From: a virus
Taxonomy: Duplodnaviria; Heunggongvirae; Uroviricota; Caudoviricetes
Strand: one strand, 5' to 3'
DNA length: 16,051 bases
Virus record (IMG/VR): IMGVR_UViG_2563366861_000001
Location: 1 to 16,051 of that record
This document shows positions 1 to 16,051 of this stretch, piece by piece. How positions within the stretch are numbered: the stretch's first letter is position 1; each line of letters starts with the position of its first letter. Below the pieces are notes generated by a model. It saw only the letters and a list, made by a program, of their open reading frames with translations, was not told the origin of the DNA and made no database searches. The translations under genes were made by a program, and so were the position numbers.

Positions 1-187
1 GGGAAAGCTGCACGTAATCAGCAAGCGATATACGCAGCGAATTGAGCGGCATAACCTGAATCTGAGGCAGCACCTGGCACGGCTGGGACGGAAGTCGCTG
101 TCGTTCTCAAAATCGGTGGAGCTGCATGACAAAGTCATCGGGCATTATCTGAACATAAAACACTATCAATAAGTTGGAGTCATTACC
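1..187 (+). mobile_element. IS1: IS1 insertion sequence, 3' portion (window starts inside the element); ends with the IS1 terminal inverted repeat ...CACTATCAATAAGTTGGAGTCATTACC at 161-187
   Basis: Bases 1-187 are the exact reverse complement of 15588-15774; encodes the InsB C-terminus and ends in the canonical IS1 terminal repeat (recognised from memory of IS1). Confidence 0.93.
2..172 (+). CDS. insB: IS1 transposase InsB, C-terminal fragment (5' end outside window)
   Basis: Translation of 2-172 gives [56 protein letters not shown] then TAA at 170-172, the same C-terminus as the 15603-15980 ORF on the minus strand. Confidence 0.9.
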
Positions 188-2266
188 GCCTCTCACGATA
201 TTACCTTTGTTGGTATTGTACAGACCGCTAAAGCGTCCGGTATGGAACGTTTCCCGCTGCCGTATGTGCTGACCAACTGCCATAACTCACTCTGCGCCGT
301 CGGCGGCACTATTAACGGTGATGACCATGTTTTTGGTTTATCGGCGGCCCAGCGTTATGGCGGTATTTTTGTGCCTCCGCATATTGCGGTCATCCATCAA
401 TATATGCGTGAGATGATGGCAGGCGGCGGCAAAATGATCCTCGGGTCAGACAGCCACACCCGTTACGGTGCATTAGGGACAATGGCAGTCGGTGAGGGCG
501 GCGGTGAGTTGGTAAAACAGCTGCTTAATGACACCTGGGATATCGACTATCCGGGCGTGGTTGCGGTGCATCTGACCGGAAAACCTGCGCCGTATGTGGG
601 GCCACAGGATGTGGCGCTGGCTATCATTGGCGCGGTGTTCAAAAACGGTTACGTCAAAAACAAAGTCATGGAGTTCGTTGGACCGGGCGTTAGCGCGCTC
701 TCTACCGATTTCCGTAACAGCGTTGACGTGATGACCACTGAAACGACCTGTTTAAGTTCTGTCTGGCAAACCGATGAAGAAGTCCATAACTGGCTGGCGC
801 TGCACGGTCGCGGCCAGGATTACTGCCAGCTTAACCCTCAACCGATGGCGTACTACGATGGCTGCATCAGCGTTGATTTAAGCGCCATCAAACCAATGAT
901 TGCGCTGCCGTTCCACCCGAGCAACGTGTATGAAATCGACACACTGAACCAGAACCTGACCGACATTCTGCGTGAGATTGAAATTGAGTCCGAACGCGTG
1001 GCGCACGGTAAAGCCAAACTCTCGCTGCTGGATAAAGTGGAAAATGGTCGCCTGAAAGTGCAGCAGGGGATTATCGCGGGCTGTTCTGGCGGTAACTACG
1101 AAAACGTCATCGCGGCGGCGAATGCACTGCGCGGTCAATCCTGTGGCAATGACACCTTCTCGCTGGCAGTTTACCCGTCATCACAGCCGGTGTTTATGGA
1201 TCTCGCCAAAAAAGGTGTGGTAGCAGATTTGATTGGCGCAGGCGCAATCATCAGAACCGCGTTCTGCGGCCCATGCTTTGGCGCGGGCGATACGCCAATC
1301 AACAACGGTTTGAGTATTCGCCACACCACGCGTAACTTCCCGAACCGCGAAGGCTCTAAGCCAGCTAATGGGCAGATGTCAGCGGTGGCGTTGATGGACG
1401 CTCGTTCTATCGCTGCGACTGCGGCAAACGGTGGCTATTTAACCTCTGCCAGCGAACTTGATTGCTGGGACAACGTGCCGGAGTACGCCTTCGATGTAAC
1501 GCCGTATAAAAACCGTGTTTATCAGGGCTTTGTGAAAGGGGCAACTCAGCAACCGCTGATTTACGGGCCGAACATTAAAGACTGGCCGGAATTGGGTGCG
1601 CTGACTGACAATATCGTCCTGAAAGTGTGCTCGAAGATCCTCGACGAAGTGACCACCACCGACGAACTGATTCCTTCCGGTGAAACCTCTTCTTATCGTT
1701 CAAATCCGATTGGTCTGGCGGAGTTTACCCTGTCTCGCCGCGATCCCGGTTATGTTAGCAGAAGTAAAGCGACTGCTGAGCTGGAAAATCAGCGTCTGGC
1801 GGGGAATGTCAGCGAGCTGACAGAGGTGTTTGCGCGCATTAAGCAGATTGCTGGTCAGGAGCATATTGATCCGCTGCAAACTGAAATTGGCAGCATGGTC
1901 TATGCGGTGAAACCAGGCGATGGTTCTGCGCGTGAACAGGCGGCGAGCTGCCAGCGTGTGATTGGCGGTCTGGCGAATATTGCCGAGGAGTACGCGACTA
2001 AACGCTATCGTTCTAACGTCATCAACTGGGGGATGTTACCGCTGCAAATGGCGGAAGTACCAACCTTTGAAGTGGGGGATTACATTTACATCCCTGGCAT
2101 TAAAGCGGCGCTGGATAATCCGGGTACGACGTTTAAAGGTTATGTGATCCATGAAGATGCGCCGGTAACGGAAATTACGCTCTATATGGAAAGTCTGACT
2201 GCTGAAGAGCGCGAGATTATCAAGGCGGGTAGTTTGATTAACTTCAATAAAAACCGTCAGATGTAA
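188..2266 (+). pseudogene. ybhJ: Aconitase-family protein YbhJ, 5'-truncated by the IS1 insertion (frame is open from the IS1 boundary; first ATG at 242)
   Basis: 674-aa ORF 242-2266 with aconitase-family character ([15 protein letters not shown]-like motifs) and recognised as YbhJ; the frame stays open upstream to the TAA at 170-172 inside IS1, so the native N-terminus (about 60 aa by my recollection of a ~753-aa YbhJ) is missing. Confidence 0.8.
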
Positions 2267-2282
2267 AAAGCGCCATGTGAAT

Positions 2283-2390
<108 letters not shown>

Positions 2391-2406
2391 AAATAGTTAA
2401 TTGCTC

Positions 2407-3690
2407 TTACTTCTTCGCCTCTGCAACCACTTTACTACCCACGCCGCGGTTATTGTATTCCCACATGCGGTTGTAGTTAGTGTCATTCAGATTGCGCTGT
2501 ATTTCGTCGTTATCATCTACGCTGCCGGTATTACCCGCAAACGGACGATTAGAGATCACCGCATCGGCCCACGGTTTAGCCGTGTTAAAACCTTCGTTGA
2601 TGGCGCTATCACGGATCACCACCTGACCGTTGGTATTGGCATCAACATCCAGCGAGCGGCCCAGTTGCGCCACACCATCACCGAAAGCATTGAAACGGCT
2701 GTTTACGGCGAGGAAACCGTAGTAAATGTTGGACAGCGTAGCCGGTGCAAACACATACGCTTCTTGCTGAGTACGTGAGTTCACCACGCGGAATTCGGTG
2801 TTATCGAACACCACTGCGCCGCGACCAGAAACGATATCCACATCCCCTTCAATGTAGCTGTTGGTCACCAGCGTACGCGGCTGACGATTTGTTTCCAGAC
2901 GGTTCTGCACACCGCTGTTGGTGACAAAGAAGGTGTTCTGACGACCGAGAATGTTAACGTTGTTAATCTGTACCTGGTCACCATCAGTACGCAGTGCCAC
3001 CGCCGGATGGTTACCTGCATCTACGCTATCGCCCAGCGTGTTTTCGATGGTCAGATTTTGCAGTTGCAGGCCATTGTTTTGTGACCAGAAGACCGCAGAG
3101 CAGAGAACACCGATACTGTCGCTGCGTTTGCTCTGGCAGCTATCGTACATATACCACGCTGGTTTACCTGGCATATATTTGCCGCGCGGGTTGACGTCGT
3201 GACGCCAGTCGGCAGGGCTCATGCCACCATCAAGGGAAAGCCCAATCTTCACATCAATCGGTTTTTCACCTGTACCGTACAGAGTAATTCCACCCGGAGC
3301 GGCAGGGACATATACCGTTCCCTGATACTCACCAGGCATCACGGCAATATACTGGCGCTTGTTGGTACGCTTGATAATTGCCGCATCTACCGCCGCCTGA
3401 ATCGTGGTATGCGTTACACCTTGAGTGCCCGCCGGGCCGACAACAAAGTCAGGTTGCGCAGGCAGGGTAATCGGGGAAGGATTCCACGCTGCAGCACCTG
3501 GTGTCAGGGATGCAAAATAGTGTTGAGCATCGAAATTCTGCGCTTCTTTTGCCGACAGAATCGGGCGAGAAGAGGTACCAGGCGCGGTTTGATCAGAAGG
3601 ACGTTGATCGGGCGGGGTTGAGCTACAGGCGGTCAGCGTCACGCCAAAAGCCAATGCCAGCGCCAGACGGGAAACTGAAAATGTGTTCAC
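2407..3690 (-). CDS. ybhC: YbhC, pectinesterase-family outer-membrane lipoprotein (putative acyl-CoA thioesterase); GTG start
   Basis: 427-aa ORF; N-terminus MNTFSVSRLALALAFGVTLTAC has a signal peptide and lipobox; recognised as E. coli YbhC, the gene immediately gal-proximal to attB-lambda. Confidence 0.9.
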   Translation of the reverse strand: MNTFSVSRLALALAFGVTLTACSSTPPDQRPSDQTAPGTSSRPILSAKEAQNFDAQHYFASLTPGAAAWNPSPITLPAQPDFVVGPAGTQGVTHTTIQAAVDAAIIKRTNKRQYIAVMPGEYQGTVYVPAAPGGITLYGTGEKPIDVKIGLSLDGGMSPADWRHDVNPRGKYMPGKPAWYMYDSCQSKRSDSIGVLCSAVFWSQNNGLQLQNLTIENTLGDSVDAGNHPAVALRTDGDQVQINNVNILGRQNTFFVTNSGVQNRLETNRQPRTLVTNSYIEGDVDIVSGRGAVVFDNTEFRVVNSRTQQEAYVFAPATLSNIYYGFLAVNSRFNAFGDGVAQLGRSLDVDANTNGQVVIRDSAINEGFNTAKPWADAVISNRPFAGNTGSVDDNDEIQRNLNDTNYNRMWEYNNRGVGSKVVAEAKK

Positions 3691-3730
3691 AGGTTGCTCC
3701 GGGCTATGAAATAGAAAAATGAATCCGTTG

Positions 3731-3850
3731 AAGCCTGCTTTTTTATACTAAGTTGGCATTATAAAAAAGCATTGCTTATCAATTTGTTGCAACGAACAGG
3801 TCACTATCAGTCAAAATAAAATCATTATTTGATTTCAATTTTGTCCCACT
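3731..3850. other. attL: attL of a lambda-type prophage: core GCTTTTTTATACTAA at 3737-3751 followed by the phage P' arm (IHF H' site region and Int arm-type sites P'1-P'3, e.g. AGGTCACTAT, CAGTCAAAAT, AAATCATTAT)
   Basis: Exact lambda att core and P' arm sequence (TTATACTAAGTTGGCATTATAAAAAAGCATTGCTTATCAATTTGTTGCAACGAACAGGTCACTATCAGTCAAAATAAAATCATTATTTGATTTCAATTTTGTCCCACTCC); bacterial arm on the ybhC side, phage arm running into int. Confidence 0.93.
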
Positions 3851-4895
3851 CCCTGCCTCTGTCATCACGATACTGTGATGCCATGGTGTCCGACTTATGC
3901 CCGAGAAGATGTTGAGCAAATTTATCGCTTATCTGCTTCTCATAGAGTCTTGCAGACAAACTGCGCAACTCGTGAAAGGTTGGCGGATCCCCTTCGAAGG
4001 AGAGACCTGATGCTTTTCGTGCGCGCATAAAATACCTTGATACTGTGCCGGATGAAAGCGGTTCACGACGAGTAGATGCAATTATGGTTTCTCCGCCAAG
4101 AATCTTTTTGCATTTATCAAGTGTTTCCTTCATTGATATCCCGAGAGCATCAACATGCAATGTTGTTGGGATGGCAATTTTTACGCCTGTTTTGCTTTGC
4201 TCGACATAAAGATATCCATCTACGATATCAGACCACTTCATTTCGCATAAATCACCAACTCGCTGCCCGGTAACAACAGCCAGTTCCATTGCAAGTCTAA
4301 GCCAACATGGTGATGATTCTGCTGCTTGATAAATTTTCAGGTATTCGTCAGCCGTAAGTCTTGATCTCCTTACCTCTGATTTTGCAGCGCGAGTGGCTGC
4401 GACCGGGTTTGTTGTTATATGGCCTTCAGCCATAGCCTCTCGGAATGCATCGCTCAGTGTTGATCTGATTAACTTGGCTGATGCCGCCTTTCCCTCGTCT
4501 ATGTATCCATTGAGCATTGCCGCAATTTCTTTTGTGGTGATGTCTTCAAGTGGAGCATCAGGCAGACCCCTCCTTATTGCTTTAATTTTGCTCATGTAAT
4601 TTATGAGTGTCTTCTGCTTGATTCCTCTGCTGGCCAGGATTTTTTCGTAGCGATCAAGCCATGAATGTAACGTAACGGAATTATCACTGTTGATTCTCGC
4701 TGTCAGAGGCTTGTGTTTGTGTCCTGAAAATAACTCAATGTTGGCCTGTATAGCTTCAGTGATTGCGATTCGCCTGTCTCGGCCTAATCCAAACTCTTTA
4801 CCCGTCCTTGGGTCCCTGTAGCAGTAATATCCATTGTTTCTTATATAAAGGTTAGGGGGTAAATCCCGGCGCTCATGACTTCGCCTTCTTCCCAT
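3825..4895 (-). CDS. int: Lambda-type integrase (tyrosine recombinase Int), apparently full length
   Basis: 356-aa ORF, near-identical to remembered phage lambda Int (MGRRRSHERRDLPPNLYIRNNGYYCYRDPRTGKEFGLGRDRR...REWDKIEIK); 3' end overlaps the P' arm as in lambda. Confidence 0.97.
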   Translation of the reverse strand: MGRRRSHERRDLPPNLYIRNNGYYCYRDPRTGKEFGLGRDRRIAITEAIQANIELFSGHKHKPLTARINSDNSVTLHSWLDRYEKILASRGIKQKTLINYMSKIKAIRRGLPDAPLEDITTKEIAAMLNGYIDEGKAASAKLIRSTLSDAFREAMAEGHITTNPVAATRAAKSEVRRSRLTADEYLKIYQAAESSPCWLRLAMELAVVTGQRVGDLCEMKWSDIVDGYLYVEQSKTGVKIAIPTTLHVDALGISMKETLDKCKKILGGETIIASTRREPLSSGTVSRYFMRARKASGLSFEGDPPTFHELRSLSARLYEKQISDKFAQHLLGHKSDTMASQYRDDRGREWDKIEIK

Positions 4896-5091
4896 TTCTG
4901 ATCCTCTTCAAAAGGCTACCTGTTACTGGTCGATTTAAGTCAACCTTTACCGCTGATTCGTGGAACAGATATTCTCTTCCATCCTTAACCGGAGGAGGGA
5001 ATATCCTGCATTCGCGCACCCATCGACGAACTGTTTCAAGGCTTCTTGGGCGTCGCTGGCGAGCGTTCCACTCCTGAAGTGTCAAGTACAT
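4873..5091 (-). CDS. xis: Lambda-type excisionase Xis; overlaps the int start as in lambda
   Basis: 72-aa ORF MYLTLQEWNARQRRPRSLETVRRWVRECRIFPPPVKDGREYLFHESAVKVDLNRPVTGSLLKRIRNGKKAKS matching remembered lambda Xis. Confidence 0.95.
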   Translation of the reverse strand: MYLTLQEWNARQRRPRSLETVRRWVRECRIFPPPVKDGREYLFHESAVKVDLNRPVTGSLLKRIRNGKKAKS

Positions 5092-5116
5092 CGCAAAGTC
5101 TCCGCAATTACACGCA

Positions 5117-5140
5117 AGAAAAAACCGCCATCAGGCGGCT
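5117..5140 (-). terminator. Candidate intrinsic terminator just after the orf55-like gene (5-bp GC stem plus G-U, 4-nt loop containing the stop codon, then a 6-U tract)
   Basis: Minus strand reads GCCGCC-TGAT-GGCGGT followed by TTTTTT (plus-strand A-run 5119-5124). Confidence 0.35.
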
Positions 5141-5298
5141 TGGTGTTCTTTCAGTTCTTCAATTCGAATATTGGTTATGTCTGCATGTGCTATCTGCGCC
5201 CATATCATCCAGTGGTCATAGCAGTCATTGATGTTCTCTGCTTCGATAACTCTGTTGAATGGTTCTCCATTCCATTCACCTGTGACTCGGAAGTGCAT
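5131..5298 (-). CDS. Small 55-aa protein upstream of xis (lambda orf55-like); below the ORF-track size cutoff
   Basis: Hand translation of the minus strand: MHFRVTGEWNGEPFNRVIEAENINDCYDHWMIWAQIAHADITNIRIEELKEHQAA, stop TGA; position matches the small ORF next to xis in lambda (identity from memory, unverified). Confidence 0.5.
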   Translation of the reverse strand: MHFRVTGEWNGEPFNRVIEAENINDCYDHWMIWAQIAHADITNIRIEELKEHQAA

Positions 5299-5307
5299 TT
5301 ATCATCT

Positions 5308-5336
5308 CCATAAAACAAAACTCGCCGTAGCGAGTT
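5308..5336 (-). terminator. Candidate intrinsic terminator downstream of the 142-aa moron gene
   Basis: Stem AACTCGC / GCGAGTT (5319-5325 / 5330-5336) with loop CGTA; on the minus strand it is followed by the U-rich run TTTTGTTTTA. Confidence 0.45.
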
Positions 5337-5380
5337 CAGATATAATTTCCACCAAAGGCAGTAGTTGCTGATGCTAAGAA

Positions 5381-5809
5381 TTATTCAATATCTATTCCTG
5401 TAATATCTTTTATCTTTTTCCTTGCAAAGCCTTTTGCTAGTGATTTTGAAACACTTATTAGTGTACTAATTCCCTCATCCTTAAAGTTTGTTTTTATAGT
5501 TTGCCAGACCTCCTTTTGACGCAAGTCAGCAATAAAATCATGCCCTCTTGCTGTCAACCTCAGTGGTACTTCGATCCAACTATATCCAACACCTTCCCCT
5601 AACTCGTTGGACATTATATGACCGAACCCAGGTTTTCCATCAACCCTGACTATTAATTCGTAGTCGCATAATAATCGCATATGGAAAATAAAATTTTGGT
5701 CATATCTATTAAAGCCATTATCCTCTAGTTCACTAAGCATCGTGTCAGGGCCATGAGTTTTTTCGAATGCGATAAGTAGATCTTTTAGATATTGCTGGTC
5801 TAATTTCAT
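5381..5809 (-). CDS. Hypothetical 142-aa protein (moron gene in the int-xis-proximal accessory hotspot); function unknown
   Basis: ATG-initiated ORF with a GGAGG Shine-Dalgarno 6 nt upstream, its own downstream terminator, and AT-rich composition distinct from the flanking lambda-type genes; no family recognised. Confidence 0.65.
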   Translation of the reverse strand: MKLDQQYLKDLLIAFEKTHGPDTMLSELEDNGFNRYDQNFIFHMRLLCDYELIVRVDGKPGFGHIMSNELGEGVGYSWIEVPLRLTARGHDFIADLRQKEVWQTIKTNFKDEGISTLISVSKSLAKGFARKKIKDITGIDIE

Positions 5810-6056
5810 TGCCGCCTCCGTGACATGTCACAGAGATTTATATCATTAATTTTGTTTCGTGCCAGCCTTTGGTCACCCAGCATTGTGAGTCACCATTACA
5901 CGGGCATGAATTAACAGGAACTCTCTCGCCGCACTTACCGCAACGTTTTCTGCTGATCGATTTTATACGCCAGCGCACACGTGCATCATCCTGGCGGCTC
6001 AGTAACGCGATGTACTCACCAAACTCGTAAGGCGCATGCCTGAAGCGGCGCGTGGC

Positions 6057-6176
6057 TCAGTTACGATCCAGCATTTCAATTTCCTGAGCATCAAGTACAA
6101 GCTCCAGCTTACGCATACCGGATGATGCTTGCTTGGCTCTCTGATCGACTTTGCGCTCTGCTGATGATTTAGCCAT
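6057..6176 (-). CDS. Hypothetical 39-aa protein (MAKSSAERKVDQRAKQASSGMRKLELVLDAQEIEMLDRN); same frame continues after a single TGA into a 72-codon zinc-ribbon-like segment (5838-6056)
   Basis: ATG at 6174-6176 preceded by an AGGA Shine-Dalgarno; stop TGA at 6057-6059; the downstream frame (…RKRCGKCGERVPVNSCPCNGDSQCW…) stays open to TAA at 5838-5840 with no ATG of its own. Confidence 0.35.
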   Translation of the reverse strand: MAKSSAERKVDQRAKQASSGMRKLELVLDAQEIEMLDRN

Positions 6177-6370
6177 TCTGCTTTTCCTGCATTAGGAGAA
6201 AGACAATCATGGCGGCGCGGATACTTCCGGTATCTTTTTACTCGATATTACCCTTCAATGGCACATACAAGAAGAGAGCCATCAACAGGAGTGAGTGAGG
6301 AATCGACAACCAGCAACGCTTAATTATCTATAGTGTCGTATTTGCTTCATAAAATATGGCGAATAACACA

Positions 6371-6404
6371 AAGCCCGCAGCAGCTCATTGTGCGGGCTTT
6401 TCTT
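6371..6404. terminator. Candidate bidirectional intrinsic terminator between convergent transcription units (9-bp stem AAGCCCGCA / TGCGGGCTT, T-run on the plus side)
   Basis: Perfect inverted repeat at 6371-6379 / 6391-6399 followed by TTTCTT; lies about 70 nt past the stop of the 204-aa minus-strand gene. Confidence 0.5.
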
Positions 6405-6469
6405 ATACATACTTCCTAGAGATAATTCTATGGAGGCATTAAATTAATACTGTCATTGGTAATATCATA

Positions 6470-7084
6470 TTATCTAAAAGTCTTTCCACTTTTAACGTCT
6501 AGGTATATTCTGTTCGACAACGTCATTCCTCCGCAATATGTGAAATAGATGTTTTTCCCCTTATTGCTTGATGCCATCCACCCTCCGATTTCCTTAAAGT
6601 CGCTTTCCGTGCAGACCCCTTCGTTTATTAACTTCCTAGCTGCCGAAGAAAACTCTTTTTTGTATATACGGTAGTCATCAGATCCTTTGATTAAAGTATC
6701 ATCTCCGCTCGCATTTTCAGCAGGATCTGATGGCCTTTCACTGCTAAGATCACTAAGTTTAACCCATTCTGAAAACTTGCCATTGACGATTCCGTTTTTT
6801 CTTGTGCAGGATTTATTACCTTCTTTAATATATTCGCTTTCCCCTCCCACACATGAGGCTGAATATGGCTCAGTTATACGAACCCATTCACCTTTTTTTT
6901 CTAGAAAATCTACGCCTTCCCTGAAAAATAGTTTCCCAGCCACTCCACATTTACTTGAAGGGCAGGTATGTCTTTCCGTTCGATCAACAACAACCCAAAG
7001 TCTTGATTCATTTTTTGCCATTGCCGATGGTATTTGAGATGAGACAATTAACGTAAGCCCTAAAATTAGTATTGATTTTTTCAT
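6470..7084 (-). CDS. Hypothetical secreted, cysteine-rich 204-aa protein (moron); function unknown
   Basis: ATG start with an AAGGA Shine-Dalgarno; N-terminus MKKSILILGLTLIVSSQIPSAMA is a typical Sec signal peptide; 7 Cys in the mature part; low GC; terminator downstream. Confidence 0.65.
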   Translation of the reverse strand: MKKSILILGLTLIVSSQIPSAMAKNESRLWVVVDRTERHTCPSSKCGVAGKLFFREGVDFLEKKGEWVRITEPYSASCVGGESEYIKEGNKSCTRKNGIVNGKFSEWVKLSDLSSERPSDPAENASGDDTLIKGSDDYRIYKKEFSSAARKLINEGVCTESDFKEIGGWMASSNKGKNIYFTYCGGMTLSNRIYLDVKSGKTFR

Positions 7085-7530
7085 TGTAATTTCCTTTTAC
7101 TTTTTACAAAGCGTTTAATCATGGCTGATTATCTTTAAGCGTAGTAACAGCCTTGTGCGAAACATGTTACCAAATCGCCATTTCAGTGTATCCGCAGTTA
7201 GGCTGCCACTTCAAGGATTCCTAATTACATGGTACGTAAGCGTAAAATCCCGTTGGTTGTCGGGTAATAACTCTGATCAAATCTCCCTTGTCTTTTGCTC
7301 TTACGTATGCAGCTCTTGTGTATTCAACCCAGGCCTCCAGTTCAGCAATACGCTTACTTCCATCCGAGATAACACCTTCTACTCACGCTGCTCGTTGAGT
7401 TTTGATTTTTGCTGTCTCCAGCTCAACACGCAGTTTCCTCACCGTTAGCGCAATATCCTCGTTCTCCTGGTCGCGGCGTTTGATGTACTGCTGGTTTCTT
7501 TCCCGTTCATCCAGCAGTGTCAGCACAATC

Positions 7531-7563
7531 GATGGTACGCTGCAGGATAATGTCCGGTGTCAT
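7531..7563 (-). pseudogene. exo: Remnant of lambda exo (first 10 codons MTPDIILQRT only), then unrelated sequence
   Basis: ATG overlaps the bet stop (ATGA) exactly as in lambda; reading diverges from remembered lambda Exo after codon 10 and hits a stop 8 codons later. Confidence 0.6.
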
Positions 7564-8009
7564 GCTGCCACCTTCTGCTCAGTGGCTTTCTGTTTCAGGA
7601 ATCCAAGAGCTTTCACTGCTTCGGCCTGTGTCAGTTCTGACGATGCGCGAATGTCGCGGCGAAATATCTGGGAACAGAGCGGCAATAAGTCGTCATCCCA
7701 TGTTTTGTCCAGGGCAATCAGCAGAGTGTTAATCTCCTGCATGGTTTCATCGTTAACCGGAGTAATGTCGCGTTCCGGCTGACGTTCTGCGGTGTATGCG
7801 GTATTTTCGACAATGCGCTCGGCTTCATCCTTGTCATAGATACCAGCAAATCCGAAGGCCAGACGGGCACACTGAATCATGGCTTTATGCCGTAACATCC
7901 GTTTGGGATGCGACTGCCACGGCCCCGTAATTTCTCTGCCTTCGCGGGTTTTGAATGGTTCGCGGCGGCATTCATCCATCCACTCGGTAACGCAGATCGG
8001 ATGATTACC
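7560..8009 (-). pseudogene. bet: Remnant of lambda bet (Red-beta): C-terminal ~150 codons only, 5' portion deleted
   Basis: Translation NHPICVTEWMDECRREPFKTREGREITGPWQSHPKRMLRHKAMIQCARLAFGFAGIYDKDEAERIVENTAYTAERQPERDITPVNDETMQEINTLLIALDKTWDDDLLPLCSQIFRRDIRASSELTQAEAVKALGFLKQKATEQKVAA matches the remembered C-terminus of lambda Bet; homology stops near 8009. Confidence 0.88.
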
Positions 8010-8165
8010 GGTTCGCTACCAGGGAAGAACGGGAAGGAAAGGTGAGCACGAATCTGATTTTCAAGGAGTGTCGCCAGAGTGCCGCGATGAAGCGGGTGTT
8101 GGCATTTTATCGCGGCAATTTTCAATAGACTATGTACATAAAAATATCATTTTTTTAATACATGT

Positions 8166-8357
8166 CTAATTATTGGACGAAATTGGTTTTTGCTTTGGTT
8201 TAGTTAGCCTAGCAATCAAGCCAGAGGCAATAATGATGATCCAAGCAATTTGATGCAATGCTACTCCAATATAAGAACCTTTATAGATAATAAAGGCATA
8301 GATCGCTAGAAACGAAATAAATATCCATAACGAAAGTTGATAAATTTTGGCGCGCAT
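8166..8357 (-). CDS. Possible small membrane protein (63 aa from ATG at 8357; two predicted transmembrane helices)
   Basis: Hydrophobic ORF MRAKIYQLSLWIFISFLAIYAFIIYKGSYIGVALHQIAWIIIIASGLIARLTKPKQ...; weak ribosome-binding site; the ORF-track start at 8372 is a TTG. Confidence 0.3.
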   Translation of the reverse strand: MRAKIYQLSLWIFISFLAIYAFIIYKGSYIGVALHQIAWIIIIASGLIARLTKPKQKPISSNN

Positions 8358-8613
8358 ATTTAATCCAATCAATCAGAAAGACGAGTAATCATAGAGGTAC
8401 TATCACCCGGGTAACTATTGCTATTATGAACGGATAGGATAGAGGCTTCAATAACATATGCATCAAGTATGATGGAATATGTAGGTGAAAATGACTTGTG
8501 TCAAATTTGTGGAAATGAGTACCATGTTTCTCTGAAATTGATGTCGTTAATGGCTAGTGATAGTGAACTTTTTTACTTTATAATTCCTTTGGTTATAACA
8601 ATAAGGTAAATTT

Positions 8614-9174
8614 ATGAAGAAGATAATATTATTAGCCATGATTATTGGTTCTTTAACAGGTTGCGCTAGTGTGCCACCATTGAATTTTTCAACACCTAAC
8701 GTGGGAGTTAGCCAGAAAAAAATAGATGCTGAAATTAAGTCATTAACGGTATCACTTGCTCGTCCAGATGAGCAGAAAGGGGATATCACTGCTGGTATGG
8801 AGGCTATAACTCCAATTTGGCGTGAATCTTTGCAGGAAGCACTCGACCGAATGACTATTTTTCGTGATAGTTCACCAAATACGGTTAGCTTAAATGTTAA
8901 AGTGTTGGCTCTTGACGTTCCTGCTTTTGGTGTTTCAATGACAACTAAAGCAATTGCAAGGTATGAAATAATCAACCGTGCGAATGGTGATATTATATAT
9001 ACGCAGGATATTGAGTCTACCGGTACTGTTCCAGCCAGTTACGCATTCTACGGTATTGTTCGAGCACGCGAATCTGTTAATCGCGCGGTGCAAAACAACA
9101 TAACGCAGTTCTTGCAAGCATTAGAAAGTGTTGATCTTTCTCGTCCAATGTTTCCTGTTAGGGTAGCTAAATGA
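8614..9174 (+). CDS. Putative lipoprotein, 186 aa (signal peptide plus lipobox LTGC); possibly YajG-like, function unknown
   Basis: MKKIILLAMIIGSLTGCAS… lipoprotein signal; ATG with upstream AAGG; stop overlaps the next gene's start (ATGA); low GC. Confidence 0.7.
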   Translation: MKKIILLAMIIGSLTGCASVPPLNFSTPNVGVSQKKIDAEIKSLTVSLARPDEQKGDITAGMEAITPIWRESLQEALDRMTIFRDSSPNTVSLNVKVLALDVPAFGVSMTTKAIARYEIINRANGDIIYTQDIESTGTVPASYAFYGIVRARESVNRAVQNNITQFLQALESVDLSRPMFPVRVAK

Positions 9175-9623
9175 AGCGATTATTCGTAATTGCTCCACTC
9201 TTAGTGTTGGTTGGATGCGCACAAAATATATCGCCAAATAGTTATTCTGTTGGCTCTGTGGGCATGGTTAATCGAACTATCGCTGGTACAGTTATTAGTG
9301 CTAGGGGGGTTGATATCAGTGGGACTTCCGCGTTAGGCGGGACTGCTGGGGCTGCCGTGGGGGCAACCGCTGGTTCTGCGCTTGGTGGGGGAGTTCGTTC
9401 TAATATCGTTGGTGCCGTTGGTGGTGCAGTCATTGGTGGTATTGCCGGGGCAGCAATCGAATCTTCAGCAACAAAACAAACAGGCATGGAATATGTTGTC
9501 GAAACTGAGAATGGGAATTTAATGACCATTGTTCAAGGCAAAGATCCGTTATTTACTCAAGGAAGTAAGGTCCTTGTTTTATACGGAAACCCTTCTCGCA
9601 TAATAACAGACCCGCGTCACTAA
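9171..9623 (+). CDS. SlyB-like outer-membrane lipoprotein with a glycine-zipper domain, 150 aa
   Basis: Lipobox LLVLVGCA, then the Gly-rich segment GTSALGGTAGAAVGATAGSALGGGVRSNIVGAVGGAVIGGIAGAAIE and a C-terminal region resembling SlyB/Pcp (family assignment from memory). Confidence 0.7.
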   Translation: MKRLFVIAPLLVLVGCAQNISPNSYSVGSVGMVNRTIAGTVISARGVDISGTSALGGTAGAAVGATAGSALGGGVRSNIVGAVGGAVIGGIAGAAIESSATKQTGMEYVVETENGNLMTIVQGKDPLFTQGSKVLVLYGNPSRIITDPRH

Positions 9624-9663
9624 CATACCTTTTGATTTTGTAAAATCAATTCGTAATAATAAA

Positions 9664-9700
9664 GTCATCGGAGCTTGAACAACTCCGGTGACTTCTGCGC
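9664..9700 (+). terminator. Candidate terminator after the lipoprotein operon (10-bp stem GTCATCGGAG / CTCCGGTGAC with one G-U, 9-nt loop, weak T-rich tail)
   Basis: Inverted repeat at 9664-9673 / 9683-9692 followed by TTCTGCGC. Confidence 0.3.
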
Positions 9701-9813
9701 TAAACGGGGACGTTTATGCGCACATACAATCCAAACTCTCTTCTCCCTTCACAGATGCAGAAATGCACCTGCGATTTTTTGCATCCAGCGTCTGACCTCT
9801 GCGGAGGTGAAGC

Positions 9814-10269
9814 GTGAACCTACCACAAGATGGCATCAAACTGCATCGCGGTAACTTCACCGCTATCGGCCAGCAGATCCAGCCTTATCTGGAGGACGGA
9901 AAATGCTTTCGCATGGTGCTTAAACCGTGGCGTGAGAAACGCAGTCTTTCCCAGAATGCACTCAGCCACATGTGGTACAGCGAAATCAGTGAATACCTCA
10001 TCAGCAGGGGGAAATCGTTCGCTACCGCAGCATGGGTAAAAGATGCTCTCAAACACACATACCTCGGTTATGAAACCAAGGACCTGGTTGATGTCGTAAC
10101 CGGCGAAATCACTACTATCCAGTCGTTACGCCATACCTCCGATCTTGATACCGGAGAGATGTATATCTTCCTGTGTAAGGTTGAAGCCTGGGCGGTGAAT
10201 ATTGGCTGCCACCTGACTATTCCGCAGAGCTGCGAGTTCCAGCAGCTCCGCGACAAACAGGAGGCGTAA
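9814..10269 (+). CDS. ybcN: Nin-region protein YbcN-like, 151 aa, GTG start
   Basis: [58 protein letters not shown]… recognised as the DLP12-type YbcN preceding ninE; GGAGG Shine-Dalgarno upstream. Confidence 0.8.
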
Positions 10270-10439
10270 TGGCTACACCGCTTATTCGTGTCATGAACGG
10301 ACACATCTACAGAGTACCAAATCGTCGTAAGCGTAAACCGGAGCTGAAGCCTTCCGAAATACCAACACTGCTCGGATATACCGCCAGCCTGGTTGATAAA
10401 AAATGGTTGCGACTGGCAGCAAGGAGGAGTCATGGCTGA
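10269..10439 (+). CDS. ninE: NinE, 56 aa
   Basis: Hand translation [56 protein letters not shown]; start overlaps the ybcN stop (TAATG); conserved lambdoid nin-region order. Confidence 0.8.
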   Translation: MATPLIRVMNGHIYRVPNRRKRKPELKPSEIPTLLGYTASLVDKKWLRLAARRSHG

Positions 10440-10722
10440 TTTGAGAAAAGCAGCGCGTGGTCGGGAATGCCAGGTAAGAATCCCTGGCGTATGTAATGGC
10501 AACCCTGAAACGTCTGTACTGGCACATATCCGGCTGACTGGATTGTGCGGCACCGGTACGAAACCGCCAGACCTGATTGCCACCATTGCATGTTCTGCCT
10601 GCCACGACGAAATCGACCGCCGCACACATTTTGTCGATGCTGCATATGCAAAAGAATGCGCGCTGGAAGGTATGGCGAGAACACAGGTTATCTGGCTGAA
10701 AGAGGGGGTTATTAAGGCGTGA
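10432..10722 (+). CDS. ybcO: YbcO-like (DUF1364) putative nuclease, 96 aa from the ATG at 10432
   Basis: [64 protein letters not shown]…; AGGAGG Shine-Dalgarno just upstream; overlaps the ninE stop. Confidence 0.85.
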
Positions 10723-11081
10723 ATACCTACAGCATCACATTACCCTGGCCTCCGAGCAATAATCGCTATTACCGCCATAATCGCGGGCGCACACACATCA
10801 GCGCAGAAGGGCAGGCATACCGCGATAACGTCACCCGAATCATTAAAAACGCAATGCTGGATATCGGCCTGGCTATGCCAGTGAAAATCCGTATTGAGTG
10901 CCACATGCCGGATCGCCGTCGCCGTGACCTGGATAATCTGCAAAAAGCCGCTTTTGACGCACTCACCAAAGCAGGTTTCTGGCTGGATGATGCTCAGGTC
11001 GTTGATTACCGCGTTGTGAAGATGCCTGTTACCAAAGGTGGGAGGCTGGAACTGACCATCACCGAAATGGGGAATGAATGA
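10719..11081 (+). CDS. rusA: RusA Holliday-junction resolvase, 120 aa
   Basis: [37 protein letters not shown]…[12 protein letters not shown] matches remembered E. coli RusA almost residue for residue. Confidence 0.93.
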
Positions 11082-11218
11082 TGTTTGAGTTTAATATGGC
11101 AGAACTTCTTCGCCACCGCTGGATGCGCCTGCGCTTATATCGTTTCCCCAGTTCTGTTTTGACCGATTACCGAATACTGAGGAATTACGCCAAAACCCTG
11201 ACAGGAGCAGGAGTATGA
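11078..11218 (+). CDS. ylcG: Small 46-aa protein YlcG-like, between rusA and Q
   Basis: Hand translation [46 protein letters not shown]; overlaps the rusA stop; position matches ylcG of DLP12 (sequence identity from memory, unverified). Confidence 0.55.
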
Positions 11219-11303
11219 AGTCAGAGATAACAATCAACTAATACTGTTTTATTGATTTTTGCTTGTAATTGGCGTTCTGGTCTGATTTTTGTGGAGTAAG
11301 TTG

Positions 11304-11687
11304 ATGCGTGATATTCAGATGGTTCTTGAGCGTTGGGGAGCGTGGGCGGCTAATAATCATGAAGATGTGACCTGGTCGTCCATTGCCGCCGGTTTTAAGG
11401 GATTAATTACTTCAAAAGTAAAATCTCGCCCGCAATGTTGTGACGATGACGCGATGATCATTTGCGGGTGCATGGCCCGTCTGAAAAAGAACAACAGCGA
11501 TTTGCACGATTTATTAGTAGATTATTATGTAGTCGGTATGACATTCATGTCACTGGCAGGTAAGCATTGCTGCTCTGATGGTTATATCGGGAAAAGGTTA
11601 CAGAAGGCTGAGGGTATAATTGAAGGGATGTTAATGGCATTAGATATCCGGTTAGAGATGGATATCGTTGTTAATAACTCTAATTAA
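11304..11687 (+). CDS. Late-gene antiterminator Q (phage 82/DLP12 QuuD-type), 127 aa from the ATG at 11304
   Basis: [60 protein letters not shown]… with Cys-rich zinc-binding motifs; sits after the nin genes and before the lysis cassette. Confidence 0.85.
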
Positions 11688-11702
11688 TATGCCAATTGTT
11701 TA

Positions 11703-11738
11703 CTAAAAATTATTAAAAATGGGGCGTTGAGACGCCCC
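11703..11738 (-). terminator. Candidate intrinsic terminator for the porin gene (stem GGGGCG / CGCCCC, then ATTTTTAATAATTTTT on the minus strand)
   Basis: Inverted repeat 11721-11726 / 11733-11738 with a U-rich run on the minus-strand 3' side. Confidence 0.4.
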
Positions 11739-11826
11739 CAAAAATAAAGGGTAATATATAACAGAAGGTTTATATAGTTAGAAGCAAGGTTGTGCTCCTA
11801 AAGGAAGTGGCTTGAGGGAGCCACTT

Positions 11827-11866
11827 ATATGTTGGGGAGGCAAAGCCTCCCGCAACATATCTTTTA
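11827..11866 (+). terminator. Candidate hairpin terminator downstream of Q (stem ATATGTTGGGGAGGC / GCCTCCCGCAACATAT followed by CTTTT)
   Basis: Long imperfect inverted repeat 11827-11860 followed by a short T-run; lies between convergent Q and the porin gene. Confidence 0.35.
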
Positions 11867-11875
11867 GTAATCAAA

Positions 11876-12958
11876 TTAGAACTGGTAAACCATACCTACA
11901 GCAACGATATCATCGGTAGCAACGCCAGATGCTTTCGTGAAATCGCTCTTATCAATCAGGTTGATTTTGTAATCAACAAAAGTGGACATATTTTTGTTGA
12001 AGTAATAGGTTGCACCTACATCAATATATTCAACCAGGTCCTGATCACCCCACGCACCCAAGTCTTTTCCTTTAGATTGCAGGTAAGCAACGGACGGACG
12101 CAGACCGAAGTCGAACTGATATTGTGCAACTACTTCGAAGTTTTGTGCTTTGTTGGCAATATGGTTATTACCAAAAACAGTCATGTTCTGGGTTTCAGAA
12201 TAGGTGGTAGCCAGATAGATGTTGTTCGCATCATATTTCAGACCAGCTGCCCATACTTCAGCATTTTGACCAGATGCATTCAGGCTGTTGTTACCGTAGA
12301 TAACCTGATTATTAGTGCGGTCAGATTTAGCATAGGTTGCACCTACACCGAATCCTTCATACTCATAAGTAGTGGAGAAACCGAAACCATCACCATTAGC
12401 TTCAGTTACGTCAGTGCGGTCATTTTTACCCTGATACTGAGCAGCAAAGTTCAGACCATCAACCAGACCAAAGAAGTCATTGTTACGATAAGTTGCAACA
12501 CCTGTGGTGCGACCAGTCATGAATACATCTGTTTGGGTCCAGGTATCGCCACCGAATTCTGGCAGAACGTCGGTCCATGCACCAATATCGTATGCTACAC
12601 CGTAGTTACGGCCATAATCGATGGAGCCGTAGTCACCGAATTTCAGGCCAGCGAAGGCAAGACGGGTTTTATCTTTGGAGGAACCTTGAGATTCAGCGCG
12701 GTTGCCTTTGAATTCATATTCCCACTGACCGAAACCAGTCAGTTGATCGTTGATTTGGGTTTCACCTTTGAAGCCAAGACGGGCATAAGTAGTATCACCA
12801 TCATCTGCATCATTAGAGGAGAAGTAGTGCTTAGCATTAACTTTCCCGTACAGATCCAGCTTGTTACTGTCTTTATTATAAATTTCAGCTGCCTGAGCAG
12901 ACATCGCCATCAGTACTGATGCAGCTACAGCAGAAATTGCCACTGTTAATTTTTTCAT
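11876..12958 (-). CDS. nmpC: Phage-borne OmpC-family general porin (NmpC/Lc type), 360-aa precursor, apparently full length; start taken at [11 protein letters not shown]…
   Basis: Signal peptide [23 protein letters not shown], mature N-terminus [17 protein letters not shown]…, C-terminal …VAVGMVYQF with terminal Phe typical of porins; located between Q and the holin as in DLP12 and PA-2. Confidence 0.9.
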
Positions 12959-13384
12959 CGTGAGCCCTTTTTTTGAACTATTATTAAAAAATGATGTCAC
13001 TGCGCGATAAATATTCATCTAATCAATGTGATTATTTCAAGATGTAAGTTTTGGTTTCTCATTTGATTTGTGAAGTAGATCTCTATTTTTATCTGAACTT
13101 TTTCTATCGAATCCTATTCATGGCTCTTGGCTGAATAAAAATAAATCTATTAGCCAATTTATATTAATGGCTGTTATTTATAAGTGCTCTATAATTTGAA
13201 GATTCAATTTAAACCAGCTAAAAATAACGCTGGAAATTATTTGTTGGTTATTTGTTGAGATTTGCTTATGTATTTGTAGTGGTGTTTTCAATACTCGGTA
13301 GCATTCTCGCAAATATCATTTAGTGGTTTACGTACGTAAAAAATTGGTTATGCTGTTAAGAGTGGTTACTTCGTCACACAGCTT

Positions 13385-13416
13385 AAACCCGCCGTCGAGC
13401 GGGTTTTTCCATTTTT
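13385..13416 (+). terminator. Intrinsic terminator upstream of the lysis cassette, candidate tR' (8-bp stem AAACCCGC / GCGGGTTT, loop CGTCGA, then TTTTCCATTTTTT)
   Basis: Perfect inverted repeat 13385-13392 / 13399-13406 followed by a T-rich tract on the plus strand, about 130 nt before the holin start. Confidence 0.55.
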
Positions 13417-13545
13417 TGAGTCTCGATATTAGCTGATAACCCAATACCTGAGTTATTCACTGACTCCGAGTCTGTTAAGTTTCTGCTTTTTTGCGATACG
13501 TTGTATTCCCTCAATTTACACCCGCTTTGTCTGCGAGGTGGGGTT

Positions 13546-13761
13546 ATGAAATCCATGGATAAGTTAACAACGGGTGTCGCCTATGGCACCTCAGCAGGTA
13601 GTGCCGGTTACTGGTTTTTACAGCTGCTCGATAAAGTCACGCCCTCACAGTGGGCAGCAATAGGTGTGCTGGGTAGCCTGGTATTTGGCCTGCTGACGTA
13701 CCTGACAAACCTTTATTTCAAGATTAAAGAAGATAAGCGCAAGGCTGCGAGAGGTGAATAA
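13546..13761 (+). CDS. S: Class II holin/pinholin of the phage 21 S family, 71 aa, with dual-start motif MKSM (antiholin/holin)
   Basis: [71 protein letters not shown], close to remembered S21; Shine-Dalgarno GAGGTGGGG; stop overlaps the endolysin start (TAATG). Confidence 0.9.
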
Positions 13762-14258
13762 TGCCTCCATCATTACGAAAAGCCGTTGCTGCTGCTATTG
13801 GTGGCGGAGCAATTGCTATAGCATCAGTGTTAATTACTGGCCCAAGTGGTAACGATGGTCTGGAAGGTGTCAGCTACGTACCATACAAAGATATCGTTGG
13901 CGTATGGACTGTATGTCACGGACACACCGGAAAAGACATCATGCTCGGTAAAACGTATACCAAAGCAGAATGCAAAGCACTCTTGAATAAAGACCTTGCC
14001 ACTGTCGCCAGACAAATTAACCCGTACATCAAAGTCGATATACCGGAAACAACGCGCGGCGCTCTTTACTCATTCGTTTACAACGTGGGTGCTGGCAATT
14101 TCAGAACATCGACGCTTCTTCGCAAAATAAACCAGGGCGATATCAAAGGCGCATGTGATCAGCTACGTCGCTGGACATATGCTGGCGGTAAGCAATGGAA
14201 AGGTCTCATGACTCGTCGTGAGATTGAGCGTGAAATCTGTTTGTGGGGTCAGCAATGA
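13761..14258 (+). CDS. R: SAR endolysin (phage 21 R-type lysozyme), 165 aa
   Basis: N-terminal Gly/Ala-rich signal-arrest-release helix ([20 protein letters not shown]) followed by the T4-lysozyme-like catalytic region [23 protein letters not shown]. Confidence 0.92.
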
Positions 14259-14716
14259 ACAGAGTAACCGCGATTATCTCCGCTCTGGTTATCTGCATCA
14301 TCGTCTACCTGTCATGGGCTGTTAATCATTACCGTGATAACGCCATTACCTACAAAGCCCAGCGCGACAAAAATGCCAGAGAACTGAAGCTGGCGAACGC
14401 GGCAATTACTGACATGCAGATGCGTCAGCGTGATGTTGCTGCGCTCGATGCAAAATACACGAAGGAGTTAGCTGATGCGAAAGCTGAAAATGATGCTCTG
14501 CGTGATGATGTTGCCGCTGGTCGTCGTCGGTTGCACATCAAAGCAGTCTGTCAGTCAGTGCGTGAAGCCACCACCGCCTCCGGCGTGGATAATGCAGCCT
14601 CCCCCCGACTGGCAGACACCGCTGAACGGGATTATTTCACCCTCAGAGAGAGGCTGATCACTATGCAAAAACAACTGGAAGGAACCCAGAAGTATATTAA
14701 TGAGCAGTGCAGATAG
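14255..14716 (+). CDS. Rz: Rz inner-membrane spanin subunit, 153 aa from the ATG at 14255
   Basis: [68 protein letters not shown]…; N-terminal TM helix then coiled coil; overlaps the R stop (ATGA). Confidence 0.9.
14475..14657 (+). CDS. Rz1: Rz1 outer-membrane lipoprotein spanin subunit, embedded in the +1 frame of Rz
   Basis: [24 protein letters not shown]… lipobox plus proline-rich tract ([15 protein letters not shown]); classic Rz/Rz1 embedded-gene architecture. Confidence 0.85.
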
Positions 14717-14747
14717 AGTTGCCCATATCGATGGGCAACTCATGCAA

Positions 14748-15041
14748 TTATTGTGAGCAATACACACGCGCTTCCAGCGGAGTATAAATGCCTAAAGTAA
14801 TAAAACCGAGCAATCCATTTACGAATGTTTGCTGGGTTTCTGTTTTAACAACATTTTCTGCGCCGCCACAAATTTTGGCTGCATCGACAGTTTTCTTCTG
14901 CCCAATTCCAGAAACGAAGAAATGATGGGTGATGGTTTCCTTTGGTGCTACTGCTGCCGGTTTGTTTTGAACAGTAAACGTCTGTTGAGCACATCCTGTA
15001 ATAAGCAGGGCCAGCGCAGTAGCGAGTAGCATTTTTTTCAT
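14748..15041 (-). CDS. bor: Bor lipoprotein (serum-resistance lysogenic-conversion factor), 97 aa
   Basis: MKKMLLATALALLITGCAQQTFTVQNKPAAVAPKETITHHFFVSGIGQKKTVDAAKICGGAENVVKTETQQTFVNGLLGFITLGIYTPLEARVYCSQ; recognised as lambda Bor / DLP12 BorD. Confidence 0.9.
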   Translation of the reverse strand: MKKMLLATALALLITGCAQQTFTVQNKPAAVAPKETITHHFFVSGIGQKKTVDAAKICGGAENVVKTETQQTFVNGLLGFITLGIYTPLEARVYCSQ

Positions 15042-15331
15042 GGTGTTATTCCCGATGCTTTTTGAAGTTCGCAGAATCGTATGTGTAGAAAATTAAACAA
15101 ACCCTAAACAATGAGTTGAAATTTCATATTGTTAATATTTATTAATGTATGTCAGGTGCGATGAATCGTCATTGTATTCCCGGATTAACTATGTCCACAG
15201 CCCTGACGGGGAACTTCTCTGCGGGAGTGTCCGGGAATAATTAAAAACGATGCACACAGGGTTTAGCGCGTACACGTATTGCATTATGCCAACGCCCCGG
15301 TGCTGACACGGAAGAAACCGGACGTTATGAT

Positions 15332-15587
15332 TTAGCGTGGAAAGATTTGTGTAGTGTTCTGAATGCTCTCAGTAAATAGTAATGAATTATCAAAGGTATA
15401 GTAATATCTTTTATGTTCATGGATATTTGTAACCCATCGGAAAACTCCTGCTTTAGCAAGATTTTCCCTGTATTGCTGAAATGTGATTTCTCTTGATTTC
15501 AACCTATCATAGGACGTTTCTATAAGATGCGTGTTTCTTGAGAATTTAACATTTACAACCTTTTTAAGTCCTTTTATTAACACGGTG
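15332..15587 (-). pseudogene. ybcV: YbcV-like (DUF1398) gene, 5'-truncated by the right-hand IS1
   Basis: The reading frame …[83 protein letters not shown] runs open into the IS1 terminal repeat; the ORF-track start at 15601 is a TTG inside IS1. Family name recalled from the DLP12 gene order, with moderate certainty. Confidence 0.55.
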
Positions 15588-16051
15588 GGTAATGACTCCA
15601 ACTTATTGATAGTGTTTTATGTTCAGATAATGCCCGATGACTTTGTCATGCAGCTCCACCGATTTTGAGAACGACAGCGACTTCCGTCCCAGCCGTGCCA
15701 GGTGCTGCCTCAGATTCAGGTTATGCCGCTCAATTCGCTGCGTATATCGCTTGCTGATTACGTGCAGCTTTCCCTTCAGGCGGGATTCATACAGCGGCCA
15801 GCCATCCGTCATCCATATCACCACGTCAAAGGGTGACAGCAGGCTCATAAGACGCCCCAGCGTCGCCATAGTGCGTTCACCGAATACGTGCGCAACAACC
15901 GTCTTCCGGAGCCTGTCATACGCGTAAAACAGCCAGCGCTGGCGCGATTTAGCCCCGACGTATCCCCACTGTTCGTCCATTTCCGCGCAGACGATGACGT
16001 CACTGCCCGGCTGTATGCGCGAGGTTACCGACTGCGGCCTGAGTTTTTTAA
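15588..16051 (-). mobile_element. IS1: IS1 insertion sequence, partial (runs off the window end), inverted relative to the IS1 at 1-187
   Basis: Begins with the IS1 terminal repeat GGTAATGACTCCAACTTATTGATAGTG at 15588; 15588-15774 is the exact reverse complement of 1-187. Confidence 0.95.
15603..16049 (-). CDS. insB: IS1 transposase InsB reading frame (5' end outside window)
   Basis: …[68 protein letters not shown]…HYLNIKHYQ, recognised as IS1 InsB. Confidence 0.92.

Follow-up and report, generated by a model that had tools for sequence, protein, structure and literature searches.

How did a prophage that combines the integration genes of phage lambda with a late region resembling that of the E. 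coli K-12 prophage DLP12 come to lie at the lambda attachment site without its early region? The stretch of DNA that we analysed (16,051 nucleotides, hereafter the window) contains this prophage at 3737–15587, between ybhC on one side and an IS1 copy on the other, in a chromosome of the E. coli/Shigella type (features in Table 1). We are highly confident that it is an ordinary cryptic prophage of the lambda family at attB-lambda, derived by deletion from a mosaic lambdoid phage, and nothing in the data stands against this structural account.

The initial annotation had placed a cryptic lambdoid prophage at attB-lambda, and this assignment was borne out by an exact attL, the lambda P′ arm and the ybhC flank. 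The 15-bp lambda core GCTTTTTTATACTAA has a single exact match within the window (3737–3751) in an exact B-O-P′ junction, the 100 bp from the core onward are identical to lambda 27724–27823 (P′ arm), and the attB B arm (tgaagcct) could be read directly to the left of the core. The right boundary is also exact, homology to IS1-free relatives extending to 15587 and GGTAATGAC, the end of an IS1 copy, following from 15588. Within the window this IS1 marks where the prophage visibly ends on the right. It is inverted with respect to the copy at 1–187 and shows 99.1% identity to IS1 in NCTC9104. The copy at 1–187 (100% identical to the NCTC9104 IS1) truncates ybhJ, of which the first ~185 nt are gone, and ybhJ homology to strain A14 starts again at 188. 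Relatives that lack the IS1 carry a 20.3-kb element ending in attR; in A14 attR (P-O-B′) adjoins ybhB, and cos, nu1, part of A and tail-fibre remnants are all that precedes it. Sized on these relatives, the window holds the left ~58% (~12 kb) of a ~20-kb element.

Table 1. Features of the window, with position, strand and supporting evidence
Feature	Position	Strand	Evidence
IS1 copy, 3′ end (outside prophage)	1..187	+	Ends in IS1 terminal repeat ...AAGTTGGAGTCATTACC
ybhC, chromosomal gene, gal side of attB-lambda	2407..3690	-	RefSeq annotation of colinear genomes
attL (B-O-P′)	3737..3840	+	Core 3737-3751, then lambda P′ arm
int, lambda-type tyrosine integrase, 356 aa	3825..4895	-	98.6% to lambda Int over 356/356 aa
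xis, excisionase, 72 aa	4873..5091	-	71/72 aa identical to lambda Xis; 72/72 aligned
orf55 homologue (lambdap35)	5131..5298	-	98.2% identity, 55/55 aa aligned
ea-region accessory cassette, low GC	5347..7335	-	Colinear with phage Chlobot at 98%
DUF2513 protein, left cassette	5381-5809	-	Pfam
Gene with internal stop, left cassette	5838-6176	-	
Degenerate UmuD-like fragment, left cassette	6002-6316	-	
204-aa signal-peptide protein, left cassette	6470-7084	-	
ea22 relic (aa 34-102)	7332..7535	-	tblastn lambda Ea22 81%; Pfam Ead_Ea22 E=5.5e-17
Secondary deletion junction (GGT)	7534..7536	.	Breakpoints vs Chlobot
Red relic: exo codons 1-10 + bet codons 114-261	7534..8008	-	475 bp; blastn, tblastn, Pfam
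ren relic, C-terminal 44 codons	7994..8125	+	tblastn 93% to PhiR30_1 Ren aa 54-97
Primary deletion junction, ATTAC 5-bp microhomology	8004..8008	.	blastn-map breakpoints; junction sequences
Low-GC moron cassette, ren to ybcN	8104..9629	+	100% identical to PhiR30_1 ren-to-ybcN interval
Small ORF, moron cassette	8169-8357	-	
Predicted lipoprotein, 186 aa	8614-9174	+	Lipobox in translation
Glycine-zipper lipoprotein, 150 aa	9171-9623	+	Lipobox; weak Pfam Gly-zipper match
nin region, ylcH to ylcG	9716..11218	+	Full length, 88-100% aa to DLP12 proteins
ybcN	9814-10269	+	DLP12 protein match
ninE	10269-10439	+	DLP12 protein match
ybcO	10432-10722	+	DLP12 protein match
rusA	10719-11081	+	DLP12 protein match
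ylcG	11078-11218	+	DLP12 protein match
Late antiterminator Q, QuuD type, 127 aa	11304..11687	+	Pfam Phage_antitermQ E=3.5e-53
Porin, NmpC/OmpD type, 360 aa, intact ORF	11876..12958	-	Pfam Porin_1 E=3e-153
Lysis cassette	13546..14716	+	96-100% aa to DLP12 counterparts
essD, S21-type holin	13546-13761	+	Pfam Phage_holin_2_1 ('P21 holin S') E=2e-35
rrrD, SAR-type endolysin	13761-14258	+	Pfam Phage_lysozyme
Rz spanin (rzpD)	14255-14716	+	DLP12 match
Rz1 spanin (rzoD), embedded in Rz	14475-14657	+	DLP12 match
bor, serum-resistance lipoprotein	14748..15041	-	97/97 aa = lambda Bor
ybcV C-terminal half (lambdap78, DUF1398), IS1-interrupted	15335..15587	-	tblastn aa 89-177 of 177
IS1 copy, running off window	15588..16051	-	Terminal repeat GGTAATGACTCC at 15588

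The lambda-type int, xis and orf55-like gene proved intact, as had been claimed, all three being full length and 98–99% identical to their lambda counterparts; Int retains R212, K235, H308, R311, H333 and Y342. The cassette that follows is part of a 3.8-kb segment that has the same order as in phage Chlobot (PP925838), with which it is colinear. It matched phrog_585 and phrog_8310 in PHROGs, both of unknown function, and gave no match in PADLOC and NCBIfam searches. The Red relic matched lambda 31990–32473 at 96.7% in blastn and Bet aa 114–261 at 99.3% in tblastn, with a partial Pfam match to RecT; its extent agrees with the ~480-bp exo/bet relic described initially as the sole Red trace. Two other relics, those of ren and ea22, had been overlooked. 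At the position of the ren relic, PGAP labels the gene in relatives 'protein ren, partial'.

At the primary junction bet codon 114 is joined directly to ren codon 54, and this direct fusion at a microhomology indicates a single deletion of 6.4–6.8 kb. Its size is 6.4 kb when measured against phage PhiR30_1 (PV340558), where the match to the bet fragment lies 6.4 kb further left than the match to ren, 6.8 kb against Chlobot and 8.0 kb against lambda. The genes removed are gam, kil, the N/cIII region (pL), cI, cro, cII, O/ori, P and the 5′ part of ren. The initial annotation had joined the two blocks of homology through moron cassettes of low GC. This view did not hold, since the bridge is the bet–ren fusion itself and each cassette has its counterpart, at the corresponding position, in a phage whose genome was deposited as complete (the left one in Chlobot, the right one in PhiR30_1). 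Searches by tblastn with N, cI, cro, cII, O, P, gam, kil, cIII and rexAB of lambda or PhiR30_1 as queries gave no match with an E value below 0.01, and a six-frame Pfam search of 5090–9720 returned DUF2513, Ead_Ea22, RecT and a glycine zipper only. The absence of immunity and replication genes that had been reported is thereby supported, and at Pfam sensitivity no repressor, antiterminator or replication gene of a novel type was seen in 5092–9700. A secondary deletion of ~1.7 kb removed TraR/orf73, orf61/63/60a and exo beyond codons 1–10, window 3737–7536 corresponding to Chlobot 19589–15789 and window 7534–8008 to Chlobot 14088–13614. These trimming deletions in the exo/TraR region vary among otherwise identical strains. 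A14 has 439 bp extra at the secondary junction, and in NCTC9104 a full exo still adjoins the identical bet–ren junction, which shows that the decay was stepwise.

To the right of ren, the proteins of both lipoprotein genes contain lipoboxes (LTGC and LVGC), as read from the translations. A promoter-like site at 8557–8584 in this cassette and a terminator-like hairpin at 13385–13406 (+ strand) upstream of S were called by consensus matching only; relative to shuffled sequence, promoter-like sites showed no enrichment. The late region had been described as DLP12-like and intact, and the alignments agree: ylcH, ybcN, ninE, ybcO, rusA, ylcG, quuD, essD, rrrD, rzpD, rzoD and bor match DLP12 end to end with no stops at 88–100%, the genes from ybcN to bor at 94–100%, and the porin ORF is complete. 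Pfam matches in the nin region were NinB and YbcO, and Q is 100% identical in amino acids to DLP12 QuuD and PhiR30_1 Q. The porin shows 90% amino acid identity to that of PhiR30_1, the middle part of its gene reaching just 80–87% nucleotide identity to any reference; this gene, between Q and S, is a lysogenic-conversion gene. The rrrD endolysin has a Gly/Ala-rich hydrophobic N-terminus in translation, and window 14255–15587 is 99.6% identical in nucleotides to lambda 45966–47297.

The ybhC–attL–int junction occurs in 1919 of 5426 complete E. coli genomes (~35% with a lambda-int element at the site). The ybcN–Q module was present at a coverage of at least 80% in 2263 of the 5426, and also in many deposited lambdoid phages; being so common, the DLP12-like block is not, as had been implied, out of place here. 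We propose that a lambda-type Int inserted an ordinary mosaic lambdoid phage, both of whose arms match deposited phages, into the canonical attB, which has ybhC on one side and ybhB on the other. The left arm of this phage would have been Chlobot-like, with att, int and xis of lambda joined to an ea-region cassette and the Red genes, and its right arm PhiR30_1-like, with ren, the two-lipoprotein moron, a DLP12-type nin region and a QuuD-type Q, followed by porin, S21 pinholin, SAR endolysin, Rz/Rz1 and bor. One illegitimate deletion at ATTAC fused bet to ren with loss of the early region; the microhomology deletions in the exo/TraR region came later, and in the window's strain IS1 has inserted into ybcV.

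We infer that the element can neither replicate nor confer immunity. It presumably makes no particles, because its relatives also lack head and tail genes. The normal routes of int/xis expression (pL with N, and cII-activated pI) would have been lost, so that the element can probably not leave its site unless the missing functions come from a superinfecting phage of lambda type. It may serve incoming lambdoid phages both as a secondary att target and as a reservoir of homology. The porin, bor and lipoprotein genes, which have promoters of their own, could still be expressed, and the Q-lysis module would be expressible only at a low, host-controlled level, as for DLP12, whose lysis operon in K-12 is reported to have low, host-controlled expression involving Q, RpoE and Hha (PMC7918800). 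Host phenotypes and host regulators reported for that operon (PMC7918800), the mostly single-copy state of the module in carriers of the element, and late ORFs that are all full length while repeated deletions erode the early region would fit domestication, the Q–pinholin–SAR endolysin–spanin module, porin, bor and lipoproteins being kept by selection for host use. Possible roles would then be serum resistance and, as DLP12 has been reported to have, a part in the turnover of the envelope or in making vesicles, and the element would stand in for DLP12 where the latter is absent. We consider this rather unlikely, since ~23–31 carriers are 99.9–100% identical over the element and give no selection signal, so that the intact ORFs may just be young, and IS insertions in several strains (IS1 in ybcV in the window's strain and NCTC9104, ISEc52 in MS 124-1, IS1 in 1332KP) look like neutral decay.

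The picture implied by the initial annotation was a chromosomal hybrid, in which a prophage of lambda type at attB took over a foreign right arm by recombination with, or conversion by, the resident DLP12 at argU, the morons marking the joints. The element's right arm is indeed 94.7–96.9% identical in nucleotides to K-12 DLP12, and A14 continues past the window's end with ybcV-ybcW-ylcI-nohD (98.7% to DLP12). However, Chlobot already pairs lambda-type int/xis with this Q/porin/holin module, and for this reason the mosaic of lambda-like and DLP12-like parts is older than the decay. PhiR30_1 pairs lambda-type exo/bet and ren with the same lipoprotein cassette and nin-lysis arm, and the supposed joint is 100% identical in it (window 7950–9950, from ren across the lipoprotein cassette into the first part of ybcN); the actual joint is the bet–ren deletion, which contains no cassette. 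The single ybcN–Q copy in most genomes that carry the element leaves no DLP12 donor, and homologues of intD, emrE, ybcK, ybcL and ybcM were not found in the element. An origin as such a hybrid is therefore very improbable.

We give hardly any credence to a helper-dependent, satellite-like element, excised and packaged by a co-resident or superinfecting lambdoid helper. The IS1-free 20.3-kb relatives do keep both att sites, and their int, xis and cos junction with nu1 are all intact; two copies (40.6 kb) would be compatible with the lambda head, the size limit of which admits this length. Against this, there is no replication/primase module, helper-sensing regulator or capsid-redirecting gene, the attR P arm in relatives is 85.8% identical to lambda with a mismatch in the core, IS1 splits the left part from what follows in the window's strain, and deletions of a normal phage account for the whole architecture. 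An assembly artefact joining two unrelated prophage fragments, a concern raised initially and favoured by the abrupt homology change at 8004–8008 and nothing further, is refuted for junctions inside 188–15587 by a 411-bp junction interval that is identical and uninterrupted in 17 complete E. coli genomes with independent assemblies, and by flanks colinear with the chromosome in 31 genomes.

The element shares its insertion site and general class with the lambda-like large mobile elements described from laboratory strains at ybhC–ybhB, lambda-B of E. coli B and lambda-Cr of Crooks (PMC3032704). Identity with lambda-B was rejected, BL21-type genomes matching the ea22 segment of the left arm only. 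A P21-type holin, a lysozyme with a Gly/Ala-rich N-terminus and Rz1 within Rz recall the pinholin/SAR-endolysin system of phage 21, from which no difference was detected at sequence level. Chlobot shares the region from att to the ea22 relic (3737–7536, 3.8 kb colinear at 98.1%) and segments of bet, ren and Q-porin-holin; it runs from lambda-type int/xis through exo-bet-gam-kil-N-cI-cro-cII-O-P-ren and carries the same Q/porin/holin module, but has another ren–ninB interval and endolysin region. PhiR30_1 shares the bet fragment and ren to ybcV (window 8004–15587, colinear at 96.8%) but has a different integrase. Unlike the element, both carry morphogenetic genes and an early region that is complete (gam, kil, N, cI, cro, cII, O, P); a literature search found no paper on either, and we took them as infectious because each was deposited as a complete phage genome whose record gives an isolation host or source. 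With lambda the element shares the attB site, core, P′ arm, orientation (gal side, attL, int), Int/Xis/orf55 (98–99% aa) and Rz, Rz1, bor and p78 (99.6% nt), whereas it lacks pL/N, the immunity and the replication region, has another ea region, and its nin, Q, holin and endolysin are not lambda's (no tblastn match in the element to lambda NinB–I, Q, S or R save a weak one to NinE). DLP12 (qsr′) differs in its place at argU, its integrase intD, its emrE-ybcK-ybcL-ybcM where the element carries two lipoprotein genes, and its IS3 in renD and IS5 in nmpC, the element's porin being intact. The two share, at the identities given above, the order ylcH-ybcN-ninE-ybcO-rusA-ylcG-quuD-porin-essD-rrrD-rzpD/rzoD-bor-ybcV, and both are defective, their early regions having been lost by different, independent deletions.

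Alignment by blastn to lambda, DLP12 (the cryptic prophage at argU in K-12) and related phages revealed that bet is fused straight to ren, codon 114 of the former to codon 54 of the latter, with nothing between them. Window positions 7534-8008 matched lambda 31990-32473 and positions 8004-8103 matched lambda 40449-40548, the bet-side and ren-side matches sharing the pentanucleotide ATTAC. The gap at this junction amounted to 6.4 kb when compared with PhiR30_1 (PV340558; 4169 to 10541) and to 6.8 kb when compared with Chlobot (PP925838; 13614 to 6813), two Escherichia phages deposited as complete genomes, and in these phages it contains gam, kil, the N region, cI, cro, cII, O, P and the 5' part of ren. 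The direct fusion with its ATTAC overlap and the content of the gap in the phages indicate that a single illegitimate deletion removed the early region. The gene order int-xis-ea/Red-(pL N, immunity, replication)-nin-Q-lysis was kept, colinear with Chlobot and PhiR30_1, and the bracketed block was deleted. By these alignments, the two homology blocks distinguished in the initial annotation are the two sides of a single bet-ren deletion. Their supposed bridging by low-GC cassettes could not be upheld, as the real joint is the direct fusion and the cassettes match deposited phages in place; the locus is better annotated with a single deletion than as a cassette-joined hybrid. Misassembly, which had been named as a possible refutation, was dismissed because a 411-bp interval over the junction ran unbroken in each of 17 complete genomes.

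The proteins N, cI, cro, cII, O, P, gam, kil, cIII and rex of lambda and PhiR30_1 gave no tblastn match better than E = 0.01, and a six-frame Pfam search of positions 5090-9720 detected only DUF2513, Ead_Ea22, a partial RecT and a glycine zipper, with no early genes. The earlier statement that the whole early region is missing therefore held in both searches. The exo/bet relic proposed as the sole trace of the Red genes was also real (blastn, tblastn), and it was accompanied by two relics that had been overlooked, one of ren and one of ea22. A degenerate UmuD-like (S24-type) fragment was considered as an immunity gene and rejected, since Chlobot has this fragment besides its own repressor.

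Positions of the features in the window and, for the decay series, in colinear relatives carrying the same prophage
Feature	Position	Description
ybhJ		5' end cut by IS1 fragment 1-187
ybhJ-ybhC intergenic region	2290-2391	REP-like palindromic units; A14 has ~90 bp more (copy-number difference)
ybhC	2407-3690	minus strand; directly left of attL
lambda att core	3737-3751	GCTTTTTTATACTAA
Left cassette	5347-7335	part of one 3.8-kb colinear Chlobot match (98.1%), att core to ea22 relic
Left-cassette genes	5381-7084	DUF2513 protein; internal-stop gene (5838-6176); UmuD/S24-like fragment (6002-6316); 204-aa signal-peptide protein (phrog_8310)
ea22 relic	7332-7535	piece of ea22
Red relic	7534-8008	residues 1-10 of exo and 114-261 of Bet
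ren relic	7994-8125	C-terminal 44 codons
bet-ren junction	8004-8008	
Right cassette	8104-9629	small ORF and two predicted lipoproteins; 100% identical to PhiR30_1 ren-to-ybcN interval
Lipoprotein pair	8614-9623	adjacent; 186 aa (lipobox LTGC) and 150 aa (LVGC, glycine zipper)
Porin gene centre	11950-12450	80-87% nt identity to DLP12, PhiR30_1 and Chlobot porins; flanks >99%
Rz	14255-14716	
Rz1	14475-14657	nested in Rz
IS1 copy, right	15588-16051	inverted relative to left copy; cuts ybcV
Left of bet-ren junction, window	7534-7536	without TraR, without exo
Left of bet-ren junction, A14	L001 22458-22898	TraR, bet'; without orf60a, exo
Left of bet-ren junction, NCTC9100	L006 5163-6024	TraR, orf60a, most of exo; without bet'
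Left of bet-ren junction, NCTC9104	L007 16276-17962	orf63, orf60a, full exo, bet'

Four otherwise 100%-identical copies of the element formed a decay series, in which all shared the bet-ren junction and differed to its left, with 3-5 nt of microhomology at each of the series' junctions. Three of the deletions had one endpoint each inside exo codons 10-13 (TCGATCCCGGTACGC), no more than 6 bp from one another; a hot spot for breaks, or a junction used again, may lie behind this clustering. The gene ybcV was hit by IS1 twice, independently, at 15587/15588 in the window and at the equivalent of 15394-15402 in NCTC9104, the latter with a 9-bp duplication; the NCTC9104 copy occupies L007 25357-26124, 190 bp from the window's insertion point. 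Further IS copies were found inside the element in other strains. The series is a natural illustration of stepwise prophage decay involving microhomology deletions and IS1 hits only. Beyond the end of the window, strain A14, which is without the IS1, carries ybcV, ybcW, ylcI, cos and nohD/nu1, then a truncated terminase gene joined to a tail-fibre remnant, and further right tfa, an AraC-family gene, IS fragments and attR. The head and tail genes are gone from the relatives except for nu1, part of A and tail-fibre remnants. The element thus has the make-up of a cryptic prophage, having lost the repressor/antiterminator circuit, replication and, judged from the relatives, morphogenesis genes. 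In A14 (L001 30900-38955) the cos junction is intact and nu1/nohD is followed by 1.76 kb of gene A, longer than the aaaD remnant of DLP12, so that the head-tail deletion is independent of that in DLP12.

The lambda att core had a single exact match in the window, with the B arm of attB to its left and the P' arm to its right, and 100 bp from the core were identical to lambda, so that the lambda-type attL reported earlier was confirmed. Its orientation was the standard gal-attL-int, at the ybhC/ybhB (gal-bio) locus. Int aligned over 356/356 aa (98.6% to lambda) with six of six residues of the R-K-H-R-H-Y set kept, Xis over 72/72 aa with 71 identical, its gene overlapping the start of int, and the orf55 product over 55/55 aa of the lambda protein (all tblastn); these full-length alignments and the conserved catalytic residues of Int agreed with the description of the three genes as lambda-type and intact. 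In the window IS1 begins at 15588, and the question of whether attR lies beyond it was answered in the relatives: attR (P arm, core, B') adjoins ybhB in NCTC9104 and in the IS1-free A14. In A14 the P arm was 85.8% identical to lambda and was followed by the core ACTTTTTTATACTAA, which differs by 1 nt (G-to-A), and then B'; the two att cores were 20.3 kb apart. A second att-like core with 2 mismatches (A14 L001 37115-37129) was attributed to chance, as it had no arm homology and lay in AT-rich DNA. Carrier strains are without a free attB for lambda-based integration tools. The window itself is E. coli-type chromosome with ybhJ and ybhC, followed by phage DNA up to the second IS1, and at least 80% of it was matched at 99.9% identity in 31 of 5426 complete E. 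coli genomes. The left IS1 removed ~185 nt from the start of ybhJ, and its target is similar to an IS1 end. None of the complete E. coli genomes had the right IS1/ybcV junction, and an exact-match scan of contigs did not find it in GTDB representatives. With inverted IS1 at both window ends, the intervening 15.4 kb could have been inverted or could be mobilised as a unit. The density of IS1 might, as a guess, point to a Shigella-like lineage or to E. coli rich in IS1.

The late genes that had been listed as intact and DLP12-like were all found by tblastn at full length, with 88-100% identity to their DLP12 counterparts. Pfam assigned the Q antiterminator family, a complete porin, 'P21 holin S' (PF04971) and phage lysozyme (PF00959), and the N-terminus of the lysozyme was Gly/Ala-rich and hydrophobic, typical of signal-anchor-release endolysins. 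On these features the genes correspond to a predicted phage 21-type pinholin/SAR-endolysin cassette. The identity profile was that of a lambdoid patchwork, with Rz to p78 99.6-100% lambda-like and Q 99.6-100% identical to DLP12, PhiR30_1 and Chlobot. The divergent centre of the porin gene is an allelic replacement, probably of surface loops, within an otherwise conserved module. Both low-GC cassettes are ordinary lambdoid accessory-gene slots. Neither Pfam, PHROGs (all 'unknown function'), NCBIfam (no names) nor PADLOC (no match) assigned a function to their products, and a reading of these moron genes as a defence system was rejected on the PADLOC, NCBIfam and PHROGs results. The 186-aa lipoprotein is annotated, doubtfully, as an acyltransferase in PhiR30_1. 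Promoter-like sites were not commoner than in shuffled sequences in a consensus scan, with one candidate at 8557-8584, upstream of the lipoprotein genes, and no RNA genes were detected in the window by Rfam (gathering thresholds) or ARAGORN.

Having lost pL, N, cI, cro, cII, O, P and ori, the element would be capable of neither induction nor replication and would confer no immunity. Lambda Int and Xis are expressed from pL with N and through the cII-dependent pI. In the element Int and Xis look functional and both of these routes appear to be lost, so excision should need functions in trans. The porin, bor and lipoprotein genes are of the kind that would have their own promoters and be expressed in lysogens. 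For the DLP12 lysis cassette in K-12, control by Q, RpoE and Hha has been reported, as has an effect on vesicle production (PMC7918800); by analogy, the intact Q-pinholin-SAR endolysin-spanin cassette may be under the same control and have the same effect. Since the carriers are 99.9-100% identical, the intact ORFs may reflect no more than youth, and they speak neither for nor against domestication. We also considered whether the remnant is a helper-dependent mobile element, excised and packaged by a co-infecting lambda-int-type phage as a multimer of ~2 x 20.3 kb, in which case the porin, bor and lipoprotein cargo would spread. The IS1-free relatives keep intact int/xis, attL and attR, cos and nu1, Q and the lysis cassette, and are without replication, immunity and structural genes. 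The six-frame Pfam search of 5090-9720 found no satellite or PICI functions (own primase/rep and ori, helper-responsive repressor, packaging hijack), and every ORF outside that interval was explained by lambda or DLP12 homologues. We consider such a life cycle very improbable and retain the reading as a defective prophage, one that offers homology to lambdoid phages and vectors.

The element shares with DLP12 the series ybcN-ninE-ybcO-rusA-ylcG-quuD-nmpC-essD-rrrD-rzpD/rzoD-bor, at 94.7-96.9% nucleotide identity and with all proteins full length. This ybcN-to-bor module is not diagnostic of DLP12, because 2263 of 5426 complete E. coli genomes (~42%) carry its ybcN-Q part at 80% coverage or more, as do many deposited phages. 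DLP12 resides at argU with intD, whereas the window element resides at attB-lambda and had no intD homologue (best E = 2.7, tblastn). Where DLP12 has emrE-ybcK-ybcL-ybcM between ren and ybcN, the window gave no tblastn matches to these genes and holds the two-lipoprotein cassette in the slot; unlike DLP12 in K-12, with IS3 in renD and IS5 in nmpC, its porin ORF is uninterrupted. By these differences the element is not DLP12. Most of its carriers had a single copy of the ybcN-Q module, and thus apparently no DLP12-type copy elsewhere in their genomes. The ybhC-attL-int junction of a lambda-int-type element occurred in 1919 of the 5426 genomes (~35%). We found no paper on PhiR30_1 or related PhiR phages and none naming the window element; the sole mention found of the ybhC-ybhB site was a table listing lambda-like elements there for E. 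coli B and Crooks (PMC3032704). RefSeq genomes already carry separate annotations for the genes of the element. In E. coli, both use of attB-lambda and possession of the DLP12-type late module are very common. The significance of the element beyond bookkeeping is slight. The observation made in the initial annotation and the outline of its interpretation stood; the cassettes as a bridge between the arms did not, and neither did the unusual character of the lambda/DLP12 combination, for Chlobot, from puddle water, already couples lambda-type int/xis/att to a QuuD-type Q, a porin gene and the same holin. Built from modules common to lambda, DLP12 and deposited phages, the element adds one more case to the familiar class of defective lambdoid prophages.

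Follow-up and report, generated by a model that had tools for sequence, protein, structure and literature searches.

What is the short block of minus-strand reading frames that lies beside xis in a defective lambda-like prophage, at the end of the leftward early region nearest to int/xis, and what could it do there? In the window analysed here (the whole stretch of 16,051 nucleotides), the first-pass annotation had described a three-part moron cassette: a 39-aa RHH-like ORF ended by an in-frame TGA, a zinc-ribbon segment of 72 codons in the same frame and, after a palindromic operator-like site, a 142-aa gene with its own terminator. The coordinates of the 39-aa ORF, its 72-codon continuation, the palindrome, the GGAGG and the 142-aa ORF were all confirmed on the minus strand, and the block is indeed an accessory one close to int/xis in a lambdoid prophage. 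The make-up is different: what looked like three parts are two genes, a module of epsilon15-like phages in which one gene is split by a TGT to TGA change. We regard this anatomy, together with the epsilon15-like origin, as highly probable. A fuller reading, which combines anatomy, origin and mechanism and sees in the block a decayed regulator, its cognate candidate site and a kept DUF2513 cargo gene, is favoured with moderate confidence.

The upstream frame opens at ATG 6176, meets a TGA at 6059–6057 after 39 codons and runs on for 72 more codons to a TAA at 5840–5838. The 39-aa ORF, the TGA and the zinc-ribbon segment are a single 112-codon gene (5838–6176, minus strand) of the phrog_536 family. 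With codon 40 repaired to Cys, the product matches the phrog_536 profile over its full length (E 6.7e-49; residues 1–111 versus profile positions 2–114 of 115). This is a ‘transcriptional regulator’ family, which includes epsilon15 gp49 and phiV10 gp55, and the 299 homologues of the 112-aa protein are nearly all 112 aa long. The uninterrupted frame of about 112 codons that phrog_536 requires is broken in the window copy by the TGA at codon 40, a codon that reads TGT in the aligned genes of Chlobot, TL-2011b and phiV10. N39 and C40 show no variation in the close family, and codon 40 is TGT in 73, TGC in one and TGA in six of 80 IMG/VR loci. Among complete E. coli genomes, 28 carry the exact 60-nt TGA haplotype; in the two whose annotation was examined (ATCC 8739 and NCTC9040), the allele is 100% identical and is labelled by PGAP as a pseudogene with an ‘internal stop’. 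Over 71 conserved columns, the window allele deviates at 8 and the lambda-borne lineage at 8–9, whereas other members deviate at no more than 5 (median 1). The window copy is thus a pseudogene, because the TGT to TGA nonsense change removes a Cys shared by the whole close family, and drift has accumulated elsewhere in the gene. The ‘good’ Shine-Dalgarno claimed for the 39-aa ORF turned out to be merely AGGA, about 10 nt upstream of the start; in epsilon15-like phages, the start of the 112-aa gene overlaps the 3′ end of the preceding gene.

The intact 112-aa protein is predicted to begin with a basic helix, followed by an RHH-like core and, at the C terminus, a zinc domain built on a Cys cluster. 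All its weak HMM matches fall among RHH families and below the family thresholds (RHH_5, E 0.013; RepB-RCR_reg, E 0.028; RHH_1, E 0.071; each in one or two of 56 members), and the sole NCBIfam match, to YbfE (E 0.041), is likewise below threshold. An AF2 model from a 46-sequence alignment placed helices at residues 30–42 and 52–67 with a poor pLDDT of 61, unfit for a fold search; neither an N-terminal-only profile nor the close-family sequence profile of the protein matched any PDB entry. The Cys cluster lies in the 72-codon part (C79-x2-C82…C91-x-C93…C99). Profile comparison of this zinc segment with the PDB gave weak matches to YbiI (E 0.057) and TraR (E 0.1), and hhalign against the TraR/YbiI type gave a probability of 66.5% (P 5e-5) over 38 columns, with the fourth Cys unaligned; the DksA/TraR C4 zinc finger itself (PF01258, CxxC-x17-CxxC) had no Pfam match in the 56 members. 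The earlier labels suit the complete protein, whose N-terminal part looks RHH-like and whose C-terminal part carries the Cys cluster, but not the 39-aa product, which cannot be an RHH protein as the predicted core (about residues 20–66) spans the stop.

The 142-aa gene (5381–5809, minus strand, ATG at 5809) is intact. No member of the block had at first been assigned to a family; besides the phrog_536 match of its neighbour, the 142-aa protein matches Pfam DUF2513 (PF10711; 42.9 bits versus a cut-off of 29.6; residues 2–115 versus profile positions 1–100 of 100) and phrog_585 (E 2e-34), and each of its 113 homologues is either a PF10711 carrier or a fragment. The AlphaFold and Foldseek check proposed in the first-pass annotation gave a confident model, in which the protein is predicted to adopt a PadR/MarR-like winged-helix fold, by structural likeness to solved members, with a long C-terminal helix. 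DUF2513 is probably a dimeric DNA-binding protein. Among viral structures, Foldseek matched the model to uncharacterised proteins only; the close-family profile had no match in the PDB, and a literature search for ‘DUF2513’ found the term in a single paper, on an unrelated subject.

The native setting of both genes is found in epsilon15-like prophages, where they are the last early genes ahead of the terminase; in those of Cronobacter, the order is 112-aa gene, motif, DUF2513, terminator, terS and terL. The 112-aa gene occupies the same pre-terminase position without DUF2513 in phiV10, TL-2011b and epsilon15, and it is without this partner in most phages. The neighbourhood comparison recovered the pair in diverged lineages, at 46–62% identity of the regulator, and phage Chlobot has the cassette in intact form. 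The 112-aa family is large (188 clusters at 50% identity, more than 570 IMG/VR loci), with relatives in Mu-like and other phages; the window type of DUF2513 was found in 3 of 50,697 phage records only, and the whole block in 137 of 5426 complete E. coli genomes. These comparisons show the module to be native to epsilon15-like (Uetakevirus-type) temperate phages and to have moved into a defective lambda-like prophage at attB-lambda: it is a horizontally acquired accessory block. DUF2513 fills a variable cargo slot between motif and terminator, a slot in which a 70-aa ORF and a candidate SOS-controlled cargo with LexA-box-like sequences were also seen, and in relatives the terminator comes after whichever cargo gene occupies it. 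In the window, the module is closed by an intrinsic-terminator-like hairpin detected by scanning, GAACTCGCTACGGCGAGTTT, followed by the T-run TGTTTTATGG (5337–5318, minus strand; 8 pairs, 4-nt loop), in agreement with the terminator reported after the 142-aa gene. The description of the block as AT-rich holds for the DUF2513 gene (GC 0.361) but not for the 112-codon gene (0.496 versus 0.462 for the whole window).

Beside the module, and not part of it, a recombination scar is visible as a UmuD-like gene remnant (6215–6320, minus strand), labelled ‘DNA repair protein, incomplete’ by PGAP. Megablast aligns it with UmuD-like genes in phages D6 and PhiR41_1; it reads GGG TAA in the window versus GGG GAA in Chlobot.

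Between the two genes lies the inverted repeat GTGAC-AT-GTCAC, GTGACATGTCAC (5820–5831), which adjoins the GGAGG Shine-Dalgarno of the DUF2513 gene (5815–5819, minus strand, read from the sequence). Perfect 12-bp palindromes are not rarer than chance in the window (5 versus 3.95 ± 2.0 in shuffles), so that the significance of this one comes solely from its conservation elsewhere; a search of the window with two mismatches allowed retrieved this copy alone. Conservation beside the 112-aa gene family does establish the palindrome as a genuine element. The GTGAC-N2-GTCAC core is kept next to these genes even where protein identity has fallen to about 29%; in IMG/VR loci, 21 of the 22 unique contexts 3′ of the gene have it in perfect form. 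It overlaps the TGA stop of the gene in the majority of 31 species-level genome loci and takes the form GTGACGCGTCAC in a Yersinia clade at 35% identity. Among 211 loci scanned, it is missing from all those without the 112-aa gene or a remnant. Six deep-family loci hold 4 copies versus 0.03 expected, and epsilon15 holds 3 versus 0.04 expected; three operon borders carry the motif in epsilon15 and phiV10. The break of the phiV10 record inside the motif was considered as a genome end and rejected, being simply where the annotators cut the record, behind the last stop codon.

In 46 of 89 unique contexts, a terminator begins no more than 60 nt from the motif, versus 4% of random positions, these contexts not being independent since they are phylogenetically related. 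The arrangement varies: at the terL site, the terminator comes before the motif on the plus strand, and in the window and two further loci (L042 and L213) the motif adjoins a ribosome-binding site. One lineage with only a remnant of the regulator (L135/136/142) keeps a perfect motif, and motif integrity is therefore not strictly tied to an intact regulator. The central 2 bp are free to vary and the 5-bp arms are fixed, which fits a dimer bound to duplex DNA. Sites of the host CRP/FNR type have the form GTGA-N6-TCAC; this identity was rejected for the motif because the spacing is N4 here. Co-occurrence suggests that the motif is a recognition-type candidate site of the 112-aa regulator. A literature search for the 12-mer found no paper containing it, and the one paper found on a ‘regulatory protein’ of an epsilon15-like phage deals with repressor, anti-repressor and integrase rather than the 112-aa gene; the pairing of site and regulator appears to have no earlier description.

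Could the motif instead serve the gene downstream? The first-pass annotation had called it an operator-like site, next to the Shine-Dalgarno of the 142-aa gene, and one such scheme would have a DUF2513 winged-helix dimer repress its own synthesis. The site does adjoin the DUF2513 ribosome-binding site, at a fixed 22–24 nt before the ATG, and PadR/MarR-like folds typically bind palindromes. However, the motif follows the 112-aa family, with 2–3 copies each in epsilon15, phiV10 and TL-2011b, all of which lack DUF2513, and DUF2513 genes without an upstream 112-aa gene or remnant have no motif; it is therefore no dedicated operator of the 142-aa gene. The half-site centres, 7 bp apart, are also short for two winged-helix recognition helices, and we consider self-repression very improbable. 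An action at the RNA level, as a hairpin or protein-binding site in a 3′ or 5′ UTR controlling downstream translation or the stability of the transcript 3′ end, is improbable as well, though less so. The motif always falls inside a transcript, in the stretch from stop codon to terminator or immediately ahead of a Shine-Dalgarno; the N-terminal helix of the regulator, with the sequence ERKAAQRAR, is rich in arginine; and in the window lineage the stem grows to a 9-bp RNA hairpin, UCUCUGUGA/UCACGGAGG, that sequesters the GGAGG. Yet this extension over the GGAGG is absent from other lineages, the minimal stem has a weak 4 bp, and the local fold is no better than shuffles (z −0.71). A stem closed by the conserved C/G around the free dinucleotide would leave a loop of only 2 nt, too small to form, whereas a 5 + 5 inverted repeat with a free spacer is a classic sign of a DNA-bound dimer. 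As for the interrupted gene, an in-frame TGA opposite a conserved Cys tempts one towards recoding, an over-reading that is corrected here: UGA in place of an invariant Cys codon is the classic selenoprotein signature, and the allele persists in 28 complete genomes, so that a full-length protein made through selenocysteine or read-through might be imagined. Against this, Rfam searches of positions 5000–6600 at E ≤ 5 returned neither a SECIS nor another RNA family near the site, and nothing besides two chance-level matches at 6363–6456; no stable structure lies 3′ of the UGA (z +0.62). The TGA is also a minority allele (6/80 loci), one base from TGT and confined to a single lineage that is substituted at conserved positions too, and the carriers whose context was examined (NCTC9040, ATCC 8739 and the window) are all defective prophages. 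Programmed recoding was accordingly rejected as extremely unlikely.

The same loss of the upstream gene bears on the two readings that treat the module as a functional cassette. A small RHH-like gene, a short gap and a second small gene is the order of a type II toxin–antitoxin system, in which DUF2513 would be the toxin, and the pair is seen across diverged lineages. Neither obligate pairing nor dependence of the toxin on its antitoxin was found: in two examined TGA carriers, the putative antitoxin is inactivated and the putative toxin intact, and the 112-aa gene is solitary in most phages. This reading was therefore rejected and we give it next to no credence, the DUF2513 fold being moreover of a DNA-binding type and not that of a toxin. 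A defence, exclusion or anti-defence moron, that is, an autonomously expressed cassette shielding the lysogen or countering host defences, is a less extreme proposition, although still a doubtful one. It would suit the accessory region adjoining int/xis, the low GC of the DUF2513 gene, the patchy spread of the block in E. coli and of its DUF2513 type in phage records, an OLD-like ATPase gene near one relative, and a terminator of its own, which a moron should have and which is present at 5337–5318. But a simple consensus scan of the minus strand (5000–7300), which could miss a real one, found no sigma-70-like promoter; moron status is thus without support, and transcription of DUF2513 would need read-through from upstream. 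None of the four proteins of the region matched PADLOC-DB v2 at E ≤ 0.1, and both module proteins have predicted small DNA-binding-type folds free of enzymatic or toxin-like domains, so that nothing backs the proposed defence or anti-defence role. Furthermore, the native place of the module is an early operon before the terminase, a regulatory position unlike that of an island expressed in the lysogen, and the window lineage has lost the function of one of the two genes.

We tentatively prefer a mechanism in which the 112-aa protein acts as a DNA-bound regulator, although we would put it at somewhat less than an even chance. In native phages, the regulator would be made from the last early gene ahead of the terminase and late genes, and its dimer would bind the repeat on DNA at the 3′ end of the gene that encodes it. 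Further copies of the repeat would be bound at operon borders, beside intrinsic terminators or ribosome-binding sites, and the bound regulator may modulate transcription past these borders during the early-to-late switch. In the window, regulator function would be lost, and only DUF2513 could still be made. A more specific version, which is rather unlikely, holds that the 112-aa family and the GTGAC-N2-GTCAC sites form an undescribed system of operon-border control, where a dimer with basic helix and RHH core and a TraR-like zinc domain switches between read-through and termination. Such a regulator would be tethered between stop codons and terminators, or at the ribosome-binding sites of terS or cargo genes; the switch would operate at the early-to-late transition, possibly via contact with RNA polymerase, and genes that lie behind the site, DUF2513 among them, would come under its control.

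For the window itself, the import is small: the module is ordinary here, a decaying passenger in a cryptic prophage. More broadly, a widespread and uncharacterised phage gene family is now tied to a sharply conserved DNA motif. The location of this motif at the stop codon of the gene and at operon borders offers a testable handle on how the early-to-late switch is organized, and the slot after it can be recognized as a cargo site in the early region of epsilon15-like phages.

Compared with known systems, the 112-aa protein resembles in outline RHH regulators (Arc/Mnt/CopG, and the E. coli ‘LexA regulated protein’ YbfE), with which it shares a basic N-terminal stretch, a strand–helix–helix pattern (KLELVLD / AQEIEMLERN / EYIALLIRQD) and a short palindromic candidate site. 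It differs from them by an extra C-terminal zinc domain and by a candidate site placed not at a promoter but at operon borders and the 3′ end of the encoding gene, and its RHH matches are sub-threshold, with no confident model of the fold. Its segment C-x2-C-G-x2-(L/I)-P…G-x3-C aligns with the finger of TraR within the TraR/DksA C4 zinc fingers (F TraR, YbiI, lambda orf73), and the protein is, as is lambda orf73, small and encoded among phage early genes; unlike these, it leaves the fourth Cys of CxxC…CxxC unaligned, has no PF01258 match, and no acidic-tip coiled coil for the RNA polymerase secondary channel was identified in it. DUF2513, for its part, departs from PadR/MarR/HxlR proteins by its long wing with an insertion and has no sequence-level membership (Foldseek E ≥ 0.057). 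Its gene is accessory, deviates in base composition, has a terminator behind it and sits in a variable slot, features that recall phage morons such as lambda bor/lom and those of HK97; it differs in that no promoter was detected for it and in its native slot within an early operon, 3′ of a regulator gene. In epsilon15, the annotators of the record place CI-type repressor operators before the late operons, so that a dedicated activator may be unneeded there. With lambda Q and RinA/ArpU-type late regulators, the 112-aa protein has no sequence or fold similarity and the analogy is one of position alone: it too is small and associated with a DNA site, and its gene is the last early one, directly before the late genes for terminase and lysis.

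The block beside xis lies on the minus strand and opens with an ORF of 39 codons (ATG at 6176, TGA at 6059–6057), past which the same frame runs for 72 further codons to a TAA at 5840–5838 and holds the cysteines C79-x2-C82, C91-x-C93 and C99. The palindrome GTGACATGTCAC (5820–5831) and the GGAGG Shine–Dalgarno (5815–5819) come next, followed by a 142-aa ORF (ATG 5809 to 5381) and, from a sequence scan, a hairpin with a T-run (5337–5318). The anatomy described in the first-pass annotation is therefore real, all these elements being located in the window, whereas the AT-richness that it ascribed to the block applies to the 142-aa gene only (GC 0.361, against 0.496 for the upstream frame and 0.462 for the window).

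The interpretation of the upstream frame as a separate 39-aa ORF followed by a zinc-ribbon segment does not survive comparison with relatives. Part of the lambda-like phage Chlobot matches the entire block at 97.6% identity, and in the epsilon15-like phages TL-2011b and phiV10 the last early gene (gp20 and gp55, respectively) is approximately 90% identical to positions 5845–6234; all three phages have TGT at codon 40 and an ORF of 112 codons. Judged from these alignments, the ‘39-aa ORF, TGA and zinc ribbon’ is a single gene carrying a nonsense mutation. The 299 homologues of its product are nearly all exactly 112 aa long and without Pfam domain. In a 46-sequence alignment, N39, C40, C79, C82, C91 and C93 are invariant, and the sequence repaired at codon 40 matches phrog_536 (‘transcriptional regulator’) over its full length (E 7e-49). 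Among 80 IMG/VR loci, codon 40 is TGT in 73, TGC in one and TGA in six, and the exact 60-nt TGA haplotype occurs in 28 complete E. coli genomes. PGAP treats the TGA allele of ATCC 8739 and NCTC9040 as a pseudogene (‘internal stop’) and the TGT allele of strain 81EVA as an intact 112-aa protein.

As a UGA opposite a cysteine is the signature of selenoproteins, selenocysteine insertion or programmed read-through was considered. Neither a SECIS or other Rfam match near the UGA nor RNA structure downstream of it (z +0.62) was found, leaving this reading unsupported. Over the 71 columns conserved at 90% or more in the family, the lambda-borne lineage departs from the consensus at eight or nine (e.g. 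P45F, G46R, I60S), while other members deviate at a median of one and a maximum of five, and TL-2011b gp20 at none. TGA and TGT alleles alike show these departures, which indicates that constraint had relaxed even before the stop arose.

The module is surrounded by ybhC, a lambda-type integrase, an excisionase (Pfam Exc, E 4e-41) and a 55-aa ORF, with a UmuD-like remnant, a 204-aa signal-peptide protein and a RecT fragment to its right. E. coli NCTC9040/9041, MS 124-1 and related strains carry defective prophages at the lambda attachment site, and the window is 99.9% identical to these; in related strains, IS1 or IS5 is inserted at various places in this relic (L005, L006, L179). The UmuD-like remnant (6215–6320, minus strand), upstream of the 112-codon gene, reads GGG TAA where Chlobot has GGG GAA; in PGAP annotation it is a pseudogene of a partial ‘DNA repair protein’, whereas the Chlobot record has a 105-aa ‘UmuD-like protein’ whose gene overlaps the 112-codon gene at its start. 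The 204-aa protein (6470–7084, minus strand; gene GC 0.39) has a signal-peptide or lipoprotein-like N-terminus, belongs to phrog_8310 (E 4e-136) and weakly matches SH3_3 and LPAM_1; its gene is a better candidate than the studied block for a lysogen-expressed accessory gene. A hairpin and T-rich tract, read directly in the sequence, follow it at approximately 6380–6413, upstream of the module, and the chance-level Rfam matches there (6363–6456, minus strand; Thr_leader E 0.44, Esr41 E 1.3) most likely reflect merely a terminator-like stem. Farther on (7383–7979, minus strand), the Ea22-like gene and RecT (a 139-aa C-terminal piece) are fragments, showing that the prophage is deleted and defective.

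The native position of the module is seen elsewhere. In Cronobacter epsilon15-like prophages, the order is the 112-aa gene, 28 nt, the 142-aa gene (DUF2513), terminator, terS and terL, and epsilon15, phiV10 and TL-2011b carry the 112-aa gene without DUF2513 in the same position, as the final gene of the rightward early operon. The pair also occurs in other lineages (regulator identity 46–62%), including nin regions of lambdoid prophages; in other phages, a 70-aa ORF or its remnant fills the cargo slot. In Citrobacter werkmanii (L181, 4336+), Pseudocitrobacter faecalis (L183, 4336+) and Kluyvera (L189, 1108+), a LexA-box-like TACTGT-N8-ACAGTA lies just after the motif, with promoter-like -35/-10 hexamers beside it in the first two, which suggests that the cargo may be SOS-controlled. 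In Serratia, merely the final codons of the 112-aa gene precede DUF2513, and the more divergent DUF2513 genes are often found immediately before a terminase or HNH gene. The regulator's deep relatives (25–30% identity) precede lysis or terminase genes, or gemA–mor in Mu-like elements; two such members (approx. 29% identity; L216, 3001–3405; L217, 3001–3390) lie directly upstream of gemA and mor. Among lambda-like prophages, decay proceeded by nonsense mutation (the window), IS1 insertion (NCTC9040) or deletion. The module has also decayed independently by a deletion that, in Escherichia sp. E1V33 (L180, 2510–2836) and three IMG/VR contigs (L038–L040), fuses codon 104 to the terminator of the 55-aa ORF and takes out the motif together with DUF2513.

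Perfect 12-bp palindromes are not rare in themselves, the window having five against 3.95 ± 2.0 in mononucleotide shuffles. Nevertheless, this 12-mer is perfect in 21 of 22 unique contexts downstream of the 112-aa gene, though the flanks differ, and its core GTGAC-NN-GTCAC is retained in 31 loci of species-representative genomes, the motif's TGA being the gene's stop codon in most. The central dinucleotide varies (AT, GT, AC, CT, AG), and a Yersinia clade at approximately 35% protein identity has GTGACGCGTCAC. Locus L192, whose family member lacks Cys93 and Pro92, also lacks the motif. Across 211 loci, copies occur only where the 112-aa gene or its 3' remnant is present (0.17 per kb versus 0.001 by chance), and six independent deep-family loci (31 kb) hold four copies against 0.03 expected. 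Among these, one directly adjoins the ribosome-binding site of terS, another overlaps the start of the family gene itself and a third occupies the ancestral stop position; in L217, GTGACCGGTCAC sits inside the family gene, where relatives have their stop codon.

In epsilon15 (L212), there are exactly three perfect copies (2142, 19517 and 39612; 0.04 expected): one follows gp49, another follows the last structural gene, gp18, and overlaps that gene's TGA, and the third sits between the terL terminator and the convergent gp50 stop. phiV10 (L178) has copies at the same three operon borders (2262, 19493 and 39101, the last with one mismatch, GTGACATGTTAC), and TL-2011b two perfect and one degenerate. 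Two of the three copies in epsilon15 and phiV10 overlap the TGA of the operon's last gene, and each adjoins an annotated rho-independent terminator. More generally, of 89 unique motif contexts, 46 have a terminator starting within 60 nt, compared with 4% of random positions, and the terminator comes after the cargo where one is present. A second inverted repeat, ATTACC-N5-GGTAAT, lies in epsilon15 at 12–27, 2931–2947, 19895–19911, 32479–32632 and 35906–35922, ahead of the operons for terS, portal and tail fibre and within the cI/cro region, and also upstream of terS in L177, L178 and L012; as the epsilon15 record annotates it as repressor binding sites, it implies direct repressor control of late operons.

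These distributions bear on what the palindrome does. The first-pass annotation called it operator-like and noted that it abuts the Shine–Dalgarno of the 142-aa gene. epsilon15, phiV10 and TL-2011b have the motif and no DUF2513, so that DUF2513 cannot be its dedicated binder. It is with the 112-aa gene family, and not with DUF2513, that the palindrome is conserved. As RNA, it would form a mere 4-bp stem, and the 9-bp extension that sequesters the DUF2513 Shine–Dalgarno in the window is lineage-specific. Invariant 5-bp arms around a free 2-bp centre are instead the pattern that would be expected of a dimer on duplex DNA.

The AF2 model of the 112-aa protein is poor (pLDDT 61), with helices at 5–18, 30–42 and 52–67. 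Its N-terminal half (basic ERKAAQRARQ helix, Gly, KLELVLD, AQEIEMLERN, a loop, EYIALLIRQD) fits a predicted ribbon-helix-helix (RHH) core behind a basic arm. Weak HMM matches are all to RHH families and all below family threshold (NCBIfam YbfE E 0.041; RHH_5 0.013, RepB-RCR_reg 0.028 and RHH_1 0.071, these three in a few of 56 diverse members). As the predicted core runs across codon 40, the 39-aa product cannot be an RHH protein. An exhaustive profile search gave 188 representative clusters, with R8, R13, E54, L59, C79, C82, P87 and C99 constant in the deep family. Against the PDB, the profile of the 56 members found the DksA/TraR-type zinc-finger proteins YbiI (E 0.057) and TraR (E 0.1), and the zinc-finger segment, when compared profile to profile with an alignment of TraR and lambda orf73, scored a probability of 66.5% (P 5e-5); kinship of the C-terminal half with this finger is suggestive, not established. 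The TGAC half-site, together with the E-x2-AA-x2-AR pattern seen in the protein's N-terminal helix, is reminiscent of bZIP basic regions.

The 142-aa protein is a DUF2513 member (PF10711, above threshold; also phrog_585), with 113 homologues across Enterobacterales and a rare presence among isolated phages (three of 50,697 records). Its AF2 model is confident (pLDDT 93.5, pTM 0.83), predicting a winged helix-turn-helix with a long wing, two more helices and a 24-residue C-terminal helix, and the window copy retains the conserved family residues (two conservative changes in 41 columns). A consensus scan for sigma-70-like sites on the minus strand (5000–7300) found no promoter for it, and its expression would depend solely on read-through from upstream. 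The source of this transcript in a functional lambda-like phage would be leftward early (pL) transcription antiterminated by N; the window prophage has lost most of that region.

We propose that the 112-aa protein would bind the motif as a dimer and, as the phage passes from early to late expression, act at operon borders by affecting termination, read-through or expression of the next gene, and that its zinc domain may contact RNA polymerase. In the window, the regulator is dead and the motif a relic. Contrary to the initial view that no member matches a family, phrog_536 and DUF2513 are both catalogued and the cassette is a decayed member; no experimental work on either was found in the literature searched, where the regulator–motif association also appears undescribed. 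The interest lies in this family-level association more than in the window itself. Phage DNA-binding regulators with cognate palindromic sites are the known class into which we place it, its distinctive traits being stop-codon overlap, placement at operon borders and persistence to approximately 29% protein identity.

Follow-up and report, generated by a model that had tools for sequence, protein, structure and literature searches.

The window, i.e., the whole stretch of 16,051 nucleotides that was analysed, holds a defective DLP12-like lambdoid prophage integrated at att-lambda, beside ybhC, and ends on both sides in IS1 (Table 1). Relative to collinear strains, one of these IS1 copies interrupts ybhJ and the other the ybcV region of the prophage. 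In the early-left part of the element, a frame of 112 codons on the minus strand is interrupted at codon 40 by one in-frame TGA. The sequence-only reading of this DNA had placed the frame and its single TGA at exactly the positions given in the table.

Table 1. Features of the window at and around the interrupted frame, in window coordinates.
Feature	Position	Strand	Remark
IS1	1-187		Left end of the window
int	3825-4895		Prophage gene
xis	4873-5091		Prophage gene
55-aa ORF			Between xis and DUF2513 in the gene listing
DUF2513 gene	5381-5809		Next gene after the pseudogene
Perfect palindrome GTGACATGTCAC	5820-5831		6 nt 3' of the TAA; directly adjoins the GGAGG ribosome-binding site of DUF2513
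Whole 112-codon pseudogene, including TAA	5838-6176	-	Nonsense allele of the PHROG 536 / epsilon15 gp49 / phiV10 p55 family
Stop codon TAA	5840-5838	-	End of the pseudogene
72 codons 3' of the in-frame stop	5841-6056	-	Frame open; remainder of the conserved family sequence, with the Cys cluster
In-frame GTG	5976-5978	-	Val67 of the intact protein; sole candidate restart codon
In-frame TGA, codon 40	6057-6059	-	TGT (Cys) to TGA, one third-position transversion
39 N-terminal sense codons	6060-6176	-	Translation MAKSSAERKVDQRAKQASSGMRKLELVLDAQEIEMLDRN
Start codon ATG	6176-6174	-	Start of the pseudogene
Shine-Dalgarno-like AGGA	6185-6188	-	8 nt 5' of the ATG; read from the sequence
umuD-like / S24 peptidase fragment	6251-6319	-	Just upstream of the pseudogene; marks a recombination scar
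Terminator-like GC hairpin GCCCGCA...TGCGGGC with T-rich tail	6362-6397	-	Between the 204-aa gene and the pseudogene
204-aa secreted-protein ORF	6470-7084	-	Clear signal peptide MKKSILILGLTLIVSSQIPSAMA
Ea22 fragment			Listed between the 204-aa gene and bet
Truncated bet	7560-8006		Fused to a ren fragment
Deletion junction	7560-8128		bet/recT abutting the ren fragment
YajG-family lipoprotein gene	8614-9174	+	Cargo gene
ompC-like porin gene	11876-12958	-	Cargo gene
nin-region genes, quuD, ompC-like porin, lysis genes, bor			Rest of the prophage
IS1	15588-16051		Right end of the window

The full translation of the window frame reads MAKSSAERKVDQRAKQASSGMRKLELVLDAQEIEMLDRN, the stop, and then ATRRFRHAPYEF...CGKCGERVPVNSCPCNGDSQCWVTKGWHETKLMI. 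The 72 downstream codons hold no in-frame ATG, and the GTG is their only canonical in-frame start, as the sequence-only reading had stated. A weak AGGA lies 10 nt 5' of this GTG, within conserved coding sequence (Q62-D63-D64). The downstream frame is open because of homology and not by chance: over the whole 339 nt the window copy shares 97% of its nucleotides with the intact gene of phage Chlobot and 89% with phiV10 p55 and TL-2011b gp20. While C40 is replaced by the stop, the C-terminal set of Cys and His residues (C79, C82, C91, C93, C99, H106) is intact. This segment had been described as a zinc ribbon, a reasonable name for a C-terminus so rich in cysteines, although neither a structure nor a domain model bears it out.

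The frame belongs to a conserved family of 112-residue phage proteins, PHROG 536, which includes epsilon15 gp49, phiV10 p55, and TL-2011b gp20, each of them an uninterrupted CDS of 339 nt. An intact, near-identical allele, to which the window copy is 97% identical in nucleotides, matches the phrog_536 profile over residues 1-111 (E = 7e-48). The database labels this profile 'transcriptional regulator', a putative function that comes from annotation only. A protein search recovered 394 clusters from Escherichia, Salmonella, Citrobacter, Klebsiella, Raoultella, Edwardsiella, and other genera. Among the 120 cluster representatives listed, the length is exactly 112 residues in 103 and Cys40 is present in all 120; near-invariant residues include R47 (119 of the 120; the window copy has His here), R66 (117), G80 (116), and C99 (118). 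Full-length, single-piece matches were found in 46 phage records, and codon 40 is a stop in none of them. Cys is encoded here in every phage record inspected, the closest intact relatives read TGT, and the alignment to the phage homologues sets TGT opposite the TGA of the window. Hence, the comparison with homologues that the sequence-only reading had proposed as a check bore out an interrupted gene: the homologues are single ORFs of 112 codons with TGT or TGC (Cys) at this position. More distant homologues have Arg (Rosenbergiella, Erwinia) or Met (Yersinia) at position 40, and both C40 and C93 are variable among distant members of the family. Judged from these alignments, Cys40 is invariant among the listed relatives of at least about 65% identity, yet it is not universally required.

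In several respects the window frame resembles epsilon15 gp49, phiV10 p55, and TL-2011b gp20: it has the same 112 codons, its translation is 70-87% identical to theirs in amino acids, and it shares their Cys cluster and the palindrome GTGACATGTCAC at the 3' end of the gene. It differs from them by the TGA in place of Cys40 and by R47H. It also differs in location, since it occupies the early-left (b-region) arm of a lambda-like prophage, beside xis and int, whereas in the Uetakevirus phages the gene is the last early gene 5' of terS. The closest intact loci are those of phage Chlobot and of IMG/VR contig 2917891409_000001 (L026), with 97-98% nucleotide identity to the window gene and with the same neighbourhood (umuD-like fragment, regulator gene, DUF2513, 55-aa ORF, xis, and int). 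They differ from the window by TGT at codon 40, by Arg47, and by being complete lambda-like phages. Chlobot, which was isolated lytically and is 97% identical across the region, encodes the intact ORF with Cys40. Its annotated 'UmuD-like protein' (positions 2485-2802 of locus L004) was considered and set aside: it is a short real UmuD fragment that runs out of frame over the regulator gene. Because of this out-of-frame ORF, the 112-aa ORF of Chlobot was missed and a 46-aa ORF starting at GTG was annotated instead. The window copy, with its TGA at codon 40, lacks the uninterrupted ORF of about 112 codons of PHROG 536; it is a pseudogene of this family and not a functional member. Its 39-aa product matches phrog_34005, a family of 40 positions made solely of the N-terminal piece. 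Separately, a distant homologue in Xenorhabdus indica DSM 17382 (L112, around positions 1621-1626) has an independent in-frame TAA at codon 41, along with small deletions.

The pseudogene status of the locus is already known: NCBI PGAP lists these 339 nt among the pseudogenes, with the note 'hypothetical protein; internal stop', in ATCC 8739, O68:H12 97.3, SZQ1, 1409, PSS-13, and 23CRST021. Strains such as 23CRST021 match the window collinearly between its positions 2290 and 15587, with 99.99% identity. A correspondence with the ATCC 8739 locus throughout was ruled out beyond about 5 kb, where strains of the 23CRST021 type are collinear instead. According to the annotation of the collinear genome, the prophage lacks pL, N, cI, cro, O, and P. 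All of these, together with the exo-proximal genes, are taken by the deletion at the bet-ren junction, where a bet/recT gene that lacks its N-terminal part meets a ren fragment of opposite orientation. A promoter scan of the minus strand between the 204-aa gene and the pseudogene found nothing. The terminator-like hairpin in the same interval has only sub-threshold matches to terminator-type Rfam families, and the scan flags its opposite-strand version. With pL and the other elements lost, a terminator-like hairpin upstream, and no promoter found, the native transcription signals of the gene have therefore been lost. The 204-aa ORF has the look of a moron; it is without annotated function and is conserved in phage Chlobot as well as in every related att-lambda prophage. 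The annotation of the collinear genome also lists cargo genes, namely the ompC-like porin and the YajG-family lipoprotein. Decay of this kind is ordinary in the cryptic prophages of E. coli, such as DLP12, Rac, and Qin, and the window is like them in combining a point-mutated accessory gene, the loss of the immunity and replication region, and IS elements. Compared with the pseudogenes of cryptic prophages, the null allele of the window is unusual only in its commonness and in its apparent shuffling onto several flanks by recombination.

We traced the allele with queries of 55 nt that have the variant base at their centre, so that every 28-nt megablast seed contains this base. With megablast, the 601-bp neighbourhood of the codon matches 63 phage records and 1,067 of 5,426 complete E. 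coli genomes. The TGA 55-mer occurs in 63 of the same 5,426 genomes and in none of 50,697 phage records, and TGT with the window's own flanks occurs in none of the 5,426. The GAG-CGT-AAC-TGT haplotype is present in at least 353 complete E. coli genomes, of which about 80 are from the closely related clade. Within this clade, complete genomes carry the TGA in about 63 copies and an intact, closely related allele in about 80 (TGA roughly 40%). Among the best 80 IMG/VR loci, six have TGA and 74 have TGT or TGC at codon 40. A protein search with a 40-aa query recovered the cluster of the exact 39-aa product (P0121), which is found on 804 public contigs. An apparent revertant with Trp40 (P0125) proved to carry TGA, which the gene caller used on that sample had read under another genetic code.

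The TGA haplotypes share a second, synonymous mark. Codon 43 is CGC in all those examined (the window, L005, L006-8, L027-32, and L124-128), and this codon is absent from the closely related TGT haplotypes of the same clade that were examined. What the L026 locus encodes is identical to the intact ancestor inferred for the TGA haplotypes, and some of these haplotypes (L124-127) sit on Chlobot-type flanks. The simplest reading of these sequences is that the TGA is an allele of single origin that was then passed on by vertical descent and moved by recombination onto different flanks. The allele also occurs in prophages that look largely complete, and these more complete carriers show that the gene is dispensable for prophage maintenance. 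One TGA-bearing locus, L006, is a 43,337-bp circular 'plasmid' of E. coli SZQ1 (NZ_CP174001.1) that carries a lambda-like phage genome and, beside int, a fragment of a chromosomal diguanylate cyclase gene; this circle is possibly a prophage that excised aberrantly, or else an artefact of assembly.

Substitutions that followed the TGA provide information on selection after the stop. We counted 11 non-synonymous changes (A2T, A5S, A10V, E37D, R47H, A48S, Y50C, R66H, G80R, R85K, and C99Y) and 3 synonymous ones, where the neutral expectation for the gene is 3.6:1. The intact homologues have a median pairwise dN/dS of 0.08 (range 0.02-0.21), and Fisher's test of the TGA-lineage changes against an intact comparison gives p = 0.048 (14 substitutions in all). 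The changes strike near-invariant residues, R47H in the window and R66H, G80R, and C99Y in other TGA haplotypes. The intact sister clade is also rich in non-synonymous changes in its recent polymorphism (about 5 to 2 synonymous); R47H is present in two intact IMG/VR loci and G80R/C99Y in one intact recombinant cluster (P0011). Taken over only 14 substitutions, the pattern is one of seemingly relaxed constraint past the stop. Nearly all TGA haplotypes keep an open frame downstream.

The intact protein has no meaningful domain match in Pfam, and a PDB sequence search with it found no relative. In NCBIfam, residues 9-48 have a sub-threshold match to the LexA-regulated protein YbfE (E = 0.007; 16.8 bits for a cut-off of 62). 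The AlphaFold (AF2) model is poor (pLDDT 59), with helices at residues 5-19, 30-42, and 52-67. These data are compatible with a ribbon-helix-helix-like N-terminal half followed by a Cys-rich module, and the Cys-rich C-terminus is probably zinc-binding. If the model is right, the stop falls within the first helix of the putative DNA-binding half, the 39-aa product would be without the second helix, and a product restarted at the GTG would be without the whole N-terminal half. Neither fragment should fold like the native protein, and the 39-codon N-terminal piece is the only one expected to be made efficiently.

The sequence-only reading had left three options for the split frame, namely a nonsense-inactivated gene, two coupled genes with a GTG start, and programmed readthrough of the stop; comparison with the homologues upholds the first and speaks against the other two. 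It had also allowed for a sequencing error at the TGA. That the TGA was made by an error of sequencing or assembly is practically excluded, given that the identical allele is found in 63 complete genomes of independent projects, in several separate assemblies of ATCC 8739, and in six of the best 80 IMG/VR loci, and that the 39-aa product lies on 804 contigs. Readthrough, either programmed or usefully leaky, would insert Trp or near-cognate Cys at the UGA and give a low amount of full-length regulator from an attenuated allele. Of the stop codons, UGA is the one most prone to leak in E. coli, a Cys inserted there would give back the wild-type sequence, and both the frame kept open in nearly all TGA haplotypes and the frequency of the allele within its clade fit such a use. 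We nonetheless regard it as very unlikely. In programmed readthrough the stop is conserved across homologues, whereas here it is present in none of the 120 representatives and in none of the 50,697 phage records: it is a derived allele of single origin, absent from isolated phages, and no conserved feature. The A1 protein of phage Q-beta, a known case of programmed UGA readthrough in which stop and extension are conserved and required, likewise has an in-frame UGA followed by an open frame, but the stop of the window is a derived minority allele, with neutral change downstream and without a stimulatory signal. A stretch of 73 nt, from 3 nt ahead of the stop codon to 67 nt beyond it, does not fold better than its shuffled versions (z = +0.58), and on the sense strand Rfam yields no match at or 3' of the stop codon for E values up to 10. 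In the 45 nt after the stop, the TGA haplotypes differ from TGT alleles by one synonymous change (plus R47H in the window). Because the downstream sequence is essentially that of TGT alleles, no SECIS element or readthrough stimulator has co-evolved with the stop. Downstream substitutions are at the neutral ratio and reach near-invariant residues, and an open frame is expected anyway at a divergence of 3% or less. It is also very unlikely that the allele is attenuated instead of dead, with near-cognate decoding of the UGA (Trp/Cys) giving a trickle of full-length protein. If this were so, resident prophages would tolerate or favour the lower dose, and this would account for the share of about 40% among the copies of the clade and for the open frame that was kept. 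There is a small chance that a basal leak at the UGA, or the fragments themselves, retain some activity. The high frequency of TGA in the clade is compatible with neutrality or hitch-hiking, and also with some benefit or residual activity.

A UGA opposite a Cys of the homologues is the classic selenoprotein signature, and the TGA of the window is indeed aligned with an invariant Cys codon. The other marks of a selenoprotein are missing. There is no SECIS-like hairpin directly downstream, where the fold equals that of shuffles and Rfam has no match. The UGA is not conserved under purifying selection of what follows: it is a single recent allele with neutral constraint downstream. Finally, Cys40 is replaced by Arg or Met in distant homologues, unlike a redox-active residue. 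Selenocysteine is thus extremely improbable here. As for two functional genes, a 39-aa N-terminal peptide and a 46-aa zinc-ribbon protein starting at the GTG, the arrangement is suggested by the AGGA 10 nt 5' of this codon, by the PHROG family built on the N-terminal piece alone, by the 46-aa ORF that one pipeline annotated in Chlobot, and by the adjacent TAA of the Xenorhabdus indica homologue. The AGGA and the GTG encode invariant or near-invariant residues (Q62, D63, D64, and V67) and are explained by coding constraint; the full ORF of Chlobot is intact, so its 46-aa annotation is an artefact of the spurious overlapping ORF; and the Xenorhabdus stop beside codon 40 is probably a coincidence (about 3% by chance), with no other homologue examined being organised as two genes. 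Moreover, two genes would leave codons 41-66 untranslated although they are highly conserved in every intact homologue, C99Y and G80R accumulate in the supposed second gene, and the stop falls inside the predicted helix 30-42 of the low-confidence model and not at a domain boundary. We consider this arrangement highly improbable. What is found at the locus is instead what characterises a nonsense pseudogene, i.e., a stop that is derived relative to intact orthologues, a loss of constraint (on few substitutions), and a decaying element. The frame at 6176..5838 is, very probably, an ordinary nonsense pseudogene of a conserved phage gene in a decayed E. coli prophage.

In this pseudogene, a single TGT to TGA transversion made codon 40 an opal stop in place of Cys40, an event that apparently took place once, in a lineage of lambda-like phages integrating at att-lambda. 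Translation should stop after residue 39, within what the model predicts as the first helix of the putative DNA-binding half. Judged from its distribution, the allele was then passed on by vertical descent and through recombination between prophages; judged from the substitution pattern, the TGA-bearing copies have drifted neutrally. In the window, the gene is also without its native promoter, since the defective prophage has lost pL, N, cI, cro, O, and P.

The palindrome that follows the gene is shared by much of the intact family. We found GTGACATGTCAC at or just after the stop codon of the regulator gene in 15 of the 19 homologues, from various genera, with sequence past the stop. Its tight link to the 3' end of the gene extends over Escherichia, Salmonella, Citrobacter, Klebsiella, Pantoea, Rosenbergiella, and Xenorhabdus; the Yersinia homologues have GTGACGCGTCAC in its place. 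By chance, an exact 12-mer would be expected about 0.005 times per genome. The genome of epsilon15 (L132) holds exactly three perfect copies, at 2142, 19517, and 39612. That of phiV10 (L129) holds two, at 2262-2273 and 19493-19504, which are syntenic with the first two of epsilon15, and a third copy with one mismatch, GTGACATGTTAC, that spans the ends of the linear record. In both phages each copy sits at the 3' end of a transcription unit, close to an annotated terminator, and none coincides with the annotated repressor operators. Our literature search for GTGACATGTCAC found nothing beyond unrelated primer sequences. The recurrence of the palindrome beside the gene suggests that it may be the binding site, or operator, of this putative family of regulators.

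In itself, the finding at this locus is routine, and the locus should stay off lists of recoding candidates. It provides a worked example of a trap, in which a TGA opposite an invariant Cys mimics the signature of a selenoprotein and is here a plain transversion. The intact family is widespread in temperate phages of enterobacteria, and the linked GTGACATGTCAC, which may be its operator, gives a starting point for its characterisation.

What the first reader, a model, noticed from the sequence alone, without database searches (positions are those of the whole stretch)
6470..7084. Secreted cysteine-rich 204-aa protein as a stand-alone moron
Clear Sec signal peptide, seven cysteines in the mature part (likely periplasmic disulfides), its own ribosome-binding site and terminator, and low GC relative to the flanking genes. 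Prophage-encoded secreted or periplasmic proteins often act in lysogenic conversion or superinfection exclusion. I do not recognise the family.
Basis: partly seen in the sequence, partly recalled or inferred. Interest (0 to 1): 0.5.

Follow-up and report, generated by a model that had tools for sequence, protein, structure and literature searches.

The report
Exported SH3b protein cassette in prophage
A real, strongly conserved gene in a decayed E. coli lambda-like prophage encodes an exported two-domain protein, a cell-wall-binding-type SH3b domain plus a small disulfide-locked domain with no known relative; it travels as a single-gene cassette on phages, plasmids and islands of many Proteobacteria, and its function is untested.

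Summary
The ORF (6470-7084, minus strand, 204 aa) is real. It is under strong purifying selection (dN/dS about 0.09 against an 88%-identical E. fergusonii copy) and is a full-length match to PHROG 8310 (unknown function). It occurs in 132 of 5426 complete E. coli genomes.

It has a classic Sec/SPase-I leader (cleavage predicted after AMA23), an AAGGA ribosome-binding site, a downstream hairpin and low GC. It has six cysteines, not seven. All six are conserved, and they are lost in pairs in relatives, which implies disulfides 41-46, 78-93 and 158-184.

The family has more than 1600 clusters and no conserved partner gene. It sits in accessory slots of prophages, a phage-plasmid, a conjugative-element-like plasmid region, integrase islands and a 5.3-kb plasmid.

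"Stand-alone moron" is largely supported, but its promoter is only a weak, conserved candidate. The function is unknown. My best guess, at low confidence, is a peptidoglycan-tethered periplasmic binder or inhibitor that protects the envelope, by phage exclusion or immunity to wall-degrading enzymes. A recurrent linkage to umuD/umuC genes is unexplained.

The parts
7185..7214 (-). Candidate sigma-70 promoter: -35 TTGAAG (7214-7209), 18-nt spacer, -10 TACACT (7190-7185)
   Evidence: It matches the consensus at only 8/12, below the scan cut-off. Both hexamers are identical in the E. fergusonii copy (L099 2371-2400), while 5 of the 18 spacer bases differ. This is inferred and not shown to be active.
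7085..7184 (-). Conserved 100-nt 5' leader with a predicted long-range stem
   Evidence: About 80% identical between the E. coli and E. fergusonii cassettes, although the upstream genes differ. RNAalifold predicts a stem with half-compensatory changes only and no double compensations in 5 sequences. No Rfam family matches.
7092..7096 (-). Ribosome-binding site AAGGA, 7 nt upstream of the ATG
   Evidence: Read directly from the sequence. Conserved in the E. fergusonii copy.
6470..7084 (-). Coding sequence, 204 aa plus stop
   Evidence: PHROG 8310 at E 3.6e-136 over the full length. dN/dS 0.085-0.097. The same 204-aa length occurs in E. coli, Citrobacter, Pseudomonas and Aeromonas copies.
7016..7084 (-). 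Sec signal peptide, residues 1-23, predicted SPase I cleavage after A-M-A
   Evidence: Sequence features. Low AlphaFold confidence: residues 1-6 below 50, block means 45 and 51 for residues 1-20. Most relatives carry a Sec-like leader, a lipobox or a TM anchor at the same place by a crude heuristic: 107 Sec-like, 23 lipobox-like, 48 with a long N-extension holding a hydrophobic segment.
6749..7003 (-). SH3b-like domain (residues about 28-112) with a Cys-containing insert; inferred disulfides C41-C46 and C78-C93
6473..6700 (-). C-terminal alpha/beta domain (residues 129-204): three helices and a three-stranded sheet, inferred C158-C184 disulfide, motifs SDD, GGW-x-S and YFTYCGG
6360..6401 (.). 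Hairpin (stem 6373-6379 / 6391-6397) flanked by A- and T-rich runs; probable bidirectional intrinsic terminator and the downstream end of the cassette
   Evidence: RNAfold gives -19 kcal/mol, z -1.5. The scan calls it on the plus strand only. An equivalent GCCCGC...GCGGG hairpin with a different loop follows the E. fergusonii copy, where it is a clear bidirectional terminator.

Best explanation
Shown. This is a functional single-gene accessory cassette (leader, RBS, ORF, hairpin) lodged in the variable xis-ea22 slot of a defective lambda-like prophage at att-lambda.

Inferred from sequence and model: its product is exported by Sec, cleaved after Ala23 and stapled by three periplasmic disulfides. 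It consists of an SH3b domain joined by a conserved RPxDP linker to a small Cys-locked alpha/beta domain that has no characterised relative.

Inferred mechanism. The SH3b domain tethers the protein to peptidoglycan, or to a wall-associated partner, in the periplasm. The C-terminal domain is the working part, because it also exists alone as a lipoprotein. It probably acts as a binding or inhibitor module rather than an enzyme. It would shield the sacculus or block wall-degrading enzymes that arrive from outside: phage tail lysozymes or transglycosylases during DNA injection, or muralytic toxins of competitors. That would give the carrier cell, and hence the mobile element, a stand-alone protective benefit.

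The identity and anatomy are near certain. The protective mechanism is a low-confidence inference.
For: - The gene is real and constrained: dN/dS is 0.085 and the exact protein was seen on at least 1000 contigs.
- Export: Sec leader. Relatives always carry a leader, a lipobox or a TM anchor with the two domains outside. Six conserved cysteines are lost only in pairs.
- SH3b fold with the best matches to wall-binding modules.
- No conserved neighbour gene across about 90 loci, so it acts alone.
- It is carried in classic cargo positions: the exo-xis slot, between the lysis cassette and terminase, between Q and holin, next to integrases of small islands, on a plasmid region flanked by integrating-conjugative-element genes, and as one of the few genes of a 5.3-kb ColE1-type plasmid.
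- A precedent for the proposed logic is T4 Spackle, a small periplasmic disulfide-containing inhibitor of the tail lysozyme gp5 (PMC7677548, PMC7650644).
Against: - There is no functional datum of any kind.
- There is no sequence or fold similarity to Spackle, Ivy, MliC/PliC, PliG, Cor, Llp or any PADLOC model.
- Peptidoglycan binding by this SH3b domain is assumed from the fold.
- The Pfam SH3_3 score of this protein is below threshold.
- Distant relatives in Vibrio are syntenic chromosomal genes next to secDF and a diguanylate cyclase. That fits a general envelope role as well as a defence role.
- Expression in the lysogen is unproven. In intact phages the slot is read from pL early in lytic growth (PMC4195576), and pL is deleted in this prophage.
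- The recurrent linkage to umuD/umuC is not explained by this model.
Confidence: 0.35

Rival explanations
1. An SOS- or induction-linked envelope factor that serves the mobile element itself. It would be made when the element is induced (from pL, or from LexA-controlled umuD-type promoters). It would bind peptidoglycan to modulate host wall hydrolases or lysis timing, or to stabilise filamenting cells, rather than defend against outsiders.
For: - The exo-xis slot is transcribed from pL early after induction (PMC4195576).
- In E. fergusonii, a LexA box and a promoter-like site head an S24 (UmuD'-like) gene, followed by the homologue and then a strong terminator, with no terminator in between.
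- A homologue sits inside a umuD-X-umuC operon with gaps of 44 and 9 nt.
- A LexA box, umuD and umuC lie directly upstream of the homologue in a Burkholderiales MAG.
- A umuC fragment lies 0.6 kb upstream in L085, and umuDC lies 2-6 kb away in L142, L135 and L048.
- The window and all E. coli copies keep a fragment of the same S24 gene 151 nt downstream.
Against: - Most loci (about 80 of 90) show no umuDC nearby.
- Order and orientation differ between lineages, as expected if both are simply frequent cargo of the same accessory regions.
- There is no LexA box near the gene in the window.
- The overall LexA-box count in the loci is at chance level (expectation is my own estimate).
- The gene is not adjacent to lysis genes in any locus.
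Confidence: 0.2
2. A general envelope-fitness or host-interaction factor (lysogenic conversion in the broad sense). It would act as an adaptor that links peptidoglycan to another envelope component, or as a factor that alters surface properties, stress tolerance or colonisation, with no role against phages or toxins.
For: - Distant relatives are conserved, syntenic chromosomal genes in Vibrio.
- Architectures with ankyrin repeats, coiled coils or several SH3b repeats suggest scaffolding.
- The same defective prophage retains other envelope genes: an OmpC-like porin, Bor and two lipoprotein-like genes.
Against: - The close relatives (60% identity or more) are found almost only on mobile elements, and their neighbours vary.
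- A 5.3-kb plasmid carrying it as main cargo argues for a direct, portable selective benefit.
Confidence: 0.15
3. A wall-modifying enzyme. The C-terminal domain would be a new, very small catalytic domain (hydrolase or modifying enzyme) aimed at peptidoglycan by the SH3b domain, in the way endolysins and autolysins pair a binding module with a catalytic module.
For: - The C-domain has invariant polar residues: S135, D136/D137, S172, N191 and several Tyr/Trp.
Against: - The domain has about 75 residues.
- It has no resemblance to any hydrolase fold and no Pfam, NCBIfam or PHROG enzyme match.
- Stand-alone lipoprotein versions are more typical of binders or inhibitors.
- The invariant residues include many glycines and aromatics, typical of a structural core.
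Confidence: 0.1
4. A chance ORF or a decaying remnant without function in a cryptic prophage.
For: - The prophage is defective: recT is truncated and fused to a ren fragment, and there is no N/cI/cro/O/P.
- The flanking ea22-like and S24 genes are fragments.
Against: - The reading frame is intact.
- dN/dS is below 0.1.
- The protein is identical or near-identical in 132 complete genomes and in a viable phage.
- Six cysteines and the domain cores are conserved down to 30% identity.
- The structure model is confident.
Confidence: 0.01

Closest known systems
SH3b (bacterial SH3, Pfam SH3_3) cell-wall-binding domains of endolysins, lysostaphin and NlpC/P60 peptidases
   Different: It carries a roughly 20-residue insert and two disulfides that are absent from classical SH3b domains. 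It is paired not with a known catalytic domain but with a novel 75-residue domain. The host is Gram-negative and the location periplasmic. Ligand binding is untested.
T4 Spackle (gp61.3), periplasmic inhibitor of the tail lysozyme gp5 (PMC7677548, PMC7650644)
   Same: A small, Sec-exported, phage-encoded single-gene product acting in the periplasm. It is the model for how such a protein could block superinfection at the peptidoglycan step.
   Different: No sequence or fold similarity. Nothing comparable appeared in the PDB searches. Spackle has no SH3b domain and comes from a virulent phage. No exclusion phenotype is known for the present protein.
Periplasmic lysozyme inhibitors Ivy, MliC/PliC and PliG
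   Same: Periplasmic or lipoprotein-anchored small proteins, often disulfide-bonded, that protect peptidoglycan from muralytic enzymes. Family members switch between soluble and lipoprotein forms, as here.
Lambdoid morons that encode envelope proteins (Bor, Lom, Cor)
   Same: An accessory gene of a lambdoid prophage with an exported product, deviant GC and its own terminator-like hairpin. bor and an OmpC-like porin gene lie in the same window.
   Different: It lies in the early-left exo-xis slot, co-oriented with pL, not in the late region. It is not a lipoprotein. It is unrelated in sequence. Expression in the lysogen is not shown.
Lambda exo-xis region genes ea8.5 and ea22 (PMC4195576, PMC3824215)
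   Same: It occupies the same slot between xis and the remnant of ea22. The slot is known to hold non-essential genes read from pL.
   Different: Those genes are cytoplasmic regulators of the lysis-lysogeny decision. This protein is exported and unrelated to them.

Membership tests
PHROG 8310 (phage protein family, unknown function) | Full-length profile match | tested here: met
   E 3.6e-136, residues 1-204 on profile positions 1-204 of 204.
Bacterial SH3 domain (SH3b; Pfam PF08239 SH3_3) | Sequence score at or above the Pfam gathering threshold (27 bits) | tested here: not met
   This protein scores 16.1 bits, E 0.013, residues 40-72. The Cys-less homologue P0145 scores 35 bits and P0086 scores 26.7 bits, so the family is linked to SH3_3 only through its relatives.
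Bacterial SH3 domain (SH3b; Pfam PF08239 SH3_3) | SH3-like beta-barrel fold resembling solved SH3b domains | tested here: met
Bacterial SH3 domain (SH3b; Pfam PF08239 SH3_3) | Binds peptidoglycan or another wall polymer | not testable with these tools
   Needs a sacculus or muropeptide binding assay.
Sec-dependent signal peptide (SPase I type) | Basic n-region, hydrophobic h-region of 10-15 residues, small residues at -3 and -1, no lipobox cysteine | tested here: met
   MKK / SILILGLTLIV / SSQIPSAMA|K, with the first Cys at residue 41. Equivalent leaders, lipoboxes or TM anchors occur in relatives.
Sec-dependent signal peptide (SPase I type) | Call by a trained predictor, or experimental processing | not tested
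   No SignalP-type tool was available.
Moron (autonomous accessory cassette in a phage genome) | Absent from otherwise homologous phage genomes | tested here: met
   Lambda and Stx-phage homology resumes at about window 7336. Only phage Chlobot, of 50,697 phage records, carries the gene.
Moron (autonomous accessory cassette in a phage genome) | Own promoter | tested here: inconclusive
   No site reaching 9/12 lies on the gene's strand. An 8/12 candidate, TTGAAG-18-TACACT, has hexamers conserved in a second context while its spacer differs. No expression data exist.
Moron (autonomous accessory cassette in a phage genome) | Own terminator | tested here: inconclusive
   Hairpin at 6373-6397, -19 kcal/mol, z -1.5, with a U-rich but interrupted tail on the gene's strand. 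The equivalent hairpin after the E. fergusonii copy is a clear bidirectional terminator.
Moron (autonomous accessory cassette in a phage genome) | Base composition unlike the surrounding phage genes | tested here: met
   39.2% GC against 45-52% for int, xis and recT. The neighbouring DUF2513 gene is also low, at 36%.
Known superinfection-exclusion or anti-phage defence proteins (PADLOC models; PHROG families with a function) | Profile match to a described family | tested here: not met
   No PADLOC hit at E up to 1. The only PHROG hit is the unknown-function family 8310.
Periplasmic lysozyme inhibitors (Ivy, MliC/PliC, PliG) and T4 Spackle | Sequence or fold similarity | tested here: not met

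The most novel reading that the evidence does not exclude
The C-terminal 75-residue Cys-locked domain is a new class of periplasmic inhibitor or immunity module. It would be delivered either alone as a lipoprotein or tethered to peptidoglycan by an SH3b domain, and spread by phages, plasmids and islands as a one-gene defence. It would block wall-penetrating enzymes of incoming phages or competitors' muralytic toxins. In some elements it would be wired to the SOS response through umuD-type promoters.
Probability: 0.15. Interest if true: 0.7.

Novelty: new variant of a known kind. Interest (0 to 1): 0.45.

Why it matters
Single-gene, exported cargo of prophages is a recognised source of phage-exclusion, immunity and virulence traits, yet few have a mechanism.

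This family is large: more than 1600 clusters at 50% identity, spread across Alpha-, Beta- and Gammaproteobacteria, Campylobacterota and Acidobacteriota. It is highly constrained, repeatedly mobilised, and has no Pfam or NCBIfam model for its working domain.

It is a compact, directly testable candidate. A 204-aa ORF can be cloned and assayed against phage panels and muralytic toxins. A high-confidence structural model is available to guide mutagenesis.

Even a negative result on defence would define a new periplasmic domain family. The recurring umuD/umuC linkage, if real, would connect an envelope protein to the SOS regulon of mobile elements.

Tried and rejected
1. Pfam, NCBIfam and PADLOC scans of the whole protein and of the C-domain alone gave nothing beyond a weak SH3_3 hit.
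2. PDB sequence searches with the protein and with two profiles gave only spurious summed hits to de novo designed TIM barrels (no single stretch passes) and E 0.13 hits to two SH3b NMR structures.
4. The AFDB library was unavailable.
5. Conserved-partner search. I called ORFs and ran all-against-all BLAST over about 90 loci. Only lineage-specific synteny appeared: Vibrio, and the Pseudomonas integrase. This rejects an effector-immunity pair or a multi-gene system.
6. Pfam and PADLOC scans of the Pseudomonas island and Citrobacter plasmid neighbours gave KilA-N and DUF6971 only, with no defence models.
7. LexA-box search. There is none near the gene in the window. The total count in the loci is about what chance gives. 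Only the boxes directly in front of umuD-like genes are meaningful.
8. An Rfam scan of the window gave no family.
9. Literature searches by protein accession, PHROG id, and SH3b/prophage/exclusion terms found no paper on this family.
10. The leader-RNA structure has too few divergent sequences and no double compensatory changes. I left it as an observation.
11. Fusions to enzymatic domains were sought in two homology searches and none was found.

Full report
**Setting**

The window is an E. coli chromosome segment. ybhJ and ybhC are followed by a lambda-type integrase and excisionase, that is, a prophage at att-lambda.

The prophage is defective. recT is truncated and abuts a ren fragment, so N, pL, cI, cro, O and P are missing. 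Further on lie ninB/ybcN, rusA, Q, an OmpC-like porin, lysis genes, bor and IS1.

The finding lies between the ea22 remnant and xis, on the same strand as int and xis.

**Observation check**

The ORF 6470-7084 (minus strand) is as described: ATG start, 204 codons, AAGGA 7 nt upstream.

The N-terminus MKKSILILGLTLIVSSQIPSAMA|KNE has every feature of a Sec/SPase-I leader and no lipobox cysteine. AlphaFold places residues 1-20 at low confidence (block means 45 and 51; residues 1-6 below 50), as expected for a leader.

The cysteine count is six, not seven: positions 41, 46, 78, 93, 158 and 184.

GC is 39% against 46% for the window. The low-GC block also covers the DUF2513 gene downstream, at 36%.

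The 'terminator' is a GCCCGCA/TGCGGGC hairpin at 6373-6397. It is moderately stable (-19 kcal/mol, z -1.5). It has a clean T-run only on the opposite strand and an interrupted U-run on the gene's strand.

The gene is certainly real.
- dN/dS is 0.085 at dS 0.71 against an 88%-identical E. fergusonii copy, and 0.097 against phage Chlobot.
- The identical protein is recorded on at least 1000 contigs.
- It matches PHROG 8310 end to end.

**Anatomy of the protein**

An alignment of 36 relatives shows two conserved blocks joined by an RPxDP linker. AlphaFold with this alignment gives pLDDT 90.5.

The C-terminal 75 residues were modelled alone at pLDDT 91.5. They form three helices packed on a three-stranded sheet.
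- They have no viral-structure neighbour.
- They have no Pfam match at E up to 10.

Across 220 aligned relatives, C158 and C184 are invariant (231 of 231 sequences that have the domain). The four N-domain cysteines disappear only in pairs, 41 with 46 or 78 with 93. This implies three disulfides and fits an oxidising compartment.

**Family and architectures**

A profile search of 1.8 billion representatives finds 1659 clusters at E up to 0.001 and 179 at E up to 1e-30.

The SH3b-C unit is preceded by one of the following:
- a Sec leader
- a lipobox
- a zinc-ribbon plus TM anchor
- ankyrin repeats
- coiled coils
- extra SH3b repeats

A second search with the C-domain profile shows many stand-alone 100-110-aa exported or lipoprotein versions. 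They occur in Rhizobium, Agrobacterium and Marinobacter, and also in phage contigs.

No relative carries a recognisable catalytic domain. The C-domain is therefore the autonomous working module, and SH3b is an optional targeting add-on.

**Genomic contexts**

In E. coli the gene is present in 132 of 5426 complete genomes and in one sequenced phage, Chlobot. There it lies between a DksA-like gene and a UmuD-like fragment, upstream of DUF2513, xis and int. Near-identical plasmid copies examined (one Enterobacter plasmid) are a prophage fragment next to IS26.

Lambda and Stx-phage homology resumes only at about 7336. The gene therefore fills the variable part of the exo-xis region, which is normally read from pL (PMC4195576).

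More distant copies occur in these places:

| Context | Identity to the window protein |
|---|---|
| 5.3-kb ColRNAI plasmid of Citrobacter | 64% |
| Directly after tyrosine integrases of small Pseudomonas islands | 62-69% |
| Between Q and holin in an Aeromonas prophage | 65% |
| Between the lysis cassette and terminase in a 46-kb prophage | 65% |
| On a Pseudomonas veronii plasmid region flanked by integrating-conjugative-element genes | 58% |
| Amid IS elements | 42-46% |

Distant Vibrio relatives are syntenic chromosomal genes.

I called ORFs and clustered them all-against-all over about 90 loci. No neighbour was conserved beyond lineage-specific synteny. The protein works without a dedicated partner.

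**Is it a moron?**

The E. coli and E. fergusonii copies share about 145 nt upstream of the start codon (from about 7227), the ORF, and a stem-conserved hairpin. The flanks are unrelated: an ea22 remnant in one, an S24 peptidase gene in the other. So the unit that moves is leader plus ORF plus hairpin.

Within the shared leader, TTGAAG-18 nt-TACACT (7214-7185) is the only promoter-like site. It matches the consensus at just 8/12 and was missed by the scan. Both hexamers are identical in the two copies, while five spacer positions differ.

The remaining 100-nt leader is about 80% conserved and is predicted to form a long stem. The changes are only half-compensatory, and no Rfam family matches.

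In this defective prophage pL is gone. Any expression must therefore come from such a promoter or from read-through. This is untested.

My verdict is that the cassette nature is supported and its autonomy of expression is not shown.

**Mechanism**

Steps that rest on direct sequence, conservation and model evidence:
- an exported, disulfide-bonded protein
- an SH3b fold
- a novel, autonomous C-domain
- a single-gene mobile cassette under strong constraint

Inferred steps:
- SH3b tethers the protein to peptidoglycan.
- The C-domain is a binder or inhibitor. The reasons are its small size, the absence of catalytic relatives, the existence of lipoprotein-only versions, and weak fold neighbours that are binding or inhibitor modules.
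- The benefit is protection of the wall against muralytic enzymes of incoming phages or competitors. The precedent is T4 Spackle inhibiting gp5 (PMC7677548).

I give this 0.35. The rivals are:
- an induction- or SOS-linked factor that serves the element (0.2)
- a general envelope or host-interaction factor (0.15)
- a tiny novel wall-modifying enzyme (0.1)
- a non-functional remnant (0.01, effectively excluded)

**The umuD/umuC linkage**

This is an unexpected regularity.
- In E. fergusonii the homologue follows a LexA-box-headed S24 (UmuD'-like) gene, with no terminator between them.
- All E. coli copies, including the window (6209-6319), keep a fragment of that same S24 gene 151 nt downstream.
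- In two related metagenomic contigs the homologue sits between umuD and umuC, with gaps of 44 and 9 nt.
- A Burkholderiales MAG has a LexA box, umuD and umuC directly upstream.
- L085 has a umuC fragment 0.6 kb upstream. L142, L135 and L048 have umuDC 2-6 kb away.

That makes five independent lineages within about 1 kb, out of about 90 loci. This is well above what a random gene would show, by my own rough estimate of 0.1-1%. Order and orientation vary, so shared residence in cargo regions remains a sufficient explanation.

**Comparison and novelty**

The protein is a member of PHROG 8310 and, by fold, of the SH3b superfamily. It fails the Pfam SH3_3 sequence threshold itself.

It is not a member of any described exclusion, defence or lysozyme-inhibitor family. 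It works, at most by analogy, like Spackle or Ivy/MliC-type protectors.

The kind of thing, an envelope-directed accessory cassette of a temperate phage, is known. The working domain and the family are uncharacterised. I therefore rate it 'new variant of a known kind', with interest 0.45.

Noticed in passing
window 6209-6319 (minus strand); L099 1916-3218; L020 4019-6411; L063 6370-8564; L085 1011-2674; L142 3147-7597: Homologues of the 204-aa gene are repeatedly found next to umuD-like (S24) or umuC genes. The order is S24 then X in an E. fergusonii phage-plasmid with a LexA box. It is X then an S24 fragment in all E. coli copies, including the window. It is umuD-X-umuC in two metagenome contigs. 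It is LexA box, umuD, umuC, then X in a Burkholderiales MAG. umuDC lies 2-6 kb away in three more loci. It is not resolved whether this is shared cargo location or SOS-linked expression.
   Followed up: partly
window 7085-7184 (minus strand): The 100-nt 5' leader of the gene is about 80% conserved between the E. coli and E. fergusonii cassettes. It is predicted to form a long stem that closes the region (the GGC-GATT / AATCAGCC arms become a perfect 8-bp stem in E. fergusonii through an insertion plus a substitution). There are only half-compensatory changes and no Rfam match.
   Followed up: partly
window 5381-5809 (minus strand); L076 7947-8709: A DUF2513 gene lies downstream of the 204-aa gene in all E. 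coli copies. In Marinobacter litoralis a stand-alone C-domain lipoprotein (106 aa) is followed 80 nt later by a DUF2513-like gene. These are only two independent instances and could be chance.
   Followed up: partly
window 7560-8125: The prophage lacks its whole immunity and replication region. A recT fragment (C-terminal part only) abuts a ren fragment, so pL, N, cI, cro, O and P are deleted. The element is cryptic and cannot be induced normally.
   Followed up: partly
window 8614-9623 (plus strand): Two overlapping exported or lipoprotein-like genes sit in a low-GC block (34-41%) where the immunity region would be. One is 186 aa with a lipobox-like LTGCAS. The other is 150 aa with LVGCAQ and a glycine-zipper (Rick_17kDa_Anti) segment. 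They are annotated only as hypothetical in a related genome and may be further envelope cargo.
   Followed up: no
window 11876-13018 (minus strand), 14748-15041 (minus strand), 15603-15980 (minus strand): The same defective prophage keeps an OmpC-like porin gene after Q and a bor serum-resistance lipoprotein gene after the lysis cassette. An IS1 transposase fragment lies at the window's end.
   Followed up: no
L005 6402-12411; L008 6647-16615; L009-L011; L018 5184-10786: In Pseudomonas the homologue is the first gene after the integrase of a small (about 5-6 kb) island. The island's other genes (KilA-N-domain, DUF6971-like, a 333-337-aa protein, and 105-aa and 130-aa proteins) recur between species. 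The island type was not identified; it may be a satellite or a mini-integrative element.
   Followed up: no
window 6687-7037 (plus strand): A 116-aa antisense ORF lies wholly inside the 204-aa gene. It has no support and is taken as a by-product of the coding strand's composition.
   Followed up: no

Follow-up and report, generated by a model that had tools for sequence, protein, structure and literature searches.

The closest described relatives of the locus analysed here are phage lambda, phage Chlobot (PP925838), the PEC1009 prophage and the prophage DLP12 of Escherichia coli K-12. Chlobot carries a complete N-gam-bet-exo...ea22...xis-int arm at 98% identity, and the PEC1009 prophage has a complete exo-to-int arm that holds a complete exo, orf60a (DUF1317), orf63 (DUF1382), a small ORF, a TraR/DksA-like gene and the start of ea22. 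[quoted passage not shown] DLP12 (intD-xisD-exoD'-peaD'-renD) has lost its immunity and replication block by deletion, as has the locus studied here.

We analysed a stretch of 16,051 nucleotides from IMG/VR (record IMGVR_UViG_2563366861_000001; henceforth the window) with a focus on its remnants of ren, bet, exo and ea22. We found that this region is very probably non-functional debris of a defective lambdoid prophage, which two microhomology-mediated deletions would have produced. This is ordinary prophage decay of a kind already known, and RefSeq marks ren', bet' and ea22' as pseudogenes; what the comparison adds is a base-level account of the steps by which a single defective prophage came to lack immunity, replication and Red functions.

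Prophage context of the window

The gene order in the window is ybhJ - ybhC | int - xis ..., followed by a DLP12-like nin/Q/porin/lysis/bor region. With ybhC followed by int and xis, a lambdoid gene order and a known attachment site, the window is a lambdoid prophage of E. coli, integrated at the lambda attachment site and defective. The repressor and its operators, N, O, P and ori are all gone, and their absence is accounted for by the first of two junctions described below (J1). By tblastn, the only lambda early proteins detectable in the window were Int and Xis (98.6% identical to their lambda counterparts), Ea22 (residues 34-102), Bet (114-261) and Ren (54-92); lambda Gam, Kil, CIII, N, CI, Cro, CII, O and P had no match anywhere in it, and an Rfam scan of the whole window at gathering thresholds returned 0 families. 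Among 5,426 complete E. coli genomes, a few dozen carried near-identical copies of the prophage (99.9%).

Two copies of IS1 flank the window (1-187 and 15588-16051). They are identical over 187 nt and inverted relative to each other, with the same end pointing inward, and the insertions truncate ybhJ (674 of ~753 codons left) and ybcV. None of the complete E. coli genomes in the collection carried both insertions.

Several further observations concern neighbouring genes. On the minus strand, 5999-6316 corresponds to a UmuD-like gene of phage Chlobot at 90% identity, with an in-frame stop (..CAIEG*YRVK..), and RefSeq labels the interval ‘DNA repair protein, incomplete’ together with ‘hypothetical protein, internal stop’. 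Between this remnant and ea22' lies a 204-aa ORF (6470-7084, minus strand) with a signal-peptide-like N-terminus and no Pfam match, which is kept in Chlobot and in all sibling prophages and may be a cargo (‘moron’) gene. The stretch between ren' and ybcN holds a small hydrophobic ORF of 68 aa (8166-8372, minus strand) and an overlapping pair of lipoprotein-like ORFs (8614-9174 and 9171-9623, plus strand), the second of which gave weak glycine-zipper matches; together these ORFs (8166-9623) occupy the place of emrE-ybcK in K-12 DLP12, and none of the three could be assigned to a family with confidence. The porin ORF (11876-13018, minus strand) is 380 aa long when read from its upstream ATG, and RefSeq gives 360 aa for this ‘porin OmpC’, which occupies the NmpC-like position of DLP12; the mechanical ORF list has probably picked a wrong start codon, which would account for the 20 additional codons.

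Remnants of bet and exo

The bet' pseudogene (7560..8003, minus strand) encodes residues 115-261 of lambda Bet (Red-beta), followed by a TGA stop at 7562-7560. No stop interrupts its frame from 8015 on, and its earliest ATG (7979) corresponds to Bet M123. Compared with lambda, the minus strand from 8012 to 7534 aligned to lambda 32476..31999 at 97.1% over 479 nt, and the bet/exo piece matched hundreds of lambdoid phages at 98-99%. At the protein level, tblastn recovered Bet residues 114-261 of 261 at 99.3%, with a single substitution relative to lambda, and phmmer comparisons with Bet chains in the PDB gave E-values of 1e-46 and 1e-40. The similarity is far above chance, in agreement with the first-pass annotation, which had read the region as a relic of the lambda Red module comprising 10 codons of exo and the C-terminal half of bet (here, the C-terminal 56%).

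Homology places bet' in the RecT/Red-beta family: the Pfam RecT profile (PF03837) matched at E = 1.3e-10 and 41.6 bits (cut-off 24), a partial match over profile positions 128-195 of 198. Missing are residues 1-114 of the N-terminal annealing domain. The match to PDB 7UJL is limited to chain residues 115-178, so that more than half of its N-terminal domain (~1-177) is absent, and the C-terminal domain seen in PDB 6M9K/8TFU is kept. A 139-codon ORF (7979-7560), which counts against the reading as debris, is still open and holds the complete Bet C-terminal domain, an independently folding domain that binds Exo and SSB in PDB entries. In identical genomes RefSeq describes bet' as ‘recombinase RecT, incomplete, missing N-terminus’.

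The exo stub (7534..7563, minus strand) consists of the first 30 nt of the lambda exonuclease gene (MTPDIILQRT) and, up to nt 30, does not differ from the start of exo in lambda, PEC1009 or Chlobot. Its ATG overlaps the bet stop in the sequence ATGA at 7563-7560, an overlap that the annotation had described as exactly preserved and that we found intact. Only codons 1-10 of the 226-aa exonuclease remain: homology stops at 7534, directly after MTPDIILQRT as the annotation had stated, and tblastn gave no match to Exo in the window. Read across the junction that ends it (J2), the stub encodes an 18-aa peptide, MTPDIILQRTIDCADTAG*. Upstream of bet', in place of gam and pL, lies antisense ren, with Gam, N and CI unmatched in the window. 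Because the annealing domain of Bet is cut and both Exo and Gam are gone, Red recombination would be impossible from these remnants; bet' itself would be unable to anneal DNA. A scan of 7000-8700 for promoters and terminators gave counts at shuffle expectation (6 promoter-like sites vs 4.4 expected) and therefore lends no support to expression of bet'.

A frameshifted ea22 remnant beyond the exo stub

Beyond the exo stub, the window is collinear with lambda ea22 from 7536. The proximal piece of ea22' (7383..7535, minus strand) corresponds to a central coiled-coil segment, residues ~34-77 of lambda Ea22, and its frame, ...LLDERERNQQYIKRRDQENEDIALTVRKLRVELETAKIKTQRAA, stops at a TGA at 7385-7383. 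Nucleotide identity to lambda ea22 (30297-30094) is 92.7%. The Ead_Ea22 profile (PF13935) matched this fragment at E = 4.6e-13 and 50.4 bits (cut-off 27) over positions 66-110 of 139, so that what had been described as a coiled-coil fragment of unnamed origin belongs, by profile, to the Ead/Ea22-like family; a complete ORF with start, coiled coil and C-terminal domain is absent.

The stop arises from a +1 frameshift, i.e., an extra A that turns the A4 run of lambda into an A5 run at 7410-7406, after which the proximal piece ends KIKTQRAA*. A 4-nt deletion relative to lambda, between 7380 and 7379 and 30 nt further on, brings back the original frame. The distal piece (7221..7382, minus strand) reads VEGVISDGSKRIAELE..., is lambda-like to 7336 and then continues into a non-lambda tail that ends at a TAG at 7223-7221. 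It had no Pfam match and is 98.9% identical to Chlobot 15789-16240. RefSeq annotates ea22' as ‘ead/Ea22-like family protein, frameshifted, incomplete’.

Given that phage Chlobot carries the same short ea22 allele ending KIKTQRAA*, the truncation is older than the decay of the prophage, and the stop at 7385-7383 marks the true C-terminus of a truncated allele that is in circulation. The first-pass annotation saw here the start-less C-terminus of a coiled-coil protein; relative to lambda Ea22 the frame is an internal piece. J2 accounts for no more of the damage to ea22 than the loss of codons 1-33.

Two deletion junctions mapped to the base

The same annotation had placed deletion junctions at about 7531 and 8009. 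Pairwise alignment to the lambda exo-bet region and its relatives mapped them to 7534-7536 and 8004-8008, i.e., within 3-5 nt, and the comparisons show both, at the level of sequence, to be simple deletions with 3-5 nt of microhomology. At each junction the window is collinear with lambda on either side.

J1 (8004..8008, minus strand) joins antisense ren to bet at the 5-nt microhomology GTAAT. In the pairwise alignment its parents read ..CCGGTAAT|ACACC in antisense ren and ..ACCGTAAT|CATCC in bet or, with alternative flank extents, ..AACCGGTAAT|ACACC and ..GGACCGTAAT|CATCC. The partner of bet at this junction, which the annotation had left unnamed, is ren, whose 3' end lies there on the other strand: J1 sets bet' head-to-head against the final 40 codons of a gene for a lambda Ren-like protein (YRFATREEREGKVSTNLIFKECRQSAAMKRVLAFYRGNFQ*; ren', 8006..8128, plus strand), whose N-terminal ~57 codons are deleted. 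Similarity of ren' to lambda ren (40440-40548) is 90.9% by blastn, tblastn aligned Ren 54-92 at 85%, and RefSeq labels it in identical genomes ‘protein ren, incomplete, missing N-terminus’. In lambda units the deletion covers 32474-40453 (~7,980 bp), which removes bet codons 1-113, gam, kil, cIII, ea10, ral, sieB, N, pL, rexAB, cI, pR, cro, cII, O/ori, P and ren codons 1-57.

J2 (7534..7536, minus strand) joins exo to ea22 at the 3-nt microhomology ACC, with parents ..GCGTACC|GGGATC (exo) and ..GTAACACC|ATCGAT (ea22). Relative to PEC1009 (positions 7868-9570 of that sequence, L006) and to phage Chlobot it is a deletion of 1,703 bp, which removed exo codons 11-226, orf60a (DUF1317), orf63 (DUF1382), a small ORF, a TraR/DksA-like zinc-finger gene and ea22 codons 1-33. 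The window is 99.96% identical to PEC1009 on both sides of J2. Beyond the junction it is collinear with the PEC1009 prophage at 99.98% and, from 7536 down to 3737, with Chlobot at 98.1%.

We found J1 in 23 of the 5,426 complete E. coli genomes: a 102-nt probe across the junction was complete in 17 of them, and 6 more keep J1 with most of bet' lost. The J2 probe was found as a single piece in 6 of the 5,426. As J2 is narrower among genomes (6 vs 23), it would be the later of the two. The comparisons show a deletion, probably the first, that ran from inside bet to inside ren, took the whole immunity, N/pL-pR and replication block, locked the prophage in place and killed Bet; it probably left the prophage non-inducible and unable to replicate. 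They likewise show a deletion of 1.7 kb, probably later, that joined exo codon 10 to ea22 codon 34. Both may have arisen by RecA-independent illegitimate recombination, i.e., replication slippage or microhomology-mediated end joining. Four remnants survive, namely ren codons ~58-96, bet codons 115-261, exo codons 1-10 and an ea22 with a frameshift, and none of them has its native promoter.

Sibling alleles of one young element

The distribution of the deletions is nested, in that sibling alleles have J1 in common and differ in their second deletions. We took PEC1009, which has J1 only, as the reference (allele A, L006). Allele B (FORC_081 and 3 others) lacks L006 7866-9129 (1,264 bp; microhomology TA), and allele C (the window and 6 genomes; JNQH497 is one carrier strain) lacks 7868-9570 (1,703 bp; ACC). 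Allele D (FDAARGOS_1248 and 5 others) lacks 7417-7869 (453 bp; TACCG in an imperfect 13-nt match) and fuses bet' in frame to exo, and allele E (VG48B2) lacks 8573-12251 (3,679 bp; TA) and fuses orf60a to int. No more than 5 SNPs separate the copies over ~13 kb, and the element is therefore young. The five sibling alleles are of modest value as a clean natural series of deletions with 2-5 nt of microhomology in one nearly identical element.

A possible recurrent breakpoint near the start of exo

Alleles B, C and D each have one endpoint within exo nt 24-32. More broadly, at least six deletions with different partners end at exo nt 27-30 (GCG-TACC-GGG), in both attB-lambda and DLP12-type prophage families. 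Where the left side is kept, exo nt 30 is joined to ea22 in the window allele (ACC), nt 28 to sequence lying upstream of the traR-like gene in the FORC_081 allele (TA), and nt 30 to the interior of intD in a DLP12-type contig from IMG/VR (TACC). Where the right side is kept, exo begins at nt 27 after ren'/bet' (TACCG), at nt 29 after antisense O in DLP12-type prophages (TA), and at nt 27 after a further distinct partner in IMG/VR. The endpoints lie at 7534-7537 in the window, 3864-3866 in L004, 6065-6073 in L007, ~1000-1004 in L010, ~743-745 in L012 and ~806-810 in L014. Contig L010 (IMGVR_UViG_2648501186_000018), which is DLP12-type, has beside its exo30|intD junction a further deletion at reverse-complement ~7002-7004, from gam to the C-terminal part of bet, and is another case of serial decay of the Red region.

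A targeted scan of IMG/VR, in which one non-native base had to be followed by 29 native nt of exo, returned 8 contigs at exo nt 26 (3 distinct partners and 1 SNP variant), and control scans at exo nt 150, 330 and 510 returned 0 matches each. In unbiased anchor samples, which are small (120 contigs each, left and right), the left anchor gave one true junction, at nt 256, and none at nt 28-30, and the right anchor gave junctions at nt 27, nt ~62-67 and nt 254. The anchor samples are thus only partly supportive, and the enrichment of endpoints at exo nt 27-30 is suggestive, not proven. GTTA and GTAA each occurred at 6 of 11 junction parent sites (including sites in lambda, L006 and K-12 DLP12, L019 ~2362-2377) vs a background of ~6%, but the two parents of one junction are not independent, which makes the significance uncertain. 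The K-12 exoD'/peaD' junction (..ACTCGTA|CCTCCC) is also among the junctions that tend to GT(T)A(A) microhomologies.

That exo nt 27-30 (5'-CTGCAGCG TACC GGGATCGA) form a sequence-specific hotspot for illegitimate recombination in lambdoid prophages is a tentative proposal, and on balance we doubt it. If true, it would imply a site-preferring break or template-switch mechanism instead of random decay, with a topoisomerase, or a TTAC-type single-strand nuclease or transposase, as candidate agents. We found no report of such a hotspot in the literature on cryptic prophages, exonuclease and microhomology. A hairpin at the breakpoint was rejected, as both strands of L006 7820-7900 and 7838-7875 folded as unstructured (z from -0.4 to +0.65). 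Cuts at PstI (CTGCAG), CCGG/CCSGG and MutH/GATC sites do not fit the breakpoints, nor do Chi-like sequences, secondary att sites of Int, IS-mediated adjacent deletion or CRISPR self-targeting. The recurrent breakpoint, if confirmed, is the sole part of this locus able to teach something new about prophage decay.

Alternative origins of the window allele and its remnants

The window allele could have been derived from a FORC_081-type allele, in which exo nt 28 is followed by sequence from upstream of the TraR/DksA-like gene, by a second, nested deletion of 439 bp, and not directly from an ancestor with full-length exo. Taking 438-439 bp out of the FORC_081 locus, with 1 nt (A) of overlap, does give the window sequence, and the left breakpoints of the two alleles are only 2 nt apart; clearly independent deletions use the same exo site, however, so the coincidence of endpoints is not evidence of nesting. 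Moreover, the window keeps exo nt 29-30 (CC), which FORC_081 lacks and which chance would re-create in 1 of 16 cases, a direct deletion has the better microhomology (ACC), and a SNP phylogeny of the two alleles (15 variable sites in ~13 kb) is star-like, with no derived SNP common to B and C. We thus consider a nested origin unlikely.

Two other readings would change the meaning of the remnants themselves. The Bet fragment M123-A261 might be a domesticated gene, e.g., a decoy to which Exo or SSB of infecting lambdoid phages would bind, and an intact 139-codon ORF with the whole C-terminal domain, one amino-acid change from lambda and persistence in 17 genomes would all suit such a role. Yet a native promoter is absent and promoter-like sites are not in excess, the FDAARGOS_1248-type sibling allele (6 genomes) has deleted nearly all of bet', PGAP calls bet' a pseudogene, and the high identity is explained by recent origin, all of which makes domestication highly improbable. 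Nor do we give appreciable weight to the junctions being mosaic boundaries, i.e., products of module exchange between different phages. Lambdoid genomes are mosaic and the distal tail of ea22 is non-lambda, but single relatives that hold the intervening DNA (PEC1009, Chlobot and lambda) carry the two flanks of each junction collinearly, with order and orientation unchanged, and both flanks are 99.96-100% identical to the same relative, PEC1009. Both junctions also cut through reading frames, and a simple deletion spanning the divergent pL/pR region would be expected to leave ren and bet head-to-head, as they are here. The reading of the region as debris left by two deletions, with Ea22 and ren as refinements, is supported, as is the interpretation from which this analysis started.

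Comparison with lambda, Chlobot, PEC1009 and DLP12

Over bet codons 113-261 and exo codons 1-10 the window is 97% identical in nucleotides to the lambda Red module, and the ATGA overlap is common to both. The exo-xis region agrees with lambda in gene order and strand, and in the ea22 coiled-coil segment at the identity given above. Unlike lambda, the window lacks Bet residues 1-114, Exo residues 11-226, Gam and orf60a/orf63/orf61, and its ea22 is without codons 1-33, frameshifted and provided with a different C-terminal tail. Chlobot matches the window at 98% both across bet and from ea22 to attP and shares its truncated ea22 allele, but carries neither deletion. The attB-lambda prophage of E. 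coli PEC1009 is 99.96% identical and shares J1, but is without J2 and has kept exo, orf60a, orf63, the TraR/DksA-like gene and the ea22 start.

The late region of the window bears DLP12 gene names (ybcN, ninE, ybcO, rusA, ylcG, quuD, porin, essD, rrrD, rzpD, bor and ybcV), and in both prophages a Red-gene fragment is fused head-to-head to a replication or ren fragment. They differ in integration site (attB-lambda in the window, argU for K-12 DLP12) and in integrase (lambda-type vs IntD). The junctions differ as well: K-12 DLP12 joins antisense P to exo nt ~402 and keeps the exo C-terminus, whereas the window joins antisense ren to bet codon 114 and keeps only an N-terminal stub of exo.

Follow-up and report, generated by a model that had tools for sequence, protein, structure and literature searches.

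The window, by which we mean the whole stretch of 16,051 nucleotides that was analysed, comes from a defective DLP12-like, lambda-like prophage of E. coli in which two lipoprotein genes, called here lipoA and lipoB, sit on a low-GC insert of about 1.5 kb. This locus raises the question of whether the two genes are an invention of the phage or were borrowed from elsewhere, and what the pair would do for a bacterium that carries it. The features on which the answer depends are as follows.

7560-7979, minus strand: Bet/RecT C-terminal fragment, adjoining the ren fragment
8006..8128, plus strand: ren fragment, the left flank, abutting the Bet/RecT fragment
8129..9629, strand not applicable: low-GC cargo island, approximate in its boundaries, with the ren fragment on its left and the ninB leader on its right
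8166..8372, minus strand: divergent orphan ORF, 68 codons from a TTG or 63 aa from the ATG at 8357, with two hydrophobic stretches
8557..8584, plus strand: sigma-70 promoter-like site GTGATA-16-TATAAT from a consensus scan, 30 nt upstream of the lipoA start
8603-8606, plus strand: AAGG ribosome-binding site upstream of lipoA
8614..9174, plus strand: lipoA, a 186-aa lipoprotein with lipobox LTGC and Cys17; PHROG 12521, no Pfam family
9171..9623, plus strand: lipoB, a 150-aa SlyB-family glycine-zipper lipoprotein with lipobox LVGC and Cys16
9663..9693, plus strand: hairpin with an 11-bp stem downstream of lipoB; -25 kcal/mol, z -4, no T-tract
9814..10269, plus strand: ninB/ybcN, the right flank and start of the nin region, with orf33 from 9716 and ninB from 9814

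The island and its small elements

In the GC profile the island lies at 0.34-0.41 across 8000-9200 compared to about 0.50-0.53 in the DNA on either side. Its left edge is the end of the ren fragment and its right edge, at about 9630, is the point where similarity to lambdoids of the phage 82/HK639 type resumes; other lambdoids match the backbone only to the right of the island. The preliminary description had placed an AT-rich island between a Red relic and the nin region, and this is borne out by the Bet/RecT and ren fragments on the left and by orf33 and ninB on the right. No direct or inverted repeats were found bordering the island, and the RNA element search gave no Rfam matches at E<=1. 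In the sibling phage PhiR34_1 the same slot between ren and ninB is occupied by ybcK-ybcL-ybcM. By its insertion between backbone genes, its absence from the sibling phage and its deviant base composition the island counts as a phage moron: foreign DNA of low GC, inserted where the lambdoid prophage has a slot for variable cargo. It is present at 99% identity or more in 279 of 5426 complete E. coli genomes (about 5%), on a plasmid in none of them, whereas the Bet-ren deletion junction is common to only 18 genomes. The prophage in the window is without its immunity and replication region and has kept the module intact; it also encodes bor.

The site upstream of lipoA may be a promoter, as a candidate from a consensus match in a region where the count of promoter-like sites is no higher than in shuffled sequence. 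Similar extended -10-like TGATAGGAT elements precede lipoA in Edaphovirga and in a phage of Pantoea type. Two other small elements, which had been taken earlier as a candidate terminator of the operon and as a possible small membrane protein, did not hold up. The hairpin belongs to the phage backbone because its sequence also occurs in phage 82, HK639 and further lambdoids that have no island; being part of the lambdoid nin leader and without a T-tract, it was rejected as the operon's own terminator, and in the annotation of phage 82 it is a possible regulator-binding site upstream of orf33/ninB. The divergent ORF lies outside the conserved module, has only near-identical E. coli copies as relatives and is carried only by islands of the E. 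coli type. It is called hypothetical in PhiR30_1 and is not called by PGAP, searches of Pfam, NCBIfam, PHROGs and PADLOC gave no family match for it, and its status as a coding sequence is unsupported.

The two lipoproteins

The start of lipoB overlaps the stop of lipoA as ATGA and both reading frames, each with an N-terminal signal peptide and lipobox, were confirmed, as had been described from the sequence at the outset. The lipobox Cys is invariant in 43 LipoA homologues and in 40 LipoB homologues, and the residue at +2 after it is Ala in both proteins. The best homologues have E-values of 1e-112 for lipoA and 5e-84 for lipoB, and among the copies in Enterobacterales dN is 0.11-0.29 while synonymous sites are saturated. 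Because homologue E-values are this strong and dN is low at saturated synonymous sites, lipoA and lipoB are genuine genes and not chance ORFs. The dN/dS ratio, which owing to the saturation is given as an upper bound, is well below 1; purifying selection on the pair among the Enterobacterales copies is strong.

SlyB is a PhoPQ-regulated outer-membrane lipoprotein of Enterobacterales, and the second protein had been called SlyB-like. This call is upheld by phmmer, in which residues 2-149 of LipoB align to residues 3-155 of SlyB (7ojf_A) with an E-value of 1.3e-14, and by a Foldseek search of the PDB with the LipoB model, in which SlyB was the sole significant match (E 2.5e-8, TM 0.55-0.58). The AlphaFold model, of moderate confidence (pLDDT 72, pTM 0.46), has a strand at 37-49, a helical hairpin at 55-71/75-101 and a C-terminal beta domain with strands in 103-146. 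Thus LipoB has in common with SlyB (PCP; PDB 7ojf/7ojg) the lipobox, the N-terminal strand, the glycine-zipper hairpin and the C-terminal beta domain. The identity, however, is only about 27%, and the Pfam glycine-zipper models match LipoB below their cutoffs (PF05433, 21.1 bits compared to 24.2). The two also differ in their setting, since SlyB has a canonical locus with slyA linkage and PhoP control whereas lipoB is always paired with lipoA and here lies in a prophage cargo slot with lipoA ahead of it, and in E. coli LipoB is carried by a prophage in a host that also has slyB. Taken together, alignment and model show that LipoB is a divergent full-length homologue of SlyB that forms its own subfamily. 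The SlyB residues I65, V69 and F73 have been reported to be necessary for phospholipid binding (bioRxiv 10.64898/2026.06.08.730324), and they align with T58, A62 and T66 of LipoB in a glycine-rich segment whose register is uncertain; with these substitutions the interior of a LipoB ring may therefore differ from that of SlyB.

LipoA has an alpha/beta fold of the LptE/PqiC/PelC class, and its fold relatives LptE, PqiC, PelC, CsgG and TraT are outer-membrane lipoproteins which pair with barrels or assemble into rings. With LptE, PqiC (DUF330, PF03886), PelC and the N-domain of CsgG it shares the fold class without membership at the level of sequence: it falls in the PqiC/DUF330 fold class, and none of the 43 LipoA members matched PF03886. 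What sets LipoA apart from these proteins is its own conserved N-terminal arm (PPLNFSVPNVG) and a C-terminal PMFP motif; a C-terminal Arg/Asn-rich helix, RARESxNRxxQNN, is also conserved. A search of a viral fold library returned only low-TM noise. No family member was found with a fused SlyB domain, and in the longer ones (338-644 aa) the additional sequence is an unrelated extension or comes from a mis-called start.

Two names in circulation for LipoA were considered and rejected. PGAP places it in the YajG family in some records and the preliminary description had labelled it possibly YajG-like. YajG (PF03923, PRK11627) resembles LipoA in size, in being a lipoprotein and probably in fold class, and it is unlike LipoA in being a core gene beside ampG with no SlyB-like partner. 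Of the label a remote likeness survives, in that hhalign of the LipoA profile with E. coli YajG gave a probability of 77% over 120 columns, signal peptide included, and the fold class is probably shared, but both curated family models fail: PRK11627 scores 11.4 bits compared to a cutoff of 242, in the signal-peptide region only, and PF03923 matches 0 of 43 members at E<=1. The name of LpxA, UDP-N-acetylglucosamine acyltransferase, does not apply either: LpxA is a cytoplasmic enzyme with a left-handed beta-helix of hexapeptide repeats, whereas LipoA has no hexapeptide or LpxA Pfam match and is a lipoprotein of alpha/beta fold. Both names are thereby corrected as a misannotation that has been propagated.

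A conserved pair in chromosomes and phages

Co-occurrence of the two genes, a check proposed when the locus was first described, proved to be high: lipoB lies directly 3' of lipoA in 64 of 69 species genomes and in 34 of 39 IMG/VR viral contigs, and the lipoA stop and lipoB start often overlap across loci. In these genomes and contigs no third gene was found as a conserved neighbour, and no lptD, pqiAB/MCE, pel or csg genes adjoin the pair, so that lipoB is the sole conserved neighbour of lipoA. For LipoA as for LipoB, sequences from Gamma-, Beta- and Alphaproteobacteria show 55-70% identity, and within the LipoB subfamily conservation is 55-75%. A literature search by accession, by PHROG family, for SlyB together with YajG and for glycine-zipper lipoproteins of prophages turned up no published characterisation of the pair or of either gene, in agreement with the earlier statement that the pairing is uncharacterised.

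The statements on context that follow rest on loci sampled from the 69 in genomes and from the viral contigs, and on a scan for cI adjacency. It had been considered at the outset that both genes might be ordinary chromosomal genes in this same arrangement, and this is in part what was found, with loci of the pair in non-phage chromosomal neighbourhoods in Stenotrophomonas, Klebsiella oxytoca, Luteimonas and Edaphovirga. The Stenotrophomonas copies adjoin lspA-ileS-ispH and a TonB receptor, and the Edaphovirga copy adjoins a lipid A acyltransferase. Phages carry the pair in at least four different positions. The position between ren and ninB is that of E. coli, where it is also seen in PhiR30_1, a complete phage genome record and the only one of 50,697 phage isolate records that has the pair; in the Pantoea-type phage the pair lies between the tape-measure gene and gpM, co-oriented with the late tail operon; and in a Salmonella prophage it lies amid toxin-antitoxin morons. 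In five high-GC loci it follows a cI-type HTH+S24 repressor gene at a distance of 46-53 bp and runs in the same direction; four of these loci are viral contigs of IMG/VR (GC 0.63-0.66) and the fifth is a contig of a Stenotrophomonas MAG, all Xanthomonadales-like. Lambda keeps rexAB directly behind cI, and the cI-adjacent, co-directional position of the pair implies its expression in lysogens. The pair is absent from 72,556 plasmids, where the sole match was a partial one of 26% identity on a Vibrio plasmid. Because the pair is also found in non-phage chromosomal neighbourhoods, it is a general bacterial envelope module that phages have borrowed and not a phage invention, and temperate phages have picked it up repeatedly.

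What the pair may do

The reading that we favour, with a probability of roughly 0.5, is that the pair is expressed in the lysogen as a module, based on a ring of SlyB type, that remodels or stabilises the outer membrane. SlyB has been described as forming ring oligomers around lipid and outer-membrane proteins when the membrane is stressed, and phenotypes with polymyxin and SDS-EDTA have been described as well (bioRxiv 10.64898/2025.12.22.696046; bioRxiv 10.64898/2026.06.08.730324). LipoA and LipoB, having no Asp at +2, would both be sorted to the outer membrane, where by homology the glycine-zipper hairpin of LipoB would insert and oligomerise as a SlyB-type ring that corrals lipid, beta-barrel proteins or both. 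LipoA would be the dedicated partner of LipoB, tethered to the same membrane; contact between the two is suggested by synteny, and docking on or under the ring could occur via the PPLNFSVPNVG arm, the RARESxNRxxQNN helix and the PMFP motif. LipoA may then either specify what the ring encloses or bind anionic lipid head groups. Expressed in a lysogen, the pair would alter the organisation or robustness of the outer membrane, that is, it would be a lysogenic conversion to envelope-stress tolerance in which altered availability of receptors is a possible side effect. A precedent for functional diversification among glycine-zipper outer-membrane lipoproteins is YfgH of E. coli, which like LipoB is a glycine-zipper lipoprotein, is a proposed stabiliser of the outer membrane and has been proposed to form SlyB-like rings with a distinct lipid specificity; unlike LipoB it is a core chromosomal gene of a different subfamily, and the work on it describes no partner lipoprotein. 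E. coli already carries slyB, and the benefit of an extra copy is debatable.

The main rival, possible by analogy with Cor, Llp and TraT and on balance unlikely, is superinfection or surface exclusion, in which the rings would trap receptors or the pair would obstruct passage of DNA at the inner face of the outer membrane so that phages or conjugation are blocked. Bor, Lom, Cor and Llp are, like the pair, small envelope proteins of temperate or T5-like phages at moron positions, but they are encoded singly, lack a two-gene counterpart in chromosomes and have no sequence or family relationship to the pair; nor is there any sequence relationship to Sie. PADLOC gave no matches for the pair, and PHROGs 12521 and 13877 are families of unknown function. 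Many copies stand in ordinary chromosomal settings with no phage near, the absence of the module from the 72,556 plasmids speaks against a role in exclusion, and SlyB-type proteins have been described as stress-response scaffolds and not as receptor blockers. TraT of the F plasmid, which acts in surface exclusion and serum resistance, is a ring oligomer that has an LptE-like core and a two-helix membrane hairpin, two elements that LipoA and LipoB supply jointly, and like the pair it is a chromosomal gene co-opted by mobile elements. On this analogy a more specific form of exclusion can be drawn, which we regard as rather doubtful: a two-component cage, in effect a split TraT, in which a SlyB-type ring capped or lined by the LptE-fold LipoA, expressed from or beside the immunity operon, would sequester receptors and make lysogens refractory to phages or conjugation.

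A function in the lytic cycle is very unlikely. The pair would then be read through from pR together with the nin region and might, for instance, hold the outer membrane together until spanin-mediated lysis or, with a timing like that of T5 Llp, stop progeny from adsorbing to debris. Orientation is in keeping with this, in that the genes in the E. coli phages, which lie between ren and ninB, are co-oriented with the delayed-early rightward operon and those in the Pantoea-type phage with the late tail operon; the cI-adjacent position in the Xanthomonadales-type prophages, however, points to expression in lysogens, chromosomal copies exist without phages, and the pair is intact in a prophage that has no immunity or replication region. 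That the pair is neutral hitch-hiking cargo, a decaying remnant of a cryptic prophage with no function in E. coli, is likewise improbable: the prophage is defective, with remnants of Bet and ren joined to each other, and the copies in the 279 E. coli genomes are so alike that selection within E. coli is unmeasurable, but both frames are intact in 272-279 genomes, the island is in a deposited complete phage genome and also in prophage variants without this deletion, as it has 279 carriers as opposed to the 18 that share the junction, purifying selection between Enterobacterales copies is strong, and decay of the module, where it occurs, is visible as frameshifts and zipper loss.

The description of SlyB-type glycine-zipper lipoproteins as scaffolds that divide up the outer membrane during stress is recent. 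The present data define a distinct SlyB subfamily of wide distribution, which is tied genetically to a dedicated partner of the LptE/PqiC fold and has been captured repeatedly by temperate phages, and this compact two-gene system of about 1 kb bears on whether SlyB-like rings have obligate partners. The pair is also a candidate for a lysogenic-conversion or exclusion function in about 5% of complete E. coli genomes. If it is merely a redundant membrane stabiliser its interest would be modest; if the cage is real, it would represent a novel type of exclusion system carried by phages and made from a stress-response scaffold of the host.

The lipoprotein gene pair and its prophage

The preliminary description had proposed a divergent small membrane protein gene, two overlapping lipoprotein genes and an operon terminator in an AT-rich island. 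The features concerned, together with others in the window, are the following.

6470-7084 (-): secreted protein, 204 aa
7560-8128: Bet/RecT C-terminal fragment (-) adjoining ren fragment (+)
8166-8372: divergent ORF
8614-9174 (+): lipoA, 186 aa
9171-9623 (+): lipoB, 150 aa
9663-9693: inverted repeat, 11-bp stem

The two lipoprotein ORFs and their ATGA overlap were confirmed, and both proteins have, as claimed, a basic-hydrophobic signal peptide and a lipobox, LTG/C in LipoA and LVG/C in LipoB, whose cysteine is invariant in 43 LipoA and 40 LipoB homologues. Lipoprotein sorting in Enterobacterales follows the +2 rule, and since residue +2 is Ala in both proteins, outer-membrane sorting is predicted for both. 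The AT-richness was also borne out, GC being 0.34-0.41 across 8000-9200 compared to about 0.52 in the flanks. The two genes have hundreds of homologues and, when Enterobacterales copies were compared, synonymous sites were saturated while dN was 0.11-0.29, which shows that lipoA and lipoB are real genes under selection. The proposed terminator at 9663-9693 folds well, but its sequence is common to phage 82, HK639 and others that have no island. The repeat is kept among lambdoids upstream of orf33/ninB, and in phage 82 (X92588) it is annotated ahead of these genes as a possible regulator-binding site with an adjoining putative promoter. It is thus phage backbone, and it could be a tR2-like element. 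The divergent ORF could not be upheld as a gene, having only near-identical E. coli homologues and no family match and not being called by PGAP; it accompanies the island only in the E. coli form.

Many E. coli chromosomes match a 1.65-kb stretch with the pair at 100% identity, and in E. coli JNQH498 the corresponding segment is a lambdoid prophage of the DLP12 type, integrated beside ybhC. Its genes run integrase, excisionase, b-region genes, Bet/RecT fragment, ren fragment and lipoA-lipoB, after which come ybcN(ninB)-ninE-ybcO-rusA-ylcG-quuD, an nmpC/ompD-type porin pseudogene, lysis genes and bor. At the Bet/RecT-ren junction everything from gam to P has been deleted, including the immunity and replication genes; with the immunity region gone, the prophage of the window is cryptic. 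The island is present in 279 of 5426 complete E. coli genomes, every copy being chromosomal and at least 99% identical, and only 18 of the 5426 have the junction, so the island is not limited to one decayed prophage. In the b-region, the protein encoded at 6470-7084 has a Sec-type signal peptide (MKKSILILGLTLIVSSQIPSAMA), lies in a second low-GC patch (GC 0.38-0.41) and matches PHROG 8310 (unknown function), with only a weak further hit to SH3_3; its gene is probably a second orphan moron.

A two-gene module in many contexts

When one genome per species was scanned, LipoA relatives were found at 69 loci in Gamma-, Beta- and Alphaproteobacteria and in a small number of assemblies that carry the label Verrucomicrobiota or Desulfobulbaceae, and at 64 of these a LipoB relative lay immediately downstream on the same strand. 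The suggested co-occurrence check gave the same picture in IMG/VR, where 34 of 39 LipoA-bearing viral contigs also have LipoB. The five loci without a downstream LipoB appear to be decayed, as does one copy that lacks the zipper. At two Photorhabdus loci (L048 and L051, 6001-8100) lipoA is followed by a REP-like repeat array translating as HCRTGSLE and, beyond it, by an unrelated 186-aa lipoprotein in place of lipoB. All-against-all clustering of neighbouring ORFs gave no third conserved gene, and a library-wide profile search (about 970 cluster representatives, E<=1e-3) gave no fusion with a SlyB domain. The module was not found among 72,556 plasmids and had no match in PADLOC. Its contexts are listed below.

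Contexts of the pair, and of the same slot in a sibling phage
Stenotrophomonas: chromosomal, non-phage; flanked by a TonB-dependent receptor and ispH-lspA-ileS
K. oxytoca: chromosomal, non-phage; near umuDC
Luteimonas: chromosomal, non-phage
Edaphovirga: chromosomal, non-phage; adjoins a lipid A acyltransferase gene
Lambdoids of E. coli, among them PhiR30_1, deposited as a complete phage genome: slot between ren and ninB
PhiR34_1, a sibling phage (L127, 1-2470): ybcK-ybcL-ybcM in that slot
Pantoea-type siphophage (L081-L083, 6441-7453): moron between the tape-measure gene and gpM
Salmonella prophage: among toxin-antitoxin cassettes, upstream of the Q region
Five high-GC loci (L111, 7259-9025; L113, L114, L115, L024): 46-53 bp downstream of a cI-type repressor gene, co-directional

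Temperate phages took up the pair at several unrelated positions. The slot between ren and ninB is a hot spot at which the cargo varies, and in DLP12 of K-12 it also has emrE. An extended -10-like motif, TGATAGGAT, lies 5' of the pair in the siphophage and also upstream of the chromosomal Edaphovirga copy. Of the five high-GC loci, four are IMG/VR viral contigs and the fifth is a Stenotrophomonas MAG contig; their repressor has HTH_3 and Peptidase_S24 domains. In lambda, rexAB stands directly behind cI, and the operon-like order repressor-lipoA-lipoB recalls cI-rexA-rexB; this place behind a co-directional repressor gene argues for expression of the pair in the lysogen.

Structure and relatives of LipoB and LipoA

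LipoB had been described as SlyB-like, and it is in fact homologous to SlyB along its entire length, residues 2-149 matching 7ojf (SlyB13-BamA) with an E value of 1.3e-14 (phmmer, PDB). In its AlphaFold model (pLDDT 72) a helical hairpin (55-71/75-101) lies between a strand and a C-terminal beta domain, and in a structure search SlyB was the sole significant match (E 2.5e-8, TM 0.55-0.58, 27% identity). SlyB reportedly forms ring oligomers around lipid and outer-membrane proteins upon membrane damage, with reported SDS-EDTA and polymyxin B phenotypes (10.64898/2025.12.22.696046; 10.64898/2026.06.08.730324), and its phospholipid binding requires three hydrophobic residues, I65, V69 and F73 (10.64898/2026.06.08.730324). 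In the phmmer alignment, whose register is uncertain in the Gly-rich helix, these are T58, A62 and T66 in LipoB, and therefore the chemistry of the ring interior may differ from that of SlyB. The Yersinia SlyB paralogues of recent work are close paralogues without a partner gene.

LipoA, a member of PHROG 12521 (unknown function), had no match in Pfam or NCBIfam; its model is confident (pLDDT 85.7, pTM 0.79) and has a beta-alpha-beta3-alpha fold. Of the suggested likeness to YajG there remained a profile match of 77% probability that included the signal peptide; curated models (11 bits where the cutoff is 242; none of the 43 members) support neither it nor the YajG label of recent PGAP runs, and the older label UDP-N-acetylglucosamine acyltransferase is plainly wrong. 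The conserved parts include the Arg/Asn-rich face of the last helix, a C-terminal PMFP motif and the N-terminal arm PPLNFSVPNVG, although such arms are normally a variable tether. Mean column identity across classes is unusually high, 62-65%, in both LipoA and LipoB. Two metagenomic proteins of 539-644 aa (P0299 and P0320) have LipoA-family domains that show no obvious lipobox and continue C-terminally into long extensions, either coiled-coil or rich in repeats, which suggests that the fold also serves in larger secreted or anchored proteins.

Possible role of the pair

The identity and genomic behaviour of the pair are well supported; its mechanism and phenotype are what we infer. On the most likely reading LipoB would, by homology, form a ring comparable to that of SlyB, and LipoA, since the synteny is strict and surface and arm motifs are conserved, would act as a dedicated partner of LipoB on the inner side of the outer membrane. 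In a lysogen the pair would then alter outer-membrane organisation or robustness. TraT, the exclusion lipoprotein of the F plasmid, is a decameric ring in which an LptE-like core is joined to a two-helix membrane hairpin, and mobile elements took its gene over from the chromosome; by analogy, LipoA and LipoB may be the two building blocks of TraT on separate proteins. Superinfection exclusion would fit the phage positions of the pair but not its many chromosomal copies without phage, and we consider it unlikely. A role in the lytic cycle, with which the gene orientation in E. coli agrees and the cI-adjacent arrangement does not, is considerably less probable. It is just as improbable that the pair is neutral cargo. 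Purifying selection contradicts this, as do frames that are intact in hundreds of genomes.

We found no publication on the lipoA-lipoB pair. What is new is a subfamily of SlyB-family lipoproteins that has an obligate partner of the LptE/PqiC fold and is mobile via temperate phages.

What the first reader, a model, noticed from the sequence alone, without database searches (positions are those of the whole stretch)
11876..12958. Apparently intact phage-borne porin between Q and the holin
The gene encodes a complete 360-aa OmpC-family precursor with signal peptide and C-terminal Phe. The homologous nmpC of E. coli K-12 DLP12 is, to my recollection, disrupted by an insertion sequence, so this copy may be functional. 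A prophage porin can alter antibiotic and phage susceptibility.
Basis: partly seen in the sequence, partly recalled or inferred. Interest (0 to 1): 0.4.

Follow-up and report, generated by a model that had tools for sequence, protein, structure and literature searches.

The report
Intact prophage porin gene nmpC
This is an uninterrupted copy of the well-known phage-carried outer-membrane porin gene nmpC/lc (often labelled OmpD or OmpC); it is broken in laboratory E. coli K-12 and B but intact in roughly half of natural E. coli, so it is real and probably functional, and ordinary.

Summary
Window 11876-12958 on the minus strand is a clean 360-codon ORF. It encodes a complete general porin precursor: a 23-aa signal peptide, the L3 PEFGG motif and a C-terminal YQF. 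It matches Pfam Porin_1 end to end (E 3e-153) and is 62-68% identical to OmpC, OmpF, PhoE and OmpN.

It is an allele of nmpC/lc, the porin cassette that lambdoid phages carry between Q and the lysis genes. Both flanks are almost identical to K-12 DLP12 nmpC. These include the region that holds the mapped PnmpC promoter and the IpeX-type 3' UTR. K-12 carries IS5 58 nt before the stop codon, E. coli B carries IS1, and this copy has neither.

The exact protein is on at least 1000 public contigs and in plaque-forming ECOR phages. About 2500 of 5426 complete E. coli genomes hold a full-length homologue.

Purifying selection is strong (19 synonymous and 0 non-synonymous differences to a phage copy). 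The allele is a mosaic whose differences from K-12 NmpC cluster at residues 182-188, 219-235 and 268-272.

The finding is already known and of low interest.

The parts
11876..12958 (-). Porin coding sequence (nmpC/lc/ompD-type allele), 360 aa plus stop
   Evidence: ORF and translation. Pfam Porin_1 1-337/337, E 3e-153. NCBIfam OmpC subfamily 518 bits against a cut-off of 484. PDB porins aligned over residues 24-360. 90% identical to the reconstructed K-12 NmpC. RefSeq WP_000737275.1.
12890..12958 (-). Sec signal peptide, 23 codons ([23 protein letters not shown], cleaved before AEIYNK)
   Evidence: Mature solved porin chains begin at query residue 24. The AQA/ANA then AE(I/V)YNK junction is aligned in all six porins.
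12959..13157 (-). 5' UTR and promoter region, equivalent to K-12 PnmpC (-199..-1)
   Evidence: Only 2 differences from K-12 (1 SNP and 1 single-base indel). In K-12 this 199-bp region carries an active sigma-70 promoter with a 5'-RACE-mapped TSS; it is CRP-activated and repressed by OmpR, IHF and MprA (PMC11677980). My own reading places the -35 TTGAAA at 13040-13035, a weak -10 near 13017-11, and a G start near 13005-13003; this is inferred and not confirmed. The wider flank 12959-13330 is 29% G+C.
11712..11875 (-). Structured 3' UTR ending in an intrinsic terminator, the counterpart of the IpeX sRNA region of DLP12
   Evidence: 5 differences from the K-12 nmpC-quuD spacer. About 164 nt from stop codon to U-tract, against 167 nt reported for IpeX, which is processed from the phage porin transcript (PMC12197685). 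Folds at -63.2 kcal/mol, z = -9.4. Terminator hairpin at 11721-11738 on the minus strand. Rfam has no matching model.
11304..11687 (+). Antiterminator Q (quuD), convergent with the porin gene
   Evidence: Pfam Phage_antitermQ E 3.5e-53. RefSeq annotation quuD in the identical locus.
13331..13415 (+). Conserved non-coding block with a terminator-like hairpin just upstream of the holin; likely the promoter-proximal late-operon (qut/tR'-type) module
   Evidence: Terminator-like hairpin at 13385-13406 followed by a T-run. The 77-bp block 13331-13407 is about 90% identical to DNA directly upstream of the holin of Shigella phage SfII, where it also follows a reverse-oriented gene. The function is inferred and not tested.
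13546..13761 (+). Holin essD (P21 S type), divergent from the porin gene
   Evidence: Pfam Phage_holin_2_1 E 2e-35. RefSeq essD.

Best explanation
The ORF is an intact allele of nmpC/lc, the lambdoid-phage porin gene that databases also label OmpD or OmpC. It is a self-contained lysogenic-conversion cassette between the Q antiterminator and the lysis genes of a decayed lambdoid prophage at att-lambda, and it is transcribed antisense to them.

Inferred mechanism, step by step:
1. A host sigma-70 promoter in the AT-rich 5' flank, the PnmpC region mapped in K-12, drives a monocistronic mRNA that ends at its own intrinsic terminator.
2. The precursor is exported through Sec. Its 23-aa signal peptide is removed, and the C-terminal ...YQF beta-signal directs BAM-dependent insertion.
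3. It forms a trimeric 16-strand general-diffusion porin with the usual L3 constriction (PEFGG, Arg cluster, Asp/Glu).
4. The structured 3' UTR of about 164 nt corresponds to IpeX, an sRNA processed from the porin transcript and reported to lower OmpC synthesis.

The net effect is a changed porin repertoire, and therefore changed small-molecule permeability and changed phage and colicin receptor display.

What is shown here: the intact ORF, family membership, synteny, near-identity of the regulatory flanks to K-12, purifying selection, and how widespread the gene is. What is inferred: expression in this strain, pore properties, and IpeX activity.
For: Family: Porin_1 full length. 62-68% identity and an end-to-end alignment with OmpC, OmpF, PhoE and OmpN; invariant columns include R60, R99, R150, D130, P133-E134-F135-G136-G137 and Y358-Q359-F360. 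Solved porins match at E 1e-137 to 1e-116.

Identity as nmpC: the Q-to-holin segment is collinear with K-12 DLP12, where nmpC is split by IS5B. The protein is 90% identical to the reconstructed K-12 NmpC, with the first roughly 148 residues identical.

Regulatory flanks are conserved: 2 differences in -199..-1 and 5 in the 3' UTR. The K-12 promoter is active, with a mapped TSS (PMC11677980). IpeX derives from the porin transcript (PMC12197685). The 3' UTR folds with z = -9.4.

Selection: 19 synonymous and 0 non-synonymous differences to the phage PhiR34_1 copy. Against K-12, codons 116 to the end give dS 0.94 and dN 0.078. Fop is 0.73, the highest in the window.

Spread: the exact protein is on at least 1000 contigs. 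An identical protein sits in phages PhiR34_1 and PhiR68_2 with the same Q / porin(-) / holin order. 2502 of 5426 complete E. coli genomes hold a full-length homologue, almost all annotated as an intact CDS in a spread sample.

Expression of this gene family in wild strains: an NmpC protein spot was found in AIEC outer membranes, and that study's nmpC PCR primers match this window exactly, giving the published 863-bp product (PMC9409007). nmpC RNA and protein are higher at 37 C in UPEC CFT073 (PMC12890032). NmpC was detected by proteomics in a STEC strain (PMC9731836). S. flexneri nmpC is induced anaerobically in a partly FNR-dependent way (PMC4229854).
Against: No expression data exist for this strain. 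The simple sigma-70 consensus scan found no strong promoter on the minus strand upstream of the gene; the likely -10 is weak, as expected for a CRP-dependent promoter. The 29% G+C flank and the reported OmpR, IHF and MprA repression (PMC11677980) allow for silencing under many conditions. The literature calls nmpC a 'quiescent' porin gene in E. coli B(E) (title cited in PMC3333887). The 16-strand trimer fold was not modelled here. IpeX has no Rfam model, so its identity rests on position, length and near-identity to the K-12 spacer.
Confidence: 0.85

Rival explanations
1. The gene is intact but effectively silent in this host. It would be a 'quiescent' porin gene kept repressed by nucleoid proteins and OmpR/IHF acting on its AT-rich flank, contributing nothing to the outer membrane under ordinary conditions.
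For: The 5' flank is 29% G+C. No strong consensus promoter was found. Repression of PnmpC by OmpR, IHF and MprA is reported (PMC11677980). nmpC is called quiescent in E. coli B(E) (title cited in PMC3333887 and PMC5745476). The RybB seed is complementary to +14..+20 of the mRNA (nmpC is reported as a RybB target in PMC3333887).
Against: PnmpC is active enough in K-12 at 37 C to give the only detectable read-through ins5A mRNA (PMC11677980). NmpC protein is seen in AIEC, STEC and UPEC (PMC9409007, PMC9731836, PMC12890032). Strong purifying selection and high-expression codon usage are hard to reconcile with permanent silence. In the B strain REL606 the gene is silent because IS1 splits it, not because of regulation.
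Confidence: 0.2
2. The cassette is kept mainly for the phage's benefit as a receptor-swap, superinfection-exclusion module. The new porin replaces OmpC while IpeX lowers OmpC, so OmpC-dependent phages, including relatives of the carrier phage, adsorb less well. Solute uptake would be secondary.
For: The same cassette with an identical protein is carried by viable temperate phages. The IpeX-type 3' UTR is conserved and is reported to reduce OmpC (PMC12197685, PMC3333887). Differences between alleles concentrate at residues 182-188, 219-235 and 268-272, which I assign from memory to exposed loops L4-L6, and reflect recombination between deeply diverged alleles. From my own recollection, not checked here: phage PA-2 uses OmpC as its receptor and its lysogens make Lc while losing OmpC.
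Against: The prophage here is dead: no repressor or replication genes, a recT fragment, and IS1 at both ends of the window. Any benefit would therefore now accrue to the host. Nothing here tests adsorption. This reading complements the main explanation more than it excludes it.
Confidence: 0.3
3. It is the host's own ompC, as the RefSeq label 'ompC: porin OmpC' suggests.
For: It scores above the cut-off of the NCBIfam OmpC subfamily model (518 against 484 bits). RefSeq names it ompC.
Against: It is only 64% identical to K-12 OmpC but 90-91% identical to K-12 NmpC. It sits inside a prophage between quuD and essD, not next to micF/rcsD where ompC lies. Up to 6 places per genome match. Viable phages carry it.
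Confidence: 0.02
4. It is a cryptic pseudogene with a subtle defect, such as a wrong start, a damaged beta-signal or a loop deletion that prevents folding.
For: It is 5 residues shorter than K-12 NmpC, with small deletions at about residues 185 and 227.
Against: The indels are in-frame and lie in regions where OmpC, OmpF, PhoE and OmpN also vary in length. All invariant porin columns are kept. The identical protein occurs on at least 1000 contigs and in viable phages, with 0 non-synonymous against 19 synonymous changes.
Confidence: 0.03

Closest known systems
NmpC of the E. coli K-12 cryptic prophage DLP12 (b0553, qsr' region)
   Same: Same position and orientation between quuD and essD. The 5' flank is nearly identical (9 differences in about 520 nt), as is the 3' UTR (5 differences). 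Codons 1-115 are virtually identical at the DNA level (dS 0.027). The protein is 90% identical overall.
   Different: K-12 carries IS5B 58 nt before the stop codon; this copy does not. From about codon 116 on, the DNA is deeply diverged (dS 0.94), with in-frame indels and substitutions clustered at residues 182-188, 219-235 and 268-272 (360 against 365 aa). The host prophage here sits at att-lambda (ybhC | int ... bioA side) with a lambda-type integrase, not at argU.
Porin cassettes of viable lambdoid phages (Lc of PA-2; 'OmpD' of ECOR phages PhiR34_1 and PhiR68_2, ev099, ev243, 4A7 and others)
   Same: The protein is 100% identical in PhiR34_1 and PhiR68_2 and 94-98% identical in many others. 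The order YbcN-NinE-YbcO-RusA-YlcG-Q / porin(-) / S-R-Rz / Bor is the same. Public sources name the exact protein 'outer membrane porin protein LC'.
   Different: Here the carrier is a decayed, IS-ridden prophage. The PA-2 Lc sequence itself was not available to compare; from my recollection it resembles the 365-aa K-12 type.
OmpD of Salmonella enterica
   Same: It is regarded in the literature as the counterpart of E. coli NmpC (PMC3333887). Many database entries label this very protein OmpD. It shares RybB-type post-transcriptional control: the seed is complementary at +14..+20.
   Different: From my recollection, not tested here, Salmonella ompD is a chromosomal core gene and not a prophage cassette. 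Identity was not measured directly; only two Salmonella phage hits fell in the 60-80% band.
Chromosomal general porins OmpC, OmpF, PhoE and OmpN (and K. pneumoniae OmpK36/OmpK37)
   Same: Same family and architecture, with 62-68% identity over the full length. They share the signal-peptide junction, the PEFGG L3 motif, the Arg cluster and the C-terminal YQF.
   Different: It is a separate paralogue on mobile DNA. Loop lengths differ: it lacks the long insertion that OmpC and OmpN carry in one variable-length region. It has its own regulatory flanks with an sRNA-bearing 3' UTR instead of a divergent micF or micC.

Membership tests
General bacterial porin family (Pfam Porin_1; OmpC/OmpF/PhoE type) | Full-length match to the family profile | tested here: met
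   PF00267 covers profile 1-337/337 and residues 29-360, E 3.1e-153. PDB porins match at E 1e-137 to 1e-108 over residues 24-360.
General bacterial porin family (Pfam Porin_1; OmpC/OmpF/PhoE type) | Cleavable N-terminal signal peptide; mature N-terminus AE(I/V)YNKDGNKLD | tested here: met
   23-aa hydrophobic leader ending in AQA. Mature solved chains start at residue 24. The junction aligns in all six porins.
General bacterial porin family (Pfam Porin_1; OmpC/OmpF/PhoE type) | L3 constriction loop (PEFGG) with opposing Arg cluster and acidic residues | tested here: met
   P133 E134 F135 G136 G137, D130, R60, R99 and R150 are invariant columns in the alignment with OmpC, OmpF, PhoE and OmpN.
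General bacterial porin family (Pfam Porin_1; OmpC/OmpF/PhoE type) | C-terminal aromatic beta-signal (terminal Phe) | tested here: met
   Ends in ...VGMVYQF; Y358, Q359 and F360 are invariant.
General bacterial porin family (Pfam Porin_1; OmpC/OmpF/PhoE type) | 16-strand beta-barrel, trimeric | not tested
   No structure was predicted. The fold is inferred from 62-68% identity over the full length to solved trimeric porins.
General bacterial porin family (Pfam Porin_1; OmpC/OmpF/PhoE type) | Forms a diffusion channel in the outer membrane | not testable with these tools
   Needs expression, bilayer or liposome-swelling assays.
NmpC/Lc lambdoid-phage porin cassette | Located between the Q antiterminator and the S-R-Rz lysis genes of a lambdoid (pro)phage, on the opposite strand | tested here: met
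   quuD 11304-11687 (+), porin 11876-12958 (-), essD 13546-13761 (+). The layout is the same in K-12 DLP12 and in phage PhiR34_1.
NmpC/Lc lambdoid-phage porin cassette | High sequence identity to the reference NmpC and collinear flanks | tested here: met
   90% aa identity to the reconstructed K-12 NmpC. Flanks differ at 2 positions (-199..-1) and 5 positions (3' UTR).
NmpC/Lc lambdoid-phage porin cassette | Own promoter (PnmpC) independent of phage late transcription | tested here: inconclusive
   The promoter region mapped in K-12 (PMC11677980) is conserved, and the antisense orientation rules out late-operon expression. The consensus scan found no strong sigma-70 site, and activity in this strain is untested.
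IpeX sRNA (3' UTR of the DLP12 porin transcript) | RNA of about 167 nt immediately 3' of the porin stop codon, ending at the intrinsic terminator and processed from the porin transcript | tested here: met
   About 164 nt separate the stop codon from the U-tract (11712-11875). There are 5 differences from the K-12 spacer. The fold is strong, z = -9.4, with a terminator at 11721-11738. The description is taken from PMC12197685. Processing and activity are not testable here, and Rfam has no model.
Chromosomal OmpC orthologue (the RefSeq label) | Orthologous context (ompC-micF-rcsD) and near-identity to OmpC | tested here: not met
   Prophage context, against the K-12 ompC context with micF and rcsD. 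Only 64% identity to K-12 OmpC. The NCBIfam hit is to a subfamily-level model.

The most novel reading that the evidence does not exclude
The 360-aa allele is a recombinant. Its N-terminal third and both regulatory flanks are of the K-12 type. The region coding for residues after about 116, where the differences from K-12 NmpC cluster, comes from a deeply diverged lineage (dS about 0.9). The most novel reading not excluded is that such segment swapping is an adaptive, recurrent process. Together with the IpeX 3' UTR, it would let a dead prophage at att-lambda act as a host-retained module that re-tunes phage, colicin and antibody recognition. On this reading the repeated IS hits in laboratory lineages (IS5 in K-12, IS1 in B) reflect relaxed or reversed selection in culture.
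Probability: 0.2. Interest if true: 0.3.

Novelty: already known. Interest (0 to 1): 0.1.

Why it matters
Very little here is new. nmpC/lc has been known as a phage-borne porin since the 1970s-80s, and intact copies are common and are annotated routinely. Three practical points follow.

1. The RefSeq label 'ompC' for this gene is misleading, because it is a prophage paralogue.
2. Strains that carry it have an additional general porin, plus an sRNA reported to lower OmpC. This can matter when porin-loss antibiotic resistance or phage and colicin susceptibility is inferred from ompC and ompF genotypes alone.
3. K-12 and B are atypical in having the gene broken by insertion sequences.

Tried and rejected
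- Rfam at gathering thresholds over the whole window, and at E<=1 over 11650-13560, gave no family for the 3' UTR. The only hit was a sub-threshold Trp_leader match on the plus strand at 13290-13412 (E 0.36), treated as chance or a terminator-like shape.
- The tRNA scan found none, so there is no tRNA cluster between Q and the lysis genes as there is in Stx phages.
- The consensus promoter scan gave nothing upstream of the porin. I fell back on the published K-12 promoter mapping.
- The primary papers are not in the held library: Prilipov 1998, Highton 1985 and Castillo-Keller 2006. What I say about them comes from papers that cite them, or is marked as recollection. I dropped my uncertain memory that nmpC of E. 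coli B(E) is thermoregulated. What the data show is that REL606 has IS1 in the gene.
- An exact-match scan of species-representative genomes for the IS1/ybhJ junction found nothing, so the source strain is unidentified. No complete E. coli genome holds the whole window. The best two cover 99% at 99.9% identity.
- Loci fetched by accession from K-12 were not visible to the Python sandbox, so K-12 nmpC was rebuilt from alignment A1.
- I did not run a structure prediction. The useful alignment contains sequences that the tool does not accept, and homology to solved porins is already unambiguous.
- The RybB pairing is only modestly better than shuffles (27 of 500 as good), so it is reported as consistent with the literature and not as evidence.

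Full report
**Observation**

The interval 11876-12958 is exactly one open reading frame on the minus strand.
- The start is the ATG at 12958, preceded by AAGGG; the stop is TAA at 11876-11878. This gives 360 codons plus stop.
- The mechanical ORF list runs on to an in-frame ATG at 13018 (380 aa). Every homologue starts at MKK, and the upstream ATG lies in or above the likely -10 region, so 360 aa is correct.
- The product matches Pfam Porin_1 over the whole profile (E 3.1e-153).
- It scores above the NCBIfam OmpC-subfamily cut-off.
- It matches solved porins (OmpK37, OmpC, OmpK36, PhoE, OmpF) from residue 24 to residue 360 at E 1e-137 to 1e-108.

Aligned with K-12 OmpC, OmpF, PhoE and OmpN, it is 62-68% identical with no frameshift or stop.
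- a 23-residue signal peptide ending AQA before AEIYNK;
- the L3 motif PEFGG;
- the conserved arginines R60, R99 and R150 and the acidic D130 and E134;
- the terminal YQF.

**Context**

The window is an E. coli or Shigella chromosome segment.
- ybhJ and ybhC are followed by a lambda-type integrase and excisionase. The element therefore sits at att-lambda; bioA lies on the far side in strain BR1220, which has an identical Q-to-holin segment.
- The prophage is decayed. It has no repressor or replication genes and carries recT and ren fragments. IS1 sits at both ends of the window.
- Its right part is of the DLP12 type: ybcN, ninE, ybcO, rusA, ylcG, quuD (11304-11687, +), the porin (-), essD (13546-13761, +), rrrD, rzpD, bor (-), then ybcV cut by IS1.
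- The porin gene is convergent with Q and divergent from the holin. It therefore cannot be part of the Q-dependent late transcript, unlike stx genes in the equivalent slot.

**Identity**

In K-12 MG1655 the same slot holds nmpC (b0553), annotated as a pseudogene split by IS5B 58 nt before its 3' end.

Alignment of the whole Q-to-holin segment shows collinearity without the IS.
- The 5' flank differs at 9 positions in about 520 nt. Only 2 of these fall in the 199 bp before the ATG.
- The 3' spacer differs at 5 positions.

The reconstructed K-12 NmpC (365 aa) is 90% identical to this protein. The first roughly 148 residues are identical. The differences and two in-frame indels cluster at residues 182-188, 219-235 and 268-272. 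From memory I place these in exposed loops L4-L6, but I did not map them onto a structure.

At the DNA level there is a sharp mosaic junction.
- Codons 1-115 give dS 0.027.
- Codons 116 to the end give dS 0.94 and dN 0.078.

The allele therefore arose by recombination between deeply diverged nmpC lineages and has been under strong purifying selection.

**How common it is**

- The exact protein is in a cluster of 2741 members and was seen on at least 1000 contigs. Sources name it 'porin OmpD [Shigella sonnei]', 'outer membrane porin protein LC' and 'porin OmpC'.
- 4048 of 5426 complete E. coli genomes have some match to the gene, and 2502 have a full-length one. The partial matches include ompC and ompF themselves at about 73% identity.
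- In a sample spread down that ranking, nearly all full-length hits are single-piece annotated CDSs.
- The exceptions are K-12 derivatives (IS5), B derivatives (IS1; REL606, NEBExpress) and one clinical strain with IS1.
- Forty-two sequenced phages carry the gene. Plaque-forming ECOR phages PhiR34_1 and PhiR68_2 encode a 100% identical protein in the same gene order.
- Against PhiR34_1 the gene shows 19 synonymous and no non-synonymous differences.

**Regulatory parts**

The 199 bp upstream of K-12 nmpC were shown to carry an active sigma-70 promoter (PMC11677980).
- Its transcription start, a G, was mapped by 5' RACE at 37 C.
- It is activated by CRP and repressed by OmpR, IHF and MprA.
- That region is conserved here apart from one SNP and one single-base indel.

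My own placement is -35 TTGAAA at 13040-13035, a weak -10 near 13017-13011, and a start near 13005-13003. This fits the paper's description but is inference, and the simple scan found no strong consensus site. The wider flank is 29% G+C.

Downstream, the roughly 164 nt between the stop codon and the U-tract fold very stably, at -63.2 kcal/mol with z = -9.4. They end in a minus-strand intrinsic terminator at 11721-11738. This corresponds in place, size and sequence to IpeX, the 167-nt sRNA of DLP12. IpeX is described as processed from the phage porin transcript and as lowering OmpC (PMC12197685, PMC3333887). Rfam has no model for it.

The 5' seed of RybB is complementary to +14..+20 of the coding region. 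This fits the reported RybB control of nmpC (PMC3333887), but statistically it is only modestly better than shuffled sequence.

The gene's codon usage is the most expression-adapted in the window: Fop 0.73, against 0.36-0.61 for the other genes.

**Expression in nature**

None of this was tested here, but the literature is consistent.
- NmpC was identified as a protein spot in outer membranes of adherent-invasive E. coli. That study's nmpC PCR primers match this window exactly and give the published 863-bp product (PMC9409007).
- nmpC RNA and protein are preferentially expressed at 37 C in UPEC CFT073 (PMC12890032).
- NmpC was quantified in a STEC proteome (PMC9731836).
- S. flexneri nmpC is induced anaerobically in a partly FNR-dependent way (PMC4229854).

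**Mechanism and rivals**

The best explanation (confidence about 0.85) is an intact, probably expressed, autonomous lysogenic-conversion cassette. It encodes an additional general-diffusion porin plus an OmpC-lowering 3'-UTR sRNA.

- The main rival is that the gene is intact but kept silent in this host (about 0.2). The AT-rich flank, the reported repressors and the 'quiescent' label support it. Selection, codon usage and the published protein detections argue against it.
- A complementary reading is that the cassette's selected role is a receptor swap that protects lysogens from OmpC-dependent phages (about 0.3). The variation between alleles and the IpeX region fit this reading, but nothing here tests it.
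- The RefSeq label 'ompC' is rejected as an orthology statement. Identity to OmpC is 64% and the context is prophage, not micF/rcsD.
- A hidden defect is very unlikely.

**Comparison, novelty and score**

This is a member of the known NmpC/Lc phage-porin group within the general porin family. It differs from the K-12 reference only in lacking IS5, in being a recombinant allele with clustered substitutions and small indels, and in sitting in a prophage at att-lambda instead of argU. All of this is ordinary variation of a well-described system.

Novelty: already known. Interest: about 0.1.

Noticed in passing
window 1-187 and 15588-16051: Both ends of the window are IS1 sequence: an insB 3' end plus inverted repeat at the left, and an inverted repeat plus insB at the right. 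The left copy removes the first roughly 180 nt of ybhJ, and the right copy truncates ybcV (remnant ORF 15332-15601, minus strand). No complete E. coli genome contains the whole window. Two (NCTC9040, 1332KP) share the right-hand IS1. An exact scan for the left junction in species-representative genomes found nothing.
   Followed up: partly
window 3825-5091 and the overall layout: The prophage carries a lambda-type integrase (356 aa) and excisionase and sits at att-lambda next to ybhC. Its late region is of the DLP12 type, which in K-12 sits at argU. It is therefore a hybrid and heavily deleted element: no cI, O or P, a recT fragment at 7560-7979, and a ren fragment.
   Followed up: partly
window 13331-13415 (+): A conserved non-coding block with a G+C-rich hairpin and T-run (13385-13406) lies about 140 nt upstream of the holin start. 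It is about 90% identical to the DNA directly upstream of the holin of Shigella phage SfII, where it also follows a reverse-oriented gene. It is probably the late promoter/qut/terminator module, which would put the porin cassette between Q and Q's site of action. A sub-threshold Rfam Trp_leader hit (E 0.36) overlaps it.
   Followed up: partly
window about 12600-12615 (porin codons about 115-120): There is a sharp recombination junction inside the porin gene. Synonymous divergence from K-12 nmpC jumps from 0.027 to 0.94. Phage PhiR34_1 encodes the identical protein, but with 19 synonymous differences, all between 12479 and 12851.
   Followed up: yes
L004 (E. coli B REL606) 1420-3279; hits H146 and H163: The DLP12 porin gene of E. 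coli B REL606 and NEBExpress is split by IS1 in mid-gene. A clinical strain (JNEC-KY204) has IS1 in an otherwise 100% identical copy. K-12 has IS5. These are independent IS hits in the same gene.
   Followed up: partly
window 8614-9174 and 9171-9623 (+): Two overlapping lipoprotein-like genes (186 and 150 aa, both with a lipobox-type leader) occupy the place where K-12 DLP12 and phage PhiR34_1 have ybcL/ybcM. The second has a weak glycine-zipper match (below the Pfam cut-offs) and the first has no Pfam match.
   Followed up: partly
window 6470-7084 (-) and 5381-5809 (-): A 204-aa secreted protein with no Pfam family and a DUF2513 protein sit in the early-left region of the prophage. Both are low in G+C (0.39 and 0.36).
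   Followed up: no
window 13016-13018 (-): An in-frame ATG 60 nt upstream of the true start makes some pipelines call a 380-aa product; a JGI/IMG member of the cluster is 380 aa. It lies in the presumed promoter -10 region, so it is unlikely to be translated.
   Followed up: partly
window 12938-12945 (-), mRNA +14..+20: A 7-nt perfect complement (CAGUGGC) to the 5' seed of the sigma-E-dependent sRNA RybB lies in codons 5-7 of the porin mRNA. The duplex energy is -13.9 kcal/mol, and 27 of 500 shuffles do as well.
   Followed up: partly
window 14748-15041 (-): bor, the serum-resistance lipoprotein gene, is a second reverse-oriented lysogenic-conversion gene just after the lysis cassette. It is annotated iss in REL606.
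   Followed up: no

Follow-up and report, generated by a model that had tools for sequence, protein, structure and literature searches.

Lambdoid lysis operons with a holin, an endolysin and two spanins are already known and well studied, and the finding of one here is ordinary. For prophage DLP12 of Escherichia coli K-12, control of the operon by a Q-type antiterminator, RpoE and Hha has been published, and its lysis genes have been given roles in the formation of biofilms and vesicles (PMC7918800, with references 19, 27 and 28 therein; PMC2408971). Loss of the operon raises vesicle production, a fragment carrying the lysis promoter responds to pH, osmolarity and temperature (PMC7918800), and Hha has been linked to the same genes (PMC2408971). 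The late promoter PR', from which Q-dependent transcription starts, is constitutive in lysogens and is never acted on by cI; in the Shiga-toxin (Stx) phage of strain Sakai, PR' transcripts reach a second terminator, giving a 3' end at +258, and are cleaved between GU and AUU at +173 (PMC7547250).

The window analysed here, a stretch of 16,051 nucleotides from a Caudoviricetes record (IMGVR_UViG_2563366861_000001), was compared with these systems. It probably contains the lysis operon of a defective lambdoid prophage of the DLP12, 434 and PA-2 type, together with the unit that controls its late genes; Q-dependent readthrough would be the mechanism. The features on which this assignment rests are listed in Table 1.

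Table 1. Positions in the window of the late control elements, the porin insert and the lysis genes.
Feature	Position	Strand	Basis or remark
quuD, Q-type late antiterminator, 127 aa	11304-11687	+	PF06530, E 4e-53
Porin insert (moron) between Q and PR', 1.65 kb	11664-13320 (approximate boundaries)	-	includes nmpC/lc CDS 11876-12958
Sigma-E-type promoter toward essD, TGAACTA, 16 bp, TCACT	12974-13007	+	probable start at about 13007, from published fragment numbering
TATAAT hexamer	13190-13195	+	judged a chance occurrence
PR' homologue, -35 TTTACG (13327-13332), 16-bp spacer, -10 TATGCT (13349-13354)	13327-13362	+	predicted start G13362 (or A13361)
Block GTTAAGAGTGGTTAC and short inverted repeat GTGG..TCAC in initially transcribed region	13355-13377	+	candidate Q-loading/pause element
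Predicted intrinsic terminator, 8-bp stem, 6-nt loop, U-tract	13385-13419	+	pattern scan; fold centroid -12 kcal/mol
Predicted RNA hairpin over essD Shine-Dalgarno GAGGTGGGG	13518-13544	+	MFE and centroid folds of 13410-13548
essD, S21-type pinholin/antiholin	13546-13761	+	PF04971 P21 holin, E 2e-35
rrrD, SAR endolysin, 165 aa	13761-14258	+	PF00959 lysozyme, E 8e-46
rzpD, Rz i-spanin, 153 aa	14255-14716	+	PF03245, E 3e-54
rzoD, Rz1 o-spanin lipoprotein, 60 aa	14475-14657	+	PF06085, E 3e-20; embedded, +1 frame of rzpD

The lysis operon and its closest relatives

The original prediction of a complete, intact lysis cassette (pinholin, SAR endolysin, Rz/Rz1) was borne out by four open reading frames with strong Pfam matches, located downstream of a Q antiterminator gene; the cassette is of the phage 21 type. 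The holin, endolysin and spanins belong to the same families as those of phage 21, with protein identities of 86%, 99%, 97% and 100% for S, R, Rz and Rz1, and the dual start is shared as well. The predicted dual start was confirmed in the N-terminus MKSMDK of EssD, where Met1 gives a 71-aa form and Met4, at 13555, a 68-aa form. EssD was 100% identical to S of phage 434 and to K-12 EssD, S21 differed from it by 10 conservative changes, and an antiholin/holin pair is annotated in the 434 record (S71/S68) and likewise in that of phage 21. RrrD differed from R21 by two substitutions (V40I and T98M) and shared its 39 N-terminal residues, in keeping with an N-terminal Gly/Ala-rich signal-anchor-release domain. 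RzpD carried four substitutions relative to phage 21 Rz, and RzoD was identical to phage 21 Rz1. The translational-coupling overlaps were also found as described, TAATG at 13759-13763 (essD/rrrD) and ATGA at 14255-14258 (rrrD/rzpD), together with the nesting of Rz1 inside Rz at a frame offset of 1. That the cassette would cause lysis when expressed is suggested only indirectly, by the EssD shared with K-12 DLP12 and live phage 434 and by the DLP12 literature.

K-12 DLP12 has the same gene order as the window (quuD-nmpC-essD-rrrD/ybcS-rzpD/rzoD-borD). QuuD and EssD are identical in the two prophages, there are 2 residue differences in RrrD, 6 in RzpD and 1 in RzoD, and the intergenic region is 98% identical, rising to 100% over PR' and the hairpin. 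The two differ in their site, the window prophage lying at the lambda attachment site and DLP12 at argU; nmpC is intact in the window but interrupted by IS5 in K-12, and DLP12 lacks 16 bp of the essD leader (window 13484-13499). Phages 434 and PA-2, the latter carrying the lc porin, matched the window at 95-99% identity over the entire Q-porin-S-R-Rz-bor module, but are complete inducible phages with immunity regions. Isolate 434B carries IS5 in the porin gene, and in the 1986 record of PA-2 the predicted hairpin is lost through a G-to-T change. The Q-porin-S-R-Rz module also occurs in the live phages ev243, mEp332 and the PhiR phages. Of the complete E. coli genomes, about 40% contain this operon type; 2303 of 5426 carry at least 80% of PR' plus cassette.

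A PR' homologue adjoining a predicted terminator

Window positions 13326-13408 matched, at 77-78% in blastn, the segment that immediately follows Q in Stx phages. Within this match, positions 13327-13354 hold a late promoter homologous to the experimentally mapped PR', and setting the Sakai start at the G equivalent to G13362 reproduced both the +258 and the +173 landmarks. By this homology, TTTACG-16-TATGCT, with a start near 13362, is probably the true PR' of the cassette. The window has in common with the Stx phages 933W, Sakai Sp5/Sp15 and H-19B the -35 TTTACG, the 16-bp spacer with CGTAAAAA, the block TAAGAGTGGTTAC and the first hairpin. TAAGAGTGGTTAC was invariant across six loci whose Q proteins are just 47-100% identical, and GTTAAGAGTGGTTAC varied among them only at position 2, where Sakai and H-19B have A and the remaining four loci have T. 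A hairpin from the inverted repeat GTGG..TCAC was predicted in all six loci; the authors of the PA-2 record annotated it as a CRP-like site. The near-invariant block at 13355-13369 and the conserved CGNAAAAA in the spacer are candidate Q-binding or pause elements for the QuuD subtype, which has no defined motif. The -10-like hexamer after the start (TACTTC) is weak in the window, where the key final T is missing.

QuuD was 100% identical to K-12 QuuD and to Q of phage PhiR34_1, 78% identical to the Sakai Sp5/933W-type Q and 81% to that of H-19B. The PR' element and QuuD-like Q proteins co-occur, being found in 356 and 401 phage records, respectively, with the same breakdown by phage name. Two other Q proteins were considered as models and set aside. 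QuuD is only remotely similar to the structurally solved Q21 (E 8e-7), and the Q21 binding element ATTGAGCA/AATGAGCA is absent from the window. The Q of phage 82 falls into another Pfam family, PF06323 (PMC9388147), whereas QuuD belongs to PF06530. The logic of the phage 21 PR'-QBE-SDPE-terminator unit, with a short terminated leader directly after PR', is nevertheless the same, although the phage 21 PR' adjoins the Q gene and its terminator is followed by tRNA genes.

The strong intrinsic terminator that had been proposed at 13385-13416 was found as a plus-strand hairpin, AAACCCGC/CGTCGA/GCGGGTTT, at 13385-13406, followed by TTCCATTTTTT; termination there is predicted from sequence. Sakai, H-19B, SfII, EH2246 and 1720a-02 all retain the hairpin and its U-tract, with changes in the loop and in the stem register. 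The fold of the 60-nt leader was not significantly better than that of shuffled sequences (z -1.4). Since Sakai PR' transcripts reach the second terminator, the first hairpin must be leaky, at least in that phage. The Stx phages differ in that their PR' overlaps the 3' end of Q and in that the second terminator yields the StxS small RNA, with tRNAs and stx following. In the window, by contrast, a porin insert lies between Q and PR', and no equivalent of the second terminator, of the StxS 3' segment or of the toxin genes was found. An StxS-like small RNA was rejected on the absence of this segment and terminator, and Rfam gave zero matches over the entire window.

Predicted readthrough and the lost supply of Q

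RNA polymerase would start constitutively at about 13362 and mostly terminate at the hairpin, so that the transcript would be about 50-58 nt long. When present, QuuD would load onto the polymerase near the start and allow readthrough into the lysis genes. EssD68, the pinholin, opposed by EssD71, would depolarise the membrane, which would release and activate the tethered SAR endolysin RrrD; the Rz/Rz1 spanins would then disrupt the outer membrane.

The source of Q is affected by the state of the prophage, a defective lambdoid element at the lambda attachment site, marked by ybhC and a lambda-type int. It is heavily deleted and carries IS1 in ybcV at 15588. A near-identical strain (99.98-99.99% identity over 2290-15587, with a 439-bp indel at 7536) is annotated with a recT fragment fused to a ren fragment and nothing between them, indicating that the immunity region is deleted, and no repressor is annotated anywhere in its prophage. 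Among the open reading frames of the window, no helix-turn-helix or repressor Pfam match and no cI-type repressor was found. The absence of a cI-like repressor was therefore correctly recognised, the recT-ren fusion standing in place of the immunity region. The conclusion drawn from it, that lysis would depend only on Q levels and might form a suicide or altruistic module, is a weak one, because cI never acts on PR' and the deletion that removed cI also took PR, N, cro, O and P, through which Q is ordinarily produced. Loss of cI matters little when PR, N and the rest of this supply route are gone too; a missing repressor alone does not make the cassette dangerous. With cI, N, PR and the replication genes deleted, Q would not be made by the normal induction cascade, and expression would depend on weak local nin-Q transcription, host inputs or a compatible Q from another prophage. 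Use of the lysis module by the host is not a new idea either, since DLP12, with identical QuuD and EssD, already has published control by Q, RpoE and Hha (PMC7918800; PMC2408971).

Host control and the possibility of decay

Such host inputs could in principle dominate. It is possible, if on balance unlikely, that the cassette effectively works as an envelope operon under host control, with expression set by a sigma-E promoter near 13007 together with Hha/H-NS-type effects exerted on AT-rich DNA. It would then serve cell-wall turnover, vesicle formation and biofilm formation, and Q, being barely made, would have little role. The primers given in PMC7918800 place its '-121 to +650' fragment (Rueggeberg 2015 numbering) at 12886-13672 of the window, and this numbering would put +1 at about 13007, 6 nt past a sigma-E-like -10, the position given for the sigma-E-type promoter in Table 1. 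The vesicle phenotype and the environmental responses of the promoter fragment (PMC7918800), the tie to Hha (PMC2408971) and the deletion of PR and N point in the same direction. This second promoter would, however, also read toward the terminator at 13385-13419, and any transcript begun at 13007 would have to get past the hairpin unaided by Q. Control by Q has also been reported for the cassette, as cited in PMC7918800 (its reference 27), and QuuD is undamaged, with the same sequence as Q in live phages. Host control complements the Q-dependent explanation and does not exclude it.

Heavy deletion of the prophage and the IS1 insertion might instead suggest a neutral remnant that has not yet decayed and has no present function. 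This is improbable: all five open reading frames and the promoter-terminator unit are intact and identical or nearly identical to their counterparts in live phages, at least 80% of PR' plus cassette is present in the 2303 genomes counted above, and phenotypes of DLP12 deletion have been published (PMC7918800).

A porin insert between Q and its probable target promoter

Under Q-dependent readthrough from 13327-13362, Q and its target are far apart, with 1.64 kb, including nmpC, separating the quuD stop (11687) from the PR' -35 (13327), so that PR' does not lie directly downstream of Q. Homology to the Stx-phage Q ends at 11663 and resumes at about 13320. The DNA between comprises nmpC (PF00267 porin, E 4e-153), which RefSeq annotates as a porin of 360 aa with its start at 12958. 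At its 3' end the gene has hairpins, one of which is a minus-strand terminator (11721-11738), and upstream it is preceded by AT-rich DNA from 12959 to about 13320. This last part was found only in porin-carrying phages, and its GC content is low (29% over 12959-13325 vs 46% for the window). A porin gene with its own regulatory DNA thus stands between Q and the promoter on which it would act.

In lambda, phage 21, Sakai, H-19B, EH2246 and 1720a-02, PR' abuts the Q gene, and the canonical layout would place it right after quuD, at 11688-11875, with antisense readthrough of nmpC and with 13327-13419 as a relic. Phage ev087 gives this some credit: its Q is 85% identical to QuuD by protein alignment and has the same breakpoint, yet the phage lacks the PR' block, and its Q gene is immediately followed by a promoter-like site and a good terminator. 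In the window, by contrast, the promoter scan detected no plus-strand sigma-70-like site in 11688-11875, inspection by eye and scan together yielded only weak candidates with 19-bp spacers, and the only strong hairpin there is a minus-strand terminator. The interval has no similarity to any Stx-phage PR', whose homologue lies at 13327 instead. In SfII, which has a QuuD-family Q (42% identical), minus-strand genes abut Q at 3 bp; PR' therefore cannot follow Q in that phage either, as there is no space for it, and the promoter-hairpin element is found just upstream of S. We consider the canonical layout very improbable for this locus.

The original prediction had placed a late promoter/qut/tR' arrangement in an AT-rich region at 13019-13385, with a perfect TATAAT at 13190-13195. 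The AT-richness holds, and a probable late promoter and a predicted terminator do lie in the nmpC-essD intergenic region. The left boundary is artificial and comes from taking the longest-ORF start for nmpC; the annotated ATG, at 12958, is followed by a signal peptide. The true intergenic region is 12959-13545, and its part up to about 13320 is porin insert DNA and not late-promoter DNA. CRP sites are annotated in this intergenic region in the PA-2 record. The TATAAT is present, but its reading as the late promoter did not hold. Although it matches the -10 hexamer perfectly and precedes the terminator by about 195 nt, so that a terminated leader of about 200 nt would resemble lambda 6S RNA, this reading is scarcely credible, given that TATAAT is not enriched in the window (8 copies vs 11.3 expected), that this copy has no acceptable -35 hexamer and is absent from the promoter-scan list of the window, and that the AT-rich DNA around it belongs to the oppositely oriented nmpC and is missing from SfII and the late-promoter regions of Stx phages, which share the terminator and a related Q.

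Implications for lysis control in E. coli prophages

The value of the analysis lies mainly in a corrected annotation of a cassette that is common and previously studied in E. coli: PR' of the QuuD type adjoins the terminator, at 13327-13362, and is not the TATAAT. Tentatively, and with rather low confidence, the porin insert could be seen as having split a Q-PR' unit and brought in, directly upstream of PR', a sigma-E promoter along with 370 bp of AT-rich DNA that is annotated with CRP-like sites and may be silenced by H-NS/Hha. The cassette would then be a domesticated lysis and vesicle module triggered by envelope stress, and an Stx or other lambdoid prophage in the same cell could also activate it in trans through its Q, which is 78-81% identical. 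Such cross-firing would be possible because both share the same PR' block, and of the points raised only cross-activation by Q proteins from other resident prophages might merit further attention.

The lysis cassette is intact

A complete set of lysis genes had been called in the original prediction, and all four products gave strong Pfam matches (see table). A base-by-base check verified the MKSM dual start in essD, the TAATG (13759-13763) and ATGA (14255-14258) junctions, and the embedding of Rz1 in the +1 frame. EssD was identical to S of the live phage 434 and to K-12 EssD, with 10 conservative changes relative to S21. RrrD differed from R21 of phage 21 at 2 residues with an identical SAR region, RzpD differed from phage 21 Rz at 4 residues, and RzoD and phage 21 Rz1 were identical. 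These comparisons thus showed that inactivating mutations are absent from the cassette. Folding predicted an RNA hairpin over the essD ribosome-binding site, which may set the antiholin-to-holin ratio. The essD leader also contained a 16-bp segment, CTGCTTTTTTGCGATA (13484-13499), absent from the K-12 cryptic prophage DLP12.

Features of the late region and of the ORFs at the O/P position (window coordinates)
Feature	Position	Strand	Remarks
ORF 1	in 8614-9623	+	186 aa; no Pfam match
ORF 2	in 8614-9623	+	150 aa; weak glycine-zipper matches; 'YajG-family lipoprotein' in some records
quuD	11304-11687		Q
terminator among nmpC 3' hairpins	11721-11738	-	found by pattern scan
nmpC	11876-12958	opposite to quuD and cassette	between homology breakpoints
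nmpC AT-rich upstream DNA	nmpC to ~13320		CRP sites annotated by PA-2 authors
PR'	13327-13362		late promoter homologue
essD	13546-13761		P21-type holin; Pfam 2e-35
rrrD	13761-14258		phage lysozyme; Pfam 8e-46
rzpD	14255-14716		Rz; Pfam 3e-54
rzoD	14475-14657		Rz1; Pfam 3e-20

The probable late promoter lies next to a terminator-like hairpin

QuuD belongs to Pfam PF06530, named the Q21 family in a structural paper (PMC9388147). Its similarity to Q21 itself was remote, whereas it shared 78% identity with Q of Sakai Sp5 (933W type) and 81% with H-19B Q. When the region upstream of essD was used as query, a sensitive DNA search returned 356 phage records, and the match to Stx phages was limited to 13326-13408, a segment that in those phages overlaps the Q 3' end and the DNA immediately after it. 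The shared alignment comprised a -35 TTTACG, a 16-bp spacer with CGTAAAAA, a -10 hexamer (TATGCT in the window, TATCAT in Sakai), an invariant TAAGAGTGGTTAC and the hairpin. In Sakai, dRNA-seq and Term-seq gave 258 nt from the PR' start to the StxS 3' end, and RNase E cleaves within GU|AUU at +173 (PMC7547250). In the current record of Sakai, both landmarks were matched exactly when the start was set to the G of AAGAG|TGG, and the equivalent window base was G13362. Across phage names, the 401 records with a QuuD-like Q were distributed in the same way as those with the promoter element, and the block with its U-tract hairpin was kept in six loci with Q 47-100% identical to QuuD, the loop and stem register varying.

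The predicted terminator at 13385 was upheld by a terminator scan, which picked up the hairpin (13385-13406) and T-run, and by a fold with an 8-bp stem. The late promoter, however, had been placed at TATAAT 13190-13195. This hexamer exists but is uninformative: the window holds 8 copies against 11.3 expected, it has no -35 partner, and it was not among the sites listed by a promoter scan of the window. The earlier promoter assignment was wrong. The AT-rich stretch around it is real (29% GC), but its 13019 boundary reflects the longest nmpC ORF (annotated start 12958); the 380-aa ORF that begins at 13018 extends nmpC too far.

The first 16 transcribed bases (13362-13377) contain a short inverted repeat, GTGG(T)..N6..(G)YCAC, conserved in six of six lineages; the window has T for the others' C, with the G-U pair retained. 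It may be a hairpin in the RNA or a site for a dimeric protein, and in the PA-2 authors' annotation it is CRP-like.

Some Sakai PR' transcripts run past the first hairpin to end at +258 (PMC7547250), so this hairpin may be leaky; Sakai has a second terminator there, whereas the window has none. The 1986 PA-2 record (J02580) reads GCTGG for GCGGG in the hairpin 3' arm (~1770), which abolishes the predicted terminator. The change reflects either an error in sequencing or a naturally occurring terminator-down variant.

A porin gene separates Q from the PR' homologue

The window and Stx phages are homologous up to Q codon ~120 (11663) and again from near 13320, with nmpC in between. The window copy of this gene is intact (360 aa), unlike those of K-12 and of the 434B isolate that was sequenced, both of which are split by IS5. 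The same Q-porin-PR' arrangement occurred in phages 434, PA-2, ev243, mEp332 and others, all live, so the separation need not prevent the late switch from working. Shigella phage SfII, with a QuuD-family Q of 42% identity, is an independent case: two - strand genes begin 3 bp past its Q stop codon, and the same promoter-hairpin element lies directly upstream of a different holin. PR' therefore moves together with the lysis genes, and inserts build up between Q and PR'. In phage Lambda_ev087 (segment 370-520), Q (85% identical to QuuD by protein alignment) diverged at the same codon and was followed directly by a terminator resembling the second (+258) Sakai terminator, with a different - strand insert (blc lipocalin), and the PR' block with TAAGAGTGGTTAC was absent. 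Together these points hint that the 3' end of Q is a recombination hot spot, with Q possibly acting on another target in this phage.

The element is a defective prophage at the lambda attachment site

Many complete E. coli chromosomes matched the 3.9 kb at 11200-15100 with 100% identity, and their RefSeq genes there were quuD, a porin ('ompC'; K-12 nmpC), essD, rrrD, rzpD and bor. ybhC and ybhB/bioA flank the element in strain A14, which places it at the lambda attachment site, and it opens with a lambda-type integrase (Arm-DNA-binding domain) and an excisionase. Window segments 3825-5091 and 1-3690 contain ybhJ, ybhC, then a lambda-type int (Arm-binding domain) and xis. DLP12 is instead located at argU; despite the different sites, ybcN to ybcV were 95-97% identical.

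The A14 annotation has nothing between truncated recT and truncated ren, so that the immunity/early region is missing in full (N, cI, cro, O, P); truncation also affects terminase and tail genes. In the window, truncated recT (- strand) joins truncated ren (+ strand) directly at ~8006, a deletion scar from which the immunity and replication region has been removed. No repressor-like Pfam match was found among the ORFs of the recT-ren part of the window, as had been claimed. The stress laid on the missing repressor was misplaced. The shared sequence ends at 15587, at the window's right end, from where IS1 lies within ybcV (DUF1398; 15588-16051); this exact junction was absent from all complete E. 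coli genomes in the collection.

With PR and N gone, the sole candidate promoter upstream of quuD is a pattern match at 8557-8584, from which transcription could reach the nin genes and quuD. This promoter-like GTGATA-16-TATAAT precedes two ORFs of no assigned function at the O/P position, then the nin genes.

Proposed control and host inputs

The sequence itself shows that the Q gene is intact, that S, R, Rz and Rz1 are intact with coupled starts, and that a PR' homologue and a terminator-like hairpin, which is conserved, are present. By analogy with known lambdoid late operons and the phage 21 cassette, PR' would initiate constitutively and terminate early, and Q loading near the start site would suppress termination. 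The pinholin would then depolarise the membrane, the SAR endolysin would be released and activated, and the spanins would disrupt the outer membrane.

Across the intergenic region K-12 and the window shared 98% identity, rising to 100% within PR' and the hairpin, and the DLP12 literature is therefore applicable. In PMC7918800, the 'DLP12 promoter region, -121 to +650' follows the numbering of Rueggeberg 2015 and its primers map to 12886-13672, so +1 would lie at about 13007. A sigma-E-type promoter, TGAACTA-16-TCACT, is a good match and ends six bases before this position.

Of 5426 complete E. coli genomes, 2303 carry PR' together with the cassette at a coverage of at least 80%. The cassette is an intact, ordinary and already characterised element; according to PMC7918800 and PMC2408971, the DLP12 operon is under a Q-type antiterminator, RpoE and Hha, and influences peptidoglycan release, biofilm formation and vesicle formation.
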